Part shown: in pieces, positions 1 through 64,000 of the stretch
Layout of the letters: each line of letters begins with the position of its first letter
Numbering within the stretch: position 1 is the stretch's first letter
Assembly (NCBI GenBank): GCA_002440745.1
Contig: DJVB01000008.1
Span: forward strand, 17,070-81,069
Source of the DNA: Bacteroidales bacterium UBA6267
Lineage (GTDB): Bacteria > Bacteroidota > Bacteroidia > Bacteroidales > UBA1556
DNA: 64,000 nucleotides
Reading direction: 5' to 3'
The notes under the pieces: generated by a model
What the model was told of the DNA's origin: nothing
The model's input: only the letters and a program-made list of their open reading frames with translations
Database searches by the model: none
Program-made: the position numbers and the translations under genes

Positions 1-22
1 TTTTTTTCACAGAATTATTTTC

Positions 23-745
23 CTATTCAACTATCAGTTTCCGGACAAATTGGCCATTAATGCGAAGAATATAAATGCCGTTTTTCAATTCGGAAATGCT
101 AATTTCATCTGATATTTCAGCGGTTTTAATTTGTCTGCCACTCAAGTCAAATATCTCAATATCAACTTTTTGACTAAAATATACCTTGTCACTGCTATTT
201 GGGTTTGGAAAGATATGGATGCCGGATATTGCAGTGTTATCCTTAATCGAAACGGATTGGTTAGATGTGTTTGGAGTTGGAGAAGAGAAACTTGTCCATG
301 TTGCGCCGCCATCGGTTAATCGCCCCATGGAAATGTCAGTTGTTTGGGCGCCAAAGCTTATGGAGTCAACCAAAATGCTATCTCTATCGGTAAGCCTAAT
401 TTTCTCTCCATCTTTACTGAGCTTAATTCCAATATGTAATGCACCATCATTAATATCATCATCAGCCCAGAGCACTAAGAATCCCCCCGGTTGGATTTTA
501 GTGGTAGAATCTCCCGTTGGAATCTGAAATTTGAAAACATCAGAATAATCATCTGTAATGAAAAAACCACCAATGTCAACAACGCTACTTCCTGCATTAT
601 ACAACTCAATCCAGTCCTCAAACTCACCTGATTCATCGGTAGTTATAGCATCATTGTCGGCCATAAACTCATTGATGTAGATTTGGCCGGTAAGACTGTT
701 TAATAGGAATAAAGAAAGCAAAAGTGTGATAAAGTTTTTAATCAT
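23..745 (-). CDS. Secreted lamin-tail-domain (LTD) protein with T9SS C-terminal sorting domain
   Basis: Signal peptide MIKNFITLLLSLFLLNSLTGQ. LTD-like core INEFMADN..FEDWIELYN..GGFFITDD..LVLWADDD. The last ~75 aa (IFPNPNSS..GIYILRINGQFVRKLIVE) fit the Por/T9SS CTD pattern. Confidence 0.7.
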   Translation of the reverse strand: MIKNFITLLLSLFLLNSLTGQIYINEFMADNDAITTDESGEFEDWIELYNAGSSVVDIGGFFITDDYSDVFKFQIPTGDSTTKIQPGGFLVLWADDDINDGALHIGIKLSKDGEKIRLTDRDSILVDSISFGAQTTDISMGRLTDGGATWTSFSSPTPNTSNQSVSIKDNTAISGIHIFPNPNSSDKVYFSQKVDIEIFDLSGRQIKTAEISDEISISELKNGIYILRINGQFVRKLIVE

Positions 746-753
746 ATTTCATT

Positions 754-1905
754 TTATTTAAAAGTTAAAATCCATCCAATTTTTAGTTCATCCGTCCATT
801 TGAACCCATCATTGTAAGGTAATATTTCTTCCTTAACAATATGATTGTACTGCAATCTGATCATGGAGTTAAAGTCGTTTAGCATCAAGGCATAAGCTCC
901 TGAAAATATTTGAGTTACGCCGGGTTGCAAATCGTTTTGGTTAAACTCCTCAAAACGTATTGTTAAGATGCTTTTTAGTTTTTTACTATGATAATTCATT
1001 TGGGCAAGCCAACCTCCGGCAAGTACATAATTTGTTTTATAGCCAAGTAGTTTTTCCGGAGTATTTGGTTCCAATCTCATTTGATGGATTTCAAATTGAG
1101 TGGAAAAACCCATGTATTGCGCTGAGAAGTCCAAACCATAAGTGTATTTCGTTCCATCGATTGTTTGCATGAAATAGTTGCTTCCGGTAGTAGTTTGTTT
1201 TTCGGCATATCTGGCATTTGCTCCAAACGAAAACATGGGAATAGGCACGTGAGTGTCGTCAATATCTCGATATTTATAGCTTGAGGGATATGAAATATCC
1301 ACTCGCCCGATATATTCCAATTTCCCACTTGCATCATTATTTCCGTCTAATGTTCGGCTGCCCATTCCTGTATAGGTGCCCAAGTAAGCATTGATGCGAT
1401 TGTGCCAAAACGACCGTTGAAGCGTAAGTCCTACATCCCGTCTTGAGAAGAAATCGCCACGAACCAACTCAGCCCGATTAAAAACTGAAGCAAATTTGTT
1501 GGGTACCAAACTGCTTCGCGAATAAGGAAGTTTGCCATAGCCGAATTTTATGTCGATGAAATTCAATCCTTTATACAAAATATATGCATCCATCAGACCC
1601 GGGTCTTCGGGGTCGATTGTGCCGGAGGCAAAGTCGGCAATATCAAATTGCAATTCGTACTCATAGTCATTTCCAATTCTACCTTCAAATTCAATAATAG
1701 CATCTTTGAGTTTGAAACGGTTTTTCTTGAAATCCATAGCATCCTCAGGATTCAAATCATCTGCAAGCCATCTGTGACCATAATATGGGCTAATTAATCC
1801 GGTGATTTCGAGCACGTGATGCCCATTTCCAACAGTCACTTGCCCATGATTTTCTAAAACACCAATGCCAACTATGAAAAGCAATACTAATAGTGATTTT
1901 TTCAT
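754..1905 (-). CDS. Outer-membrane porin, phosphate-selective porin O/P-like family
   Basis: Signal peptide. Beta-barrel-like alternating pattern. Segment LMDAYILYKG..IKFGYGKLPYSRSSLVPNKFASVFNRAEL resembles the OprO/OprP family signature. Overlaps the upstream gene by 4 nt. Confidence 0.55.
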   Translation of the reverse strand: MKKSLLVLLFIVGIGVLENHGQVTVGNGHHVLEITGLISPYYGHRWLADDLNPEDAMDFKKNRFKLKDAIIEFEGRIGNDYEYELQFDIADFASGTIDPEDPGLMDAYILYKGLNFIDIKFGYGKLPYSRSSLVPNKFASVFNRAELVRGDFFSRRDVGLTLQRSFWHNRINAYLGTYTGMGSRTLDGNNDASGKLEYIGRVDISYPSSYKYRDIDDTHVPIPMFSFGANARYAEKQTTTGSNYFMQTIDGTKYTYGLDFSAQYMGFSTQFEIHQMRLEPNTPEKLLGYKTNYVLAGGWLAQMNYHSKKLKSILTIRFEEFNQNDLQPGVTQIFSGAYALMLNDFNSMIRLQYNHIVKEEILPYNDGFKWTDELKIGWILTFK

Positions 1906-2627
1906 AAATTTAAAGGATTTGAATATACAAACAACTTAGCCATACCATCACTAATAACGTACATGTTTCCTTTTGTGTCGAAACAAAGACCTTCAGGATT
2001 GATGATTTTTAGCGAAAACTTGTTTTTGATTTGTAAAGTTTGGGAATTCAACTGAAGCACTACATTATCTTCATCGCTTAAAACAAACAAATCGTTTTTG
2101 AAGAAGGTCAAAGCTGAAATATCCGATACTTCATCAAATTTTCGTTTATTGATTTGGTTGATTTTTTCATCGAATTCATAAATCATTACCGGATCTTTTT
2201 CCGTAGCTAAGATGAAGTTTCCGTTCGCCGGATTGCGAGTTATAGACTCAAAACCTTTATTTCTTCCACCTTGATAGTTTAGGGTGTAAGTTGCAATTTC
2301 ATTGAGACTAAGATCAAATTTTCTGACATTTCTATTGGCCTCTTCAACTACGTAAATTACGCTGTCGTGATAAAAAACTCCTTCGAAATCCATTCCCTGA
2401 ACGGCTGATTTTTTTAGAATTTTTCCGGTATTATCAGTTTGAAAAAGAGTTCCATTGTCGCCAACCATATAGAACACGTTTGCATCAGAATTATAAGTTA
2501 TTCCGCTTGGCTCCGGCACCTTTAACTGGTATTTTTGTGTTGGAACTAAATATTTTTCTTGTGGAGATTTCTCCTTTGGAGAGAAAATAGTCCAAAGCAT
2601 TAGAGCAAGGATAAAAAAGATTTTCAT
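1902..2627 (-). CDS. SdiA-regulated / YjiK-like beta-propeller protein (secreted)
   Basis: Signal-like N-terminus. PEPSGITYNSDANVFYMVGDNG, GFESITRNP and NPEGLCFDTKGNMYVISDG repeats are typical of the SdiA-regulated (YjiK) propeller family. Confidence 0.65.
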   Translation of the reverse strand: MKIFFILALMLWTIFSPKEKSPQEKYLVPTQKYQLKVPEPSGITYNSDANVFYMVGDNGTLFQTDNTGKILKKSAVQGMDFEGVFYHDSVIYVVEEANRNVRKFDLSLNEIATYTLNYQGGRNKGFESITRNPANGNFILATEKDPVMIYEFDEKINQINKRKFDEVSDISALTFFKNDLFVLSDEDNVVLQLNSQTLQIKNKFSLKIINPEGLCFDTKGNMYVISDGMAKLFVYSNPLNL

Positions 2628-2632
2628 AAGGA

Positions 2633-3181
2633 TTAATTATTTGATTTTCCGGGCGTTGGTATATTGAAATATTGCCAAGTATTGCTTCCATCCGGAAAGC
2701 GACCTTTGCTTACACCATCATTCTGAGCGCCAAAATTTAAACTATCGACTGTTACAAATTGGTTGGTTGAATCTTTGTAAAAAATACCAATGGATTCACC
2801 GCCACTACTCAGTTTAAAATCTGCATGAATATCATTTCCGGTTTGGCCGTCGCACCAAATAAGTAAAAAACCATGCGAAGCTAAGGTTAGAGGTGGAAGT
2901 TCAAATTTGCCGGGGTCAGATAAGTCATCTGTCACAAACCAGTGCCCGGCTGCCATGTTCAGATTATAACTATTTGGATTATATATCTCTATCCAATCTT
3001 CATAAGTGCCATTTTCGTTGACATTGGTGCTGCCTTTGGCAACGAACTCATTTATGAATAAACTTCCCGCCTTGATTTCCGTGGGATTATTGTTAGGAAT
3101 GTCCTGATTATCAACTATTTCTCTGTCCTTAGTGCAGGAAATTAATGTGATAAATGCTAAAAAAAATGCTATTCGTCTCAT
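2633..3181 (-). CDS. LTD-domain lipoprotein
   Basis: The track ORF runs to 3244, but the lipoprotein signal MRRIAFFLAFITLISC starts at the internal ATG at 3181. LTD core INEFVAKG..YEDWIEIYNPN..HWFVTDD..LLIWCDG. Confidence 0.65.
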   Translation of the reverse strand: MRRIAFFLAFITLISCTKDREIVDNQDIPNNNPTEIKAGSLFINEFVAKGSTNVNENGTYEDWIEIYNPNSYNLNMAAGHWFVTDDLSDPGKFELPPLTLASHGFLLIWCDGQTGNDIHADFKLSSGGESIGIFYKDSTNQFVTVDSLNFGAQNDGVSKGRFPDGSNTWQYFNIPTPGKSNN

Positions 3182-3297
3182 AAACACAAAAGTAGCAAGG
3201 AGATTTTTTGTGAATGATAACTTAATGTTAATTCTAAATGGCAAAATTGTTACCGAACAGCTTGCTTAATTAGATGATATTGACCAAGTTTTCGGAG

Positions 3298-3879
3298 CTA
3301 CTCCACATCTTCCATAGCAATGAGCCCATTGAAAATGGCGTAAACAGTTAAACCACTAATGGATTTTATGCCCAATTTCGCAGTTATATTTTTTCTATGG
3401 GTAATCACTGTATGAATGCTAATATTTTCAAAATCAGCAATTTCTTTATTGGTTTTTCCGGTTGCAACATGAGCCAAAATCACTTTTTCCCGTTCACTCA
3501 GTTCACTATTAATCATCGACTCTAATTCAGAAACTCTATGTTGCAGATTTGTGAAAAAGTGCATAATTTCTTTCCGACTCCAATGGATCGAAATGGTTGG
3601 GTAGTTTGGAACAGATTCGTGATTATGGCTTATTTGAATGATTTCCGTAGTTGGACTTATTTTGTATAAGTTATTGAATTGTAATGGATTAATGTCTTTA
3701 AGGATTTCGGTTGAAATGAGTAAAAAATTGGGTTGGTGAGTTCTTAACGATTCTTCTAAGGCTTCTGAACTCTCTAAAATCTCACAAATACAATGATTAC
3801 GAAACTCTCGAATAAGGCTGCTTAATCCTTTATTGATAAGAAATGAATGTGAAGCAATTACAAAATTTCTTTGTGACAT
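3298..3879 (-). CDS. LuxR-family transcriptional regulator with atypical (pseudo-)receiver N-terminus
   Basis: C-terminal LuxR HTH LSEREKVILAHVATGKTNKEIADFENISIHTVITHRKNITAKLGI. The receiver-like N-terminus has LLIST where the phospho-acceptor Asp is expected. Confidence 0.7.
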   Translation of the reverse strand: MSQRNFVIASHSFLINKGLSSLIREFRNHCICEILESSEALEESLRTHQPNFLLISTEILKDINPLQFNNLYKISPTTEIIQISHNHESVPNYPTISIHWSRKEIMHFFTNLQHRVSELESMINSELSEREKVILAHVATGKTNKEIADFENISIHTVITHRKNITAKLGIKSISGLTVYAIFNGLIAMEDVE

Positions 3880-3883
3880 AATC

Positions 3884-4609
3884 TTAATTCAATTTGGTTT
3901 CCATAAATTGTACTCTCGGAATCAAAATTCTGTTTTCCAAATTGGAATGATCGTTTATGTCTTTTTCGAGATGGCCAACTTGACCAAGAATTTTATAACA
4001 AAGAATATTGTTTTTTAAGGGAGGTAAATATTTAATCATTAAGGTTTTTAAATCTAACAGACTTTCCTCAATATCATCATGCTCTTCCACGTAACGTCCT
4101 ATGGCATAAGTTCTTAATTCTTCAATTTCGCCATCAGCTAACGATTGAGGATTGTTGAAATACTGCTCAAGTTTGAGAATATACGGATAAACTATTTTTT
4201 CTTCTCTCTCGATATGCGTTTTCAAATGTTGCTGATACTCCCCGAAAAAATTATTTATTAAGGTTAATTCTTTGATTCGTAAGTCTTTATTTTCTTCTAA
4301 TAAGGTCGTAATTAGACTTTGGATTTCAGGGATTTTACGATTTAAGTAATAGCTGTGGGTGTTTTTTAAGTAAGTGATTATCAGACTCAAAGGAAACATT
4401 TGAAGATGATTCTCTGGATGATATTCGGGCTCATTAAATGCATTAACTATTTCCAAAAAGAAATCAGCATTTACGTTGTTCTCCATGCAAACTTCTTCGA
4501 TAGTCTTGTCGCCGAATCCTAAATTAATTCCAAATCTTGTAAAAACGGAAAGCAAATGGTGATTACTCAAAATCACATCCGCCATTTTTATATCTTTATT
4601 AAAAATCAT
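3884..4609 (-). CDS. Hemerythrin-like metal-binding protein (RIC/ScdA/YtfE-like architecture)
   Basis: N-terminal ScdA_N-like segment (ADVILSNHHLLSVFTRFGINLGFGDKTIEEVC), then His/Glu-rich helical repeats (HSYYL.., HLKTHIEREEKIVYP, EEHDDIEE, DINDHSNLENRILIP). Lies 4 nt upstream of the LuxR gene. Confidence 0.5.
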   Translation of the reverse strand: MIFNKDIKMADVILSNHHLLSVFTRFGINLGFGDKTIEEVCMENNVNADFFLEIVNAFNEPEYHPENHLQMFPLSLIITYLKNTHSYYLNRKIPEIQSLITTLLEENKDLRIKELTLINNFFGEYQQHLKTHIEREEKIVYPYILKLEQYFNNPQSLADGEIEELRTYAIGRYVEEHDDIEESLLDLKTLMIKYLPPLKNNILCYKILGQVGHLEKDINDHSNLENRILIPRVQFMETKLN

Positions 4610-4770
4610 AGTGTAAGGTTTCTAACTTTAACTGTGGGCAAAATTACAATTTAAAATCAATCTAAATAGAATATTTGTTTTATTTTTTCTATGATGTTTA
4701 AATAAAAGTAATAATTTAGCAAAGTTAAATTTATAACAAGAATAACTTTTGTTTAATTAAATCTATTTTT

Positions 4771-5670
4771 ATGAAAAAACTTGTACTTTTCTTTTTAGCA
4801 GTTTGGGCTTCAGGTACTCTTTTAGCTCAATATCAAACACAACAGGAAATGGGAGCAACTGCTTTCCGTGGTCAAGACCCATCAACTGTAGTTTATAAAA
4901 CAAATCCGGCAAGCGTTACTTCAACCAAAGCAACTCTTGACGAAAGTTTCGAGGGAACAACTTTTCCACCTGCAGGTTGGCTTTTGATCGACCATGACGG
5001 CGATGGTGAAGATTTCTTCCAATACAACGTAGGCTCGGCTGCTGACGGTTTAAACTCAGCCACTTCTGCAAGTTGGACCGGTACTGCAGGCCCTTTAACT
5101 CCAAACAATCACCTTGTTACTCCTGCTTTACTTCCGGTTGTTGGTGATAATATTTCTTTTTGGTATGCTGCACAAGACATTGATTATCCATCAGATAAGT
5201 TTCAGGTTTTGGTTAGCACAACTGGTACAAACGCTGCCAATTTTACAGATACTTTATTTGTAAAAACTATTACCGACACTACTTGGACTCAACAAGTTTT
5301 GTCGTTGGATGCTTATGCAGGAAGCACCATTTATGTTTCATTCAATCACTTTGATTGCACCGATTGGTTCTATATGAAATTAGATAAAGTTGAAGGACCA
5401 AATTACATTCCTGCCGGAATCGAAAACACTTCAAATATCAATAAAGTTAGCATGTATCCAAACCCTGCTTCCGATGTGTTGAATGTAAACGGTACTGAAA
5501 AAATTGATCAAGTTTCCATTGTAAACGTTGTTGGTCAGGAAGTTTTAGTTACCGAAGTTAATGCAACAAATTATTCCATTGATATTTCAAGCCTTGAAAG
5601 TGGAATTTATTTCGTTAATATCGAAACAGGAAATCAACGTACTGTCAAAAAATTGACTATCAAAAAATAG
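4771..5670 (+). CDS. Secreted T9SS cargo protein with choice-of-anchor-J-like N-terminal domain
   Basis: Signal peptide MKKLVLFFLAVWASGTLLAQ. ESFEGTTFPPAGWLLIDHDGDGEDF motif. C-terminal CTD MYPNPASDVLNVNG..GIYFVNIETGNQRTVKKLTIKK. Confidence 0.65.
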   Translation: MKKLVLFFLAVWASGTLLAQYQTQQEMGATAFRGQDPSTVVYKTNPASVTSTKATLDESFEGTTFPPAGWLLIDHDGDGEDFFQYNVGSAADGLNSATSASWTGTAGPLTPNNHLVTPALLPVVGDNISFWYAAQDIDYPSDKFQVLVSTTGTNAANFTDTLFVKTITDTTWTQQVLSLDAYAGSTIYVSFNHFDCTDWFYMKLDKVEGPNYIPAGIENTSNINKVSMYPNPASDVLNVNGTEKIDQVSIVNVVGQEVLVTEVNATNYSIDISSLESGIYFVNIETGNQRTVKKLTIKK

Positions 5671-5699
5671 TTCTATATTCCAGAGAATTATTTTAGATT

Positions 5700-5731
5700 G
5701 AGGAAGGTGAAAACCTTCCTCTTTTTTTTTT
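5700..5731 (+). terminator. Rho-independent terminator
   Basis: GAGGAAGG-TGAAAA-CCTTCCTC perfect 8-bp stem followed by a 10-T run, 30 nt after the stop at 5670. Confidence 0.75.
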
Positions 5732-5837
5732 GGATTGTCCCTTATGAAATTATTTTTTCAAATATTGCCAATAGTTGTCAGCTTATTGAAGGTTGAGGAA
5801 TCATGGAAACTGAATTTAACTTAAATTTGTCGCCACT

Positions 5838-6824
5838 TTGATTAAGAAATCCATGGGACGAATAGATGAGATAAAGATTCCGATAAAGACTGAATTGGAG
5901 AGGTTTCAAAAGGAATTTGCCGATGTGATGAAAACGAGGGTGCCCCTTTTGAATATTATCACTCGGTATTTGATTAGTAATAAGGGCAAACAGATGCGAC
6001 CGCTGTTTGTGTTTCTCTCCGCACGTCTTCTCTCAGAAGCAACCGACTCCACATATCGTGCAGCAGCTTTAATTGAGCTATTACACACTGCAACTCTCGT
6101 TCACGACGATGTTGTGGATGAGGCAAGTTTACGCCGTAATGTATTTACTATTAATGCTTTATGGAAAAATAAAGTTGCTGTTCTCGTAGGCGACTTTCTG
6201 CTTTCTAAAGGGATGATTTTAGCACTTGAACATAAAGAATATCAGTTGCTTGAAATAGTATCCAAGGCCACACGACAGATGAGTGAGGGGGAATTGCTTC
6301 AAATCGAGAAAGCTCGAAGGCTCGACATAAGTGAAGAGGTTTATTTCGACATAATTCGCCAAAAAACTGCATCGTTGATTGGATCGGCAACCGCAGCCGG
6401 CGTAGCTTCAGTTGGCGCTGATTTACAGACTGTTGAAAAATTTTGGATCCTTGGCGAAAACATTGGTATCGCTTTTCAAATCAAAGACGACTTGCTTGAT
6501 TATGCAGGAAGTAATACCGGAAAAACTACCGGCAACGACTTGAAAGAGAAAAAAATGACACTACCATTAATATTTATGCTGAATCAAGCCGATTACCTCG
6601 AGAGACGCAAGATTATAATGAATATAAAATACCGAAGTCAAAACTCGGCTGTTCGGCGTTCGATAATGGACAAAGTCAAGAATAGCGGTGGTATCGACTA
6701 TGCCGAACAAAAAATGCAGGAATATCTGCAAAAAGCTCTTGATGATTTAAACTATTTTCAAGATAGTGAAATTAAAACAGCCTTCATTAATCTTATAAAT
6801 TATTCTATCAACCGAAATAAATAA
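5838..6824 (+). CDS. Polyprenyl diphosphate synthase (trans-isoprenyl, quinone side-chain type)
   Basis: First and second Asp-rich motifs LVHDDVVDE and FQIKDDLLDY. The track start is TTG 5838. ATG at 5853 (MGRIDE) is an alternative. Confidence 0.85.
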   Translation: MIKKSMGRIDEIKIPIKTELERFQKEFADVMKTRVPLLNIITRYLISNKGKQMRPLFVFLSARLLSEATDSTYRAAALIELLHTATLVHDDVVDEASLRRNVFTINALWKNKVAVLVGDFLLSKGMILALEHKEYQLLEIVSKATRQMSEGELLQIEKARRLDISEEVYFDIIRQKTASLIGSATAAGVASVGADLQTVEKFWILGENIGIAFQIKDDLLDYAGSNTGKTTGNDLKEKKMTLPLIFMLNQADYLERRKIIMNIKYRSQNSAVRRSIMDKVKNSGGIDYAEQKMQEYLQKALDDLNYFQDSEIKTAFINLINYSINRNK

Positions 6825-6829
6825 TTGAT

Positions 6830-8557
6830 ATGCAGAATGTTTCGTTAATATTTTTAGCTTTCTTTACTTTTTCAATTGCCTTTGCTCAGGCTCAAACACA
6901 TCGAATTGAAGAAATCAAATACCCAAGCGGAAAGCGTTTGTCACAAACTTCTTATTTAGATTCCATACCCGATGGGGATTTCATTTCGTGGTATGAAACA
7001 GGCCGCATTATGGAAAAAGGTAGTTATTCCATGGGGAAGAAAATAGGGACATGGGTTTATCTTTATCCAAACGGAGACAGCCTGAGCTTGTTCAACTATG
7101 AGAATGGTCCATATATTATCTGGTTCGATAACAAACAAATTACCGTCAAAGGTCTTGTTGTTAATGGTGAGAAGGAGGGAAAATGGACGGAATATTTTAT
7201 AAATGGAAAAGTAAAATCTACAATTACTTATAAGACGGGAAAGCCCTTTGGGAAACAAACTCATTTTGATGAAAATGGCACGAAAACATTGGAATTTACG
7301 CTGCCCGATGGCTCCTATCAGGCTTGGTATTCGACCGGCGAGATTAAAGAAAAAGGTAATTTGAAGGATGAAGCTCGAGATGGCCTTTGGGTTGGTTTTT
7401 ACAAAAATGGTAAGCCAAACTATGAAGGATATTATTCCAATGGGACGGAGACCGGGATTTGGAAAGAATTTTATTTCAATGGACAGGTGAAAAAAGTTGA
7501 GCCACTCACTGATGGCACTTACAACGAATATTATATTGATGGGAAAATGGGTGCTGAAGGTCAAGTAGTTCAGGGCAAACGCACCGGTGTTTGGACCTGG
7601 TATTACAATGATGGTAAGACAAAAGAAATTGTGAAATATCTGAACGGTTTGCGCAACGGCGACTCAAAACGATATTATGAATCAGGGCAGTTGGAGTTCG
7701 ATGGTGCTTATGAAAACGACAGTTTAAATGGTTATGCACACTGGTATTATCCTAATGGAAACCTTGAAATGGAAGGCAATAGCATTAACGATTTGCAGGA
7801 CAGCGTTTGGAAATTTTATTATGACAATGGTCGTATGGGAAGCACCGGCGCTTTCAAGAAGGGTCGGATGGAAGGTGAATGGGTGTACTATTATATGGCT
7901 GGGCCTTTATGGAAAAAGGGGAGTTATTCGTCTGACATTAAGGATGGTATGTGGGTAACTTACTGGGAAAACGGTAAGGTGCTTCAGCAGGGAGCATATC
8001 AAACTGGTCAGGAATCAGGCCTTTGGGAATCGTGGTACGACAACGGTCAGATAAAAGATCGTGGAACATTTGTGCTCGGAGTTATGAATGGAAAATGGGT
8101 TGGTTGGTTCAAGGATGGTACTCCAAATTATGAGTTTATGTATAAAAATGGTGTGAAAACTGGTTTTTGTACACAGTATTATTCCAATGGAAAAGTGAAA
8201 TATAAAGGTGGTTTTCTTGATGGACAAAGGCATGGTAAATTTGCAGAATACTATAATACAGGTGCTCCGCTTTCATCAGGTAAGTACTTGAATGGTAAGC
8301 AGTTTGGAAAATGGAGCTATTTTGATAATTTCGGGAAATTGTACAAAAAGCAAACTCTAAAAGACGGAAAACCAGATGGGAAATGGGTCGAATATTATGC
8401 TAACGGGAAGAAAAAGGGTGAAGGAGTTTATAAAGATTTATTGAAACATGGGGTCTGGACTTATTACGACCAAACCGGAAAGGTTGTCTATAAAGTGCAG
8501 TATAACAGAGGTGTAAAAGAAAAGGAAATTGTAAACTCGCAAAAAGGAATTCAATAA
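6830..8557 (+). CDS. MORN-variant (YwqK-like) repeat protein, secreted
   Basis: Signal peptide, then about 20 tandem ~23-aa units of the form G.W..YY.NGk....g.Y.nG...G.W. Confidence 0.6.
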   Translation: MQNVSLIFLAFFTFSIAFAQAQTHRIEEIKYPSGKRLSQTSYLDSIPDGDFISWYETGRIMEKGSYSMGKKIGTWVYLYPNGDSLSLFNYENGPYIIWFDNKQITVKGLVVNGEKEGKWTEYFINGKVKSTITYKTGKPFGKQTHFDENGTKTLEFTLPDGSYQAWYSTGEIKEKGNLKDEARDGLWVGFYKNGKPNYEGYYSNGTETGIWKEFYFNGQVKKVEPLTDGTYNEYYIDGKMGAEGQVVQGKRTGVWTWYYNDGKTKEIVKYLNGLRNGDSKRYYESGQLEFDGAYENDSLNGYAHWYYPNGNLEMEGNSINDLQDSVWKFYYDNGRMGSTGAFKKGRMEGEWVYYYMAGPLWKKGSYSSDIKDGMWVTYWENGKVLQQGAYQTGQESGLWESWYDNGQIKDRGTFVLGVMNGKWVGWFKDGTPNYEFMYKNGVKTGFCTQYYSNGKVKYKGGFLDGQRHGKFAEYYNTGAPLSSGKYLNGKQFGKWSYFDNFGKLYKKQTLKDGKPDGKWVEYYANGKKKGEGVYKDLLKHGVWTYYDQTGKVVYKVQYNRGVKEKEIVNSQKGIQ

Positions 8558-8566
8558 TATTTAACT

Positions 8567-9856
8567 ATGCAAACTCATTCATTAGAACAGATTTATCAAT
8601 TATTTCTGCAATCAAAGGGTATTTCAACAGATTCGCGTTCTATCAAGCCACAAACTTTATTCTTTTGCTTGAAAGGAGAGAATTTCAACGCCAATAAGTT
8701 TGCTGTTGAGGCTATAAAAAAAGGAGCTCTTGCAGCAATTGCCGATGAACAACCTGAGGAAAGCTTGCCCGAGATACTATTAGTGGATAATGTGTTGCAA
8801 ACTTTACAACAATTAGCAAATCTTTACCGGCGTCAGTTTTCAATTCCGGTTTTAGGCATCACCGGTTCTAATGGAAAAACTACCACTAAGGAGCTGATAC
8901 ATGCAGTTTTACAAACCAAATTTAAAACACATGCCACTTCAGGTAATTTAAATAATCATATAGGTGTACCTCTTACTCTTTTGTCGATGCCAACCGATAC
9001 CGAGATTGCTATTATTGAGATGGGAGCCAATCATCGCGGTGAAATAGGGCAGCTTTCGGCAATTGCTGAACCGGATTTTGGTTTGATAACAAATATCGGA
9101 AAAGCTCATCTTGAGGGTTTTGGCGGTTTTGAAGGTGTTATAAAAACTAAATCTGAACTTTATCATTGGATTAGAAATCATGGCAAGGCGATTTTTATAA
9201 ATGGTGACGATTCCTTGTTGATGAGCCTTAGCGATTCATTAGAGCGAATTAGTTACGGCCAAAATACCAATAACATTTTTCAAGGAAATCTAATACCAAC
9301 GGATTCTTTTTTGGAAATTTCAATCGCTGGTCGAAGCATCAGAACGAACCTTCTTGGCGAGTATAATTTTTATAATGCAATGGCTGCTTACTCTATCGGT
9401 AGTTATTTTGGTGTTGAAATCGAAAACATTCAATTTGCATTAGAATCATATATGCCTGAAAACAAGCGTTCGCAGTTGATTCATTCGGAGAAAAACGAGA
9501 TTTATTTAGATGCTTATAATGCTAATCCAACTTCAATGAAAGCCGCGCTTGAAAGTTTTGTAAAAAGTGACAAAAAACTCAAATCTGTCATTCTTGGAGA
9601 TATGTTAGAGTTGGGCTCGGAGAGTTTTGATGAACATTTTCAATTAGTTGAAATGCTGAGAAAATTGCCCTTGGAGAATATAATTCTTGTCGGGCCTGAG
9701 TTTCTTAAAACTAAGAATGATTCCTCAGGATTTCATTACTTTTTAAATTATGCCGAAGCAGCCAAATATCTGGCTAATAATCCTTTGGAAAATCAGTATG
9801 TGCTTGTAAAAGGAAGTCGAGGAATTGCTTTAGAAAACCTGCTGCCAAACCTATAG
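8567..9856 (+). CDS. murF: UDP-N-acetylmuramoyl-tripeptide--D-alanyl-D-alanine ligase
   Basis: Mur ligase P-loop GITGSNGKTTTKE, NIGKAHLEGFG, DAYNANPTSM, LVKGSRG. Confidence 0.85.
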   Translation: MQTHSLEQIYQLFLQSKGISTDSRSIKPQTLFFCLKGENFNANKFAVEAIKKGALAAIADEQPEESLPEILLVDNVLQTLQQLANLYRRQFSIPVLGITGSNGKTTTKELIHAVLQTKFKTHATSGNLNNHIGVPLTLLSMPTDTEIAIIEMGANHRGEIGQLSAIAEPDFGLITNIGKAHLEGFGGFEGVIKTKSELYHWIRNHGKAIFINGDDSLLMSLSDSLERISYGQNTNNIFQGNLIPTDSFLEISIAGRSIRTNLLGEYNFYNAMAAYSIGSYFGVEIENIQFALESYMPENKRSQLIHSEKNEIYLDAYNANPTSMKAALESFVKSDKKLKSVILGDMLELGSESFDEHFQLVEMLRKLPLENIILVGPEFLKTKNDSSGFHYFLNYAEAAKYLANNPLENQYVLVKGSRGIALENLLPNL

Positions 9857-9860
9857 TACT

Positions 9861-10916
9861 ATGCAAAACTACCGTGTACTTGGAATGATGTCGGGAACTT
9901 CCCTCGATGGTTTGGATTTGGCTTGTGTTGACTTCTTTCAAGAAAATGGCAATTGGCAATTTCATTTAGTAGCTGCCGAAACGGTCTCTTATTCAAGGGA
10001 ATGGACTGATCGTTTGCGAAACGCTATTCATTTTTCAGGACTCGAAATTACCCGAACAGATGTGGCTTATGGTCACCTTTTGGGCAGTTTGAGCAGTGAA
10101 TTTCTTAGCAAACATCATTTAAAAGTCGATCTAGTTTCAAGTCATGGTCATACTATTTTTCATCAGCCTGACGAGGGTTTTACGCTTCAGATTGGAAATG
10201 GAACTGCCTTAGCATCACATCATTTTTGTCCGGTAGTATTTGATTTTCGGTCCTTAGATGTGAGCGCAGGAGGACAGGGTGCGCCGTTGGTCCCTTATGG
10301 CGATTTCCTTCTTTTTTCTAACTATGCAGGATGTTTAAATATTGGTGGTTTCGCCAATTTGAGCGTCAACTCGGATTTTCCAGCAGCTTGGGATATTTGT
10401 CCGGCAAATTATGTTTTGAACATTTTAGCAAATAGATTGAACCACACTTACGATAAAGATGGCCTTATTTCTCGAAGCGGCTCTATCATCCATTCCCTCC
10501 TTTCGCAACTTGAGAGCAACTCCTATTACTTACGAAAAGCTCCAAAATCCCTTGGAAGTGAGTTTGTTATGTCTGAAATGATGCCGTTGATGGATGCTTA
10601 TTCCGGCATTGAGGATTTGTTACGAACTTTCACCGAGCATATTGCGCTTCGAGTTGCTCAGGACATGAAAATGGTTGAAGGGCCTGTTTTAGTAACGGGT
10701 GGTGGAGCAAAAAATTCGTTCCTGATGGAAAGGATTGAGTCGATTTCGCAACGAAAATTGGAAAGGCCCACCGATGAAATAATTGATTTTAAAGAAGCAA
10801 TAATTTTTGCCTTTCTGGGACTACTTCGGTTTCTGAATCTCCCGAATATCGATGGTCGAATCACTGGCTCGAATAGATTTCTATCTTCGGGAAATATTTC
10901 ATTACCAGGGTTATAA
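9861..10916 (+). CDS. anmK: Anhydro-N-acetylmuramic acid kinase
   Basis: N-terminal GMMSGTSLDGLDLA and later GGGAKN motifs typical of AnmK. Follows murF after 4 nt. Confidence 0.8.
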   Translation: MQNYRVLGMMSGTSLDGLDLACVDFFQENGNWQFHLVAAETVSYSREWTDRLRNAIHFSGLEITRTDVAYGHLLGSLSSEFLSKHHLKVDLVSSHGHTIFHQPDEGFTLQIGNGTALASHHFCPVVFDFRSLDVSAGGQGAPLVPYGDFLLFSNYAGCLNIGGFANLSVNSDFPAAWDICPANYVLNILANRLNHTYDKDGLISRSGSIIHSLLSQLESNSYYLRKAPKSLGSEFVMSEMMPLMDAYSGIEDLLRTFTEHIALRVAQDMKMVEGPVLVTGGGAKNSFLMERIESISQRKLERPTDEIIDFKEAIIFAFLGLLRFLNLPNIDGRITGSNRFLSSGNISLPGL

Positions 10917-10940
10917 ATTCTATAAATTGGTTTATTTTGT

Positions 10941-12620
10941 CTATAAATTTGGCAAATCGAACCAAAATTTTGAACCTACACCAACTTCGGATGAAAAGCT
11001 TATAGTGCCGCCCATCAGTTCAACAAATCCTTTCGAAATGCTAAGCCCTAATCCGGTACCTTCTCTGAAATTGGTCTCTTCCGCTTGACGGAATCGCTCA
11101 AAAATGAAGAATTGTTTATCTTCCGGAATGCCCCGACCAGTGTCGCTAACATAAAAATAATAGGAATTTGGATGTTTCTCAACACCAATTTCCACATGAC
11201 CCGAGTCGGTATATTTTAAGGCATTCTTAATCAAGTTTATAAGCACCTCATAGATTTTATCCTTATCGGTTTCGAAAGTGGTTTGCTTCGTGATTCCTAA
11301 GGTGGACACACGTAATTCTATTCCTTTTGTTCGGGCTTCTAAACTGAAAAATTGGTACAATTCGTCCAAAAGTTCATAGATAATAATTCGAGTTTTTGTA
11401 ACCGTAAATTGTCCGGCTTCAATTTTTGAAATGTTTATCAACTCGTTAATTAAATTCAATAACCGCTTGCCACTTTTCTCTATCACATCCACATAAGTAA
11501 GATATTCCTCTCTTTCCAAATCTTCGGTTTTCATCAGTCCGGCAAAACCCAAGATTCCATTCATCGGAGTTCTGATTTCATGACTTAGGTTAGCGAGAAA
11601 CACCGATTTTAACCGGTCGCTTTCCTGAGCCTTTTCTTTGGCATAAGTCAGTTCATCTTCATATTCTTTGAGTCTGGTGATATCGTGCAAGCTTCCTAAG
11701 AGTTGATTAGGTTTGCCCTCATTATCATTAGTAATGCAAAAACTTCCACTAAGCCATTTGTAATCGCCTGATTTGCTTACGATTTTAAAATCTTTTTCCA
11801 CAGCTGCTGAACCTTCATTATGGGCGAATAAAACCTCTTTTACCACATTTTTAAAGCCGGATTGGTAATCGGGATGAATGAGTTTTAAATATTCTTCCGG
11901 GTCTAAGCTTATCATTTCTGAAGTAGAGTAACCTAAGATATCAAATAGCTTTGGGCTAATATACTTGAAATAATTGGTATGTAGGTCGAAGTAGAAAAAA
12001 ATATCGTGGGAATTCTCAACAATCTGCCTGAATTTTTGTTCGCTCTTGGCAAGTAATGAAGATTCAACTTTTAGCTTTTCTTCAATTATTTTTTTGTCAG
12101 TAATATCAATTATTCCCAATCGGTATTCGAAATCACCGGACGACAAATGCTTTTTAATGCCATGAATATTGGTATAAATCCTTTCTTTTTCATTCAATTT
12201 CAACGCAAGCTCCGTTTGTAGTGAGCGATCGTTTGCAAATAATTCTTTGTGAAAAAAGAAGAATGTATCTTGAAAATCAGGTGCAATGTGTTTTGTAAAA
12301 CTTGTGCCGGCTAGTTTAGCAGGAATAGTCCCCAACATGCCGGCAATGGTATAGTTAGCCTCTTTTATACGTAGGTTGCTATCTAAAAGGATATATCCAG
12401 TAGGCGCAAGATGGAATAGATCGTGATATCTGTCTTTAATTAATTCTAATTCGGCTTGGGAAGAGATTAATTCAATGTTTTGCTGCTCCAATTCTACTTG
12501 ATAAATGGATAACTCTTCAATCAAACTTTTTATGTCTTTTTCGAAAAGGGATGGATTAAGCCCTTGAATTTCAATTTTCTTTAAGGCATCCTCCCGCAGC
12601 CTGTTTAATTTCTCATTCAT
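10941..12620 (-). CDS. PAS-domain sensor histidine kinase (cytoplasmic)
   Basis: Coiled coil and two PAS-like modules, then H-box LANLSHEIRTPMNGILG, N-box LINLIKNALKYT, DTGRGIP, GTGLGLS. No TM segment seen. Confidence 0.85.
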   Translation of the reverse strand: MNEKLNRLREDALKKIEIQGLNPSLFEKDIKSLIEELSIYQVELEQQNIELISSQAELELIKDRYHDLFHLAPTGYILLDSNLRIKEANYTIAGMLGTIPAKLAGTSFTKHIAPDFQDTFFFFHKELFANDRSLQTELALKLNEKERIYTNIHGIKKHLSSGDFEYRLGIIDITDKKIIEEKLKVESSLLAKSEQKFRQIVENSHDIFFYFDLHTNYFKYISPKLFDILGYSTSEMISLDPEEYLKLIHPDYQSGFKNVVKEVLFAHNEGSAAVEKDFKIVSKSGDYKWLSGSFCITNDNEGKPNQLLGSLHDITRLKEYEDELTYAKEKAQESDRLKSVFLANLSHEIRTPMNGILGFAGLMKTEDLEREEYLTYVDVIEKSGKRLLNLINELINISKIEAGQFTVTKTRIIIYELLDELYQFFSLEARTKGIELRVSTLGITKQTTFETDKDKIYEVLINLIKNALKYTDSGHVEIGVEKHPNSYYFYVSDTGRGIPEDKQFFIFERFRQAEETNFREGTGLGLSISKGFVELMGGTISFSSEVGVGSKFWFDLPNL

Positions 12621-12627
12621 GGCTCAT

Positions 12628-15600
12628 TTATTTTGGTTCGTCAACTTCCTCAAAAATAGTATATACCTGATATGGGTTTTGTTGGCCTTCCTGAAATAGT
12701 GGTATTGCATCGATTTTTATCCACACATATTTGGATAGTTTTGGGTTATAAACCCCCATAATACTGTTTTTAATTTCTAAACCGGTACGAAGAGCGACCA
12801 TTGCGGGATGTTCGCTACCCGGAAAAAAGGTTTTATCAGCTTTTAACGGCTTCCATTCTTCGGAGGCAGAGGTGCGAGATTTCATTTCTTCCAGACTAAC
12901 TCCTAAGATGCGCTCAGCGGCAGGATTGGCATTTACCAATTGTCCGTCACCGTTTTGAAAAACAATTCCCTTATTGATGCTGTTGAATAGCAATAAGTAT
13001 TTGTCTTCAAACGCATTAGCCTTTCTTTTTTCTATGTTAAGAACTTCCTGCTGTTCCATTTCGTGGGAAATATTGATAACAATTCCGGTCAATAATTCCG
13101 GTTTTCCGTTTTTGTCCCGCTTCACTACCTTACCTTTGTCTCTATACCACACAAAATGTCTGTCTTTGTGGCGAATGCGATATTCAATAATGTAGGAATC
13201 CTTTTTTCCCGAAAGATGATCACGCATTGCGTCCATGGCTTTTTCGTAGTCATCTTCATGAATTAAACTTGTCCACCACTCAAAACCATCCCCAACCTGA
13301 TTTTTAGTGTAGCCAAGCATGGTGTATTTGCCTTCACCGGTCAGCACTCTGTTTTGTTTCATGTCCCATTCCCACCACGACATTTCACCGGCATTTAGGG
13401 CATAATCTAAACGATCGGTGGTCTGCTGAAGTTTAGCTTGATACTCTTTAATATTACTGATTTCAATAAATAAGATTATTATTCCATCAATCGCATTTTC
13501 AATAGTTCGGTAGGGTAAAATTCGCATCAAAAACCAATGTCCATTATCGTCCTGAATTTCATGTTCAATGGTTACCAAACGATCGGCTGCTTTTTTTACA
13601 TCTTCCACAAAGTTTTTATACAAATTACCAAAACTCAGATGTTGGATTGGACGGCCAATATCAATGGGTAAGATATTGGTTAGGCGACTGGCGACGTCAT
13701 TTATTTTTCTGATGCACAACGATTTATCTAAATACAAGTTGCCTAAGTGGGTGTTTTTTAATAAGTTATCGAAATCGGAATTCAACTCGGTTAGTTCGTC
13801 AATCTTCCGAAGATGTTCGCTATTGACCGTATATAACTCTTCATTAACCGATTGTAATTCCTCATTCGTACTTTGTAGCTCCTCATTCGATGCTATTAGC
13901 TCCTCGTTGCTCGATTGCAACTCTTCGTTGCTTGTTTCAAGTTCTTCAACTGTCGCTTGCAAACTTTCGCTTTTAACTTGAAGTTCTCTTTCTAATTCTT
14001 CAATGCGTTCCTGATACTGAGTGTTAATATTGATTTTCTCACTTGGAACTTTTTTCTGCTCCTTCTTTTCAACTTCGATAAAACTGATTAAGAAGTAGGA
14101 TTCATCTAATTGAGAATCAGAGATATACTTGCATTTTATGGAAAGAAGAGAATTCCGGCTTTCCAAGGAAATATTGTCAAGTGTAATTTCATTTCTCGTT
14201 TTTTCAGTCCTTCGGATGAGGCTGCTCAAAGTTACGGATAAATCTTTTGGCAACATTTTTAACAAGTTAAAACTGACATGACCTATCGGAATATTCAGGT
14301 AATGGCTAACATTGTGAATCGTGTGCAAAACATTATACTGGTCGTCAATTATTATTGAAGGAGGAAGATAATCATGCAAAACCTCATTAAAGATTCGTTC
14401 CACAAAATTATTTCTTGATTTATTTGATCGGTAAATGGAAGATCCTATTAAATCCGATCTGGTTTTTGCTGTAGTATTGATGCCAATTGTGTTAAAAAAT
14501 CCTGGTTTATAGGATGTTATCTTTTTATAAATCTTGGCTTTTTGATCGATAACTTGGAAACCTTCTGCCATATTTCCAAGCGATTCGCTCGACCCTAAAA
14601 GCATCAATCCGTTTTGGTTTAAGCAGACGTGGAATGTGGAGATTATTTTTTGTTGGACATCATTATTCAAGTAGATGAGCAGATTTCGGCACGAAATAAG
14701 GTCAAGTTTCGAAAAAGGCGGGTCGTTGAGAATATTGTGTTGTGCAAATATTATCATGCTTCTAATGCTCTCAATTATTTGATAGCCACGTTCTTTCCTG
14801 GTGAAGTATTTCACTAATAAATCTGTAGGCACATCGGAAGCAATATTGTCGGGATAAAGACCTGTTCCGGCAAAATCAATCGATGATTTGTCTAAATCGG
14901 TTGCAAAGATTTTAACGTCCTTTTGTATGTGATTTTCAATTAAATGGTCTTTGATAAGCATAGCTATGGTATAAGCCTCCTCGCCGGTTGAGCAGCCTGC
15001 TACCCAAACTCTTAACTCTTTCTTTCCTTGATGCTCTTCAATTAGTTTTGGTAAAATTTTAGTTTTAAACTTGATAAAAGTTGCTTCATCTCTGAAAAAT
15101 CGGGTAACTCCAATGAGTAGCTCATTGAAGAGTATGGATATTTCTTTTTGATTTCCATCTAAAAACTTGATGTAATCTTCAATTTTGTCAAATCGATTGA
15201 TGCTTATGCGTTTTTCAAGTCTTCGATGAATAGTATTTTCTTTATAGTTCGCAAAATCAACTTGTTTGCTTTCTTTAAGAATGTCGATAATTCGTTCTAA
15301 ATGATTCATTTTGCCATCGAGCAAACTCTCTAATTTTCGACTTTGCCGGATGAGAGGATGTTTTATATACTGCAAAAGCTCAGCGGCTAAATCAAATGGA
15401 TTCGATACAAAATCAATCATGCCTGTCGAAATGGAGCTTTTTGGCATTCCGTCAAACTTAGCCGAACGATCGTCTTGAACCATAGTCATGCCGCCAAATT
15501 CTTTGATTGCCCGCACCCCCAAAGTTCCATCCGAACCGGTGCCGGATAAAATGATGGAAATGGCATTTTTTTGCTGGTCCTGAGCCAATGACCTAAAGAA

Positions 15601-15960
15601 GATATCAATTGGAAGATTTAAAAACCTTTTGTCCGAAATTTCACTAAGCAATAATTTTCCCTCCCTGATGGTCATGTTCATCTTTGGTGGAAGAAGATAG
15701 ATATTGTTTTTTTCGACTAACATGTCGTTTTGAGCCACATGAATTGGGATTGAAGTGCATCTTGCAAGCAGTTCATTCATAAAACTTTTATAGTCAGGCG
15801 ATAAATGTTGAATGATGACGAATGCCGCTCCCGGATCCGGATCCATATTAGTGAAAAATTCTTGAAGTGCTTCTAGTCCCCCTGCTGATGCGCCAATTCC
15901 AACTACAGGATATGGCAATTGATGTAAGGGTTCTTCCGATACTGAAATTGATTTAGCCAT
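12628..15960 (-). CDS. CheB methylesterase / CheR methyltransferase fusion protein with PAS domains
   Basis: CheB-like VVGIGASAGGLEAL..IIQHLSP..GTGSDG. CheR-like SAM motif VWVAGCSTGEEAYTIAM..ISCRNLLIYL. NEEL heptad coiled coil, then two C-terminal PAS modules. Confidence 0.85.
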   Translation of the reverse strand: MAKSISVSEEPLHQLPYPVVGIGASAGGLEALQEFFTNMDPDPGAAFVIIQHLSPDYKSFMNELLARCTSIPIHVAQNDMLVEKNNIYLLPPKMNMTIREGKLLLSEISDKRFLNLPIDIFFRSLAQDQQKNAISIILSGTGSDGTLGVRAIKEFGGMTMVQDDRSAKFDGMPKSSISTGMIDFVSNPFDLAAELLQYIKHPLIRQSRKLESLLDGKMNHLERIIDILKESKQVDFANYKENTIHRRLEKRISINRFDKIEDYIKFLDGNQKEISILFNELLIGVTRFFRDEATFIKFKTKILPKLIEEHQGKKELRVWVAGCSTGEEAYTIAMLIKDHLIENHIQKDVKIFATDLDKSSIDFAGTGLYPDNIASDVPTDLLVKYFTRKERGYQIIESIRSMIIFAQHNILNDPPFSKLDLISCRNLLIYLNNDVQQKIISTFHVCLNQNGLMLLGSSESLGNMAEGFQVIDQKAKIYKKITSYKPGFFNTIGINTTAKTRSDLIGSSIYRSNKSRNNFVERIFNEVLHDYLPPSIIIDDQYNVLHTIHNVSHYLNIPIGHVSFNLLKMLPKDLSVTLSSLIRRTEKTRNEITLDNISLESRNSLLSIKCKYISDSQLDESYFLISFIEVEKKEQKKVPSEKININTQYQERIEELERELQVKSESLQATVEELETSNEELQSSNEELIASNEELQSTNEELQSVNEELYTVNSEHLRKIDELTELNSDFDNLLKNTHLGNLYLDKSLCIRKINDVASRLTNILPIDIGRPIQHLSFGNLYKNFVEDVKKAADRLVTIEHEIQDDNGHWFLMRILPYRTIENAIDGIIILFIEISNIKEYQAKLQQTTDRLDYALNAGEMSWWEWDMKQNRVLTGEGKYTMLGYTKNQVGDGFEWWTSLIHEDDYEKAMDAMRDHLSGKKDSYIIEYRIRHKDRHFVWYRDKGKVVKRDKNGKPELLTGIVINISHEMEQQEVLNIEKRKANAFEDKYLLLFNSINKGIVFQNGDGQLVNANPAAERILGVSLEEMKSRTSASEEWKPLKADKTFFPGSEHPAMVALRTGLEIKNSIMGVYNPKLSKYVWIKIDAIPLFQEGQQNPYQVYTIFEEVDEPK
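13825..13950 (-). repeat. Six tandem 21-nt (heptad) repeats encoding VEELETS NEELQSS NEELIAS NEELQST NEELQSV NEELYTV
   Basis: Codon-by-codon reading of the minus strand inside the CheB-CheR gene. Confidence 0.9.
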
Positions 15961-16011
15961 TAATGATGCAATTAGGTTCTAATCTAAATTAGATATGGTT
16001 AATAAAGGCTT

Positions 16012-16019
16012 CAAAGATA
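16012..16019 (-). promoter_or_regulatory. Candidate Bacteroidota -7 promoter box (TATCTTTG on minus strand)
   Basis: Matches TAnnTTTG, about 52 nt upstream of the CheB-CheR ATG (15960). Confidence 0.35.
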
Positions 16020-16174
16020 CGGGAGAAATTTTTTAAAAGCCACGAAAAAATGAAGAATTAATGATTAACTACATCAATTTTTTTTCTTTAAAGCATCAAT
16101 AATTATTTCAAACGCTACACCAAAATCAACGGATTATGATGGATTACATCGAACTTGAGTAAAGCAAAGAGAAT

Positions 16175-16966
16175 TTAATAAACTAATTGATCAGCAACAA
16201 GTTCGGCTATGTCTTTATTGAGGGTAACTTCTTCTCTATTTTTATATTTAATACCATCCGTCATCATGGTCATACAAAACGGACAAGCTGTGGCTATAAT
16301 TTTCGGGTTTAGTCCAATCGCTTCTTCCGTGCGTTCAATGAAAACTTCTTTATTTCCCTTTTCTGCCTCTTTAAACATTTGCCCTCCACCTGCACCGCAG
16401 CATAAAGCAAAACTTCTGTTTCGTGGCATCTCACTTAAGTTATAGCCTAAGGCTTTGAGGATATTGCGTGGAGGTTCGTATATTTTATTTGCTCTGCCCA
16501 AATAACACGGGTCGTGATAAGTCAATATTTCGGGATTAGAGGTAGGCTTTAGTTTGATTTTTCCGGATTGAATATTATTCCAAATAAATTCTGTATGGTG
16601 TGTAACTTCGTAATTTCCACCTAATTCCGGATACTCATTCTTAAGAACATTATAATCGTGAGGGTCGCAGGTTATAATTTTTTTAACGCCATAACCATTC
16701 AAAACTTCAATATTCATTTGAGCTTGCATTTGAAAAAGCATCTCATTCCCCGAACGCCGTGCAATATCTCCGCTGTCGGTTTCTTCAATTCCCAGCACTG
16801 CATAATCTGTTTTCAGATGATATAAAATCTTCACAAATGATTGAGTGACTTTTTTATAACGGTCGTCGAATGCTCCGGCGCTTCCAACCCAAAATAAATA
16901 TTCCGGTGTTTTTCCTTCGGCAAATAAGTCAGCCATTTGGGGTACTTCTATCTTAATCGTTTCCAT
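16175..16966 (-). CDS. CCG-domain (HdrB/HdrD C-terminal-like) Fe-S protein
   Basis: Two cysteine-rich CCG-type motifs: YHDPCYLGR..ALCCGAGGG..ACPFCMTMM, and a degenerate N-terminal copy. Confidence 0.7.
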   Translation of the reverse strand: METIKIEVPQMADLFAEGKTPEYLFWVGSAGAFDDRYKKVTQSFVKILYHLKTDYAVLGIEETDSGDIARRSGNEMLFQMQAQMNIEVLNGYGVKKIITCDPHDYNVLKNEYPELGGNYEVTHHTEFIWNNIQSGKIKLKPTSNPEILTYHDPCYLGRANKIYEPPRNILKALGYNLSEMPRNRSFALCCGAGGGQMFKEAEKGNKEVFIERTEEAIGLNPKIIATACPFCMTMMTDGIKYKNREEVTLNKDIAELVADQLVY

Positions 16967-16971
16967 TGTAA

Positions 16972-18270
16972 CTACTTTTGAATAAATATTTCATCGGCCC
17001 ATTTCATGCGGTCTTCCTGCGAAAATTGCCACGGGGCACCGTTGTTTTCAATGTTTTGAAAAATGCTGTTTAACCCTGCCGGTGCTGCAGATTCCTCCAT
17101 CACCAAATACCTCCGCAAGGAAATAATTATGTCAGGATGGTTCATATTTATCGGACATTCTTGCGCACAGGCATTACAAAGCGTACAAGCCCAAATTTCC
17201 TCTTCAGAAATATAGTCTCTCAACAAAGATTTGCCATCGTCAAAGGATTTGTCCTTTAGAAGTTGAGGCCCTTTTTCTTTCATGCGTGCACGAAAATCAA
17301 TCATTAACTTTCTGGGAGATAATAGTTTACCGGTAATATTTGCCGGACAAACCGAGGTGCAACGCCCGCATTGAGTGCAGGCTAAACTGTCGAGATAGTT
17401 TTTCCATGTGCCATCTTCCACATCTTTCATCCCAAATCGACCTATCTCTTGGTCAGTTTCAGCAGCACCAGATTCCGGATTTATCATCGACCTTACTTCA
17501 TTTTCAATTATCGGCATATTGTCAATATAGCCCAAGGGTTTAAGTTTAGTTAGAAATACATTGGGAACCGACATAAACACATGAAAATGCTTGGAATATG
17601 GTAAAATATTGGCAAAAAGAAATATTAATAAAATATGCCCCCACCAATTTGCCTCATGCAAGATCAGGGTTGTTTCGTAATCAACATTGATAAAAAAACC
17701 TGCTAAGTAACTCGATACCGGATAAAATCCTTGAATTTCATGGGTGGTCGAAAGCAGATAAAAAGTGTTCATTCCAAGCAGTGTCACCATTAACAAGCCA
17801 ATTAAACCTAAAGCAACATTTGCATCTTGATGGGAAATTTTTTTCATTTCCACGCCTTCAAATCGCTTTACTTTTAAGATGTTTCTGCGGATGAGAAAGA
17901 TAAGGATTGCCACAAGTATTATCAATCCAAAAAGGTCACCACCGGCCATTAAAATAGTATAAAAAAACCCGAGGAACGACAAAATTCTTTCTGTTCCAAA
18001 CAATCCATCGACAATCATTTCGATGCTCCCAAAAAGGATTACAATGAAGCCCCACCAAACTAAAGCGTGGAGCATTCCGATCACCGGACGCCTTAGGATT
18101 TTGGTTTGACCAATAGCGACTTCTAAGGTCAAAATCAGTCTTTTGCCAATTTCCTTTATAGGAAATGCAGGTTTTAATAATTTGAAATAATCAAAAATTC
18201 GCTTTATTGTCCATGCGAAAAATCCCATGGCAACAAGGAGCGTTAAGGCAAATATTATTTGTTTTATCAT
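16972..18270 (-). CDS. Integral-membrane 2x[4Fe-4S] ferredoxin-domain protein (DsrM/NarI-like TM region fused to HdrC/DsrK-like dicluster domain)
   Basis: About 5-6 hydrophobic helices, then CTQCGRCTSVCP and CTLCNACAQECP. The track start is TTG 18285. ATG at 18270 (MIKQII) is preferred. Confidence 0.65.
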   Translation of the reverse strand: MIKQIIFALTLLVAMGFFAWTIKRIFDYFKLLKPAFPIKEIGKRLILTLEVAIGQTKILRRPVIGMLHALVWWGFIVILFGSIEMIVDGLFGTERILSFLGFFYTILMAGGDLFGLIILVAILIFLIRRNILKVKRFEGVEMKKISHQDANVALGLIGLLMVTLLGMNTFYLLSTTHEIQGFYPVSSYLAGFFINVDYETTLILHEANWWGHILLIFLFANILPYSKHFHVFMSVPNVFLTKLKPLGYIDNMPIIENEVRSMINPESGAAETDQEIGRFGMKDVEDGTWKNYLDSLACTQCGRCTSVCPANITGKLLSPRKLMIDFRARMKEKGPQLLKDKSFDDGKSLLRDYISEEEIWACTLCNACAQECPINMNHPDIIISLRRYLVMEESAAPAGLNSIFQNIENNGAPWQFSQEDRMKWADEIFIQK

Positions 18271-18506
18271 AATTATAAAAATCAAGTAATCAGAGTAAAT
18301 TCTGCGACTAATAAATACATCCTGTGCTGTCGCTTATTGCCTGCAAATATATTATTTTTTTGCGATTGGGTATTCTAAATATGCTTTTGGTATTTGATGA
18401 GTACGTAATTTATATCTATTCCAGTCAATGGAGGAGAAATCTAAATATTAGGAGAAGAAACGGAAATATTTTTGCAAACTTCCATCAACCTGAATTACCT
18501 GAAGTC

Positions 18507-18541
18507 AAAAAAAAAAGACCGGATTTTTTTCCGGTCTTTTT
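18507..18541 (-). terminator. Rho-independent terminator (bidirectional-looking) after TonB-family gene
   Basis: GACCGG/CCGGTC stem flanked by an A-run and a T-run. On the minus strand the hairpin is followed by about 10 T. Lies 4 nt below the stop at 18545. Confidence 0.7.
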
Positions 18542-18544
18542 CTT

Positions 18545-19225
18545 CTATCCTTGAAGGATAAATTTGAATGGCATATTGAACCAAACCCTAACCGGACGTC
18601 CGCGTTGTTTAGCAGGTTGCCATTTGGGCATGCTTTTCAGCACCCTTACAGCTTCTTCGTCGCAGCCTCCGCCGATTCCCCGAACGACTTGAATATTGGT
18701 GATTCTTCCATCTTTCTCAACAACGAATTTCAAGTAAACAGTTCCTTGAATTCCACTTTCTTTTGCCATCTGTGGATATTTGGTGTTGTCTTTCAAGAAT
18801 TTCATACGAGCTTCTTCACCACCTGGAAAACCTGCTTGTTCTTCTACAAATACAAAGATTTCCTCTTCTTTTTCTTCTTCTTCTTCTTGTTGAATGATTG
18901 GAGCATCCTCAATATCAGCATCTTCGTCCATCTCTGCATCAAACTCTAATTCGATGTCAACTTCCACATCATCTTCCACAATTTCGATAACAGTAGTTTG
19001 CTGTTGTGGAGGTGGAGGTGGTGGAGTTTCAAGTCTTTCGGTTTGAATTACAATATCTTCTTCATCCTCGAGAGCTTGCATTTTTTCGAAATCATTTACT
19101 GTTTTGTCGTAGGTTTTGTATTCAAACGATAACCAAACAACTGAAAGAGTTATCATAAGACCTATTAACATGAAAGTTGATCTTAGATGCTCTAAATTCG
19201 CTTTTTCAGACTTTTTAATTTCCAT
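18545..19225 (-). CDS. TonB-family energy transducer
   Basis: N-terminal TM anchor, PPPPPPQQQ and Glu-rich linker, C-terminal TonB_C-like AGFPGGEEA..GIQGTVYLKFVVEKDGRI. Confidence 0.75.
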   Translation of the reverse strand: MEIKKSEKANLEHLRSTFMLIGLMITLSVVWLSFEYKTYDKTVNDFEKMQALEDEEDIVIQTERLETPPPPPPQQQTTVIEIVEDDVEVDIELEFDAEMDEDADIEDAPIIQQEEEEEKEEEIFVFVEEQAGFPGGEEARMKFLKDNTKYPQMAKESGIQGTVYLKFVVEKDGRITNIQVVRGIGGGCDEEAVRVLKSMPKWQPAKQRGRPVRVWFNMPFKFILQG

Positions 19226-19322
19226 AATCTTTGAATTTATTAAGGTTTAATTCAAGCGGCTAAATTAATATTATTCTTGAAGTGCAGATTAGCTTTTTAT
19301 TAAATCTTTTTAGGTTTTTTCG

Positions 19323-19718
19323 TTATCGTTTTTTTCTGTTTCGATAGTCGAAAAATAAAATACCCAAAAGGATTCCACAACAATCTGCTATTAAATCATA
19401 AACATTACCATTTCTGCCTATTTGAACGAAATATTGGATTAACTCCGTGGAGGAAGCATATATTGTGCCAACGATAAAAATGGATAGATATTTCTGAAAT
19501 TTTCTTAAAAAAACTCTATCTGTCAATTTCTTATACTCAAGCCAAAAGAAAGAAAATGGAAGAAAGAGTATTAGATGTACAATTTTATCTGGTTGAAAAA
19601 GGTTCAGAAAATTTGTTGGTTTGGGAATATAATTACCCGGGAAAGTGGTGACGATCAAAATTAATATCGTCCAACCCCAAAAAGCTATAAGATATTTATT
19701 TCCAAATTTATGTATCAT
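19323..19718 (-). CDS. VanZ-like membrane protein
   Basis: Four TM helices with DKIVHLILF and DLIADCCGILLG motifs. The track start at 19754 would overlap the gcvH terminator hairpin, so the internal ATG at 19718 is preferred. Confidence 0.55.
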   Translation of the reverse strand: MIHKFGNKYLIAFWGWTILILIVTTFPGNYIPKPTNFLNLFQPDKIVHLILFLPFSFFWLEYKKLTDRVFLRKFQKYLSIFIVGTIYASSTELIQYFVQIGRNGNVYDLIADCCGILLGILFFDYRNRKKR

Positions 19719-19740
19719 GATTAGGTAAGAAAATGATAAA

Positions 19741-19770
19741 AAAAAAGCACTCAACTCGAGTGCTTTTTTT
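19741..19770 (-). terminator. Rho-independent terminator after gcvH
   Basis: GCACTC-AACTC-GAGTGC hairpin flanked by A6/T7 runs, 15 nt below the gcvH stop. Confidence 0.65.
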
Positions 19771-19784
19771 GATTCGTTGTTGTG

Positions 19785-20162
19785 TTATCCTTGAATGAAT
19801 TCAGCATAAGCTTCTGCATTCATCAGATGATCTGTTGAATAATCTCCAGATAATTGAATTTTTACAATCCAACCTTTTCCATAAGGATCTTGGTTTATAA
19901 GCTCAGGTGCATCTTCCAATTCGGCATTTGCTTCAATGATTGAACCGGTTACGGGCATTAAAAGGTCAGAAACTGTTTTAACAGCTTCGATAGAGCCAAA
20001 AGGTTCACCCATTGGAATATCTTCGTCATCGTTAATTTCGATATAAACGATGTCGCCCAACTCGTGGCTGGCAAAATCTGTGATACCGATGAATGCCTGA
20101 TCTCCTTCAATTCTTAGCCATTCATGATCGTTGCTGTACAATAATTCTTTAGGTATATTCAT
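19785..20162 (-). CDS. gcvH: Glycine cleavage system H protein
   Basis: Lipoyl-lysine motif SIEAVKTVSDL, HEWL and GKGWI motifs, 125 aa. Confidence 0.9.
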   Translation of the reverse strand: MNIPKELLYSNDHEWLRIEGDQAFIGITDFASHELGDIVYIEINDDEDIPMGEPFGSIEAVKTVSDLLMPVTGSIIEANAELEDAPELINQDPYGKGWIVKIQLSGDYSTDHLMNAEAYAEFIQG

Positions 20163-20323
20163 GATATTAATAATTAAATGGTGAATCTAATTTGAAGGCT
20201 ATTAAATTTGATTTTAATCGAATAAAATAGCGGTTTCAAAAGTAAAATATATTTTAGTATCTCAACAATTTTTATAAAAACAAAAAGCATATTTTTTGTT
20301 GAAAAATTGTGATGTTTCCCATA

Positions 20324-21013
20324 CTATTTTGTGAGTAGCTTAAATCCAAATCCATGAACATTGATGATTTGAATCTTTGGGTCGTCTTTTAGATATTTTC
20401 TAAGTTTTGTTATGTAAACATCCATAGAACGTGCATTATAGTAGGAGTCGTCCTTCCAGATTCTGTTGAGGGCAATTCGGCGATCCATGGTTTGGTTTTC
20501 GTGCTGACATAGAAGTTTGAGCAATTCTGCTTCTTTACTGGTTAGCTTCTGCATTTCTTTTCCAAGTTTCAACTCTTGATGGATATAATCAAAATGATAT
20601 TTTCCAATGGTAAACAGGTCTTTTTGTTCACCATCTTCCGAATCGCTTATGGTGCGCCTTAAAATGGCATTAATGCGCGCCAACAGCAGTTCCATATTAA
20701 AAGGCTTGGTGATATAATCGTCTGCTCCAATTCCGAACCCTTTTAATTTATCATCTTCCAACGATTTGGCTGTCAGGAAGATAATCGGTATTTTCTTGTC
20801 GGTTTTCCTGATATTCTCTGCTGCTGTAAAACCATCCATTATTGGCATCATTACATCAAGAATCACCAAATCAAATTCGTTTTTTTGAAAAGCCATGAGA
20901 GCATCCTGACCATTGGTAAATAAATCTACACTAAAGTTTTTTGCTTCTAAATAGGGCTTTAATATTTTTCCCAAATTAAGGTCGTCTTCTGCTAATAAAA
21001 TACGTGGTTTCAT
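20324..21013 (-). CDS. OmpR/PhoB-family response regulator
   Basis: Receiver (ILLAEDD..LVILDVMMP..TAKS) plus winged-helix output (LTSKEAELLKLL..VYITKLRKYL..GFGFKL). Confidence 0.9.
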   Translation of the reverse strand: MKPRILLAEDDLNLGKILKPYLEAKNFSVDLFTNGQDALMAFQKNEFDLVILDVMMPIMDGFTAAENIRKTDKKIPIIFLTAKSLEDDKLKGFGIGADDYITKPFNMELLLARINAILRRTISDSEDGEQKDLFTIGKYHFDYIHQELKLGKEMQKLTSKEAELLKLLCQHENQTMDRRIALNRIWKDDSYYNARSMDVYITKLRKYLKDDPKIQIINVHGFGFKLLTK

Positions 21014-21028
21014 AATAGTTAATTTAAT

Positions 21029-22429
21029 TTATAAACATTCTTCATTATTCATATCTGTCGGGAGCTTAACGTGGAAAGTTGTGCCTTTTCCTAATTGGCT
21101 TTCCAATGTGATGTTCCCTTTGTGTTTTTCAACAATTGCTTTTACATAAGTAAGTCCTAATCCGAAACCTTTCACTTCGTGAACATTTCCAGTTGGAACT
21201 CGATATAATTTGTCGAAAATCTTTTTCTGATTGCTTTTACTTATTCCAATTCCATTGTCTGAAATACTGATTGTAACACAGTTTTTCTCTCTCATAGTTA
21301 CTATTCTAATTACAGGTGTATCCGGGCTATATTTAATCGCATTGTCTAACAAATTGTTCACAACGTTGCTTATATGAACCGGATCTCCTTGAATAGTAGT
21401 ATTTGGACAGTTATCAGTAAAACTTATTTTTCCATTTTTTGGTCTTATTTGAATTTCGGCATTACGCATTACATCGTTAATAATCTCAGTGATGTCGATA
21501 TCAATTATGTTGAGATTCATCTCAGCTCTTTCGAGGATGGCCGACTGAAGAATTTTCTCAGCCATGGATCCCAATCGCCTGTTTTCTTCTTGAATGATGC
21601 CAATATAACTGCTATATAAATCAGCCGATTTCGGTATATCGGTGTCTGTCAGAGCTTGACAGGCTAATGAAATAGTTGAAATAGGAGTTTTAAACTCATG
21701 TGTCATATTGTTGATAAAATCATTCTTCATGATGGAGAGTTTCTCTTGTTTAATAATGGTTCCAATGGCATAAAGAAAAATAAATACCATACTGATAATC
21801 AGCAAACTGGACATTATTAACATAAGGCTAATCTGACCAAAAAGATAGGCCTTTTCATGGGGAAATCCAACCATCAAATATACTTGATGCACTAAGTCGT
21901 TGGATGCCAATGGGTAAATATAATTGGAATATTCGTCACTTCCATAAGCTAATGAGTCGATGAGATACTTATTATTGATTCTATCATAAAGATTAAATCG
22001 GAAAGAGATTCGAAGGTTATTTGATGCGAATTGATAACGAATCAAGGAGTCGATGAACTGATAGGTTATTTCCGGTTGGTCGTATAATGGGTTTAAAAAG
22101 GGATTTTCTATACTTCCATTTCCATTGGTATAACTTAATTGAAATTGTCCGTTTTGAAATCGCGTAACCATGGTGCGAGGCCGATTACCGGATGTGTCTT
22201 CCTGTGAATTGCTCGAATACAAATCGTTCAAGTAGCGCTTTTGAATGCACATTTGCTCGTAATAGCCAATTTCTTTGATGATACCGGAGAATACTTTTCT
22301 GGTTTCATCATTAAAATCTTGCTCTTTGAGCTGCACAGATGTCTTAATCCAGTTCAACTGCAAGGCGATTATGGCTATCAAAACTACTGATGCGCCAATA
22401 ATTACAAAACTTATTCGTTTCTTATTCAT
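21029..22429 (-). CDS. Membrane sensor histidine kinase (partner of 20324-21013)
   Basis: Two TM segments around a periplasmic domain. H-box MTHEFKTPIS, N-box LLDNAIKYS, DNGIGIS, GFGLGL. The track start is TTG 22438. ATG at 22429 (MNKKR) is preferred. Confidence 0.85.
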   Translation of the reverse strand: MNKKRISFVIIGASVVLIAIIALQLNWIKTSVQLKEQDFNDETRKVFSGIIKEIGYYEQMCIQKRYLNDLYSSNSQEDTSGNRPRTMVTRFQNGQFQLSYTNGNGSIENPFLNPLYDQPEITYQFIDSLIRYQFASNNLRISFRFNLYDRINNKYLIDSLAYGSDEYSNYIYPLASNDLVHQVYLMVGFPHEKAYLFGQISLMLIMSSLLIISMVFIFLYAIGTIIKQEKLSIMKNDFINNMTHEFKTPISTISLACQALTDTDIPKSADLYSSYIGIIQEENRRLGSMAEKILQSAILERAEMNLNIIDIDITEIINDVMRNAEIQIRPKNGKISFTDNCPNTTIQGDPVHISNVVNNLLDNAIKYSPDTPVIRIVTMREKNCVTISISDNGIGISKSNQKKIFDKLYRVPTGNVHEVKGFGLGLTYVKAIVEKHKGNITLESQLGKGTTFHVKLPTDMNNEECL

Positions 22430-22652
22430 GTGAAGCAAAATTAGACTTAATTACCACGTAAACAGAGGGGTTAACAGAATTTAACCTTTGTTTTAAGGCC
22501 TTAACAAATGTCAGAGAGCTATCAATGTATCTTTGCACCGTTAAGTTCTTAAAACTAATGTCCATCCTAAATATACACATATATAATGATTATTAAGTAA
22601 TCATTCCTAAGTTCCTGTGCAATTAAGTGATTGTGGTTAATACCTAAGTTAA

Positions 22653-22690
22653 GGGAAACTGGCGCCCGTCAGTTTCCCTTTTTATTTTTA
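22653..22690. terminator. Strong GC-rich hairpin overlapping the holB stop codon, with the better T-tract on the plus strand
   Basis: GGGAAACTG-GCGCCCGT-CAGTTTCCC (9-bp stem) followed on the plus strand by TTTTTATTTTTATCTTT. On the minus strand it spans the holB stop (22669-22671). Confidence 0.5.
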
Positions 22691-23841
22691 TCTTTCGCAA
22701 AGATTGTGGCAATTTGCAGGCTCATATCCATCAAAATAATCTTACTATTTCCATTTCTTTCAATATGTTTGATTGCTAATTCAATGATTTCAGAAAATTG
22801 TTGTGCATTTTTGCGGTTTACGAAACTGCTAAATTTAGACACAAAAGCTTCTTCCAATTTAGTAGCTTTAATCAATTCCGATTGCCCTGTTTCAAACATT
22901 ACGCAAAGCCTTATGATTCTTAAGCCATAACTTAAAAACTGTTTTAGCTTTTCTCTGCCAAAACCGGAAAGAGTGTTGCATTTTTCTTTTATCTTAACTA
23001 TCTGAAAACCATAACATAAAAGCATTAGTTCGCGAAAATCAGTAAGTAGTTCAGAATCTGTTTGATTGTTCTCCAAAAGGCTAAAGACTTGATTGAAATT
23101 GCCATCAGAGAGTTTTAACACATATTCTAAACGGTCGCCTTCTAAGCCAAAATAATCTGCAAGGTAATCTTTCAATTTATGCTCAGGATGTCTGCTAACC
23201 TTAATCATCTGAGTTCGGGAAAGTATGGTTTTTAGAAGTTGGTCAGGATTATAGCTTATCAAAAAAAACAGCGTATTTTGGGGTGGTTCTTCTAACGTCT
23301 TGAGTAATTTAGGAGCAGCAGCGTGATATAATTTCTCCGCCAACCAAATAATAACTACTTTTTGTGGCGACTCATAAGGTGTCGTTGAAGCTATCTGATT
23401 GATTTCGTTTGCATCATCAACGCTAATCCTACCTTGTTTGTTTTCGATGCCAATGAAGCTATACCATTCATTTTCGGTTAAATAGCCCTTATTGTCAAGT
23501 ACAATTTGTCTGAAAGGGTTGATGAAATCAGCACTTGTTGGTTTGGAGTTTACCTCTTTGGTTGTGGCTACAGGAAATATAAAATGCAAGTCGGGATGTG
23601 CTAAATTTTGATATTTTTTGCATGATGGACATTGACCACAGCTATCACCAATAAGTTCGTCATCCTTAAGCTTTTGCTTATTCGAACAAGCAATATATTG
23701 AGCATAAGCAATGGCTATGCTAAGCGATTCGCCACCTTCCTGCCCGTAAAATAGTAAGGTGTGACTGATTCTGCCTGAATTTACAGTTTCTATAAGCTTG
23801 TTTTTAAGCTCGTTATGCCCGATAATTTCTGAAAATAACAT
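22669..23841 (-). CDS. holB: DNA polymerase III delta-prime subunit
   Basis: GRISHTLLFYG, zinc-module-like CGQCPSCKKYQNLAHPDLHFIFP, KLLKTLEEPP, SRTQ. Confidence 0.8.
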   Translation of the reverse strand: MLFSEIIGHNELKNKLIETVNSGRISHTLLFYGQEGGESLSIAIAYAQYIACSNKQKLKDDELIGDSCGQCPSCKKYQNLAHPDLHFIFPVATTKEVNSKPTSADFINPFRQIVLDNKGYLTENEWYSFIGIENKQGRISVDDANEINQIASTTPYESPQKVVIIWLAEKLYHAAAPKLLKTLEEPPQNTLFFLISYNPDQLLKTILSRTQMIKVSRHPEHKLKDYLADYFGLEGDRLEYVLKLSDGNFNQVFSLLENNQTDSELLTDFRELMLLCYGFQIVKIKEKCNTLSGFGREKLKQFLSYGLRIIRLCVMFETGQSELIKATKLEEAFVSKFSSFVNRKNAQQFSEIIELAIKHIERNGNSKIILMDMSLQIATIFAKDKNKKGN

Positions 23842-23935
23842 TGGCCAAATTTATAAAATAAGCCATTCCCTAATATTTGTTTTTTAGATAAATTGTATCA
23901 AAATTCCGATAATGTATCATTTCTTGGTTTTCAAT

Positions 23936-23970
23936 AAAAAAGCCGGCAATTTGAAAAAAGCCGGCTTTTG
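23936..23970 (-). terminator. Rho-independent terminator after the cytochrome c gene
   Basis: Two self-complementary GCCGGC hexamers separated by 12 nt. The minus-strand hairpin is followed by TTTTTTATTG. Confidence 0.65.
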
Positions 23971-23986
23971 TTTTTAGGTTAATGGT

Positions 23987-24898
23987 TTATCTTTCGCGAA
24001 GATTATAAATTCGAAAAATTTGAAATACTGCCCACCCAATAGTTAACCAAACACCCAGAACCACAAGAATATAGGTGAGTTTCAACCATAAAGGTGCATT
24101 ATCACGTGGCCCCCATAATGAAGGTTCATCAAGAGGATTTTTGTAGTGTGTCTTTTCACCAAACTTTACCTCTTTAGAAGCCGAAATTGTGGTTCCGTCA
24201 ACGGTTGCTATCACTGTAACATAACCATTTGTGTCGGCAGGTAAGTCTAATGGAAATTGTTCTACCGCAACACTCTGTCCATCAGTTTTTTTGGTGTTAA
24301 TCAGAAAATCGCCAAAAGCTCTTTTTACATAAATATTCACTTTCACGTTTTTTGCGTTAGCCGGATTGCCCATTTCATCAACGGCTTGAAGCTGAACTTT
24401 GATATTTCCATTGCTTGTATCGAAATCGAGGGTTAGACCTTTTATCGTTCCAACAAATTTCTCGGCAGCCGGTGCCGCAGAAATAGATGCAGGTGGTTGA
24501 TATTCAGGATAAAAGGTGCGAATATAAGCAACTAATTTCCATCGCTCATCTTCCGATAGTCGGTCGAAAGGCGGCATTCCGGTGGCGGCATGTCCAAGGG
24601 TGATTTTATAGAAAAATTCACCATCAGAATTTTTCTTTTGAATCTCTTGACTTCCAAGGTTTGGCGATAAGGGTAGTTGCCGTGTATTGGTAGGCACAAC
24701 CGACATTTCGTTGTGACACATTTTACATTGTGTGTTAAAAATAGCCTCGCCAGCTTCCTGATTAGCTTGGTCGAATGGAATTTTTAATGTTTCAGCTTTT
24801 TGCTCGTCACTAATGCCCCAATCTGTTTGAGCATTCAAACCGATAGTGTTCCAAAAAATGAAAACAGCTATTGCAGCAAATTTAAGTATTGTATTCAT
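23987..24898 (-). CDS. Monoheme cytochrome c with Ig-like middle domain and C-terminal TM anchor
   Basis: Signal peptide from the internal ATG (MNTILKFAAIAVFIFWNTIGLNAQ). The track start at 25006 overlaps the NrfD gene. Single CKMCH heme site with distal GMPPF. C-terminal helix LWLKLTYILVVLGVWLTIGWAVF. Confidence 0.7.
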   Translation of the reverse strand: MNTILKFAAIAVFIFWNTIGLNAQTDWGISDEQKAETLKIPFDQANQEAGEAIFNTQCKMCHNEMSVVPTNTRQLPLSPNLGSQEIQKKNSDGEFFYKITLGHAATGMPPFDRLSEDERWKLVAYIRTFYPEYQPPASISAAPAAEKFVGTIKGLTLDFDTSNGNIKVQLQAVDEMGNPANAKNVKVNIYVKRAFGDFLINTKKTDGQSVAVEQFPLDLPADTNGYVTVIATVDGTTISASKEVKFGEKTHYKNPLDEPSLWGPRDNAPLWLKLTYILVVLGVWLTIGWAVFQIFRIYNLRER

Positions 24899-24917
24899 AA
24901 TCTGTTTCTTAGAATAT

Positions 24918-26261
24918 TTATAAATCTTTTTCAATATCAACACCTTTTTCATGCGCAGTTTCCCAAATGGGAACCACTGGGAATAATTTGGCCAAAATGG
25001 CAACAATTAACACTGCTGTTGCTATGACTCCAATCGTTATGGTTACTTCCATACCTGTAGGGTTGTATTCGGTAAAATCTTTTGGCACGTTCTGAATGGG
25101 CAAATGGGCATGAATAAGTGTTGGAACAATGATTATCACCCTTTTATACCAAGCTCCAATTACTAATGAAGCTCCTATTAGCATCAATGGGAATGGCTTT
25201 CTCATTTTTTTGAATAGACCTAAAACTATTGGAAGGATTAAACCAAAAGTTTGGGTGAGCCAAAACATGAGTGAGTATTCACCATTAAATAAGGTGTGAA
25301 GATGTATTGCATCATGAGTTTTCATTTTATAACCAGGAACCAAAAATTCATTTAAGTTGAAATAAAGATAAACCAATGAAACTAAAACCATCAATTTTCC
25401 CATTTTATCAAAATGGTAGTCGGTTATATAATCTTGAAGTTTGTAGCCACGTCTGATAAAATACATGGCCACTAATACGGCACCTGAGCCTGCAACGAAT
25501 GCTCCAGAAACATAATAAGGTCCAAAAATGGTGGAGTCCCAACCAGCGCGTAGTGTGAGGGCAGATAGCCAAGATGTTACGGTGTGAATCGACATTGCAA
25601 CTGGTATAATGAGAATCAACAACACGCGAAGTGTCCGATGAAGAATTTGATATTGTTTTGGTGTGCCAACCCAACCTAAGGACAGGATATTATAAAGCAT
25701 CCATTTCCACTGTGGGACTTCGCCTTTTAAATGATTGCGCATAATTCCTAAGTCAGGAAGCATTGGCAGCAGAAGCAACAAAGTGCTGATAGCCACATAA
25801 GTAGTCACAACAGTAACGTCCCAAAAAATGGGTGACTGGAATCTGAAATGTAGGAATACATTCAGCAATCTATCCGGGCGACCCATATCGATGACGATAA
25901 TTATACCAGCCATCATCACAAAGGCTAAAGCAATCATTTCGGCAATTCTCCCGACCGGCGTTATCCATTTTTGTCCAACAAGTCCGACAACTGCAGAAAT
26001 AAGCATACCCACAAGAGCTACAGCTACGAAAAATACAAATGAAGCAATGTAAATTCCCCAACTAACATAATCTGTCATGGCTGTTACGCCTAATCCATCT
26101 CGTAATTGGAAGTAGTAGGCATATAAGGCTGCAGCTATTAATGTTAATAAACTTACAATGAGGGCATTATAACCCCAATACTTGGTTTTGACAGGCGTGA
26201 GTAAATCTTCTTTTATTTTCTCAAAAACAGCCTTCTCATCTTGATTTCTAATCTCCGACAT
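24918..26261 (-). CDS. NrfD/PsrC/ActC-like polytopic quinone-interacting membrane subunit
   Basis: 447 aa, about 10 hydrophobic helices, NrfD-family look. Sits between the Fe-S and cytochrome c genes. Confidence 0.75.
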   Translation of the reverse strand: MSEIRNQDEKAVFEKIKEDLLTPVKTKYWGYNALIVSLLTLIAAALYAYYFQLRDGLGVTAMTDYVSWGIYIASFVFFVAVALVGMLISAVVGLVGQKWITPVGRIAEMIALAFVMMAGIIIVIDMGRPDRLLNVFLHFRFQSPIFWDVTVVTTYVAISTLLLLLPMLPDLGIMRNHLKGEVPQWKWMLYNILSLGWVGTPKQYQILHRTLRVLLILIIPVAMSIHTVTSWLSALTLRAGWDSTIFGPYYVSGAFVAGSGAVLVAMYFIRRGYKLQDYITDYHFDKMGKLMVLVSLVYLYFNLNEFLVPGYKMKTHDAIHLHTLFNGEYSLMFWLTQTFGLILPIVLGLFKKMRKPFPLMLIGASLVIGAWYKRVIIIVPTLIHAHLPIQNVPKDFTEYNPTGMEVTITIGVIATAVLIVAILAKLFPVVPIWETAHEKGVDIEKDL

Positions 26262-26298
26262 TATTTAATGTTTTTAAGGTTACAAATTATTTAATGTA

Positions 26299-27246
26299 TT
26301 AACCATGATGGGGTTTATCGGGCTCATCTTCGCCGAGATAATTTTTGCCGTCATAATTGTATTTAATTAACCGGTCTCTTGGTGGCAAGTAATAAACCGA
26401 TGGTTTTGTGCCTAATTCCGGAAGTAATGTGTAAGCACCTTTTTCTTCTAATAAAGTACTAAGTCGTGTGCTTTCCTTACTTGTGCCGTTTGTAACAACA
26501 TCTTCATTGGCATCGCCAAACCAGTAAACTCCGTTAGGACAAGCAGATACGCAATATGGAAGCTTACCAATACGCAGGCGGTCGGCACTGAATAAACATT
26601 TGGAAATGGTGCCTTTTTTCTGAGGAACATTCAGCTCGACATCGTAAATACGGTCGGTATCTTCTTCATAATGTTTGGGTTCGGTCCAATTGAAGATACG
26701 CGCTGAATATGGGCAAGCTGCAATGCAAAAACGGCATCCGATACAGCGCTCATTATCAATTAAAACGATTCCGTCCTGACGTTGGAATGTTGCATCTACC
26801 GGACAAACTTTAGTACATGGAGGATTGTCGCAATGCTGACAAGGCTTCGGCATGAAATAATGACCGGTTCGTTCATCGTTTTCCATACGCAACACATTGA
26901 TATGATGCTGCTCAGGTTTTAAATGGTGAGCTGTTTGACAAGCTGCCATACACTGCCGTGCATTCTGACATTTAGCTAAGTCAATAACCATGACGAATTT
27001 TTTTCCGGGAATTCCTTCTCTGCCTCTTTTTTGAAGCTCGGTTAAGTGGACATCCATTTTTGAAACATCTACCTCTACCCATTCTCCTTCTGCATTCAAA
27101 AACCGGAATTTTTTGTTAGGGTCGGTGGTATTGCAAGAACTTACTACCCCCATTGCACTCACAACTCCTAAGGTTCCTAAGGTAACTCCAAACTTTTTCA
27201 GGAAGCCCCTTCGTGTTGTGGATACAGTTGTATTGTTTTGATCCAT
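26299..27246 (-). CDS. Tat-exported 4Fe-4S dicluster protein (NrfC/PsrB/ActB2-like)
   Basis: Twin-arginine signal TTRRGFLKKFG. Cluster motifs CQHCDNPPCTKVCP, CIGCRFCIAACP, C..CVSACP, plus a degenerate first motif CQNARQCMAAC. Confidence 0.8.
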   Translation of the reverse strand: MDQNNTTVSTTRRGFLKKFGVTLGTLGVVSAMGVVSSCNTTDPNKKFRFLNAEGEWVEVDVSKMDVHLTELQKRGREGIPGKKFVMVIDLAKCQNARQCMAACQTAHHLKPEQHHINVLRMENDERTGHYFMPKPCQHCDNPPCTKVCPVDATFQRQDGIVLIDNERCIGCRFCIAACPYSARIFNWTEPKHYEEDTDRIYDVELNVPQKKGTISKCLFSADRLRIGKLPYCVSACPNGVYWFGDANEDVVTNGTSKESTRLSTLLEEKGAYTLLPELGTKPSVYYLPPRDRLIKYNYDGKNYLGEDEPDKPHHG

Positions 27247-27538
27247 AGTAAAATATGATGTTTAGTTTGTACTGTTTTCTGTTTAAATTAAATAAAGTAA
27301 TTGATTGCGTAAATATATACAGTTATCTTTATTGTCCATACGTTTAATTGAAATTCAGAATCATTTTAAATAGCATGTCGCCATTTAATTGAGAAGTAGG
27401 CCGGTATTTAGTTTTTTTTGATATAAAAACTAAAGATTCTGCTCAAGAAGAAATCGCTGATTTACGAGAATCAATCGATTTAATAACACTCTTGAAAGCA
27501 GAACCCTTGAAAAGAAATTTTTATCGGAAACGAGATTG

Positions 27539-28000
27539 CTAAAATGGTAAATCGTCTTCCATTTGCTCCACTTGAGGTGCCGGATTTGGTTCGCCTTCGG
27601 TTTTTTGAGGAGCTGCATGTTGCTGATAATCGTTTTCTGACGGGATTGGTGGCATATTACTGTTTTCAGATCTTTTGCCCAACATGATAAAACGATCTAC
27701 TAAAATGTCTGTAGTATAGCGGGTTACGTTGTTTTGATCGGTCCATTGTCTGGTTTTTATCCTTCCTTCAAGATAGATTTGCATGCCTTTCTTCAAATCT
27801 CTTTCGGCTCTTTCAGCCAATTGCCGCCACATAACGATGTTATGCCACTCGGTTTGCTCTTGCCAATTTCCGTCTTTGTCTTTATACGATTCAGAGGTCG
27901 CTAAGCTAAATTGTGCAACTTTAACTCCGTTTTCGAATGCTCTTACTTCAGGGTCTTTTCCAAGATTTCCCACAAGTATTACTTTATTTATTCCTGCCAT
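27539..28000 (-). CDS. ssb: Single-stranded DNA-binding protein
   Basis: OB-fold N-terminus MAGINKVILVGNLGKDPE, acidic tail MEDDLPF. Confidence 0.9.
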   Translation of the reverse strand: MAGINKVILVGNLGKDPEVRAFENGVKVAQFSLATSESYKDKDGNWQEQTEWHNIVMWRQLAERAERDLKKGMQIYLEGRIKTRQWTDQNNVTRYTTDILVDRFIMLGKRSENSNMPPIPSENDYQQHAAPQKTEGEPNPAPQVEQMEDDLPF

Positions 28001-28112
28001 AATGTGTAATTTGAAAGATTATGATGTATTGATGTTGATAATTTTAGGTTTAGTAAAATTATCTATTTAGTGACCAACAAAAATACTAAAAACATTTTAA
28101 GTTTGATTGCTT

Positions 28113-29780
28113 TTATTCTTGTTTTAGAATTTTTTCTGAGAATATTCCCATGGGAGTTTCAATTCTAAAAATATATAAGCCGTTGGTAAGATCTGCATTT
28201 TCTGTAACTTCAATCAATTGGTGTCCTGTGAATAATTTATGTGTTTTTTCATAAACAATCTTGCCATTTGTATCTATAATGCTTAACTTAATATCTTGAA
28301 TTTCAATAGGATTAGCAATTATGTAAAATGTTGAAGAAAAAGGATTGGGTATTATCTTAAAAGGAAATTCCTCCGGTTCAGTTATAGTTTGTCCTTTGAG
28401 AATCAGGTCGGCTGCTATGAAATTTGGAATTCCAAATCCCATTAACGAATCAGGATTACGATATCGGGATGAGCTTAAAAGGAGTGCTTCTCTAATTTGT
28501 TTAGCGGTTTTTGAAGGATTTGACTGTACTAAAACAGCTATTCCTCCGGCGATTGTGGGAGTAGAAAACGAGGTGCCGTTGCCGTTGAAAACCTGATCAT
28601 TTGTGCCAATAAGCGCTGTGCCTTTGCCAACGGCAGTAATGTCTGGTTTTATGCGTCCATCAACTGCATGGCCGTGACTGCTTAAGGTGGCATAACTGCC
28701 TTTGGAATCGGTTGCTCCAACTGTCAAAACATCCACTCCATCAGCGGGAAAGCCTATCTTCCTCCATGAACCATTTCCGTCGTTTCCGGCAGATGTAACT
28801 ACTATGATTCCTTTGCTTGCCGCCGTTGAAGCTGCCTTGCTCACAAGGGTCGTTTTTCCATCGAGTTGTTGGTGATTATGATTAAGAATGGTATCGTCGA
28901 AAGTGGTATAGCTTAAGGATGAGGTAATTATGTCGGCTCCACAGCTATCGGCAATTTCTGCACCAACCAACCAAAAATACTCCTCAACCGGATATTCCGA
29001 ACCCACGTCTTCAGTGCGTAATAAAATGAAATCGGCCATAGGTGAAGTGCCCAAATATTTTTGTCCAAGATAACCGGCCATAGTGCTCAGAACATGAGTC
29101 CCATGAGTGCTCTCCAAATACGGATCATTTCCTTTTTCAACGATATCGCCGGCTAAAATAATTCCACTTCTATCGAAAAGATGATGAAAAGAAGTCATGG
29201 TATTGGCCGATTTGAATCCGGCGTCTAAAACAGCAATCCTGACATTTTCGCCAAAATAACCACTTTCATGGAGTGGTTTGATTCCAATCAGTTCTATTTG
29301 TTCAGTGGCTAAACCATATTCTGAGTTGAAAGAAAATGCTTCAGATTCAGCAGATTGGTTATCTTTACTTTGCCTCTTTCTCTTGGTTTTTGTCACATTT
29401 TTAAGCCCTAAATACTCCATGTTTTTTACAAAATCTAATGATAGTATGCTGTCAATTGACGCCGAATCGGTTAGGAGAATTAGGGCAGAGTTCTGCCATT
29501 TTGAACTGTATTTAACTTGTCCAAACTCATTCAATTTAATAAGATATTGCTGATTAACAGGTAAATCGGTTGAATCTAAAGGAATTTGATTTTTTTGTCT
29601 ATTAGTTAGAGCTCGTTCTGAAAGAAATTCTAATGGTTTGTTAATTTGGTAGTTAGTGTTATTTTTATCTTTCAAATACACGGAATACCAAAAAGAATTT
29701 GATTGAGATTGACCAATCCATGAAAAAAATACGAGGCTGATTGTAAAAATAGTCCGGTTGAGTAACATATTAAGGTTCAA
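28113..29780 (-). CDS. S8 (subtilisin-family) serine peptidase with T9SS C-terminal domain
   Basis: Catalytic triad contexts AVLDAGF, HGTHVLST, GTSFSTPTIAG. CTD FKIIPNPFSS..GLYIFRIETPMGIFSEKILKQE. Confidence 0.85.
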   Translation of the reverse strand: MNLNMLLNRTIFTISLVFFSWIGQSQSNSFWYSVYLKDKNNTNYQINKPLEFLSERALTNRQKNQIPLDSTDLPVNQQYLIKLNEFGQVKYSSKWQNSALILLTDSASIDSILSLDFVKNMEYLGLKNVTKTKRKRQSKDNQSAESEAFSFNSEYGLATEQIELIGIKPLHESGYFGENVRIAVLDAGFKSANTMTSFHHLFDRSGIILAGDIVEKGNDPYLESTHGTHVLSTMAGYLGQKYLGTSPMADFILLRTEDVGSEYPVEEYFWLVGAEIADSCGADIITSSLSYTTFDDTILNHNHQQLDGKTTLVSKAASTAASKGIIVVTSAGNDGNGSWRKIGFPADGVDVLTVGATDSKGSYATLSSHGHAVDGRIKPDITAVGKGTALIGTNDQVFNGNGTSFSTPTIAGGIAVLVQSNPSKTAKQIREALLLSSSRYRNPDSLMGFGIPNFIAADLILKGQTITEPEEFPFKIIPNPFSSTFYIIANPIEIQDIKLSIIDTNGKIVYEKTHKLFTGHQLIEVTENADLTNGLYIFRIETPMGIFSEKILKQE

Positions 29781-30465
29781 TGCTTAAAATGGTGTAAACG
29801 TATTTATATCCTTTTTTCCAACTTCCATTGGTGCTTTTTTCAATTGCAACGACTTCTTGCATTATCAAACCGGTATGTTTGCTATAAATTTCTTTGTGAA
29901 AATCCTTTCCAATAAGGGTTTCCAAATCTTGATGGATGATGGTTAAAGTTGAATCGAAATTGAAATTATTTAAGGTTAATGGCTCATCAAATTCACTATA
30001 ATAGCTGTTGGTTGAGTTTAAAATATTCATGGCATTCATGTCCCACTGAATGGAATTATTTATAGGAAAAACCATCTTAATAAATCGAATATTCTCTTCT
30101 AACAATTCTACTCGAACCGCAGTTTTTGTGATAGCGTAGTTCTTTCTAAATTCCCAAGAAGTTGTATCGGTTCTATAGTATTTACGGTAGTAATAAGACT
30201 CACGGCCTTCATCATCAATGAATTTTTCGCCAATTTGAAATTTAATGAAATAGCTGAAAGTGTCGATTTTAACCGGTGTAAAAAAATCATTCCAAGTAAT
30301 GGAGTCAACTTTGTAAATAATGGCTTTGTCGGGATTAATAGGAAAATATTGGTCGTAATTATTGGTTATCAGCAGCGTTTCTTCTTTCTTGCATCCGGTA
30401 ACAAGTAGTAGAAAAAAGGCACCGATAAGTACTATTCGGCTTGAAAATATGGTAAATGTCTTCAC
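29770..30465 (-). CDS. Hypothetical lipoprotein
   Basis: Lipobox LLLVTGC after a signal peptide. No family recognised. Overlaps the S8 peptidase gene start by 11 nt. Confidence 0.45.
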   Translation of the reverse strand: MKTFTIFSSRIVLIGAFFLLLVTGCKKEETLLITNNYDQYFPINPDKAIIYKVDSITWNDFFTPVKIDTFSYFIKFQIGEKFIDDEGRESYYYRKYYRTDTTSWEFRKNYAITKTAVRVELLEENIRFIKMVFPINNSIQWDMNAMNILNSTNSYYSEFDEPLTLNNFNFDSTLTIIHQDLETLIGKDFHKEIYSKHTGLIMQEVVAIEKSTNGSWKKGYKYVYTILSIEP

Positions 30466-30588
30466 TGTAATTATAGTTTTTAAGGTTTTAAACTTTACAC
30501 AAAGAGCGACTTGTTTGGTTCAACAATCTGATTTTGATGTCAACCGGCTGCAAAGATAGGATTAATCAATCAATGAAACAATAGAATC

Positions 30589-31509
30589 TTAATCGGTAAA
30601 TAAAGCCTGTGAATTTTGTTTTTTCGAAAACCAAAAAACTATTCCAACAATAGCTAAAAGGTTGATTAGATAGATATAGTTTGGCGTATTATTGCCAATC
30701 GTGTCGGGGTTTGAGTGGATAAGTTGGGCATTAAACAAATAGTAAACGGTTACTGTGAGGCCATTATTCAGGAAATGAACAAAGATGGGAATCCATAGGT
30801 TTTTTGACCAAAAGTAAAGGTAGCCTAAGACGATTCCGAGAAAAAGTCGCGGTAGAAAACCAAAAAACTGAAGATGTAAAGCGCTGAAAAGTATGCTGAC
30901 TAAAAAGATATTTAGATGGATATTTTTGATTTTCTTAGCGAAAACCTTCATCAAAAAACCTCTGAATACGAATTCCTCACCAAGAGCCGGCAAAATAGCA
31001 AAGATGAAAAGATTGAAAAAATAGGTGCCAAATTTTTCGGTTGAAAGCAATGCTTCAGTAACTTCTTTTGCGTTCTGCTCTGACTCAATCATCCAGTTTT
31101 CAATAGATTTCAAAAAATCAGGAAGAATCATTTTCATGTTCCATTCATATAGAAGCCCAATAAATGGTAAACTTAAAATCAAGAGAAAAAAGGACATGAT
31201 AAGCTGTTGTATGTCAGGGCTTTTATCAATATGGTAATATTTTTTTATCGAGCTATTTGTAAGATAAACGAAAAATAATGCCGGAACTAAAAATAGCCCC
31301 AGATGACTACCTGTTTGAATTATCCTCATAGCGGCATGAGAATTTGGGTCGCCAATTTGAAAAGTAGTTGTAAGGTCTTTCCCAAAAATGAGTATCGAAA
31401 TAACCATTGAAACTCCACTAAATGCAATGGCAAAAACCAACATTAGCGAAACGAAGGTTAAGATTTGTTTCCAAGGGTTATCTTGATTAAAAAGAAAATT
31501 AGGTTTCAT
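30589..31509 (-). CDS. CPBP-family intramembrane glutamic endopeptidase (CAAX protease-like)
   Basis: Motifs GEEFVFRGF, FSALH and FVHFLNN in a polytopic protein. The internal ATG (MKPNFLF) is preferred over the track start at 31560. Confidence 0.7.
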   Translation of the reverse strand: MKPNFLFNQDNPWKQILTFVSLMLVFAIAFSGVSMVISILIFGKDLTTTFQIGDPNSHAAMRIIQTGSHLGLFLVPALFFVYLTNSSIKKYYHIDKSPDIQQLIMSFFLLILSLPFIGLLYEWNMKMILPDFLKSIENWMIESEQNAKEVTEALLSTEKFGTYFFNLFIFAILPALGEEFVFRGFLMKVFAKKIKNIHLNIFLVSILFSALHLQFFGFLPRLFLGIVLGYLYFWSKNLWIPIFVHFLNNGLTVTVYYLFNAQLIHSNPDTIGNNTPNYIYLINLLAIVGIVFWFSKKQNSQALFTD

Positions 31510-31562
31510 TGGCCGATTATTGCAAATTGGTATGACTAATATTTTGACTAACAAAGGCAAAA

Positions 31563-32597
31563 ATGATGTTTTTTTGCCGATTCAAAAGTAATATTTTTAC
31601 AGTGGTACGAATTGGAAATATTGAATTAGGCGCCAAACCTGTGATTTTGGCACCGATGGAGGACGTTACAGATTCTGCTTTTCGATTGATTTGTAAGGAG
31701 TTTGGTGCGGATTTGATGTACACCGAATTTATTTCTTCGGAGGGATTAATTAGGGATGCCTTCAAAAGCACTCGTAAATTGGATTTTGAAGAGGAAGAAC
31801 GACCTCTTGGAATCCAAATTTTTGGACACCAATTGGATTCGATGATTTCGGCGGCACGTGTGTCGGAAAGTTATAACCCGAATTTGATTGATATTAATTA
31901 TGGTTGTCCTGTTAAAAAGGTCGTAAGTAAGGGCGCAGGAGCAGCCTTTTTGCAGGATATTCCTCGCATGATGGCAATGACGAAAGCTGTGATTGATGCT
32001 GTGGATTTGCCCGTTACAGTTAAAACTCGTATCGGTTGGGATGAAAAGAATATAAATATTGTGGAAGTAGCTTTGCGAATGCAAGATATTGGAGCAAAGG
32101 CAATTGCTATTCATGGACGGACTCGTTCGCAACAATATACAGGTGAGGCAAATTGGGATGCAATTGGAATGGTTAAACAGCATCCTGATTTGGAAATACC
32201 GGTTTTTGGTAATGGAGATATAACCACTGCTGAGCGAGCTTTGGAAATGTTTGAAAAATATGGGGTTGATGGTGTAATGATAGGACGCGGAGCTATGGGA
32301 AATCCCTGGATTTTTTCACAAATCAAGGCTTTATTACATGGTCAAACATATAGCTTACCTAATATTAAGGAGAGAATAGAAGTTGCCAAAAAGCATTTTG
32401 AAAACTCTGAGAAAATCAAAGGAACTGATTTGACAGTTAGGGAAATGCGAAAACATTATGGTAATTATTTTAAAGGAATTCCTTATTTTAAACCTTATAA
32501 AATCCGACTTTTAACAGCTCCTGAAAAGTCATTAGTTTATGAAATATTGGATGAAATTGGCGAAAACTTATCCACAGAAATATCGGATGCTTTATGA
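31563..32597 (+). CDS. dusB: tRNA-dihydrouridine synthase
   Basis: LAPMEDVTDSAFR, DINYGCPVKKV, catalytic-region AIHGRTR, GNGDI. Confidence 0.85.
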   Translation: MMFFCRFKSNIFTVVRIGNIELGAKPVILAPMEDVTDSAFRLICKEFGADLMYTEFISSEGLIRDAFKSTRKLDFEEEERPLGIQIFGHQLDSMISAARVSESYNPNLIDINYGCPVKKVVSKGAGAAFLQDIPRMMAMTKAVIDAVDLPVTVKTRIGWDEKNINIVEVALRMQDIGAKAIAIHGRTRSQQYTGEANWDAIGMVKQHPDLEIPVFGNGDITTAERALEMFEKYGVDGVMIGRGAMGNPWIFSQIKALLHGQTYSLPNIKERIEVAKKHFENSEKIKGTDLTVREMRKHYGNYFKGIPYFKPYKIRLLTAPEKSLVYEILDEIGENLSTEISDAL

Positions 32598-33202
32598 GAA
32601 AAACAATCTTTTTAATAGTCACATTATTGAGCGTTATCTTTTTTAGTTGTCAAAAATCGGATAATGAGCATTTTATTGAGATTAAAGCATGGCAAGACAC
32701 TTTAAATATGGAGTTTTCTGATTCGGCAACCTCACCTCTCTTACCTGAGGATTTAGCAGTTTTTGAGGAACTTGAGTTTTACTCGATTGATAAGGATTTT
32801 TTGGTTGAAGCTGAGTTTATTCGCACGCCAACCGAGACTCCTTTTTTTATGCAAACAACTACAGACCGGCAGCCGGTTTATGTTAAATATGGTATGGCTA
32901 AGTTTACAATAAGAGGTGAAGAATGTGAACTGAATATTTATCAAAATGTGGAGCTAACCAAAAAGGCAGAGTTTGCCGATTATTTGTTCATTCCTTTCAT
33001 GGATGCAACTTCAGGTGTTACAAGCTATTATGGCGGTCGTTATATTGATTTGAAAATACCTGAAAGTGATAAAATCGTCATTGATTTTAATAAAGCTTAT
33101 AATCCTTATTGCGCCTATAACGATCGTTATTCTTGTCCGATTCCTCCAACTGAAAATCGCCTGACCGTTGATATAAATGCCGGAGTAAAGTCATTTCATT
33201 GA
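32594..33202 (+). CDS. DUF1684-family lipoprotein
   Basis: Lipobox FFSC. C-terminal AYNPYCAYNDRYSCPIPPTENRL is characteristic of DUF1684. Overlaps dusB by 4 nt. Confidence 0.7.
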   Translation: MRKTIFLIVTLLSVIFFSCQKSDNEHFIEIKAWQDTLNMEFSDSATSPLLPEDLAVFEELEFYSIDKDFLVEAEFIRTPTETPFFMQTTTDRQPVYVKYGMAKFTIRGEECELNIYQNVELTKKAEFADYLFIPFMDATSGVTSYYGGRYIDLKIPESDKIVIDFNKAYNPYCAYNDRYSCPIPPTENRLTVDINAGVKSFH

Positions 33203-33339
33203 AATATTTGCCTCTGAGCTTGCTGGTCAAAACCGCTTTCTTTTGATTATCTTCCTTTTACTTATTTAATTGTCGTGAATGGTATTAAAATTGCTATTTT
33301 CGCATCCTCTTATTCAGTTGCAATTTTAATTTTAATTTT

Positions 33340-34071
33340 ATGAAACGTATATTACTCCTTTTCACTCTTGCCTATTTCGGAACTTTAGTTGCGTTTGCTC
33401 AAAGTCTCAGTTTGTCTTATGAAACAACTCAATATGCCAATGGCGATATGATTACTTACACTTCCACAAGCACAGCATCTACGATTGTTAGTCACATGTG
33501 GGTTTCAAACAACTCAGCAAATGACGTTGTTGTTAGGGTTAAAAAAATTGAGTTGGACACCGTTCCCGGTTCTGAAAATTATTATTGTTGGACAAGCTGC
33601 TATTTACCAATGGTTTATGTAAGTGATACATTGACTATTAAAGCCGGTGAAATCAATAAAAGTCATTTTTCGGGAGATTATGATGCTTATGGAAATGCAG
33701 GAAAAACACGAATAATGTATGTTTTCTATAATGATGCTAATGTTAATGATTCTGTCGCATTTATTGCGGAATATAATGCTGGTTCTCAGGTGAGTTTTTC
33801 GACTGTTGAAGTTATGGATGTGGATATGAAAGTTTATCCTAATCCTGCACAAAATCATATTTTCGTTGATTACAGATTACCTTCCAAAAATACTTCTGCC
33901 ACCGTTCAGATTAGAAACGTTTTAGGTTCTGTGGTTCATCAGTCAATTTTGACTCAAAACAATGGAGTTGAAAGAATAGATGTGTCGAACCTCAAAGATG
34001 GTGTTTATTTCTATTCATTGATTATCAATGATGATGCGGTGGTAACAAGAAAGCTTTTAATAAGAAAGTAG
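33340..34071 (+). CDS. Secreted protein of unknown function with T9SS C-terminal domain
   Basis: Signal peptide. CTD VYPNPAQNHIFVDY..GVYFYSLIINDDAVVTRKLLIRK. Confidence 0.6.
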   Translation: MKRILLLFTLAYFGTLVAFAQSLSLSYETTQYANGDMITYTSTSTASTIVSHMWVSNNSANDVVVRVKKIELDTVPGSENYYCWTSCYLPMVYVSDTLTIKAGEINKSHFSGDYDAYGNAGKTRIMYVFYNDANVNDSVAFIAEYNAGSQVSFSTVEVMDVDMKVYPNPAQNHIFVDYRLPSKNTSATVQIRNVLGSVVHQSILTQNNGVERIDVSNLKDGVYFYSLIINDDAVVTRKLLIRK

Positions 34072-34097
34072 ATTTTTAAAAATATTCTATCTCGATT

Positions 34098-34126
34098 AGG
34101 CTGCCTTAAAAGGCAGCTTTTTTTTT
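34098..34126 (+). terminator. Rho-independent terminator
   Basis: GCTGCC-TTAAAA-GGCAGC followed by a 9-T run, 27 nt after the stop at 34071. Confidence 0.7.
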
Positions 34127-34159
34127 GCTGTTGTCTTAACGATTTATGCAAAGCCACCT

Positions 34160-34190
34160 AAAAAAAAACCTCCACTTATGCGGAGGTTTG
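34160..34190 (-). terminator. Rho-independent terminator immediately after tRNA-Gln
   Basis: Minus strand AAACCTCC-GCATAAGT-GGAGGTTT followed by a T-run of about 8. Confidence 0.7.
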
Positions 34191-34193
34191 TTG

Positions 34194-34266
34194 TTGCCCG
34201 ATCAGGGGTCGAACCTGAACTCTTCTGATCCAGAATCAGACGTGTTGCCAGTTACACCATCAGGCA
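34194..34266 (-). tRNA. tRNA-Gln (anticodon CUG)
   Basis: Hand-folded 73-nt cloverleaf. Acceptor TGCCTGA/TCGGGCA (U1-A72). D arm GTGT/ACAC with a GG loop. Anticodon arm TCTGA-TTCTGGA-TCAGA. T arm TCAGG-TTCGACC-CCTGA. No encoded CCA. Confidence 0.9.
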
Positions 34267-34275
34267 TTGAGCGCG

Positions 34276-34283
34276 CAAAAGTA
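34276..34283 (-). promoter_or_regulatory. Candidate -7 promoter box (TACTTTTG on minus strand) for tRNA-Gln
   Basis: Exact TAnnTTTG match 10 nt upstream of tRNA position 1. Confidence 0.5.
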
Positions 34284-34448
34284 TTGTATTTTTTTAATTC
34301 TTTGCTAAATTTTTTTTAAGAAAATCCTTTTAAGAAACATTCAGTTAATCTATCAGTTAGACTCTCTTAGGTTGAAAATCATGAGTTTTTATTATAAGTA
34401 TTACAGATATTTTTTCTTCAAATCTGTCGCAAAAGTGGTTAGTCGGGA

Positions 34449-35030
34449 TTATTTTTTGTAGAAATTCATTTCTTCGATAAACCTATAGACTTTAGCGGGC
34501 AAATAGTACTCGAAACTATGACCATCTTTGATTTCTTGACGGATAAAACTGGAAGAAATCTGCATCAGAGGTGCTTGAAAAAAGGTAATTCTCGGATGTT
34601 CGTTCCATTTTTGAGGGATAGAAGTATCGGGACGCAGATAAACATAAATATCATGGTTTTCAATTATTTGCTCATAATTTTTCCATTTATATAAAGTTTC
34701 CAAATTGTCGCTTCCCATAATCAGAACGAAATCGTATGAAGGATGCTTTTCGTGCAAAGCCGTGAGAGTGTGTATGGTATAAGAAGGCTGTGGCAGATGA
34801 AGTTCAATGTTAGAAACTTTGAAACGGCTATCGTCTTCGGTTGCCAACTGAACCATGTAGAGTCGTTGTCGGTCGTCGAGCAATGTGGCTTTGTTTTTAA
34901 GTGGATTATGAGGCGAAGGAACAAACCAAATTTCGTCCAAGGGGCTATGGTCAGCAAAATAGCTTGCAATTATCAGATGCCCAATATGGATTGGATTAAA
35001 GGACCCGAAAAATAATCCGACTTTTTTCAT
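34449..35030 (-). CDS. nadD: Nicotinate-nucleotide adenylyltransferase
   Basis: GLFFGSFNPIHIGHL (HxGH motif) and ISSSFIR near the C-terminus. Confidence 0.85.
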   Translation of the reverse strand: MKKVGLFFGSFNPIHIGHLIIASYFADHSPLDEIWFVPSPHNPLKNKATLLDDRQRLYMVQLATEDDSRFKVSNIELHLPQPSYTIHTLTALHEKHPSYDFVLIMGSDNLETLYKWKNYEQIIENHDIYVYLRPDTSIPQKWNEHPRITFFQAPLMQISSSFIRQEIKDGHSFEYYLPAKVYRFIEEMNFYKK

Positions 35031-35052
35031 CGTTAGTTCTAATTAATATTTC

Positions 35053-35622
35053 TTAACTCTTTGATATAAAATCATTTATTGTTATTATTGTTTTGGCGAT
35101 AGCTTCATCTAAATTGTCGTTTATAATAATGGTGTCGAATTGGGATGCGAATCCCAATTCAGTTTGAGCTTTTTGCAAACGTTTGTTTAAACTTTCGTCA
35201 TTTTCGGTGCCACGTCCGGTGAGTCGTTGGGTTAAAATTTCAACTGAAGGAGGCATCACAAAAAGGGCAAGTGCTTCATTGCCATATTTCTTCTTAATAT
35301 TCAGTCCTCCAACCACATCCACATCAAAAACTACATGATGCCCATTATTGCGAATGCGTTCCACTTCACTTTTCAAAGTTCCATAAAACTGGTTTTCGTA
35401 AACTTCTTCCCATTCAAGAAATGCATCTTGGGAAATCAAATCACGAAATTTCTCCGGAGAAAGAAAATAATAATCGACACCATCGGTTTCGTTTTCTCTT
35501 GGTTTTCGACTTGTTGCCGATACCGAAAAGGAAAATGATAAATCAGTTTGCATAATAGCTTTCACAAGGGTGGTTTTGCCGGCCCCTGAAGGTGCTGAAA
35601 AGATGATTAGTTTTCCTTTCAT
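35053..35622 (-). CDS. gmk: Guanylate kinase
   Basis: P-loop SAPSGAGKTTL, ATSRKPRENETDGVDYYF. Confidence 0.9.
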   Translation of the reverse strand: MKGKLIIFSAPSGAGKTTLVKAIMQTDLSFSFSVSATSRKPRENETDGVDYYFLSPEKFRDLISQDAFLEWEEVYENQFYGTLKSEVERIRNNGHHVVFDVDVVGGLNIKKKYGNEALALFVMPPSVEILTQRLTGRGTENDESLNKRLQKAQTELGFASQFDTIIINDNLDEAIAKTIITINDFISKS

Positions 35623-35625
35623 AAG

Positions 35626-36501
35626 TTACAGAATATTAAGTAATTGTTCTTTTATTTTCTCTAATTCATCCTTCATTTGAACAACCAATCTTTGCATTTC
35701 GGCATGGTTGGCTTTACTGCCTAAGGTATTGATTTCACGGCCAATTTCTTGGGTGATAAATCCTAATTTCCTTCCTTTTTCTTCTTCCTCATTGATTAGC
35801 GTTTCCGAAAAATAATCCAAATGCTTCTTTAAACGAATTTTTTCTTCGGTAATGTCCAATTTCTCAAGATAATAGACGATTTCTTGTTCGAATCTGTTTT
35901 GGTCTGAGTTTATGTTCAAATTGGCAATTTCGTTTTTTAATCGTTCTCTAACTCTTTGAATTCGCTCATCTTCATAGTGTTGAATTTCAACTAATAAATG
36001 GTTAATATTTGCTATTCTATGAAGAAAATCTTTCGAAAGAATTATTCCTTCTTCTTGACGAAATTGATCGAATAGAGTCAAAGCTTCCTGCGTTGCAATT
36101 CTGATTTGGTTTACTTCCTCTTCCGAAATTTCTTGGTCGTTAGTGCTTATAACTTCCGGTAAACGCATGGCTATGGATAGAATGTCTGGTGGTGTTTTGA
36201 AATTGCGATTTGAACTGACTTGCTCTAAAAAATCTAAATAGCTATTCAGAACATCCGCGTTAATTCGGGTTTTATCCATTGCATCAATATATTCAATGCT
36301 AATCAGACAATATACTTTTCCTCGTTTAACTAATTGATTGACAAGTGTTTTGAGCTCGACTTCCATTTGTGTAAAATTTGAAGGCAATTTCAATGTAATA
36401 TCAGCTTGTTTGCTGTTAAGTGATTTGATTTCAACAGAAACCTTCTTGTCAGTGAATGACTTGACTATCCGGCCATATCCGGTCATAGACTTTATAATCA
36501 T
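35626..36501 (-). CDS. yicC: YicC-family stress-induced protein
   Basis: N-terminal IKSMTGYGR and C-terminal EIGREINTLGSKAN..KEQLLNI, typical of YicC. Conserved yicC-gmk-nadD order. Confidence 0.8.
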   Translation of the reverse strand: MIIKSMTGYGRIVKSFTDKKVSVEIKSLNSKQADITLKLPSNFTQMEVELKTLVNQLVKRGKVYCLISIEYIDAMDKTRINADVLNSYLDFLEQVSSNRNFKTPPDILSIAMRLPEVISTNDQEISEEEVNQIRIATQEALTLFDQFRQEEGIILSKDFLHRIANINHLLVEIQHYEDERIQRVRERLKNEIANLNINSDQNRFEQEIVYYLEKLDITEEKIRLKKHLDYFSETLINEEEEKGRKLGFITQEIGREINTLGSKANHAEMQRLVVQMKDELEKIKEQLLNIL

Positions 36502-36673
36502 AATTTTAAATTTTCAAAGCAATTTAAGTGTGTTATTAAACGTCTTGTTCGAGACTTTGGCAAAAATACAGATAATTTCCTTTTACGAAAGTTTTGTGAA
36601 ATTGCTTTTTTTCTTCTATCACGATTGTAGCTTTAAGGCATAAATTAAATCTTTTATTTTGCTTTAATAATCC

Positions 36674-36681
36674 TATTTTTG
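36674..36681 (+). promoter_or_regulatory. Candidate -7 promoter box TATTTTTG for glnS-aspS
   Basis: Exact TAnnTTTG match 26 nt upstream of the glnS ATG. Confidence 0.45.
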
Positions 36682-36706
36682 CCGGTTCAAATAAATCTGA
36701 ATTTAT

Positions 36707-38386
36707 ATGGAGAATATTGAGCCTAAATCGCTGAATTTCATAGAGCAAATCATTGAAAAGGACCTTTCTGAAGGGAAAAATGGAGGTATCGTTTACACTC
36801 GATTTCCTCCTGAACCCAATGGATATTTGCATATTGGACATGCGAAATCAATCTGTTTAAATTTTGGTCTGGGGGCTAAATATCAGGGGCGCACCAACTT
36901 ACGTTTCGATGATACAAATCCTACCAAAGAGGAGGATGAATATGTACAATCAATTATGGAAGATGTACGTTGGCTTGGTTTCAAGTGGGAGGGAGAGCCT
37001 CGATATGCCAGTGATTATTTTGATCAGCTTTACAATTGGGCTGAGGATATGATTCAGCGTGGCTTGGCCTATGTTGACGACCAAACTGCTGAGGAAATAA
37101 GTGCTCAGCGTGGAACTCCTCAGAAACCGGGCATTTTTAGTCCATATAGAAATCGCTCTGTGGAAGAGAATTTAGATTTGTTTCGGCGAATGAAAGCCGG
37201 AGAATTTCCTGATGGAAGTCGCGTTTTAAGGGCAAAACTCGATATGGCCAGTCCGAATATGCAAATGCGCGACCCCGTTATGTATCGCATTCTTCATTCA
37301 TCTCATCATCGTACGGGTAACAAGTGGAGTATTTATCCTATGTACGACTATGCTCACGGCCAATCGGATTATTTGGAAGGCATCACCCATTCCATTTGCA
37401 CTTTAGAATTTGAGAATCACAAACCTCTATATAATTGGTTTTTGGATCAGGTAGCTGACCCAAATAATGTTCGTCCTCAACAGATTGAGTTTGCTCGCTT
37501 AAATCTTAGTTATACTATTATGAGTAAGCGGAAACTGCTTGAACTCGTTGAAAAAAAGATTGTTAGCGGATGGGACGATCCACGAATGCCCACTATTTCA
37601 GGCTTGCGCCGTCGAGGATATACTCCTGAATCTATTCGGAGCTTTGCGGACCGCATTGGTGTAGCAAAAAGGGATAACATAATTGATGTAGGTTTATTGG
37701 AATTTAGCGTGAGAGATCACCTAAATAAAGTGGCTCCTCGTGTATTTGCAGTTCTTGACCCGGTAAAGTTAACTATCACAAACTATCCTGAAGGAAGTTC
37801 GGAATGGTTAGAAATTGAGAACAACCCTGAAGACCCTCAATCCGGCAGCAGAAAATTAGAGTTTGGTGCGAATCTATTCATTGAGCGTGAGGATTTTATG
37901 GAAAATCCTCCAAACAAGTTTTTCCGTTTAGGCCCTGGACGTGAAGTGCGTCTTAAAGGTGCTTATATCATTAAATGTGAAGACTTTGTGAAAGATGCGA
38001 ATGGTAATATTTCCGAAATCCTTTGCACCTATGACCCAACGACCAAAAGTGGGGAAGGTGAGAGTCGAAAAGTAAAAGGTACGCTCCATTGGGTTAATGC
38101 CGATAAAGCAGTAGATGCCGAAGTGCGACTCTACGACCGACTTTTCAATGATGAAGACCCAGCAGGCCATAAGGATCAGGATTTTATTGAGTTTTTAAAT
38201 CCTGAATCTCTTAAAATATTGAATAACTGTAAATTAGAGCCAAATTTACTCAATGCTCTTCCTGAAGATAAATTCCAATTTCAACGATTGGGGTATTTCT
38301 GTGTTGATAAAAACTCCACTAAAGATAAAATGATTTTTAATCGTACAGTGCCTTTAAAGGATAGCTGGGCAAAACAGTCAAAATAG
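36707..38386 (+). CDS. glnS: Glutamine--tRNA ligase
   Basis: Class I motifs [14 protein letters not shown] and IMSKRK. GlnRS-type C-terminal anticodon-binding barrels (FQFQRLGYF). Confidence 0.9.
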
Positions 38387-38392
38387 TTAATT

Positions 38393-40147
38393 ATGTACAG
38401 AACTCATAACTGCGGACAACTCCGCATCCAAGATAATGGTTTACAAGTCACTTTGAGTGGCTGGATTCATAAATCACGAGATTTGGGCGGCATGACTTTT
38501 ATTGATTTGCGTGACCGATATGGCATCACGCAATTGGTTTTCAATATGGATGTCAATAGTGATTTATGCGGTCAAGCTCGTAAATTAGGTCGTGAATTTG
38601 TAATCCAAATTTCCGGCGTTGTTGCTGAAAGAAGCAACAAAAATCCAAATCTTCCCACAGGAGAAGTAGAGATTTTAGTGGATTCTTTTCAAGTTTTGAA
38701 CAAATCGGAAGTTCCGCCATTTACTATCGAGGAAAACACAGATGGTGGCGAAGAATTGCGCATGAAATATCGCTATTTGGACTTAAGACGCGAACCGCTG
38801 AAACGTAATTTGTTATTGCGTCATAAATTATCACTTTTAGTACGCAACTTCTTGAGTAATAATGATTTTATTGAAGTTGAAACTCCTTATTTAATCAAAT
38901 CTACTCCTGAAGGAGCTCGCGATTTTGTGGTGCCTTCTCGTATGAACCCCGGACAATTTTATGCTTTACCACAGTCGCCACAAACCTTCAAGCAATTGTT
39001 GATGGTTTCGGGTTATGATCGTTATTTTCAATTGGTAAAATGCTTTCGTGACGAAGATTTACGTGCCGATAGACAGCCGGAGTTTACTCAAATTGATTGT
39101 GAAATGTCCTTTGTTGAAAGGGATGATGTTTTGAATGTTTTTGAAAGCATGACACGTCATCTTTTTAAGGAGATAAAAAATATCGAGTTAGAGGCTTTTC
39201 CACGAATGTCGTATGATGATGCGATGCGTTTTTATGGCTCAGATAAACCCGATATTCGTTTTGGGATGACCTTTGTAGAGCTGAATGAGATTGTTAAAAA
39301 TCAAGGGTTTAAGGTTTTTGATGATGCTGAACTTGTGGTTGGAATTAAGGTTGACGGAGCGGCAGATTACACCAGAAAGCAATTGGATCAGTTGACGGAT
39401 TTTGTAAAAAGGCCTCAGGTTGGAGCCACTGGTTTGGTTTATTTGCGCTTTAATGCGGATGGTAGTTTGAAATCTTCAGTGGATAAATTTTATAATGAAG
39501 ATCAATTGAAACTTTGGGTAGAAGCTTTTGAGGCTCAACCTAACGATTTGATGCTTATTCTTGCCGGTGAGGCTACAAAGACACGTAAGGCGCTGAATGA
39601 ATTGCGTTTAGAAATGGGAAATCAGCGTGGATTACGTAAAAAGAATGAGTATCGACCTCTTTGGGTTGTCGATTTTCCTTTGCTTGAATGGAATGAAGAA
39701 TCCGGTCGTTTTCATGCGATGCATCATCCATTTACCTCTCCAAAACTTGATGAGATCAATTTACTTGCAACAAATCCGGGCATAGTAAAAGCAAATGCTT
39801 ATGACTTAGTGATTAACGGTGTTGAGATTGGTGGCGGTAGTATCAGAATACATGATTCTGAATTGCAAGCCTCTATGTTTAAAACGCTTGGATTCACCGA
39901 GGAGGAAGCAAAAAATCAGTTTGGATTTTTGATGAATGCATTTAAATATGGTGCGCCACCACATGGCGGAATTGCCTTTGGTTTCGATCGTTTAGCTGCT
40001 ATCTTTGGAGGAAGCGACTCCATCAGAGACTATATCGCATTTCCAAAGAATAATCGCGGACAGGATTTGATGATTTCTTCACCTTCAGTTATTTCAGGTG
40101 AACAGTTGAATGAATTGGGTTTGATTATCGGTGAAGTTGATGCCTAA
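38393..40147 (+). CDS. aspS: Aspartate--tRNA ligase
   Basis: Class IIb motifs [42 protein letters not shown]. Bacterial-type insertion domain present. Confidence 0.9.
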
Positions 40148-40150
40148 TTA

Positions 40151-40789
40151 TTAAATGGCGTAATCTAAACTAACCTGCTTAATAATTTCCCTTTTATACG
40201 GAGCTAAACTGTTGATAAACAGTGAGGTTATTGGCTCATCAGGACGCATATAATAAATGGAGATGGCAAACCAATTGTTTTCCATTAGAACCATATTATT
40301 TAAGCCGTCTCTAAAAATTATTCTCTCCTGATTGACCTTTTCCTGTCCGTATTTTGTTTTTAAATTACTCCAGAAATTTGCAATTTCTTCACTATTATGC
40401 TGACTAATTACCTCTGTTTTGATTAGCATCAGCTTTTCGTTATAAAAATGAATTTGGCTTTTTATTCTCAAATCACTTTGTTTAAATTTCCAGAAAACTG
40501 ATACAGTTTTATTATCCCTAAACTTTAGATGGTATTCATATTTGAGCTTGTTTAATATCTTTTTGGCTTCATAAAACCTTGTTTGATTGATGCTAAAGTC
40601 GTAAGGAATTATATTGCGTGAGGATATTCTGTCTGTTAATCTGTTGGCATAAAGCTCATTATAAATCCCTCGTAAGCTAGGATAATCATTAATCAAATTG
40701 ATGGAATCGTAATACTCGTTCCTGATTTTTGAACGTTTTGGTTCTATAATTTGTTTAAAACGAAAGGTCGAAAATTGCTTCATATTCAA
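40151..40789 (-). CDS. Hypothetical cytoplasmic protein, no family recognised
   Basis: 212-aa ORF convergent with aspS (3-nt gap). No signal peptide, TM segment or known motif. TTG (40789) or ATG (40783) start. Confidence 0.4.
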   Translation of the reverse strand: MNMKQFSTFRFKQIIEPKRSKIRNEYYDSINLINDYPSLRGIYNELYANRLTDRISSRNIIPYDFSINQTRFYEAKKILNKLKYEYHLKFRDNKTVSVFWKFKQSDLRIKSQIHFYNEKLMLIKTEVISQHNSEEIANFWSNLKTKYGQEKVNQERIIFRDGLNNMVLMENNWFAISIYYMRPDEPITSLFINSLAPYKREIIKQVSLDYAI

Positions 40790-41051
40790 GTTAAATTATT
40801 GTCATTCCTGCAAGTCGTTTACAGGAATTATGATTAAAGGTTACAATAAAAATGAAATTATAATTAAAATTTCTGGTCGAATATAAGCAGACATTAAATT
40901 AGAAGTTTCAGGAACTAAGTATTATTTTCTTTAAAAGCCTAAAAATTAGCCTTAAAGAAAATTAAAAAAAAATAAAAGACCATATAGGATTAATACTAAA
41001 GGTGAGTTATTTTATTTTTTTCCAAATTTAGGAATGTCCAAATCAGAGATT

Positions 41052-41906
41052 TTATCTTGCAAAACCATCTACAGTGATAATGATGATTATGAAGAGGACA
41101 TAAATATTTATCTTCATGAAATAACTCATTGGTTTAAAGCTTGGTGCATTTAGTTTTAATAAATTCAAAAATGCAAATATGAGCCAAAAGGAGAGAATAA
41201 AAATTGCATAAGAAGCCGTTGAAGTGTCAACCACATTGAAAAGGGGCAACATAAGTGCAGCAATAGCTGTTGAAACAGTCCAAAGGAAAGTCACGCGTTT
41301 GATATGGTTTTCGGAGTAGAAACGGTGTAAACTCGGGTAACCTGCCGATTCATAATCTTGACCATATTTAAGCATAAGTAACCAAAAATGAGGTACTTGC
41401 CATATAAAAAAGAAGAAGGCCATGATTAGTGCTCTTGGGTCGGTGATTTCACCGCCACCGGCCACCCAGCCTACCAAAGGAGGAAGAGCGCCTATGACGG
41501 AGCCCGGAATAACAGCAAAAGGGGTTATTTTTTTTAATGGCGTATAGATGAAATTATACCAAACCAAAGCTGCTAAGCCAAGACTCATAGCCAACCAGCC
41601 GCTATTGATTAGGATTGTTGCCGAGCCTAAAAGCGAAAAGCCAAGTCCTAATAACAATGCTCCTGAAGGGCTTATCCTTCCGGATGGTATTGGACGTTTT
41701 GATGTCCGCTCCATAACTGCGTCAGTTTTGTATTCCTGATATTGATTGATAATTGCCGACCCGCAAGCCAAAACAAAAAGGCCTAAAACTGTCGCAATCA
41801 TATCGGTATTGAATTCATTTGCAGCCAAAACATATCCTGTGATGGTAGTCAGCATTACGGCAAAAGTTATTTTTATTTTGCTTAACTCAAGAATGGTCTT
41901 CAACAT
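41052..41906 (-). CDS. cyoE: Protoheme IX farnesyltransferase (heme O synthase)
   Basis: UbiA-family polytopic protein with NQYQEYKTDAVMERT and YTPLKKITP motifs. Lies 1 nt after the coxII stop. Confidence 0.85.
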   Translation of the reverse strand: MLKTILELSKIKITFAVMLTTITGYVLAANEFNTDMIATVLGLFVLACGSAIINQYQEYKTDAVMERTSKRPIPSGRISPSGALLLGLGFSLLGSATILINSGWLAMSLGLAALVWYNFIYTPLKKITPFAVIPGSVIGALPPLVGWVAGGGEITDPRALIMAFFFFIWQVPHFWLLMLKYGQDYESAGYPSLHRFYSENHIKRVTFLWTVSTAIAALMLPLFNVVDTSTASYAIFILSFWLIFAFLNLLKLNAPSFKPMSYFMKINIYVLFIIIIITVDGFAR

Positions 41907-41907
41907 G

Positions 41908-42822
41908 TTATTTCAAGGTTTTAATGTATTCAATCATTAGTTCTAACTCTTTCTGACTCAATTTGTCTTTATAAGCCGGCATTATATTGCTGTATCCTTT
42001 AACTACATCTGCAGCAGGGTCTTCAATTGATTTTATGATATAAAGTTCATCAGCAGTTACATTTTTGACAATTCCATTGGATTCAATTTCAGTGTTTCTT
42101 CCAAAAAGTCCTTTGAAACTTGGTCCTACCATTGCAGAGCCATCCACACTGTGGCAGCTCATACAAGCATTTTGTTTCATCAATGCTAAACCGGCTTCAG
42201 GCCCTTCTAATGAGTTTTGTGTTGTGTCGTTATACCATTTATCAAAATCTTTTTGCTCAATAACGTCCACCTTGCTAACCATATAGGAATGACGGTCGCC
42301 ACAATATTCGGCGCATAAAATATTATATGTTCCTATCTGTTGACCAATAAACCACATATAGTTAGTATCTCCGGGCATCAAATCTTCCTTTACACGGAAT
42401 GCAGGGATATAAAGACTATGAATAACATCCTCTGAAAGCAAGTCAAGTTTGACAGCTTTGTCGATTGGAATCACTAAAGTGTCTGTTTTCTTACCATTTT
42501 CATACTCAAAAGTCCACGACCACATTCTGCCTGTGGCTGTAATCTTCATGGCGTCTTCGGGAACTTTCCTCATGTCGGTATAGCCTGACCAGCCATAATA
42601 AAACATCACCAAAACCAAAATTGTTGGGACCACAGTCCAAAGAATTTCTAAACCAACATGGCCATGAATATCTTTAGCAACCGGATTTCTTTTATGATGA
42701 TAACGAACCATGAAATAAATCATCAAAGCGGTAAGTCCGATTAGAAAAAATAAGGAAATGCCGATGATTATGGCAAAGGTTAAATCGACATCGTTGGTAA
42801 AATTTGAAGCATTTGTAAACAT
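41908..42822 (-). CDS. coxB: Cytochrome c oxidase subunit II with fused C-terminal cytochrome c domain (caa3 type)
   Basis: Two N-terminal TM helices, CuA site CAEYCGDRHSYM, C-terminal heme c site CMSCH. Confidence 0.85.
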   Translation of the reverse strand: MFTNASNFTNDVDLTFAIIIGISLFFLIGLTALMIYFMVRYHHKRNPVAKDIHGHVGLEILWTVVPTILVLVMFYYGWSGYTDMRKVPEDAMKITATGRMWSWTFEYENGKKTDTLVIPIDKAVKLDLLSEDVIHSLYIPAFRVKEDLMPGDTNYMWFIGQQIGTYNILCAEYCGDRHSYMVSKVDVIEQKDFDKWYNDTTQNSLEGPEAGLALMKQNACMSCHSVDGSAMVGPSFKGLFGRNTEIESNGIVKNVTADELYIIKSIEDPAADVVKGYSNIMPAYKDKLSQKELELMIEYIKTLK

Positions 42823-42846
42823 AAATCTTTTTCAGTTTATTCGTTT

Positions 42847-43134
42847 CTATCTAAGAGCATAATCGATTCCGAGCAAGACTATAAAGCTCAGAAACAGCAA
42901 TATAACAATCCCAATAAATATTTTATAGATGATGTGGTCGTATTTTATGTGCATAAAATTTCGAACCACAAAAGTTGCCTTGATGGTGGCGATGAACATT
43001 GCTACCGAAACAGCCAAAACTGTTGTTCCTCCAGTAGCGTAACTTGCCCATATAGTGATGATAGTAAGCGCCATAAGGGCTGCAAATGTGATTAAATCAG
43101 ATTTATAGCTTGGACTATGTGAATGTTTGCTCAT
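42847..43134 (-). CDS. Cytochrome c oxidase subunit IV-like small membrane protein
   Basis: About 95 aa with three predicted TM helices directly after subunit III. The internal ATG (MSKHSH) is preferred, because the track start at 43185 overlaps subunit III. Confidence 0.55.
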   Translation of the reverse strand: MSKHSHSPSYKSDLITFAALMALTIITIWASYATGGTTVLAVSVAMFIATIKATFVVRNFMHIKYDHIIYKIFIGIVILLFLSFIVLLGIDYALR

Positions 43135-43145
43135 AATATTTCGTA

Positions 43146-43766
43146 TTAATGGAGTAAATAAAATAGTGGGAACAGGTAAATCCATATTAAATCAACCAAA
43201 TGCCAGTATAAGCCGCCATTTTCGTGAAAAGTATAATTGTCCTTGGTAATTTTTCCGTTGATGATTTTTGCAATGACTATTGCTAAGATGATTGCACCAA
43301 CAACCACATGTAAACCATGCAATCCGGTCATAAAGTAGTAGAGAAAAAGGAACATTCCTTCGCCATGCTGAAGATTATTAAATAGGTCAGCGCCCATCAC
43401 AAGGCCATGATGGATATGTTCATTCCATTCAAAAAACTTATTTACCATAAAGGCTAATGCTAAAGCAATGGTGATGAAAAGCAATAATACTGCAATATTA
43501 TCTTGGTCTTTCTTCATGGCAGTAATGGAGAGTGCAACCGTTAGACTTGAAGTAATTAGTATTACTGTGTTAGCTGCACCAAGTGTGATGTCCATGTGCT
43601 CAGCAATAATCCTAAACTCTTCAAAATACTTAAAGCGATAGATTGCATAAACTAAAAACAAGCCTCCGAATAAAAGAATTTCAGTAAATAGGAAGAGCCA
43701 CATTCCAAGCTTACTTCCTTCATCGTCTCGGTTATGACCGGAGATTGGTACTTTATAATATCCCAT
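43146..43766 (-). CDS. Cytochrome c oxidase subunit III
   Basis: Five-helix short subunit III look (GMWLFLFTEILLFGGLF, HGLHVVVG, YWHLVDLIW). Confidence 0.8.
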   Translation of the reverse strand: MGYYKVPISGHNRDDEGSKLGMWLFLFTEILLFGGLFLVYAIYRFKYFEEFRIIAEHMDITLGAANTVILITSSLTVALSITAMKKDQDNIAVLLLFITIALALAFMVNKFFEWNEHIHHGLVMGADLFNNLQHGEGMFLFLYYFMTGLHGLHVVVGAIILAIVIAKIINGKITKDNYTFHENGGLYWHLVDLIWIYLFPLFYLLH

Positions 43767-43769
43767 AAT

Positions 43770-45416
43770 CTAGTGGTCTAAAGGTTTTTGTTCAACTTCA
43801 TTTATTTTCTCAAGTAGCGAAAAATCGTAAGGGCCATTTTCTGACAGGATAAAAGGTCTGTCGAAATTGTGCAATGGAGGAGGAGAAGGCACTTGCCACT
43901 CTAATGTTACCCCATTCCATGGATTTCTGGGTGCTATTTCGCCTTTTCTTGCCGACCGTATTAAATTGTAAATCATCAATAGAATGCCTAAGATTAGAAT
44001 CCATGAGCCTACGGTTGCAACTTTATTCAAAAACTCAAACTGAGGTAAATAATCATAATATCTTCTTGGCATTCCTTTTACGCCAACAGTAAGCATGGCA
44101 CCATATAAGATATTGAATCCAACGAATGTAAATCCTAAGGCCCAATAAGCTAATTTTTGATTATACATCCTGCCCCAAATTTTTGGGAACCAATAATGCA
44201 GTGCACCTAAGAAAACGAATATGGTTCCTCCAAACATGGTATAATGGAAATGGGCAACAATATAAGTCGTGTCGTGAACATGTACATCGGCAGCTAAAGC
44301 ACCATTGATTAATCCCGTTAATCCACCAATGAGAAAGTTGAAAATGAAGGCTGTGGACCAAAGTAAATTTGGTGTGATATAAATGGAGCCTTTATAAAGT
44401 GTTGCTATCCAGTTGAAAACTTTAATAGCTGTCGGAATAGCGACTAAGAAGGTTATAAATGAAAATACAACCCGCGCTTCATCGCTCATCCCCGATGTAA
44501 ACATGTGATGCCCCCAAACGAAATATCCTAAGAAAGCAATTGCCATAGATGAAAGAGCGATGGCTTTATAGCCAAAAATTGTCCGTTGTGCAGAAGTGGG
44601 AATTACTTCAGAAACGATACCCATTGCAGGCAGAATCATTACATAAACCACCGGATGGGAATAAATCCAAAACAAATGCTGGTATAAAACCGGATCTCCA
44701 CCGAGAGCAGGGTCGAAAAGTCCGATTCCAAAGGTGCGTTCCATTACTACCATGAGCAGGGTAATTCCTACAATTGGAGTTGCTAAAAGCTGAATCCAGG
44801 CGGTTGCGTATAAACCCCATGCAAAAAGTGGCATTTTAAACCATGGCATTTGAGGTGCACGAAGTCGATGTATGGTTACGATGAAATTTAAACCTGTCAG
44901 AATACTCGAAAAACCAAGAACAAATGCAGCTAAGAGAAGCATCGAAACATTGGTATCGGAGGTAACGGAATAAGGCGCGTAAAATGTCCAGCCGGTGTCG
45001 GCAGGGCCATTTCCAAACATCAAAGTGCCAAGTGCCATCAATGCTCCAATAATGTAAAGCCACCACGAAAACAAGTTAAGACGGGGTAAAGCTACATCGT
45101 CTGTCCCAATCATTATTGGCAGAAAAAAGTTCCCGAAAACCGCCGGAATGCTGGGGATTATCACCAAGAAAATCATGATTACACCATGGAAGGTGAAAAC
45201 CTGATTATAGGTTCTGGGATCCATAACCTGACCGCCGGGAGAAAAAAGCTCTAACCGCATTAGGAAACCTAAAGCTACTCCGACAAGAAAAAATAACGAA
45301 ATTGAGTAAAGGTAGAGAAGTGCGATTCGTTTGTGGTCCAAGGTGAAAATCCATGAAAACAAACCTCGTTTGGCTTCATAGAAGTTCAGATTGCTATCGA
45401 TTGCGTGACTGTCCAT
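43770..45416 (-). CDS. ctaD: Cytochrome c oxidase subunit I
   Basis: Heme-copper oxidase signatures WFFGHP-type region (LFWIYSHPVVY), HHMF, VHDTYIVAHFHY. 548 aa. Confidence 0.9.
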   Translation of the reverse strand: MDSHAIDSNLNFYEAKRGLFSWIFTLDHKRIALLYLYSISLFFLVGVALGFLMRLELFSPGGQVMDPRTYNQVFTFHGVIMIFLVIIPSIPAVFGNFFLPIMIGTDDVALPRLNLFSWWLYIIGALMALGTLMFGNGPADTGWTFYAPYSVTSDTNVSMLLLAAFVLGFSSILTGLNFIVTIHRLRAPQMPWFKMPLFAWGLYATAWIQLLATPIVGITLLMVVMERTFGIGLFDPALGGDPVLYQHLFWIYSHPVVYVMILPAMGIVSEVIPTSAQRTIFGYKAIALSSMAIAFLGYFVWGHHMFTSGMSDEARVVFSFITFLVAIPTAIKVFNWIATLYKGSIYITPNLLWSTAFIFNFLIGGLTGLINGALAADVHVHDTTYIVAHFHYTMFGGTIFVFLGALHYWFPKIWGRMYNQKLAYWALGFTFVGFNILYGAMLTVGVKGMPRRYYDYLPQFEFLNKVATVGSWILILGILLMIYNLIRSARKGEIAPRNPWNGVTLEWQVPSPPPLHNFDRPFILSENGPYDFSLLEKINEVEQKPLDH

Positions 45417-45420
45417 AAGT

Positions 45421-46236
45421 TTAATTTATTTGGTTTTTTTGGATGTTTTTCTTCCGTTTTCTTTCTAAAATAATCATCGAAGATAACAGTAAGGCCGCTA
45501 AGAAAATAATCGCACTTCCTGCTACTTTGGTGATATTGAAGACGTATTTTTTTCCTTCAGGATCATAAGAAAAGCAATAGTTTAGTACTTTGTTGATGGT
45601 AGGGCCTGAACGTCCTTCAGCAGCTTCAATCAACGCCAACTTGAGATCGAACGGATTATAATATTCTCCATTTAAATAACGTGTGATTTTCCTCTCAGGG
45701 CTGAGCACGATTAAGGCTCCGGGATGGATATATTGATCGCCTACTTTTTTAACCTTAAACCCTGTTTGATTTAAAAGACGGGCAATATTTGCCGAGTCGC
45801 CGGTTAGAAAACGCCAACCATGCTCAACATCCTGCGAGGCATTTATTTTTGCATAGTGATTCTTCTTTTCCGATGCTACTTCATAGTTTTCGGCTGGTGC
45901 AAAACTTACCGTCAGCACATCGTATTCGGTGCCTAAAACCATTTCCGTTTGTTTTACTGCGTCCGAAACGCCGTTCATTAAAATGGTGCAAATCCCCGGA
46001 CATTTGTAGTAAACCAAACTAAGAGCGGTGGGTTTTTTAACCAACTCATCCAATCGAACCGGATTTCCTTTTTCATCGAAAAGAATAATGTCGCCATCAA
46101 CGACACTGTTCAACTGTTCGTAAATACCCAATTCTTGTGAGGGTTCTTCTTGCTTTGGAACTTGATATTGTCCGACAGATATTTGCCAGATAATCAATAA
46201 ATTGAAAGTTAAAAAGGTCTGTAAAATTCGTCTCAT
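45421..46236 (-). CDS. SCO/SenC-family copper chaperone with C-terminal TM anchor
   Basis: Thioredoxin-fold CPGICTILMNG (CxxxC) and a downstream His, as expected for SCO. First gene of the oxidase operon. Confidence 0.75.
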   Translation of the reverse strand: MRRILQTFLTFNLLIIWQISVGQYQVPKQEEPSQELGIYEQLNSVVDGDIILFDEKGNPVRLDELVKKPTALSLVYYKCPGICTILMNGVSDAVKQTEMVLGTEYDVLTVSFAPAENYEVASEKKNHYAKINASQDVEHGWRFLTGDSANIARLLNQTGFKVKKVGDQYIHPGALIVLSPERKITRYLNGEYYNPFDLKLALIEAAEGRSGPTINKVLNYCFSYDPEGKKYVFNITKVAGSAIIFLAALLLSSMIILERKRKKNIQKNQIN

Positions 46237-46261
46237 TACTGTAAATCTTAAATGCTGGGCG

Positions 46262-46269
46262 CAAAAATA
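46262..46269 (-). promoter_or_regulatory. Candidate -7 promoter box (TATTTTTG on minus strand) for the SCO-oxidase operon
   Basis: Exact TAnnTTTG match 26 nt upstream of the SCO ATG (46236). Confidence 0.4.
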
Positions 46270-46447
46270 GATGGTAAGCGTGTGATTAACAGAATGATAA
46301 AAATTATATAAGGAAAGCGTATATTATTATTTAGAAGAAATGTAAATAGTAATCTATTGTTAATAAATAACTTAGGAATTGAATTTTTAATTAGACTCTT
46401 TTGTCTTATGTGTTATTTATCATAAAAAATGGAGGAAAAGAAGGAAA

Positions 46448-46981
46448 TCAAGGCCTTTGAAAAAAGCTAAAATTGACTTTACTATAGTTACGATGGTCGT
46501 AATACCATTGGTGATTAGAAAAATTATAGGTGGCCGGATGTTCTAAAATTAATATTCCTCCTTCTTCTAAAAGTTCCTGATTAACAATTACTTCCGGTAA
46601 TGTTTCCAAAAGTTTGAGATCGTAAGGAGGATCGGCAAAAATGACATCATATTTTGTTTTACAGGTTTTTAGGAACGCGAAAACATCCGACTTAAAAACT
46701 TTTATGGGGAGGTTAAGTTCGAGAGATATTTGTTTGATAAACTGGGTGCATTTGAAATCGGCATCGACCGAATGTATCAGTTGGGCTTCTCTTGAAGCAA
46801 ATTCATAACTGATATTCCCTGTTCCGGCAAAAAGATCCAAAACTTTAATGCCTTCAAAATCAATTTGATTCATAAGAATATTGAAAAGCGATTCCTTTGC
46901 TTTGTCGGTTGTAGGTCGCACAGGGAGATTTTTTGGAGGGTTGATTGGCCTTCCTTTGAAATTACCACTTATTATTCTCAT
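46448..46981 (-). CDS. rsmD: 16S rRNA (guanine966-N2)-methyltransferase
   Basis: MRIISG..RPTTDKAKESLFNIL, SAM motif DLFAGTGNIS, catalytic FADPPY. Confidence 0.85.
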   Translation of the reverse strand: MRIISGNFKGRPINPPKNLPVRPTTDKAKESLFNILMNQIDFEGIKVLDLFAGTGNISYEFASREAQLIHSVDADFKCTQFIKQISLELNLPIKVFKSDVFAFLKTCKTKYDVIFADPPYDLKLLETLPEVIVNQELLEEGGILILEHPATYNFSNHQWYYDHRNYSKVNFSFFQRP

Positions 46982-47760
46982 GAATTGATTTGCCTGATTA
47001 AATGATGAAATCCATAGAAGATTTTATCTGAATAATCGTGGTGGAAACGGATATTGGTTATGTATTTTTTCAGGAGGCTATACATGGGGCTGTCGTCTGC
47101 TACATTTCCTGAAAGGTTTAAAATAAGGGACTTTGAGTCAAAATCGAGGTTTTTAATAATTCCAAGGCTGTAAAAACCAAATTCGTTGATGTCGGAAAAA
47201 CTGTAGCTATTTATCAGTTTAAGTTCTCCATCTTGAAACATGGAAGCATAAAAGAAACCTTCTTGAATATCGAGGTTGACAATTTGAGGGGCTTCAGATT
47301 TTAATTCAATCGATTGCAATAGAAATAATTGGGCGGCATGGTAAAATGAAGCGAAAGGAAGATTTAATGTTTTTTTCCTTTTCAAATCTTTGTCAACAAG
47401 AAAGAGAAAATGAAAAGCCGGAAGATGATTGCTTATTTCGACTTCAAAGTCTTCGGTTTTAAAAAGCGAGTTTGCCAATTCATCTTTGTTGATGAGGTTC
47501 AAATGGTCAGGAGGAAATACGGAGAAAAATGGACTATTGATAACCACCTTTTTCTTACTCAGCGGAAAGGTTTTCAGATATCCAAAAACCATTTCATTAA
47601 TGCTGGAAACTCTTTTATAAATTTGTATGGCGGGTAGTGTTTCTTCCGAAAAAAACAAAATCGTTATGCCCGATTTAGTATCAAGCATAACGATTGTGTT
47701 GTTGGCATTGTCTGCCGGAACTTGTCCTAAAAAATTGGTTGGATTGAAATCAGCGATCAT
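46978..47760 (-). CDS. DUF3822-like protein
   Basis: About 260-aa protein, 4-nt overlap (ATGA) with rsmD. The assignment rests on size, context and general resemblance. An internal start (MIADF) avoids overlap with the upstream gene. The track start is 47796. Confidence 0.45.
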   Translation of the reverse strand: MIADFNPTNFLGQVPADNANNTIVMLDTKSGITILFFSEETLPAIQIYKRVSSINEMVFGYLKTFPLSKKKVVINSPFFSVFPPDHLNLINKDELANSLFKTEDFEVEISNHLPAFHFLFLVDKDLKRKKTLNLPFASFYHAAQLFLLQSIELKSEAPQIVNLDIQEGFFYASMFQDGELKLINSYSFSDINEFGFYSLGIIKNLDFDSKSLILNLSGNVADDSPMYSLLKKYITNIRFHHDYSDKIFYGFHHLIRQINS

Positions 47761-47764
47761 AGGT

Positions 47765-48391
47765 TTATTGCCAGTTTCCATCTGTGCTGGGTTCATCCAT
47801 GCTACCTAATCTCAAACCGGGGAATTTGTCATCCTCAGTTAAAATGATGATTTCATTTTCCAGTAAATCTTTTTCTTTGATATCTTTTAGATAATCTTCC
47901 ATTTTGCAGGTAACCTGAAAGACCGGAACCATAAAATTAGCTTTATCCACCATTCCGGCTTCCATCATAAACTTAACTTCTCCATTTGTAAATGGCACAA
48001 TATCAATGGTTTCAATGTTGAAGTTCTCCTCATTCTGAAACAGTGTATCTTTGATAGCAACATAGCTTGTGTCACGCTTGATAAGATTTAATTCAAGAGC
48101 TTTTTCTTCTGTCAAAGTATCGTTGGTACCCTCTTTCAAAACTACAGGCATAGTGCCGTTTAGGTAGAAATCTTTAAGCGTGTCGAAAGATGCAGTGTAA
48201 CGGCCATTGATGATTTTATACTCAATTTGCAGTTCTTTGATAAGCATCAGTTTGTTCTTAATAATTTCTTCTCTGTCTTTTTTAACCTGCTCATATCTAA
48301 CAGGTTCCATTATTGAATTGTAAAGCATGTAAGCCAAGCCGATAACAACAATCACCAGCGCAATCTGAATAATAAGTCTTAACCCTTTCAT
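47765..48391 (-). CDS. Hypothetical N-terminally membrane-anchored protein
   Basis: Single N-terminal TM helix LIIQIALVIVVIGLAYMLY, then a soluble domain with no recognised family. Confidence 0.4.
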   Translation of the reverse strand: MKGLRLIIQIALVIVVIGLAYMLYNSIMEPVRYEQVKKDREEIIKNKLMLIKELQIEYKIINGRYTASFDTLKDFYLNGTMPVVLKEGTNDTLTEEKALELNLIKRDTSYVAIKDTLFQNEENFNIETIDIVPFTNGEVKFMMEAGMVDKANFMVPVFQVTCKMEDYLKDIKEKDLLENEIIILTEDDKFPGLRLGSMDEPSTDGNWQ

Positions 48392-48540
48392 GGTGTTAAA
48401 TTTTATAAGTTAATTATGGTATAAACGTTTAAAAATCTTCAATAGTGCATCGGTTTCCCGAATGCTGCAAAAATAAAATATTAAATCACATCAGGAAGTT
48501 AATTTTTGAATAAATTAAGGTTTAGGAATGGAATGGTCAG

Positions 48541-49587
48541 TTAGTGGTGTTTTGTATAAATTCTTCGTAGCCAAATTGGCAGTACGATGGCACCGATAAT
48601 TAGGTAGGCATAGTAGCTTATGAGCCTCCAAATCAAGGCAATTTCATCTCCGAAATTTCCCATAAAATCGCCAATAAATTTAGGCAGGATAAACTCCGCA
48701 ACTCCTGAACCGCCTGGTGTGGGAGAAATAAGCAAGATGACCCACATTACTAATTGCCGTGCATAAATGAGTAGTTGGTCTCCGCCGCCGGTAAAGGCAA
48801 GAATGAGCATATTTACGACCCAAAACCGTGCTGTCCATGAGAAAAATGTAGCGCCAAATGCTTTTAACCAGAAACTGAGTCTTTTGCCTCGCATTTCTTT
48901 GCTGGTGGTTACTATGTCGTTTCCGGCTTCAACTGCGCTTCGTCTCCATCGCTTTAGAATTGGGAAACTGAAAATTATAATTAATAGCCTCTTGAAAAAA
49001 ACCGGTTTAAAGAAAATCGCCGAACTGATAATGGTTGTCAGTGTGAGTATGAACCCATAACCAATCCAAAAAATGCTGTTTGTGGGGAGGATTAAGCTCT
49101 CTGTAATTTGAAAATTTCCTTGGACAAAAAGGTCTTGATGATTGACGGAAAGTATTAAAATTGGAACCATCAGAATATAAAAAAGTTCATCTAACATGGC
49201 CGTAATCATCACAATTGCAGTAGCTTTTCCTGCCGATTTAAGCTCTTTGGTGACGAAGTATAAAGCCGCTGCACTACCTCCAACAACAGAAGGTGTAAGA
49301 GCAGATGAAAACTCCCATAACATAATCACTTGAAAACCATGAAGCCAACTGATGCGCCCTTCGGTGAGAATCTGAAGTCGATAAATATAGGCTAAGTCGC
49401 GGATGAACATCATCACCAAGGCTAAAATAAAATAGATTAAACCGTTAAGACTCCAATGTATTTCTTGATATTTAGCAAGGTTAAAATCCTTGAAAATCAT
49501 ATACATACTAACCGCCAAACCCAAAATGACAGCCAGAATTATCCGCTGTGGCGAGAAGATTTTAACGATTTGATCCGGGTGCTTCAT
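48541..49587 (-). CDS. Flippase-like / lysylphosphatidylglycerol-synthase TM-region family membrane protein
   Basis: About 8 TM helices. PTPGGSGVAEF motif typical of the UPF0104/MprF-TM family. Confidence 0.6.
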   Translation of the reverse strand: MKHPDQIVKIFSPQRIILAVILGLAVSMYMIFKDFNLAKYQEIHWSLNGLIYFILALVMMFIRDLAYIYRLQILTEGRISWLHGFQVIMLWEFSSALTPSVVGGSAAALYFVTKELKSAGKATAIVMITAMLDELFYILMVPILILSVNHQDLFVQGNFQITESLILPTNSIFWIGYGFILTLTTIISSAIFFKPVFFKRLLIIIFSFPILKRWRRSAVEAGNDIVTTSKEMRGKRLSFWLKAFGATFFSWTARFWVVNMLILAFTGGGDQLLIYARQLVMWVILLISPTPGGSGVAEFILPKFIGDFMGNFGDEIALIWRLISYYAYLIIGAIVLPIWLRRIYTKHH

Positions 49588-49713
49588 GATGGCTGCGAAA
49601 CTACAACTTTTTGCATATTTCCATCTGATTAAAATATAAATTTGTCATTATCTTGTTGTTTTTTTTGGGTAATCAAAGTCTTTATTTCTTTCCAAAACAG
49701 CCTAAAAAACCAA

Positions 49714-49721
49714 TACTTTTG
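49714..49721 (+). promoter_or_regulatory. Candidate -7 promoter box TACTTTTG for ettA
   Basis: Exact TAnnTTTG match 24 nt upstream of ATG 49745. Confidence 0.45.
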
Positions 49722-49744
49722 CACCCAATTCAAATTTATTTCAA

Positions 49745-51430
49745 ATGGCTGAAATTGACGATAAAAAGATTATTTTTTCGATGGTGAAGGTAAGCAAGAC
49801 CTTCGAAAACAATAAACAGGTTTTAAAAGATATTTATCTTAGCTTTTTTTACGGAGCAAAGATTGGCGTTATAGGTCTAAATGGCTCCGGAAAATCAACT
49901 CTTTTGAAGATTATTGCCGGACTAGAGGAAAAATATCAGGGCGATGTTGTTTTTTCTCCTGGTTATTCCGTAGGATATCTGGCTCAGGAGCCCCATCTTG
50001 ATGATACGAAAACTGTTAGGCAGATTGTTGAAGAGGGGGTTGGAGAAACAATGGCTTTGCTTAAAGAATATGAAGAAATCAATCTCAAATTTGCTGAGCC
50101 AATGACTGACGACGAGATGAATACTTTGATTGATCGTCAGGGAATTTTAACAGAACTCATCGACCAACGAAATGCGTGGGAGATTGATAGTCAGTTGGAA
50201 AGGGCAATGGATGCATTGCGCTGTCCCGAACCGGAAGCTTCGGTCTCGGTGCTCAGTGGAGGTGAAAGACGCCGTGTGGCGCTGACCCGTTTATTGCTTT
50301 CCGAACCGGATATTTTACTCTTAGATGAGCCTACCAACCATCTTGACGCAGAGTCGATTCTTTGGCTCGAACAGCATCTGAAGCAATACAAAGGAACTGT
50401 GATTGCGGTGACTCACGACCGGTATTTCTTAGATAATATTGCCGGTTGGATTCTTGAACTCGACCGTGGTGAAGGTATTCCTTGGAAGGGTAATTATTCC
50501 TCATGGCTCGACCAGAAAACCAAACGTATGGCGTTGGAAGAAAAAACAGAGAGCAACCGAAGGAAAACTCTCGAGCGCGAATTGGAATGGGTTCGGATGG
50601 CTCCAAAAGCTCGTCATGCAAAAGGAAAAGCGCGTTTGAATGCCTATGAACAGCTTTTGAATAGTGATTCGAAAGAAAAAATTGAAAGATTAGAAATATT
50701 CATTCCCAATGGTCCTCGTTTGGGAAATAAAGTTGTTGAAGCAGTAAAAGTTTCAAAGGCTTATGGTGATAAACTACTTTTCGAGAATCTTGAATTTCAC
50801 CTGCCACCAAACGGAATAGTTGGTGTGATTGGACCAAACGGCGCCGGAAAAACTACGCTTTTCAGAATGATAATGGGTTTAGAATCAGCAGATAGTGGCT
50901 CTTTTGAGGTGGGCGAAACTGTCAAAATTGGTTATGTGGATCAGCAGCATGCAGATATTGACCCCGAGAAAAACATCTTTGAAATAGTCTCTCAAGGCAA
51001 TGATTTGATAAAATTGGGCAGTCGCACCATGAACTCTCGTGCATATTTGTCACGTTTCAATTTTAGCGGCAGCGATCAAAATAAAAAAGCCAATACCTTG
51101 TCGGGCGGGGAACGTAATCGCTTGCATTTGGCATTGACTCTTAAGCAAGAAGCCAATGTATTGCTACTTGATGAGCCGACCAATGATATAGACGTCAATA
51201 CGTTAAGAGCATTGGAAGAAGGTTTGGAAAGCTTTGCCGGTTGCGCTGTGGTGATTTCTCACGATCGTTGGTTTCTCGACCGTATTGCAACTCATATCCT
51301 CGCTTTTGAAGGCAACTCTCAGGTTTATTGGTTTGAAGGTTCGTATAGCGAATATGAGGAGAATAGAAGAAAACGTTTGGGCGATGAAGGCCCAAAACGG
51401 ATACGGTATAAGAAATTAAAAGTTGATTAA
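49745..51430 (+). CDS. ettA: Energy-dependent translational throttle protein EttA (ABC-F)
   Basis: Two ABC cassettes (GLNGSGKST, LSGGERRRV, LLLDEPTNHLD / GPNGAGKTT, LSGGERNRL, LLLDEPTNDID). EttA-type length and arm/linker. Confidence 0.9.
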   Translation: MAEIDDKKIIFSMVKVSKTFENNKQVLKDIYLSFFYGAKIGVIGLNGSGKSTLLKIIAGLEEKYQGDVVFSPGYSVGYLAQEPHLDDTKTVRQIVEEGVGETMALLKEYEEINLKFAEPMTDDEMNTLIDRQGILTELIDQRNAWEIDSQLERAMDALRCPEPEASVSVLSGGERRRVALTRLLLSEPDILLLDEPTNHLDAESILWLEQHLKQYKGTVIAVTHDRYFLDNIAGWILELDRGEGIPWKGNYSSWLDQKTKRMALEEKTESNRRKTLERELEWVRMAPKARHAKGKARLNAYEQLLNSDSKEKIERLEIFIPNGPRLGNKVVEAVKVSKAYGDKLLFENLEFHLPPNGIVGVIGPNGAGKTTLFRMIMGLESADSGSFEVGETVKIGYVDQQHADIDPEKNIFEIVSQGNDLIKLGSRTMNSRAYLSRFNFSGSDQNKKANTLSGGERNRLHLALTLKQEANVLLLDEPTNDIDVNTLRALEEGLESFAGCAVVISHDRWFLDRIATHILAFEGNSQVYWFEGSYSEYEENRRKRLGDEGPKRIRYKKLKVD

Positions 51431-52672
51431 ATGAGGTATTGGGTTTTATTTTTTATTCTTATCGGCTTACTTTTTTCAGTGAGAAGTCAGGGGCAAGATG
51501 AGGCTAAAAATCTCTTCAAGTTTCAAATTCATGGTTTTGTGAAGTCGGATTATTGGTACGATACGCGGCAGGTTGTCCAGTCAAGAGAAGGTTTGTTTTC
51601 CCTATTTCCAATGCCGGTTGCTCTTGATTCCAAAGGCGAGGACTTAAATGCGCATCCTTCCTTCAATTATTCGGCTATTTCGACTCGAATTAGCACTACG
51701 ATTGATGGTCCAAATGCCTTTGGTGCAAAAACTCAAGCATTTATTGAAGGAGATTTTACCGGAATTTCCAACGCCACCATCAATACGTTACGTCTTCGTC
51801 ATGCGTGGATAAAATTGGATTGGGAAAAAACTCGGTTGATTTTTGGACAAGATTGGCATCCAATGTTCGTAACTGAAGTTTTTCCCGGAGTTTTAGCGTT
51901 AAATACCGGTGCTCCATTTCAACCATTTATCCGAAATCCACAGGTTCGTTTGGAGTATCGTTTTAAAAAAACCACCCTCATGTTAGCCGCTCTTTCTCAA
52001 AGGGATAACTCATGCAATGGTCCTGTTGGTCGCGATTTCAGCTACTTATCCAATAGTTTGTTGCCAAATTTTCATGGTCAAATGAAAACTAAAATTGGTA
52101 AGTCGCTTTACGGAGCAGCCTTCGACTGGAAATCTATAATGCCTCGAATGGCAACCGACAGCGGGTTTTATACTTCAGCTCGATTGAATTCTACGTCTGC
52201 GATGGTTTTTTATAAATATTCTGACGAACATTTTACGTTTAAAACCAAATTTATTTATGGTCAAAATCTTACAGAGCACCTTATGTTGGGCGGTTATGCC
52301 ATCGCCGACATCGATACCTTGACGGATTCCCATGAATATACTGCCACAGAACATCTATTTGCCTGGGGCCAGATTTTATATACAAAAAAGCTTAAACGTG
52401 TTGATATTCAGCCTGGTTTGTTTTTTGGCTACGCAAAAAATCTTGGCACTACAACTGAGAATCTCGGAATATATTACGCAACCGGTGCTGACTTGGACGT
52501 TTTGTTGAGGGTGAGTCCTTCAATAAATATCTATTCGGGGCCAATGATGGTGAGCTTGGAATGGGAATGGACAGAAGCTTTTTATGGGGTTCCTGACAAA
52601 AATGGCTTGGTGCAAAACTCAAAACCTGTGGATAATCATCGTTTTATGATTGGGGTTTTCTATCTATTTTAG
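51431..52672 (+). CDS. Outer-membrane beta-barrel porin-like protein
   Basis: Signal peptide. LRLRHAWIKLDW..IFGQDWHPMF porin-like motif. Terminal aromatic residue (..GVFYLF). The ATG abuts the ettA TAA. Confidence 0.5.
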   Translation: MRYWVLFFILIGLLFSVRSQGQDEAKNLFKFQIHGFVKSDYWYDTRQVVQSREGLFSLFPMPVALDSKGEDLNAHPSFNYSAISTRISTTIDGPNAFGAKTQAFIEGDFTGISNATINTLRLRHAWIKLDWEKTRLIFGQDWHPMFVTEVFPGVLALNTGAPFQPFIRNPQVRLEYRFKKTTLMLAALSQRDNSCNGPVGRDFSYLSNSLLPNFHGQMKTKIGKSLYGAAFDWKSIMPRMATDSGFYTSARLNSTSAMVFYKYSDEHFTFKTKFIYGQNLTEHLMLGGYAIADIDTLTDSHEYTATEHLFAWGQILYTKKLKRVDIQPGLFFGYAKNLGTTTENLGIYYATGADLDVLLRVSPSINIYSGPMMVSLEWEWTEAFYGVPDKNGLVQNSKPVDNHRFMIGVFYLF

Positions 52673-53254
52673 AGGAGTTAGATTTTTGTATTTAAAGGTG
52701 TTAACTAATTGAATTACATCTTTTTCGATGGCTTTAATTACTGGTTGTAGTGAATCGTTTCGTGGTTCGGTATTAAAATACAAAGCCCCACGAAGAAAAT
52801 AATTGACACTGTCAGTCAGATAGAAATTTAAAGGCGAAGCGGCTTCATTCCCTTCAATAAAATACATCAATCCATAAACTTTATTCTCGCTTCTGACAAT
52901 TGGTTCAGGGATGATATTTGTGGCTTTGGGAGTGTGTTTATAAGCCAAATCGTGGCAATCTTCAATATAGCTTGCCAATGTGGTATCCATATCATGATAG
53001 GTGATAAAGAGGGTTGCTTTGTAAGGACTGTACTCAATATTTACCCAATTTGAATCTTTATGCATTTGTCTTTTAACTATCACATAATCAGCCACATCAA
53101 ATGAGTAGGGGATATTAGGATGATGGAAAGGAACATAACTGTATTCCGGAATATCGATTCTAAAATTACCAATGGGTTTTGGTATATATTCGTCTTGACA
53201 ACTCATGAAAGTCAGCATAAAGACTGAAAAAACAAGCAGTTTAATATTATTCAT
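52664..53254 (-). CDS. gldD: Gliding-motility lipoprotein GldD-like
   Basis: Lipobox FMSC, about 190 aa, immediately downstream of and 8 nt overlapping a GldE-type gene. This is the arrangement known from Flavobacterium johnsoniae. Confidence 0.55.
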   Translation of the reverse strand: MNNIKLLVFSVFMLTFMSCQDEYIPKPIGNFRIDIPEYSYVPFHHPNIPYSFDVADYVIVKRQMHKDSNWVNIEYSPYKATLFITYHDMDTTLASYIEDCHDLAYKHTPKATNIIPEPIVRSENKVYGLMYFIEGNEAASPLNFYLTDSVNYFLRGALYFNTEPRNDSLQPVIKAIEKDVIQLVNTFKYKNLTPLK

Positions 53255-54578
53255 TGATTTGTATCTTTACTTTTTTAATTCTTTTGTTGTCAGATAATAC
53301 CACCTCAAAATCAACGTTTTTGAAGCTAAGTCGATCTCCAATTGCCGGAAAATCGCCATTAATCTCCAAAACTAATCCGGCCAAGGAATCGGATTCGCCT
53401 TTTACGTCATCGAAAAAATCCAAGTCGAAGTCGAAATATTTGCAAAAATCATTAATGGAGGTTTTTGCATCAACAACCCACTGTTGTTCTGCGATTTTAA
53501 CAAATTGATTATCAGATTCTTTGATGTCGAATTCATCAGAAATTTCACCCATAATTTCTTCTAATACATCTTCAAGAGTAACGATGCCCGATGTGCCGCC
53601 GTACTCATCTACAACTATGGCTAAATGGTTTTTTCGAGTTTTAAAATCTTGAAGCAAATCGTTGATTTTTTTATTTTCCGGTATGAAAAAGGGCTCTCTG
53701 ATAAGGAATTTCCACTGAAATTCACTTTTGTGAAGATGAGGCAGTAGGTCTTTGATATGCAAGATGCCTTTGATATTGTCGAATGTTTCTTCAAAAACAG
53801 GAAATCGCGAATAGCCCCATTCTTTGATATAGTCGATTAGCTCCTCAAAGTTCATGTTGGAATTCAACGCAGCAACGTCCACCCTGGCTTTCATAATCTC
53901 GCTGACTTCTGTCTCGCCATAGGTTGTAATTCCTTTCAGAATCTTCACTTCTTCGGTCTTTTGTTCGTTATTTTCAGCCATTTCCACCACATCACTCAAC
54001 TCGCTCATGGTAAGCGGTCCTTTGTGTTTTTGGATTTTCCTCTCTAAAACTATCTGGCTTTTTTCGACAAAAAAAACTAAAGGATAAAACAGCCAAGAAA
54101 AAAGAATTAAAGGTTTTATCATCAGGCTGATAAATATCCTATATTGCTGACGTGCATATATTTTTGGTAAAATTTCGCTAAAAAGCAAAAGGGCTAAACT
54201 GATAAGGAGTGCTTTCAGTAAAAGTTCAACCGATGTTGAGATATAACCCGAAAAAATATCGGGAAAAGTAAAAAAGAACAGCAATATGGCAATCACATTG
54301 AATAGATAGTTGCTGACAATGATCGTGCTTAATAATCGCTGTGGATGTTCTAACTGCCTGATAATTAATTGGTGTTTTGGGTTTTCAGATTGAGAAAGGT
54401 TTTTGATAGAAGCTTCATCCAAGGAGAAAAATGCTGTTTCGGAACCGGAAACTAAACCCGAAATTATAATGGCCAAAGCAACTAATACGAAATTAATAAT
54501 ATCCCCTGAATTGAGTGTCAGCAAAACAAATGAATTGATTTGCAATAATATAGATAAATACTGATCGGATGATTCCAT
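53247..54578 (-). CDS. gldE: GldE-like DUF21-CBS-CorC_HlyC membrane protein
   Basis: N-terminal 4-TM DUF21 region, CBS pair (..[20 protein letters not shown]..), C-terminal CorC/HlyC transporter-associated domain. Confidence 0.65.
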
Positions 54579-54775
54579 TTAAATTGTTAATTCAAATATC
54601 GCCTTATAAAGTTGGATTATTTTCGGATGCAAAGTTAATTATTACCGTTTCAGGTTTGTATTTTTTTTGGAAACTATTATGTCCTTTAAAAATATTCCTC
54701 CGAAATGCATAACTGTAAAAAGCTTTCCATTATTTAGGGTGAAATTTGACCTGTTTTGTGAGCAAAAATTTCGGT

Positions 54776-54783
54776 TACTTTTG
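54776..54783 (+). promoter_or_regulatory. Candidate -7 promoter box TACTTTTG
   Basis: Exact TAnnTTTG match 41 nt upstream of ATG 54824. Confidence 0.4.
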
Positions 54784-54823
54784 CCGTTCCATTTTTATCA
54801 GCTAATAATTTAATCTTGACAGT

Positions 54824-55621
54824 ATGAAAAATTTTAAATATTTGATATTCATCTTTTTAACTGTGGTTTTAGCAGTGAAGGCCGATTTGTATCTCGAACG
54901 AAATTCTCAAATGGATGAGGTTGTTATTCTTGAAAAAGTATATTCCAAAGGGCCTTTTTACAAAGAAACCAACCCCAATAATTCCTTATCAGTGAACTGG
55001 GAAACTGATCATATTATTTACGAAAATCACCGTCATCGGATTTTTTGGGAGGGTACGGCTGAGGAGTTTCAGACTGCGATGCAGCAAATGATTAAGGAAA
55101 GCGAAGAGCATAGCTTAGTTGGCTATTCCGATGAGGAGCGAGAAGCGGCAGAAGAGCAATTGAAGAAATATAAGGCTAATCCTCAAAAAATGTCTTTCTC
55201 CGTAAAGGCTTCTGGCAAATCTGAAAAATTGTTAGGTTATGATTGTCAAGAATTTATAGTTTTAAATGATACAACTCCAATCGCGGCTTTTTATCACAGT
55301 CCGAAAATTAATTTAATTGAAAAACCCTATTTGGAAAAAGCGAAAGCGCTTTTCAAGAAATTAAACTATAATGACCCTACCGATTTTTTACAGTCTTCTG
55401 CGATGGAATCTTATATGTTTAGTGGCTTGATTATCAAGATGGTGATTTATGGAGATTATACGAGTTCGGAGGAGGTTGAAGAGTATGTAAATGTTCAGCA
55501 AGAAGATATTGACCCAACCATTTTCGGTGTTACCGATGGATATTCTTTAATGCCTTTGATTGAGGTGATGAAGTTGGATTTGTTTGAAGATGAGGTTGAT
55601 ACAGACGAAACTAACGAGTAA
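54824..55621 (+). CDS. Hypothetical secreted protein with acidic C-terminus
   Basis: Signal peptide MKNFKYLIFIFLTVVLAVKA. Acidic tail LFEDEVDTDETNE. No confident family. Confidence 0.4.
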   Translation: MKNFKYLIFIFLTVVLAVKADLYLERNSQMDEVVILEKVYSKGPFYKETNPNNSLSVNWETDHIIYENHRHRIFWEGTAEEFQTAMQQMIKESEEHSLVGYSDEEREAAEEQLKKYKANPQKMSFSVKASGKSEKLLGYDCQEFIVLNDTTPIAAFYHSPKINLIEKPYLEKAKALFKKLNYNDPTDFLQSSAMESYMFSGLIIKMVIYGDYTSSEEVEEYVNVQQEDIDPTIFGVTDGYSLMPLIEVMKLDLFEDEVDTDETNE

Positions 55622-55627
55622 AAGAAC

Positions 55628-57574
55628 ATGTTTAGTATTCAAAATCTTTCGGTAAGTTTTTCTGGAAATGAGCTTTTTAAGAATATCAACTTTCTTATCA
55701 ATGACAAGGATCGCATTGGATTAGTTGGAAAAAACGGAGCCGGAAAATCAACCCTTTTAAAGATTATCATTGGCGCTCAAATCCCTGATTTGGGTGAAGT
55801 GGTGATTCCCGGGTCCAAATCCTTAGGTTATTTGCCTCAGGAAATGCTTTTCACAGATAGTAAGTCCATCATGGCTGAAACTCTTACGGCTTTTGACGAA
55901 GTGCTCGAATTGCAGAAGGAATTGGATGTTCTGAACGATTATTTCACTCATAGTCAGGATTATGAATCTGTGGAGTATTTGAGAAAATTGGAACGTCATC
56001 ATTGGATAAACGACCATTTGAGTTTGCTCAATACCGGCTCGATGGAAGGAGAAGCCGAAAAAACCTTGATGGGATTGGGATTCGACAGAAAGGATTTTGG
56101 AAATCCTACTTCTACACTCAGTGGCGGTTGGCGAATGCGTATTGAATTGGCAAAAATTCTTCTGAAGAAACCCGATCTTTTGCTTTTAGATGAGCCAACG
56201 AATCACCTTGATATTGAGTCGATTCAGTGGCTTGAAACTCTACTTTCAAGTTGGCATGGCGCTATCGTTTTGATTTCTCACGACCGTAATTTTTTAGACC
56301 GCGTTACCACTCGAACCATTGAAATAAGCCTCGGCAGAATCAGGGATTATAAGTTTTCTTATTCTCAATATGTTGAAGTTCGCCAAAACGAGCTCAAACA
56401 AAACGAGTCGGAATATAATAATCAACAGAAGCAAATCAAAGAAATTGAGGACTTTATCGAACGTTTTCGTTATAAAGCCACAAAAGCCAAACAGGTGCAA
56501 TCGCGAGTGAAAATGCTCGATAAAATGGATAAAATTGCGTTGGAAACTGTGGATGCTTCTGCAATGCACTTTCGTTTTCCCCCAGCGCCACCAAGCGGAA
56601 AAGTGGCTCTCGAAATAGAGAATTACGCGAAAAGCTATGGATCTAAAACAATTCTAAAGGATGTTAACCTAATCATCAAGAAGAATGATTTTATCGCCTT
56701 TGTGGGACGAAATGGAGAAGGTAAGTCCACCCTCATTAAATCCATAGTTGGCCTTATTGACTATGAGGGGGAAATTAAGCGAGGTTATAATGTGAGTATT
56801 GGTTATTATGCACAGAATCAGACTGATATGCTCGATTTGGAAAAAACTGTTTTGGAGACCATCGATGATGCAGCAGTGGGCGATATACGCAAAAATATAC
56901 GTGGAATCTTAGGTAGTTTTCTGTTTGGTGAAGACGATATTGACAAAAAGGTGAAAGTATTGAGCGGTGGTGAGAAAGCGCGGTTGAGTTTGGCTAAAAT
57001 GCTTCTAACGCCTGTAAATCTGCTCATACTCGATGAGCCTACTAATCATTTGGACATGATTTCAAAAGATATTCTGAAAAATGCACTGCTTCAGTATAAT
57101 GGAACTTTGATTTTAGTTTCCCACGATCGGGATTTCTTACGTGGTTTGAGCGATATTACGTATGAGTTTAAGAATCAAAAACTTATAGAACATCTTGGCG
57201 GAATCGACTTATTTTTAGAAAAACGCGCTTTAGAGAATTTGCAAGCTTTGGAGGATGTTAAAAAAATCAAAGCGACAGAGTCTAAAAATGTGGAAAATAG
57301 CAATAAAACAGTCTATTTAGAAAAGAAAGAGCGAGATAAATTGGAGCGCAAACTTAAAAAAGAAATTGCCCAAATGGAAGAGCTGATTGCTTCTCTTGAG
57401 TTGAAAATTGCTGATTCTCAGGAGAAATTGGCTAATCCTCAATTGCATGGCATCGATTTATCTAATCCGGTTTTCTTTGAAGAATTCAAAAAACTTGAGA
57501 AAGATTTGGAGAAAGCCCTTGACGATTGGGAACGTGCTCAGATTGCCTACGATGTGGAATTCGGGGAGGTATAG
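55628..57574 (+). CDS. ABC-F family ATPase (YbiT/Uup-like) with C-terminal coiled coil
   Basis: Two cassettes (GKNGAGKST, LSGGWRMRI, LLLDEPTNHLD / GRNGEGKST, LSGGEKARL, LILDEPTNHLD). No TM domain. Lys/Glu-rich C-terminal coiled coil. Confidence 0.85.
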   Translation: MFSIQNLSVSFSGNELFKNINFLINDKDRIGLVGKNGAGKSTLLKIIIGAQIPDLGEVVIPGSKSLGYLPQEMLFTDSKSIMAETLTAFDEVLELQKELDVLNDYFTHSQDYESVEYLRKLERHHWINDHLSLLNTGSMEGEAEKTLMGLGFDRKDFGNPTSTLSGGWRMRIELAKILLKKPDLLLLDEPTNHLDIESIQWLETLLSSWHGAIVLISHDRNFLDRVTTRTIEISLGRIRDYKFSYSQYVEVRQNELKQNESEYNNQQKQIKEIEDFIERFRYKATKAKQVQSRVKMLDKMDKIALETVDASAMHFRFPPAPPSGKVALEIENYAKSYGSKTILKDVNLIIKKNDFIAFVGRNGEGKSTLIKSIVGLIDYEGEIKRGYNVSIGYYAQNQTDMLDLEKTVLETIDDAAVGDIRKNIRGILGSFLFGEDDIDKKVKVLSGGEKARLSLAKMLLTPVNLLILDEPTNHLDMISKDILKNALLQYNGTLILVSHDRDFLRGLSDITYEFKNQKLIEHLGGIDLFLEKRALENLQALEDVKKIKATESKNVENSNKTVYLEKKERDKLERKLKKEIAQMEELIASLELKIADSQEKLANPQLHGIDLSNPVFFEEFKKLEKDLEKALDDWERAQIAYDVEFGEV

Positions 57575-57597
57575 AGAACTACTTTAAAACCACGAAT

Positions 57598-58008
57598 ATG
57601 AAGATTCTAATGCTTTATTGTGATTATTTTGCCTATAAACCTACTACCAAGAATTTGGAATGGGCTAAAGATGAAACAGAAGAGAAAAGTTTTGAAAATG
57701 TGCAAGTTGCATTTGTGCAAATTGAATCTCACGACAGCGAAGATGTGTCCAGTTCGGTAAAAAAGTTGGTAAATTTTATCAAATGGGTTGCACGAAAAAA
57801 CTCCTGCGAAAAAGTAATTCTCCACTCTTTTGCTCATCTTTCAGAAAGCAAGGCTGAGCCTGAAATCACTAAAGATATTTTTGATAAAAGCGAATTGAAA
57901 CTGATAAATGGCGGGTATCAAACCTCCCAAACACCCTTTGGCTACTTTCTCGACTTAGACCTAAAAGCTCCTGGCTTTAGCATGGCAAGGGTTTTCAAGA
58001 GTTTCTAA
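57598..58008 (+). CDS. Stand-alone homolog of the archaeal-type ThrRS N-terminal editing domain (tRNA-Thr_ED / DTD-like fold)
   Basis: From the internal ATG (MKILMLYCDYFAYKP..). The blocks VQVAFVQIESHDS, VILHSFAHLSESKAEP and SQTPFGYFLDLDLKAPGFSMARV line up, from memory, with the Pyrococcus ThrRS editing domain blocks (MR.LLIHSDYIEYE, VLVAF..VEK, V.VYPFAHLSS.LA.P, APFGYYK.F..SCKGHP). The 24 codons before this ATG in the track ORF overlap the ABC-F 3-prime end. Confidence 0.65.
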   Translation: MKILMLYCDYFAYKPTTKNLEWAKDETEEKSFENVQVAFVQIESHDSEDVSSSVKKLVNFIKWVARKNSCEKVILHSFAHLSESKAEPEITKDIFDKSELKLINGGYQTSQTPFGYFLDLDLKAPGFSMARVFKSF

Positions 58009-58057
58009 TTGTTTTTATAGACGTGTTTCAAAAAAAAATTGAGTATTCTTGATTTCT

Positions 58058-58077
58058 ATTTAGATTTATATCTAAAT
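58058..58077. promoter_or_regulatory. Perfect 8-4-8 inverted repeat ATTTAGAT-TTAT-ATCTAAAT (candidate operator)
   Basis: Read directly. Overlaps the candidate -7 box at 58073-58080, upstream of the giant kinase ORF. Confidence 0.4.
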
Positions 58078-58080
58078 TTG
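58073..58080 (+). promoter_or_regulatory. Candidate -7 promoter box TAAATTTG for the giant sensor kinase gene
   Basis: Exact TAnnTTTG match about 73 nt upstream of ATG 58153. Confidence 0.4.
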
Positions 58081-58152
58081 GCTGCTCTTAACCAAACTCA
58101 CATTGATTTTTATCGACTGCAACTAACGATGAAATATTAGCCTACTCAAACT

Positions 58153-61100
58153 ATGGAGAACAACGACAACTTGCTAGAATCTTATCAAAAACAGCTAAAC
58201 GAACTTAAAGGTGAACTTGATAAAATTCGCCAAAATGCCAATATAGACAGCGAGAATCATTCGGGTTCGTATTACCATACTGTATTGCATTCCATTGGTG
58301 ATGCGGTGATTACAACCAATCATCATGGACAAATTACTCTGATGAATCCCATAGCCGAGCAACTTACCGGCTGGACAATGAACGATGCGATTGGGCGCCC
58401 TTTAGACGAGGTTTTCGATATCATCAATGAGTTCACAGGCAAGAAAGTGGAAAATCCGGTGGCCTTAGTCTTAAAAAAAGGAGCAGTTGTAGGATTAGCC
58501 AATCACACCATTCTTCGAAGCCGATTGGGATTGAAAACTCCAATTGCCGATAGCGGTGCCCCAATCATCGCTCCTGATGGAGAAATTCAAGGGGTGGTTT
58601 TAGTTTTTCGTGATCAGTCAGGCGAACGTTTTAAAAACCTAATTCAGGAAGTGCGTTTATGCTTAATCGACTATGCACGCGCTTATGATTTCGACAAGTT
58701 TGTAAAATTTTCCCTCGAAAAACTGCTTCTAATTTCGGAATGTAAGTTTATCTTTTATAAGGTTTTAACCCCGGAAAGTACAACCACACGAAACACGTTC
58801 ACTGCATTAAAAACGGATTCAAATCCATGGAGTTTGGAAGTCGAAAATATTGATGAACTTGTAAACTCTGACGGTTTGAAAGGTTCTCTTTTGGAGAAAA
58901 TTCCGGTTAAATTGGATAGCATTTCGGATTCTTTTCAAGGGTTCTCAGCCAAAATCCTTACTGAAATTGAACAACTGTCTCTTATTCCGGTTGTAAAAAA
59001 TGATGCGGTTTCTGCTGTGCTCGGACTGATTTCCAATGAGACGAATTCTTGCGAGATTGATTTGGAATTGTTCCATTATTTGGCTGACGTCTTCTATGAA
59101 GTTGCCGATAAAAAGCTTAAAGATGAGTTACTTCTGGTCCAATCGGCTCAACTTGAAGAGCGCATCAAAGAGCTTGAATGTTTGTATCAATTAACTTCAT
59201 TAAACAATGATGCTAATCTTTCAGAGGAAGAGTTTTTCCAAAAAGCGGTTTGTCTGATTCCTCCGGCCTGGCAGTTTTCTTCTCCTTGTTCAGCTATTTT
59301 AACTATTGATAATCAGATTTATACAAGTAAGCCTGAAAAAGATCGAAAGACCTCCATCAAAGAATTTATTCGCTCTTCGGAAAAGGTTTATGGTTCGATT
59401 GAGGTGTTTTATTCTGATGAAAATCTTAGGTTTTTAGAAGAGGAAATTAATCTTCTAAAAACTATTGCTGACATCATCTCGCAATACATAATTTCGCGGG
59501 AAGTAAGCCGAGAGAAAAATCAAATCAAGTCTCTATTTCAGACGCTTTTCAACGAAAGTCCTCTTCCGGTTTCCATTTATCGCACTGATGGCGGAAAGAT
59601 AGATATGGTCAACAAAGCTTGGGAAAAGTTTTACGGATATAAAGCTGAGGATGTAGTTGGAAAAACTGTGGTAGAAGCCGGACTTGTTGATAATCAGGAT
59701 TTTGAAAAATTGTATCAACAGTTTCGGATTAGAGGTGGTTTAGATAGTCGAGAGACAACAACTCGTGTTTCGACCGGTGAGATTAAAGAAGTACTTTCTT
59801 CCGTTAAGGAAATTAGAATCAATGATCAATCCTATATCCTAAATGTTATTGTTGATGTTAGCGAAAAAAAGCAGGACGAACGGCTGATTCGTGAGCAGCA
59901 AGAAAACTTACGAATTACTTTAGAATCCATTGGAGATGGAGTAATAGCAACCGATTTGGAAGGAAGAATTACTCGTTTAAATCCTGTGGCACAGCTTCTT
60001 ACCGGTTATTCGGATGAAGAAGCGATTGGGATGCCTTTGACAGATGTTTTCAAAATTTTTCATGCAATAACCGGTGAAAAGGCTATCAATCCTGTCCTAC
60101 GTGTTTTAAAGGAAGGCATAGTTGTAGGTTTGGCCAACCACACAAAATTGATTTCCAAAACTGGTAAAGAGTACCATATTGCCGACTCTGCCGCTCCCAT
60201 ACGCGATGTTAATGGGCAAATGAAAGGTGTGGTGATGGTTTTCAGAGATGTGACTAAGGAGTATGAAATGCGCGAGAAAATTGAGGCAAGGGAGTCGATG
60301 TATCGAGCTATTTTTGAAAATACCGGAACAGCATCCAGTCTTATTGAAGCGGACGGAACAATTATGGTTGCTAATCACCGGTTTTCGCTACTTGCCCAAC
60401 AGCCATTAAGGGAGATTGAGAAAAAAAGAAAATGGACGGAATTTGTGGTGCAGGAAGATTTGGATAGGATGATGGAGCAGCATAAACTCAGAAGAATTAA
60501 CCGTGAAGTGGCCTTGCGCGAATATCAATTTCGGTTTCTGACTGCAAACAAGGAAATTAGGCATATTTTCCTAACGGTCGATTTGATTCCCGGAACGACC
60601 ATGAGCATTGCTTCTTTACAAGATATTACCGACTTAGTAAATAATGAAGCGGCCCTGAAAGCGAGTGAATTACGTTTTAGGTCCTTTGTTGAAAACGCCA
60701 ATGACATTGTTTATTCTGTTAGTCCTGAAGGAATTTTTACTTATGTTTCTCCTAATTGGGAAGAGCAGCTTGGCGAGCCTGCCGAAAATGCAATTGGAAA
60801 AAACATTTCCGATTATGTTCATCCAGAAGATGTTCATTTATGCTATAACTTTTTATCAAAAGTATTGGAAACCGGTGAGAAGCAATCCGGTGTTGAATAT
60901 CGCGTAAAACATAAAGACGGCTCCTACCGATGGCACTCTTCTAATGGGTCGATATTTAAAGATGACGAGGGAAATCTTTTGTATTATATGGGCATTGCCA
61001 GAGATATAACACAAACGAAAATCGCACAAGAAGCCCTAATATTTAATGAGAACAAGCTTCGTAATATCTTAGATAATTCGGCAGATGCAGTGTTTATTTC

Positions 61101-64000
61101 TAACTCGGAAGGGTTTTTTAATTATGTAAATCAAGAAGCTGTACAATTTTTAGGATGGAGTGAGCACGAGCTTCTTAAAATGCACATTGCTGATATTACT
61201 CCCCCCGATTGGCAACAAAAACGAATGGAGCAATTTCAAGCTTTGTTAAAAAAGGGAATAATGTTGATAGAATTGGATTTGCTTAAAGCCGACGGAAGTA
61301 CTATTGAGGTGGAATTAAATGCAACAGTATTGCCCGATGGAAACGTTTTTGGTAGTTGCCGTGATATTTCAGAACGAAAAAGACAGCAATTACAAATTCA
61401 ATTTAATGAACAGAGATACAGAAACTTAGTTAATGAAATGCAGTTGGGTCTTGCTCTTCATGAGCTCATTTTCGATGATAGCGGAAATCCAATGGATTAT
61501 AGGTTTCTTGAAGTTAACAAAGCGTTTTTACAACTCACAGGTTTATCTTCTGATATCATAGGTAAAACTGTTTTGGAGGCTCTTCCCGGTACAGAGCAAT
61601 TTTGGATTGAACGTTACGGAGAGGTTGTTTTAACCGGAAATCCTATAAGCTTTGAAAACTATGCCTCCGAATTGAATCGTCATTATTCTGTTCGCGCATA
61701 CCGACATTCTGAAAATCAGTTTGCTGTTTTGGTGGAAGATATTACATCACGAAAACAGATTTCTGAAGAAGTTTTTGAACACCGCCGACAGCTTTCCACT
61801 TTATTTAACAATCTTCCCGGCCTTGCTTATCGTTGCAGAAATGATGAGTTCTACACAATGGAATTCCTCTCAAAAGGATGTCACGATTTGACAGGTTATA
61901 AATCAGAAGATTTAATTGAAAATAGAATTAAATCATATTTCAGTATGATTTATCCTGACGATAGAAATTATGTCAAAGCTAAAATTGACGAAAGTTTAGC
62001 AATAAATCGACCTTTTGAGATAGAATACAGAATCGTAAGAAAAAATGGTGAAATTCGTTGGGTTTGGGAAAAAGGGCGTAAAGTTTCAAAGAGTATAGAT
62101 GGTATAGAAGTGCTTGAAGGACTGATTAATGACATAACCGACCGTAAGCAAATGGAGTTAGAGTTGCAGGATGCGTTGGCTCGAAATCAAGCACATAAAG
62201 AGGCAAATCCTGATATGTTGTTTATCTTCAATTCTGAGTGCAAGATTATTGACTTTAGTGCTCCTCAGCCTGTTCAGAAACTATTAGTTATGTTGCCTGA
62301 GCAATTCCTCGATAAGCTAATTGAAGAAGTAATGCCGGGGAAAATTGCAGATATGACCCGTGAAAAGGTGTCTTCTGTTCTAACGACCGGAGAACCTGCA
62401 ATTTCGGAATACAGTCTTGAAATTGGCGGGCAAACTCAATATTTTGAAGCTCGATATGTTAAGGGCAGTCAAAACGAAGTCCTTGCAATCGTTAGAAATG
62501 ATACCGAAAAGGTTTTAACACAAAAAGCACTCGTTGCAAGTGAAGAGAAATTTCGTAATCTCTTTCAAAAACACTCTGCTATTAAATTGATAATCAAGCC
62601 GTCAACGGGTGAGATTGTCGAAGCCAATGATGCTGCAGCTGCCTACTATGGTTGGTCCGTTGATGAACTTTGCCAAATGAAAATAAGCGAAATCAATACT
62701 TTAAACACATGGCAAGTGAAAAAAGAAATGATTCGCGCCAGAGATCAGGATAATGTTCATTTTATCTTTAAACATCGAAAAGCAGATGGCTCTTTTGCTG
62801 ATGTGGAGGTCTTTAGCAGTAGAATTAACATTGACGGTGAAGATTTTTTACACTCAGTAATTCACGATGTTACCGAAAAAATTAAAGCTGAAGAAAGGCT
62901 TAGATTACTTAGTCGGTCGGTTGAACAAAACCCTGTCAGTATTGTTATTACCGATTCCTCTGGAAATATAGAATATGTGAATCCTGCCTTTTCTCGAATT
63001 ACAGGTTATTCCTTGCAAGAAGCTATTGGGCAAAACCCACGAATTCTGAAATCCGGACGACATAGTCAGGAATTTTATAAGAATCTTTGGGGAACCATTC
63101 TTTCAGGAAAAGATTGGCATGGGGAATTGCTCAATGTCAACAAAGCCGGTGGGGAGTATTGGGAAAATGTCGTTATCTCGCCTATTGTTAATGATGCCGG
63201 AAAAATCACTCATTTTGTGGCAGTTAAAGAAGATATCAGCGACAAAAAGAAAATGATTCACGACCTCACTATTGCCAAAGAAAAAGCTGAGGAAAGCGAC
63301 CGGCTGAAGTCGGCATTTTTGGCAAATATGAGTCACGAAATCCGAACTCCCATGAACGGCATCATAGGTTTTACTGGTTTGCTGAAAGATAGTGACCTTA
63401 CCGGAGAAGAGCGCTTGCAGTTTATCGAAATTATTCAACGGAGCGGTCAGCGAATGCTTAATACGGTCAACGATTTAATCGATATTTCTAAGATTGAAAC
63501 TGGTCAAATGCCGGTTATTTTCTCAGAATTCGATATCTTTGAAAAAACCGAGAGCTTATTTCAATTCTTCTTGTTAGAGGCTTCCGACAAAGGAGTCTCT
63601 TTGAGATTTGACTACAACCTAAAACCAAACTGTCGCATTATCCGCTCCGATGAAGTGAAAATAGATTCCATTTTTACAAATCTGATTAAAAATGCCATCA
63701 AATACACCGATGAGGGTTATATAACTATCTCATTGATTTCTAATGGAAAAGGTGTTGAGTTTAGTGTTGCTGATACCGGAATTGGCATTCCACCTGAACG
63801 ACAAGGAGCAGTTTTCAATAGGTTTGAACAAGCTGATGTGGCCGACAAACGAGCGTTTCAAGGCTCAGGTTTAGGATTGACCATCACCAAAGCTTATGTC
63901 GAAATGCTCGGCGGAAACATTACTTTGGAATCAGAATTAGGAAAGGGGAGCAAGTTTACAGTGGTCTTTCCTGAGATCGATTTTTGCGCAAAAGAGGAGG
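58153..64000 (+). CDS. Giant multi-PAS sensor histidine kinase, 3-prime partial (11 PAS-like modules, GAF-like region, unassigned module, HisKA, HATPase_c)
   Basis: Not in the ORF track, because it has no in-window stop. In-frame TAG at 58138-58140, ATG at 58153, then 1,949 codons translated by hand with no stop. There are eleven PAS-terminal D(I/V)(T/S)-type motifs. H-box ANMSHEIRTPMNG (His codon 63334-63336), N-box NLIKNAIKYT, DTGIGIP, GSGLGLT. Confidence 0.9.
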   Translation, partial: MENNDNLLESYQKQLNELKGELDKIRQNANIDSENHSGSYYHTVLHSIGDAVITTNHHGQITLMNPIAEQLTGWTMNDAIGRPLDEVFDIINEFTGKKVENPVALVLKKGAVVGLANHTILRSRLGLKTPIADSGAPIIAPDGEIQGVVLVFRDQSGERFKNLIQEVRLCLIDYARAYDFDKFVKFSLEKLLLISECKFIFYKVLTPESTTTRNTFTALKTDSNPWSLEVENIDELVNSDGLKGSLLEKIPVKLDSISDSFQGFSAKILTEIEQLSLIPVVKNDAVSAVLGLISNETNSCEIDLELFHYLADVFYEVADKKLKDELLLVQSAQLEERIKELECLYQLTSLNNDANLSEEEFFQKAVCLIPPAWQFSSPCSAILTIDNQIYTSKPEKDRKTSIKEFIRSSEKVYGSIEVFYSDENLRFLEEEINLLKTIADIISQYIISREVSREKNQIKSLFQTLFNESPLPVSIYRTDGGKIDMVNKAWEKFYGYKAEDVVGKTVVEAGLVDNQDFEKLYQQFRIRGGLDSRETTTRVSTGEIKEVLSSVKEIRINDQSYILNVIVDVSEKKQDERLIREQQENLRITLESIGDGVIATDLEGRITRLNPVAQLLTGYSDEEAIGMPLTDVFKIFHAITGEKAINPVLRVLKEGIVVGLANHTKLISKTGKEYHIADSAAPIRDVNGQMKGVVMVFRDVTKEYEMREKIEARESMYRAIFENTGTASSLIEADGTIMVANHRFSLLAQQPLREIEKKRKWTEFVVQEDLDRMMEQHKLRRINREVALREYQFRFLTANKEIRHIFLTVDLIPGTTMSIASLQDITDLVNNEAALKASELRFRSFVENANDIVYSVSPEGIFTYVSPNWEEQLGEPAENAIGKNISDYVHPEDVHLCYNFLSKVLETGEKQSGVEYRVKHKDGSYRWHSSNGSIFKDDEGNLLYYMGIARDITQTKIAQEALIFNENKLRNILDNSADAVFISNSEGFFNYVNQEAVQFLGWSEHELLKMHIADITPPDWQQKRMEQFQALLKKGIMLIELDLLKADGSTIEVELNATVLPDGNVFGSCRDISERKRQQLQIQFNEQRYRNLVNEMQLGLALHELIFDDSGNPMDYRFLEVNKAFLQLTGLSSDIIGKTVLEALPGTEQFWIERYGEVVLTGNPISFENYASELNRHYSVRAYRHSENQFAVLVEDITSRKQISEEVFEHRRQLSTLFNNLPGLAYRCRNDEFYTMEFLSKGCHDLTGYKSEDLIENRIKSYFSMIYPDDRNYVKAKIDESLAINRPFEIEYRIVRKNGEIRWVWEKGRKVSKSIDGIEVLEGLINDITDRKQMELELQDALARNQAHKEANPDMLFIFNSECKIIDFSAPQPVQKLLVMLPEQFLDKLIEEVMPGKIADMTREKVSSVLTTGEPAISEYSLEIGGQTQYFEARYVKGSQNEVLAIVRNDTEKVLTQKALVASEEKFRNLFQKHSAIKLIIKPSTGEIVEANDAAAAYYGWSVDELCQMKISEINTLNTWQVKKEMIRARDQDNVHFIFKHRKADGSFADVEVFSSRINIDGEDFLHSVIHDVTEKIKAEERLRLLSRSVEQNPVSIVITDSSGNIEYVNPAFSRITGYSLQEAIGQNPRILKSGRHSQEFYKNLWGTILSGKDWHGELLNVNKAGGEYWENVVISPIVNDAGKITHFVAVKEDISDKKKMIHDLTIAKEKAEESDRLKSAFLANMSHEIRTPMNGIIGFTGLLKDSDLTGEERLQFIEIIQRSGQRMLNTVNDLIDISKIETGQMPVIFSEFDIFEKTESLFQFFLLEASDKGVSLRFDYNLKPNCRIIRSDEVKIDSIFTNLIKNAIKYTDEGYITISLISNGKGVEFSVADTGIGIPPERQGAVFNRFEQADVADKRAFQGSGLGLTITKAYVEMLGGNITLESELGKGSKFTVVFPEIDFCAKEE

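Follow-up and report, generated by a model that had tools for sequence, protein, structure and literature searches.

The Cbc complexes of Geobacter belong to the cytochrome-NrfCD complexes that contain no molybdoenzyme. NrfCD pairs without a molybdenum subunit have already been seen as quinol:cytochrome modules (PMC3534657), and the stand-alone NrfCD of Melioribacter (PMC3534657), like NhcABCD and Hmc of sulfate reducers (PMC8076601), presents a quinone-reactive module of NrfC and NrfD that trades electrons with periplasmic c-type cytochromes. In these molybdenum-free complexes the cytochromes are multihaem and the acceptors or donors anaerobic. Alternative complex III (ACIII; ActABCDEF; structures 6BTM, 6F0K, 6LOD and 8K9E), which passes electrons from menaquinol to cytochrome c and whose genes often lie beside those of caa3 or cbb3 oxidases, comprises a pentahaem ActA, the NrfD-type ActC, a second NrfD-like subunit (ActF), ActD, a monohaem cytochrome c and ActB, a protein of ~950-1040 aa that joins the Fe-S domain to a large molybdopterin-like domain lacking the cofactor (ActB1). 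In DsrMKJOP, a membrane-anchored trihaem cytochrome c with a His/Cys haem (DsrJ) is combined with the Fe-S protein DsrO and the 10-helix DsrP (PMC10861901), and PsrABC (2VPZ) joins the catalytic subunit PsrA to PsrB and to PsrC, a membrane protein of 8 helices.

The window analyzed here, a stretch of 64,000 nt from Bacteroidales bacterium UBA6267 (GCA_002440745.1, contig DJVB01000008.1, positions 17,070-81,069), carries on its minus strand a triad of genes encoding, in this order, a Tat-exported periplasmic Fe-S protein of NrfC/DsrO type (subunit 1, 315 aa; 26299..27246), a 10-helix membrane protein of the NrfD family (subunit 2, 447 aa; 24918..26261) and a cytochrome c that has one haem, an Ig-like domain and an anchor at its C terminus (subunit 3, 303 aa; 23987..24898). 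The intergenic gaps in the ORF list are 37 and 19 nt. The ORF of subunit 3 spans 25006..23987, and homologues support the ATG at 24898 as its start; an in-frame ATG at 24952 is an alternative start that would overlap the NrfD gene. An intrinsic terminator with a U-run (23936..23969, same strand) begins 18 nt past the stop codon of subunit 3. Its hairpin (23969-23938) consists of a 10-bp stem (AAAAGCCGGC/GCCGGCUUUU) and a 12-nt loop, owing to which it is absent from the matches of the consensus scan, and folds as RNA with -16.1 kcal/mol (z = -4.26), a stability equalled by none of 200 shuffled sequences. The layout proposed in the first-pass annotation, a three-gene operon with its own terminator, is therefore found as described. 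The 292 nt that separate subunit 1 from the upstream ssb gene (27247..27538, same strand) presumably hold the promoter; a scan for sigma-70-type sequences, a class that does not include Bacteroidetes promoters, yielded 13 matches against 11.8 expected from shuffles and hence no enrichment. An Rfam search returned nothing in the operon and a single tRNA in the window (34194-34266).

The Fe-S subunit matches Fer4_11 (Pfam, 3e-22) and carries the Tat motif TRRGFLK, recognized from the outset and conserved as RRxFL in 39 of 40 orthologues. A reading as Tat lipoprotein, with Cys38 following the signal, was rejected because this residue is a Cys in only 14 of the 40. Among known proteins the subunit resembles DsrO most: this is its best NCBIfam match (187.8 bits, cut-off 200), and the best match in the PDB is PsrB (2vpw_B, E 3e-31), the triad and PsrABC having their Pfam families in common. 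Its resemblance to ActB, a periplasmic Tat Fe-S subunit from the same ferredoxin family, extends only over ActB residues ~772-943, and it has no Molybdopterin Pfam match. Fourteen Cys, arranged in four groups, are invariant in all 40 orthologues. Groups II and III hold four Cys apiece, whereas the second Cys is missing from group I (Ala96), leaving the motif C93-x5-C99-x3-C103, and from group IV (Ser220). The correspondence of these groups to individual clusters is one that we assume from the NarH and PsrB structures. On this assignment, the three-Cys sites of the Bacteroidales type would be the two membrane-distal ones, the reverse of ActB, in which the three-Cys site is membrane-proximal and reads C-x2-T-x2-C-x3-C-P (F. 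johnsoniae), while group III of the triad reads C-x2-C-x2-C-x3-C-P. QrcC, like ActB, has a membrane-proximal [3Fe-4S] cluster (PMC6303296) where the triad has four Cys. The degenerate first motif that had been pointed out before is thus genuine, but it is one of two three-Cys sites and not a single exception.

The membrane subunit matches NrfD (Pfam, 1.6e-29) and displays ten hydrophobic segments and, in its AlphaFold model (pTM 0.82), ten long helices, in keeping with the earlier estimate of about ten. Searched against the PDB with phmmer, it retrieves only ActC (E 1e-44 to 1e-39) and ActF, and PsrC is missed even at E<=10. Foldseek aligns the model with ActC chains 6btm_C, 8k9e_C, 6lod_C and 6f0k_C at a TM-score of 0.85, and ActC is the closest solved relative at 27-29% identity. 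Asp125, Ser143 and Asp148, invariant in 40 orthologues, align with ActC His139, Ser164 and Asp169, and the subunit is presumed to carry the quinol site. The Ser and Asp of the ActC quinol pocket are hence conserved, whereas His139 is replaced by the Asp that DsrP, QrcD and HybB also present at this protonation position (PMC8076601). The equivalent of ActC Asp253 is Leu232, and therefore the quinol site differs from that of ActC. In the tree, the ActC clade (bootstrap 76%) is joined by the NrfD of the window in 0 of 100 replicates; the latter falls in a Bacteroidales-type clade with a bootstrap of 92%. Its scores against NCBIfam models lie far below the respective cut-offs for DsrP (138.5 vs 350), QrcD (45.1 vs 570) and HybB (62.3 vs 450), so that the equivalog level of Qrc and Hyd-2 is not reached; 20 NrfD representatives from across the tree give 49-149 bits to the DsrP model (cut-off 350), the placement relative to true DsrP being given by HMM scores only. 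Since it neither joins ActC in the tree nor reaches the model thresholds of DsrP, QrcD or HybB, the subunit is not within a characterized reductase clade. The suggestion that the operon represents a pared-down relative of ACIII holds as far as the ActC-like sequence and fold are concerned, but the NrfD subunit is best regarded, by sequence, as a separate clade, a sister lineage of ActC/DsrP that is neither of the two, and the operon is not demonstrably a reduced ACIII.

The cytochrome subunit (Pfam Cytochrome_CBB3/Cytochrom_C, 1e-10) contains the only CxxCH motif of the operon, CKMCH (C58/C61/H62), with Met108 of a GMPPF motif as axial ligand, and the haem site is invariant in 15 homologues. 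Its AlphaFold model (pLDDT 83) shows, after a signal peptide, the class I cytochrome c domain (28-130), an Ala/Pro linker, a beta-sandwich of seven strands (151-245) and a helix at the C terminus (270-302); alignment, model and hydropathy together bear out the monohaem cytochrome, Ig-like middle and transmembrane anchor of the first-pass annotation. Foldseek matched only generic Ig-like domains and c552, and sequence search of the PDB gave generic class I matches, with ActE not significant (E 0.73). ACIII likewise has a monohaem cytochrome c subunit, but that of the triad is not detectably ActE-like and differs in its Ig domain and helix anchor. In other lineages the Ig and transmembrane module is instead fused to NrfD (hmmsearch E 1e-23 to 1e-33; six 50%-identity clusters); in two of the six clusters, those for which the context was read, the fusion gene is preceded by NrfC and followed by a small cytochrome c with one haem. 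The Flavobacteriaceae encode the cytochrome separately, in a gene of 132 aa. The Ig/anchor subunit thus occurs in three fusion states across the family, Rosetta-stone evidence that would mark the parts of the triad as obligate partners.

Conservation of the triad was assessed in 36 related loci, 27 of them of Bacteroidales type, and in 5 further independent look-ups. Gene order is kept in 36 of the 36 loci, in all of which NrfC-type and NrfD-type genes adjoin; together with the family matches and the Tat motif, this adjacency identifies a generic NrfCD module, in which an NrfD protein without haem is paired with an exported ferredoxin of the four-cluster type. The genes around the triad in these loci include no conserved subunit of molybdopterin, multihaem or ActB type, and neither a pentahaem ActA nor an ActF-type second NrfD lies within the operon or flanks it. 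The triad also lacks ActD. The scanned proteins of the 64-kb window gave no match to a molybdopterin, ActB, multihaem or Rieske/cytochrome b subunit. The lack of a catalytic subunit, on which interest in the operon had centered, consequently extends to the window and to the neighborhoods of orthologues. It also separates the triad from Psr, Phs and Ttr, which have a molybdenum subunit and 8-9 helices instead of 10 (TtrB 145.6, cut-off 416). From the other molybdenum-less cytochrome-NrfCD complexes the triad differs in its single haem, in the additional Ig/anchor and, in Bacteroidales, in its genomic linkage to haem-copper oxidases.

The caa3-type oxidase genes reported 14 kb from the triad are indeed present as an A-type haem-copper oxidase operon (41052..46236, minus strand), outside the triad operon, made up of SCO1, COX1, COX3, COX4, COX2 with a fused cytochrome c domain, and UbiA (haem O synthase), and its product is a likely electron acceptor. 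In 8 of the 27 Bacteroidales-type loci (L009, L010, L012, L013, L019, L020, L023 and L031), orthologues of these same genes, SCO1-COX1-COX3-COX4-COX2c-UbiA, follow directly downstream of the triad on the same strand, and in seven of the eight the gap is 12-25 nt. Two more Bacteroidales-type loci present the triad followed by a CcoI-like ATPase and cbb3, and three the CcoI-like ATPase alone. In three of the five independent look-ups the triad heads a full cbb3 cluster; Labilibaculum, Marinifilum and other genomes show the order ccoI-ccoS-ccoNO-ccoQ-ccoP-ccoG-ccoH behind it. Stand-alone triads are seen at L002, L015, L018, L043 and L044, and in the window, with its oxidase 14 kb off and its own terminator. 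Near the triad of L014, L021 and L025 lies a cluster of nar genes that includes a dihaem cytochrome c, and in Flavobacteriaceae the neighbors encode multihaem cytochrome, EB_dh and DUF5777 beta-barrel proteins. The acceptor is therefore not always an oxidase, but haem-copper oxidase genes, with operon-like spacing, are by far the commonest neighbors in the Bacteroidales-type clade.

Taken together, these comparative data support the earlier proposal of electron flow from quinol to cytochrome c, and the triad is probably a minimal membrane-bound menaquinol:cytochrome c oxidoreductase that stands in for complex III. It would most likely be a variant of the NrfCD/ACIII kind, carried by anaerobe-like Bacteroidales. 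In the searchable full-text literature we found no prior description of the triad, only a generic statement on NrfCD as quinol:cytochrome module (PMC3534657). Under the proposed mechanism, menaquinol would be oxidized at the NrfD subunit, electrons would enter the Fe-S subunit via its two membrane-proximal four-Cys [4Fe-4S] clusters, move on to the distal pair of three-Cys sites, which probably hold [3Fe-4S] clusters or others of raised potential, and from there arrive at the His/Met-ligated haem in the cytochrome c domain. The Ig-like spacer and the C-terminal helix, packed on the NrfD subunit, would keep this domain beside the complex, and the reduced haem could then be oxidized by the cytochrome c domains of an oxidase, caa3-like or cbb3, or, in some relatives, by cytochromes of nitrate or metal respiration. 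Like the direction of flow, any translocation of protons is inferred. A more far-reaching version, which we put forward tentatively and consider rather doubtful, would make the triad a third independent solution to complex III after bc1/b6f and ACIII, the sole quinol:cytochrome c link in many facultatively anaerobic Bacteroidales/Marinilabiliales, energy-conserving through its ActC-like subunit, with two distal [3Fe-4S] clusters that step electrons up to the tethered haem.

The variety of neighbors, which ranges from A-type oxidase and cbb3 to nar with dihaem cytochrome c and multihaem/EB_dh/DUF5777 genes, and the existence of several stand-alone loci, including that of the window, could also be explained if the triad were an electron hub of general use in the periplasm, connecting the quinone pool with any c-type cytochromes present (of nitrate respiration and denitrification, of metal reduction or oxidation, or of oxidases), working in either direction according to its partner and without a dedicated link to O2. 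The reduction of Fe(III) and Mn(IV) by Labilibaculum (PMC5760507) would suit such a role. We nevertheless deem it unlikely: in the window's own clade, haem-copper oxidase genes at operon-like spacing are the most frequent neighbors by far, and it departs from the oxidoreductase reading in breadth only, the mechanism being the same.

The Asp at the Asp125 position is shared with QrcCD and HybB, which are quinone reductases (PMC8076601, PMC6303296), and might thus point to operation in reverse, from periplasmic cytochrome c or other donors to menaquinone. The four Cys at the membrane-proximal cluster would agree with this direction, but across 40+ loci the triad has no linked gene for a donor such as a periplasmic hydrogenase or formate dehydrogenase; the linked genes are those of electron acceptors (oxidases, nitrate reductase), and the match to the QrcD model is the low one given above. 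Moreover, the potential of a class I cytochrome c with His/Met ligation is normally too high for menaquinone reduction, and reverse operation appears very improbable. Least plausible is that the triad joins a DsrM/DsrK-like pair found at a distance of 6 kb (TM+Fer4 and CCG-domain proteins by Pfam; 16175-18285) and supplies the periplasmic and membrane half of a DsrMKJOP-like complex that would reduce a disulfide or trisulfide in the cytoplasm, as the best NCBIfam matches to DsrO and DsrP and the shared plan of anchored cytochrome c, Fe-S protein and 10-helix subunit might suggest, since both scores are under their cut-offs, that for DsrP far under, the cytochrome is a monohaem His/Met class I protein unlike DsrJ, the window contains no dsrAB or dsrC, the linkage is to oxidases and not to sulfur metabolism, and the DsrMK-like pair, adjoining the triad at no other locus (singleton clusters), was rejected as its partner for this lack of synteny.

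Genome papers on Marinilabiliales and related Bacteroidales list cbb3 and caa3-like oxidases and name no enzyme for the menaquinol to cytochrome c step; that on Labilibaculum, for example, reports oxidases of the cbb3 and Cox types and makes no mention of a complex III (PMC5760507). Lying directly ahead of oxidase operons, the triad is a concrete candidate for this missing step. If the menaquinol:cytochrome c oxidoreductase reading is correct, it would be the smallest known quinol:cytochrome c oxidoreductase and would define the minimal functional core of ACIII and DsrOP as an Fe-S wire, a 10-helix quinol subunit and one haem, offering a simple system in which to test ActC-type subunits for proton pumping. 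Annotation of metabolism would gain as well, for abundant Bacteroidota from sediment and gut-related settings in which these genes are now labelled 'polysulfide reductase'.

Three co-directional genes on the minus strand of the window, separated by gaps of 37 and 19 nt, make up the triad: a 315-aa Fe-S protein (subunit 1; 27246-26299; Pfam 4Fe-4S dicluster family Fer4_11, 3e-22), a 447-aa membrane protein (subunit 2; 26261-24918; Pfam NrfD, 1.6e-29) and a 303-aa cytochrome (subunit 3; 24898-23987; Pfam class I cytochrome c, 1e-10). A hairpin with a 10-bp GC-cored stem, followed by a U-run, lies 18 nt past the last stop codon, and RNA folding assigns it -16.1 kcal/mol (z = -4.3), a stability reached by none of 200 shuffled sequences; a consensus terminator scan did not pick up this hairpin because its loop spans 12 nt. 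The operon with its own terminator proposed in the first-pass annotation is thus borne out, and all the descriptive claims made there stand. The window shares 98% protein-level identity with a Bacteroidales metagenome-assembled genome (L001). In a public metagenome contig to which the window probably corresponds (L040:1637-2981; JGI 3300001592 Draft_10000273) the cytochrome gene is identical and the NrfD gene is called in two pieces of 169 and 281 aa, a split that is probably an assembly frameshift, the window copy being intact. An alternative in-frame ATG for the cytochrome gene lies 54 nt 5' of the chosen start (24899-24952, minus strand) and would create a 35-nt overlap with the NrfD gene; this extended start is annotated in one homologue (P0125), and the shorter one, which yields a normal signal peptide, is used in most homologues.

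Both hydropathy, with ten hydrophobic segments, and the AlphaFold model (pTM 0.82), with ten long helices, agree with the approximately ten helices first attributed to subunit 2. A phmmer search against all PDB sequences retrieved only ActC of alternative complex III (ACIII), over nearly its full length (E 1e-44 to 1e-39), and weakly ActF, with no match to PsrC even at E<=10; likewise, Foldseek aligned the model to four ActC structures with a TM score of 0.85 and to ActF with about 0.57. The quinol-site residues of R. marinus ActC (Ser164, Asp169, His139 and Asp253; PMC8076601) were mapped onto subunit 2 through the phmmer alignment. Ser164 and Asp169 correspond to the invariant Ser143 and Asp148, His139 to the invariant Asp125 (DsrP, QrcD and HybB likewise have Asp here; PMC8076601), and Asp253 is replaced by the invariant Leu232. 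The NCBIfam scores of subunit 2 all fall below the respective cut-offs (DsrP 138.5 against 350, HybB 62 against 450 and QrcD 45 against 570).

Searched against 1.8 billion cluster representatives, subunit 2 matched 250 clusters at E<=1e-30, and a neighbour-joining tree was built from 112 full-length sequences, four of them ActC chains. The window protein sits in a Bacteroidales-type clade (bootstrap 92%), and the Flavobacteriaceae type and several fusion proteins are nested together with this clade (74-76%); the ActC clade is separate (76%), and a grouping of the window with ActC that leaves out the fusion proteins appeared in none of 100 replicates. Scored against the DsrP model, 20 representatives drawn from across the tree each fell far short of its cut-off. 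Judging from tree position and these scores, subunit 2 is a member of the 10-helix ActC/DsrP group and lies in a branch that is uncharacterised, so that the phylogenetic check proposed at first pass places it outside the characterised reductase clades.

The Tat signal recognized initially in subunit 1 (TRRGFLK) is present, and RRxFL is kept in 39 of 40 orthologues. Alignment to PsrB resolves 14 invariant Cys residues into four motif groups: group I (C93-x2-Ala96-x2-C99-x3-C103), group II (C136/C139/C144/C148), group III (C168/C171/C174/C178) and group IV (C217-x2-Ser220...C232-x3-C236). The first cluster motif, previously described as degenerate (C-x5-C-x3-C), is hence group I without its second Cys, Ala occupying that position in 38 of 40 orthologues. 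At position 220 in group IV, all 27 Bacteroidales-type sequences have Ser, and the 13 of the Flavobacteriaceae type have Cys. The motif groups were assigned to clusters FS1-FS4 through the structural arrangement of NarH and PsrB, which we take to apply here; on that basis, the membrane-proximal clusters FS4 and FS3 would have four Cys each and the distal FS2 and FS1 only three. A CxxCxxC motif that has lost its second Cys classically marks a [3Fe-4S] site, and the distal sites of subunit 1 may accordingly be read as putative [3Fe-4S] clusters. The best NCBIfam match of subunit 1 is DsrO, at 187.8 bits slightly below the cut-off of 200, and TtrB, QrcC, NrfC and ArrB score far under their own cut-offs.

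Subunit 3 conforms to the monohaem cytochrome c with an Ig-like middle domain and a C-terminal anchor that had been described. In its AlphaFold model (pLDDT 83) the signal peptide is followed by a class I cytochrome c domain spanning residues 28-130; an Ala/Pro linker leads on to a beta-sandwich of seven strands (residues 151-245), and the chain closes with a C-terminal helix (residues 270-302). Across 15 homologues, C58, C61, H62 and M108 (GMPPF) do not vary. Foldseek matched it to generic Ig-like domains and cytochrome c552, and its sequence match to ActE was not significant (E 0.73). The same four modules occur in three arrangements across lineages. The Bacteroidales, including the window, encode NrfC, NrfD and cytochrome-Ig-TM as three genes; in the Flavobacteriaceae, a protein lacking CxxCH at the position of subunit 3 is followed by a separate gene for a 132-aa monohaem cytochrome c; and in distant relatives (35-45% identity) the Ig-plus-anchor module forms the C-terminus of the NrfD protein itself. 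An Ig-plus-anchor HMM gave full-length matches (E 1e-23 to 1e-33) in six 50%-identity NrfD clusters (P0138, P0144, P0147, P0148, P0172 and P0217; 620-740 aa), and in the two contexts read (L046:6693-10458 and L047:188-3538) the fusion gene has an NrfC gene on one side and a gene for a small monohaem cytochrome c on the other. This variation in fusion state shows that the parts of the triad belong together.

The order NrfC-NrfD-subunit 3 is kept in all 36 loci recovered with the NrfD protein, and these loci share no conserved neighbour of the molybdopterin, ActB-like or multihaem kind, in keeping with the module with no catalytic subunit described at first pass. Of the 27 loci of the Bacteroidales type (the window included), eight carry SCO1-COX1-COX3-COX4-COX2(cyt c)-UbiA directly downstream on the same strand, with gaps of 12-25 nt in seven and 139 nt in the eighth (L010), and these six genes cluster with the oxidase genes of the window itself (41052-46236). 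Two more loci are followed by a CcoI-like Cu-ATPase with fused CcoNO and CcoP, three by the CcoI-like ATPase only, and four by a 158-aa protein and a dihaem cytochrome c, with NarG lacking a Tat motif and NarH next in three and the contig ending in the fourth (L016). The nitrate-reductase clusters that enclose the triad (L014:278-10099, L021:3290-17171 and L025) also contain two NarK-like transporters, the dihaem cytochrome being NarC-like. In three of five further contigs (Labilibaculum, Marinifilum and one 5.1-Mb genome) the triad heads a complete ccoI-ccoS-ccoNO-ccoQ-ccoP-ccoG-ccoH cluster, with cydAB divergent from it in two cases, and in the remaining two contigs it stands alone. The Labilibaculum and Marinifilum loci (L037:5427-8366 and L045:4468-7407) adjoin cydAB together with a DUF4492 gene and therefore gather three oxygen-reducing systems in one region. 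In the Flavobacteriaceae loci (L026-L036, e.g. L033:2775-10497) the module is preceded by genes for a multihaem cytochrome c, an EB_dh-domain protein and a DUF5777 membrane beta-barrel, in what looks like a trans-envelope electron conduit; the multihaem cytochrome has an MtrC/MtrF-like domain, an 82-aa Tat-signal protein also precedes the module, and L026, L029 and L036 carry the module as a tandem duplication. Taken as a whole, genomic context points to the putative acceptor of triad electrons.

The oxidase operon of the window (41052-46236, minus strand) encodes SCO1, COX1, COX3, COX4, COX2-cytochrome c and haem O synthase and contains no haem A synthase gene; the enzyme may be of the cc(o/b)o3 type, like those of Desulfovibrio and Melioribacter, and not a true caa3 oxidase. 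Elsewhere in the window are a CheB-CheR fusion of 1110 aa that carries several PAS domains (12628-15960, minus strand), an adjoining PAS histidine kinase (10941-12620, minus strand) and an open frame, at least 1953 codons long, that continues beyond the window end (58141-64000, plus strand), the C-terminal part of which resembles a histidine-kinase ATPase domain. This truncated frame explains the lack of a listed ORF in the final 6 kb.

The triad parallels DsrJOP in architecture, but its scores stay under the cut-offs for DsrO and DsrP, and its cytochrome is different. A split pair resembling DsrM/DsrK or HdrED (16175-18285, minus strand), in which a 437-aa protein that has membrane helices at its N-terminus and two 4Fe-4S motifs is followed by a 263-aa CCG-domain protein, does lie 6 kb from the triad; since this pair shows no synteny in other loci, adjoining the triad in no relative, a role like that of DsrMKJOP is unlikely. 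Reverse, Qrc-like operation is also unlikely, because the genes linked to the triad are those of electron acceptors and no donor genes are linked. The triad appears functionally akin to ACIII and its membrane subunit has an ActC-like structure, but it departs from ACIII in the defining features that were compared. The ActB1 domain, ActA and ActF are absent, and the Fe-S wire carries its three-Cys sites at the other end: F. johnsoniae ActB has its three-Cys site in the membrane-proximal group III (C-x2-T-x2-C), whereas group III of subunit 1 has four Cys.

The general idea of NrfCD pairs working as quinol:cytochrome modules in the absence of a molybdoenzyme is established (PMC3534657), and complexes of the cytochrome-NrfCD kind have been listed (PMC8076601). 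A description of the triad family or of its oxidase link was not found in the full-text literature searched, and a paper on a Labilibaculum genome enumerates cbb3, Cox and bd oxidases and leaves complex III unnamed (PMC5760507). The simplest model, which is consistent with all the evidence and matches the minimal quinol:cytochrome c oxidoreductase originally proposed, is one in which the composition, motifs, fold and linkage of the triad are observed, and catalysis, direction of electron flow, cluster chemistry and proton translocation are what we infer. Menaquinol would be oxidised in a periplasm-side pocket of the NrfD subunit, and electrons would travel through the four Fe-S clusters of subunit 1 to reduce the tethered His/Met haem of subunit 3, which in turn would pass them to caa3-like or cbb3 oxidases by way of their cytochrome c domains or, in some lineages, to other cytochromes.

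Follow-up and report, generated by a model that had tools for sequence, protein, structure and literature searches.

Why should a Bacteroidota genome carry a free-standing editing domain of a kind that textbook accounts and the Pfam name 'Archaea-specific editing domain' treat as archaeal, and does the ABC-F ATPase gene directly upstream bear on what it does? The gene lies in a 64,000-nt stretch of DNA that was analysed as a whole, here called the window, in which the following features concern us.

54824–55621, + strand: ORF of 265 aa, matching no family significantly, 6 nt ahead of the ABC-F gene (ORF list, Pfam search)
55628–57574, + strand: ABC-F ATPase gene, 648 aa (two ABC_tran, ABC_tran_Xtn, NF000355), a neighbour in this species only
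57575–57597, + strand: gap of 23 nt between the ABC-F stop and the ATG, free of terminator-like sites and promoter-like motifs
57598–58008, + strand: gene for a stand-alone DTD-fold protein of 136 aa (PF08915, stand-alone bacterial clade), from its ORF, PF08915 match, structure match, dN/dS and homologues
58153–64000, + strand: first part of a giant PAS/histidine-kinase gene (1981 aa when the full contig is read), from neighbour comparison

An earlier note on this DNA had described a 136-aa product starting at ATG 57598 and containing four blocks that it likened to archaeal ThrRS, and all four (MKILMLYCDYFAYKP, VQVAFVQIESHDS, VILHSFAHLSESKAEP and TPFGYFLDLDLKAPGF) were found in the ORF, which closes at TAA 58006–58008. 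The mechanical ORF list opens the frame earlier, at TTG 57526; the M-K-[ILV]-L start common to all homologues is the one encoded from ATG 57598. Comparison with an 87%-identical homologue gave a dN/dS of ~0.11, and by this measure the gene is under strong purifying selection. The host looks like a member of Bacteroidota, as had been stated, with a GldD lipoprotein gene nearby and Bacteroidales/Prolixibacteraceae MAGs as its nearest relatives. Homologues of thrS, dtd, Sir2, PEMT and DEAD were not found within the window, and a tRNA-Gln was the sole match in Rfam and tRNA scans of it.

The identification as a free-standing archaeal-type ThrRS editing domain with a DTD-like fold was borne out by both the profile search and the structural superposition that the earlier note had proposed. 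The protein matched PF08915 (tRNA-Thr_ED) end to end, with an E value of 1.9e-37 and 128.8 bits (cut-off 30.2), residues 1–135 aligning with profile positions 1–136 of 137, and judged from this match its homology to the family is far beyond chance. Sequence matches in the PDB were to archaeal ThrRS editing domains only (E ~3e-15). An AlphaFold model of the monomer (pLDDT 93.3) could be superposed on the N-terminal domain (NTD) of Pyrococcus abyssi ThrRS (PDB 1Y2Q, 2HL1, 3PD2-5 and 4RRQ), which belongs to the same Pfam family, with a TM score of 0.92–0.93, an rmsd of 1.8 Å and 28% identity, and on DTD structures with TM scores of 0.57–0.71. Residues E43, D46, F/Y78-A79-H80-L81, P113-F114-G115 and G126 are common to the window protein and the P. 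abyssi NTD. The gene is thus genuine and conserved, and its 136-residue product is a free-standing bacterial relative of the domain with which archaeal ThrRS proofreads.

In contrast to the P. abyssi NTD, the window protein is bacterial and is not fused to a synthetase; PF08915 is its only domain, with neither a ThrRS nor an anticodon-binding domain attached, and it scores 84 bits against a cut-off of 484 for NCBIfam NF003068. The crenarchaeal trans-editing factors that had been offered as its counterpart (ThrRS-ed/ThrRS-2, NF011500; Aeropyrum pernix PDB 4RR6) proved not to be equivalent. Their editing domain is homologous (TM 0.82–0.87), and both proteins act, or are predicted to act, in trans, but the crenarchaeal proteins are ~390–400 aa long and have an anticodon-binding domain and an intact Tyr-Lys...Glu pocket, both of which the window protein lacks. 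Its score for NF011500 ('Ser-tRNA(Thr) hydrolase', 387 positions) is 41 bits against a cut-off of 362, over model positions 1–124 only.

The occurrence of such a copy in Bacteroidota had been called unexpected. The free-standing bacterial copy is real, but it is not rare: close homologues are present in at least 564 species genomes, mainly of Bacteroidota (Prolixibacteraceae) and Ignavibacteria, and at NCBI they already bear the name "threonyl-tRNA synthetase editing domain-containing protein". We collected 3,628 homologue clusters, the best 120 of which are mostly 132–139 aa long, with one of 161 aa, and contain PF08915 only; at 50% identity the family has 816 representatives. The metagenome scan was made with a 10-sequence alignment, a 25-sequence one being too diverse, and no phage copies of the gene were found in viral contigs. 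Our literature search found no experimental work on bacterial stand-alone PF08915 proteins. Phylogenetic analysis, another of the proposed checks, separated a stand-alone clade, which includes the window protein, from ThrRS-type sequences with a bootstrap of 187/200 in a tree that left out 10 truncated or frameshifted representatives, whereas the tree that kept those 10 gave no clean split. On the former tree the stand-alone clade has as its sister group the editing domains found at the N terminus of archaeal ThrRS.

What distinguishes this clade is best seen at the active site, which is encoded by three short segments of the gene.

57823–57840, + strand: codons for H76-S77-F78-A79-H80-L81 (alignments; residue roles from PMC4491819)
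57934–57954, + strand: codons for P113-F114-G115-Y116-F117-L118-D119 (alignments; K121M phenotype from PMC4491819)
57988–57990, + strand: codon for R131, which aligns with the cross-subunit Glu134 of the P. abyssi NTD (alignments; Glu134 role from PMC4491819)

F78 and A79 align with Phe81 and Ala82, which shape the oxyanion hole of the P. abyssi enzyme with their main-chain NH groups, and H80 aligns with His83; the P-F-G loop, which packs against A76 (PMC4491819), is common to the 136-aa protein and the archaeal NTDs. The oxyanion-hole segment and the loop at archaeal positions 117–120, which lies where RNA and protein meet, are both conserved (F78-A79 and P113-F114-G115-Y116), and few positions in the clade are better conserved than those of this segment, the His and the loop that touches A76. 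As far as the alignments tell, the clade retains the catalytic scaffold (F-A-H-L, P-F-G), that is, the parts that work by way of main chain and tRNA.

The side chains that line the pocket have fared differently. Of the invariant archaeal residues His83, Tyr120, Lys121 and Glu134, the first is kept as H80, and the other three positions are occupied by Phe117, Leu118 and Arg131. The stand-alone clade is marked by His-Ser in place of Tyr79-Pro80. Tyr120-Lys121 has given way here to Phe-Leu, a pair that varies in the clade (L/N/C at the Lys121 position), His130-Pro131 to residues that vary, and Glu134 to Arg or Lys. All 25 ThrRS-type sequences have Lys at position 121 and Glu at 134, and 24 of the 25 have Tyr at 120, compared with 0 of the 54 stand-alone representatives, every one of which has Lys or Arg at the Glu134 position. 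In this comparison all the side chains that are invariant in the amino-acid pocket of archaeal enzymes are replaced, and the window protein belongs, on the same evidence, to a widespread branch of bacterial proteins whose substrate pocket has been re-wired.

These replacements fall on residues of known function. In the archaeal editing domains Lys121 positions the catalytic water, and Glu134 reaches across the subunit interface of the P. abyssi NTD to bind the α-amino group of the substrate (PMC4491819). The loss of Lys121 together with the change of Glu134 to Arg or Lys suggests that the substrate, or the way in which it is held, probably differs from that of Ser-tRNA(Thr) editing. The replaced side chains are by themselves no proof of a new substrate, since archaeal NTDs in which Tyr120 or Glu134 is changed to Ala do not lose specificity, and a protein that has lost the Lys positioning the water might just as well hydrolyse weakly or not at all.

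We considered whether the protein might still truly edit Ser-tRNA(Thr) in trans, as the N-terminal domain of archaeal ThrRS does in its own enzyme, and so back up the N2 editing site that bacterial ThrRS has in cis. Such an arrangement would parallel that of AlaX, which backs up AlaRS. All the nearest homologues and structural matches are Ser-tRNA(Thr)-editing domains, the P-F-G-Y loop and the F-A-H motif are kept, and specificity in the NTD fold is set mostly by main-chain and RNA contacts, so that the Y120A and E134A variants still work (PMC4491819). Despite these points we regard this explanation as rather unlikely. The K121M substitution severely compromises Ser-tRNA(Thr) editing in three archaeal NTDs (PMC4491819), and the residue here is Leu; the charge of Glu134 is reversed; the clade is phylogenetically separate; and there is no anticodon-binding domain to provide selectivity for tRNA(Thr). 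A carrier genome, moreover, already has an intact N2 editing site, in the ThrRS encoded beside a family member of a distant subfamily (locus L165, n=1, the only thrS captured among the loci).

Could the protein instead be a DTD-like chiral or achiral proofreader, removing D-aminoacyl or glycyl moieties from tRNAs? DTD (PF02580) is likewise a stand-alone bacterial protein of the same fold, ~145 aa long, and it has Met at the position equivalent to Lys121 (PMC4491819), so that both proteins are hydrophobic there. At the sequence level, however, there is no match: the profile check against the DTD family gave no Tyr_Deacylase (PF02580) hit at E≤1, and the 136-aa sequence, which has HSFAHL and APGFS, contains neither the SQFTL nor the NxGPVT (cross-subunit Gly-cisPro) motif of DTD, nor any Gly-Pro dipeptide. 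A family gene lies directly beside a canonical dtd in locus L007 and near one in L003, which might be taken to favour a shared role, but a canonical dtd in the same genomes means that the DTD function is already covered and that the family protein is not simply the DTD of the genome. We consider a DTD-like activity improbable. A precedent for a change of substrate is the Animalia-specific tRNA deacylase (ATD), a stand-alone paralogue of the fold in which an altered pocket has gained a new substrate, L-Ala-tRNA(Thr) (PMC5802732). ATD derives from DTD (Gly-transPro motif) and not from the NTD branch, and its TM score to our model is ~0.60.

The surroundings of the gene were a further source of evidence. 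Across the family the neighbourhoods are heterogeneous, with no consistent translation-related partner; in Bacteroidota the neighbours encode Sir2, PEMT-like and haem-binding proteins, and a second subfamily has trpE-trpG nearby. This lack of translation genes, and the loss of the archaeal water-positioning Lys and amino-binding Glu, would fit a protein that is not a tRNA deacylase at all, the fold having been re-used to bind or hydrolyse another adenosine ester or small molecule, or as a non-catalytic binder. We give this only a small chance, given that each characterised member of the fold (DTD, NTD and ATD) acts on aminoacyl-tRNA (PMC4491819, PMC5802732) and that the clade has kept with particular care the oxyanion-hole segment, the His and the loop at A76.

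In the window itself the immediate neighbour is a translation factor, and the earlier note had read the two genes as a translation quality-control pair. The upstream ORF is a bona fide member of the ABC-F translation factors (EttA/Uup/ribosomal-protection-like), as had been recognised, with two ABC_tran domains, an ABC_tran_Xtn linker (E 1.5e-25), no transmembrane domain and an NF000355 score of 417 bits against a cut-off of 380. The local arrangement was also as described: the ABC-F gene ends at TAG 57572–57574, on the same strand, and no terminator-like site was found on the + strand between the two genes. There is likewise no promoter motif within 400 nt upstream of the editing-domain gene, and a gap free of terminator-like and promoter-like motifs points to joint transcription, for this species alone. 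Before the 265-aa ORF, the probable first gene of a putative local transcription unit, TACTTTTG at 54776–54783 matches a Bacteroidetes-type -7 motif; the editing-domain gene is probably co-transcribed with that ORF and the ABC-F gene, again in this species only. The downstream PAS/histidine-kinase gene, a conserved neighbour in the nearest relatives, has a match to a -7 motif of its own (TAAATTTG at 58073–58080).

The close spacing on one strand, together with an arrangement that is identical in 12 of 12 contigs of this species, would be what a functional ribosome-associated quality-control pair predicts. The adjacency breaks down beyond the species. By tblastn, an ABC-F gene adjoins the editing-domain gene in none of 80 related genome loci (72 of which extend 2 kb or more upstream), and the window ABC-F found no counterpart in any of 80 metagenome loci of the second subfamily, the single match there being a weak one (28%) to a generic ABC protein on the opposite strand. 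In relatives with 86–87% and 71% identity the genes upstream are queA / MauG-like peroxidase / MbnP, divergently transcribed. The context of the 86–87% relatives changes exactly at the start codon, and no DNA similarity upstream of the ATG was found with the 87% relative. Conserved linkage to ABC-F genes was therefore rejected, and a functional pair is in our judgement very improbable. From these locus comparisons the juxtaposition is recent, lineage-specific and without functional meaning, and a tempting false lead, the ABC-F partnership, is removed.

Taking these lines of evidence together, we favour the reading that the members of this stand-alone bacterial clade, with their DTD-like fold, most likely act in trans as dimeric aminoacyl-tRNA deacylases whose substrate need not be Ser-tRNA(Thr). 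Judging from the fold, the protein would form a homodimer, as do DTD, NTD and ATD, and would bind the CCA-3′ end of an aminoacyl-tRNA in trans; lacking an anticodon-binding domain, it could choose its tRNA only from the acceptor end. The aminoacyl ester would then be hydrolysed with the help of the 2′-OH of A76 and a bound water.

The literature consulted on the DTD-like fold describes DTD, archaeal NTD and ATD only (PMC5802732). Within the deacylase reading, it is possible, and we propose it tentatively, that the clade marked by 'His-Ser ... Lys/Arg' is a fourth functional branch with an aminoacyl-tRNA substrate of its own. Ser77 and the cross-subunit Arg/Lys131 would then take over the roles of Lys121 and Glu134 in water positioning and substrate anchoring, and an aminoacyl moiety that is acidic or N-blocked, and not Ser, would fit the reversed charge at the α-amino site. 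If this is true, the clade would stand for a proofreading activity not yet described and frequent in anaerobic Bacteroidota, Ignavibacteria, KSB1 and soil lineages. By keeping the scaffold for RNA-assisted catalysis while swapping the invariant pocket side chains, this large and conserved clade of bacterial proteins offers a natural experiment on how a primordial fold sets its specificity, and its members are candidates for a new aminoacyl-tRNA quality-control activity.

The editing-domain (ED) gene runs from an ATG at 57598 to a TAA at 58008, and its 136-aa translation contains all four sequence blocks that the earlier note had quoted. A mechanical ORF list places the start at TTG 57526; we assign it to ATG 57598 because every ED homologue opens with M-K-[ILV]-L, aligned with that codon. 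Comparison with an 87%-identical homologue yielded a dN/dS of ~0.11. This is a genuine gene with the look of an expressed protein, and it is under purifying selection.

The proposed relationship to the archaeal ThrRS editing domain was confirmed by PF08915 (tRNA-Thr_ED), which matches residues 1-135 on profile positions 1-136 of 137 (E 1.9e-37; 128.8 bits against a cut-off of 30.2). By sequence, the only relatives in the PDB are N-terminal archaeal ThrRS editing domains, from P. abyssi (PabNTD, E ~3e-15), M. jannaschii (MjNTD, 6e-9) and A. pernix ThrRS-2 (ApNTD, 1e-6), and the same search revealed no structure of a bacterial stand-alone PF08915 protein. An AlphaFold2 model built from 64 homologues was confident (pLDDT 93.3, pTM 0.88) and superposed on PabNTD with a TM score of 0.92-0.93 and an r.m.s.d. 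of 1.8 Å, on MjNTD with 0.90 and on ApNTD with 0.82-0.87; the D-aminoacyl-tRNA deacylase (DTD) and Animalia-specific tRNA deacylase (ATD) structures gave only 0.57-0.71. The protein thus belongs to the PF08915 homology family and has the DTD-like fold. It differs from DTD in having no match to the DTD families in Pfam, even at E ≤ 1, and no Gly-Pro motif, and from the crenarchaeal Ser-tRNA(Thr) hydrolase in its score (41 bits against a cut-off of 362) and in lacking an anticodon-binding domain.

The gene lies in the following setting.

34193-34266 (-), tRNA-Gln (CTG), the sole Rfam/ARAGORN match in the 64-kb window
49745-51430 (+), second ABC-F paralogue, 561 aa, two ABC_tran and ABC_tran_Xtn, 4 kb upstream of the 648-aa ABC-F
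51431-52672, 413-aa ORF following that paralogue, no Pfam match
52664-54578 (-), GldD-like gliding-motility lipoprotein and CNNM/CBS/CorC genes, divergent from the 265-aa ORF and consistent with a Bacteroidota origin
54824-55621 (+), 265-aa ORF encoding a hydrophobic N-terminal segment, with a sub-threshold DUF4412 match (E 0.01) and ending 6 nt short of the ABC-F gene
55628-57574 (+), ABC-F ATPase, 648 aa, two ABC_tran and the ABC_tran_Xtn linker (E 1.5e-25)
57598-58008 (+), ED gene
58153-64000 (+), running past the window, giant sensor histidine kinase with multiple PAS domains (1981 aa in contig L081)

The ORF upstream of the ED gene is a true ABC-F ATPase (417 bits against the NCBIfam NF000355 cut-off of 380). 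The 23-nt gap and the absence of a terminator-like hairpin between the two genes, both reported in the earlier note, were borne out; the quality-control pair that it proposed was not. The window ABC-F protein was compared against the 80 top-ranking genome loci, of which 72 extend 2 kb or more upstream; no ABC-F was found beside an ED gene, and the only matches were distant generic ABC ATPases (22-31% identity). The nearest relatives (L001, 87%; P0002, 86%; P0003, 71%; L003, 65%) share a context of queA, a divergent MauG-like peroxidase with MbnP, a ~370-nt spacer and the ED gene, and more divergent family members have still other contexts. Because the closest relatives L001 and L087 keep the downstream PAS kinase and no upstream DNA similarity is left between the window and L001, a rearrangement breakpoint falls exactly at the ED start codon. 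On these comparative data, the ABC-F/ED arrangement arose by accident in one lineage and is not a functional pair. The Bacteroidetes -7 promoter motif TAnnTTTG precedes the 265-aa ORF (54776) and the PAS kinase (58073) and is absent from the 400 nt before the ED gene and from before the ABC-F gene, so that in this species the ED gene probably comes third in a polycistronic 265-aa ORF/ABC-F/ED transcript, as judged from motif matches.

Other neighbours recur elsewhere. Around Bacteroidota and Ignavibacteria ED genes, co-directional downstream neighbours are a Sir2-family deacylase in 6 of 80 loci (L004, L005, L025, L027, L035, L061), a PEMT/ICMT-like membrane methyltransferase in three (L002, L003, L027), a DEAD-box helicase in 13 Prolixibacteraceae loci and a canonical dtd (PF02580, E 1.7e-53) in two, after a gap of 3 nt in L007 and two genes off in L003. 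Both Sir2 and dtd adjoin the ED gene more often than chance would give for single-copy genes. A distant stand-alone subfamily of the Lys131 type occupies ~56% GC soil/sediment contigs (metagenome loci L109-L169, e.g. L111:2223-4696, L152, L163); at 26 of 59 evaluable loci its gene lies on the same strand downstream of trpE-like (Anth_synt_I_N and Chorismate_bind) and trpG/pabA-like GATase genes, mostly after 6-14 nt (97-136 nt at three loci), and is followed by an SH3_3 lipoprotein gene. These trpE/trpG-linked loci (63-100% ED identity) may represent one lineage, and the Sir2, dtd and trpEG enrichments may reflect shared ancestry.

A search of 5.8 billion proteins returned 3,628 homologous clusters; the 120 best carry PF08915 as their sole domain and nearly all measure 132-139 aa (one is 161 aa), and the organisms named among them are Bacteroidales, Mariniphaga and Tangfeifania. 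Scanning one genome per GTDB species identified close homologues in at least 564; Prolixibacteraceae/Marinilabiliales dominate among those listed, which also include Ignavibacteria/Melioribacteraceae, Saprospiraceae, Flavobacteriaceae and 'Chlorobiota' MAGs. One divergent cluster came from candidate division KSB1, and no homologue was found on viral contigs. When 1.84 billion 50%-identity representatives were searched with a profile, 816 matched at E ≤ 1e-3, archaeal synthetases included, and the full-length representatives aligned into two signature classes.

Signature classes of PF08915 proteins (positions 120-134 in PabNTD numbering)
Representatives: ThrRS-type 25; stand-alone 54
Length: ThrRS-type up to 723 aa; stand-alone 130-169 aa
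Motif before the oxyanion-hole segment: ThrRS-type Tyr-Pro-[Tyr/Phe]-Ala-His-Leu; stand-alone His-Ser-Phe-x-His-Leu
Positions 120/121: ThrRS-type Tyr-Lys (Lys 100%); stand-alone variable, F/S/T then L/N/C
Positions 130/131: ThrRS-type His-Pro; stand-alone variable
Position 134: ThrRS-type Glu (100%); stand-alone Lys or Arg (100%)
Other: stand-alone characteristic Trp63

The classes separated in 187 of 200 bootstrap replicates of a neighbour-joining tree, which includes the 4 of 136 alignment columns that define them. Members of the stand-alone class are on average 35% identical to one another and those of the ThrRS class 46%, against a mean of 26% between the two classes; E43, D46, the F/Y-A-H-L segment, P-F-G and G126 are common to both. 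Ser77 is missing from a few stand-alone-like representatives (HA, HF, YT or VS variants), which argues against its being an obligatory nucleophile. The family's existence is not new, since databases already annotate it (at NCBI as 'threonyl-tRNA synthetase editing domain-containing protein'). The searchable literature makes no mention of bacterial stand-alone PF08915 proteins and describes the DTD-like fold in DTD, archaeal NTD and ATD only, and the clade's separateness and re-wired pocket appear to be undescribed.

According to Ahmad et al. 2015 (PMC4491819), the oxyanion hole of PabNTD is built from the backbone NH groups of Phe81 and Ala82, residues 117-120 make up its RNA-protein interface with A76, and the catalytic water is activated by the A76 2'-OH; the His83Ala mutant of PabNTD is inactive, Tyr120 and Glu134 are dispensable, and replacing Lys121, which positions the water, by Met, the natural DTD residue at this site, severely compromises activity in each of the three archaeal NTDs. 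The aligned equivalents in the window protein are S77 (Pro80), F78, A79, H80, F117 (Tyr120), L118 (Lys121) and R131 (Glu134). The backbone- and RNA-based machinery is thus, by alignment, kept, and all invariant side chains of the archaeal amino-acid pocket are, on the same basis, replaced, with charge reversal at the residue that binds the substrate α-amino group (Glu134 to R131).

The sole thrS found near a family member (L165:2256-4235 (-), without its N1/TGS part, 1.7 kb from the distant-subfamily gene at L165:166-570 (+)) retains the N2 editing motifs RHSTAH and DLCRGPH, so in this single instance a stand-alone protein co-exists with an apparently intact cis-editing site, and there is no need to assume that the ED protein makes up for a defective ThrRS. 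AlaX provides redundant trans-editing for AlaRS, and by the same logic we keep as the main rival that the ED protein edits Ser-tRNA(Thr) redundantly in trans; we consider this unlikely, as the loss of Lys121 and the change of Glu to Arg/Lys argue for altered substrate handling. Nor is the window-type protein the cell's DTD, because a canonical dtd sits nearby in L007 and L003. The best-supported reading is a trans-acting aminoacyl-tRNA deacylase, for which we infer homodimerization and tRNA binding; catalysis would proceed by the DTD-like fold's A76 2'-OH/water mechanism and, with no anticodon-binding domain, recognition would be confined to the acceptor end of its tRNA.
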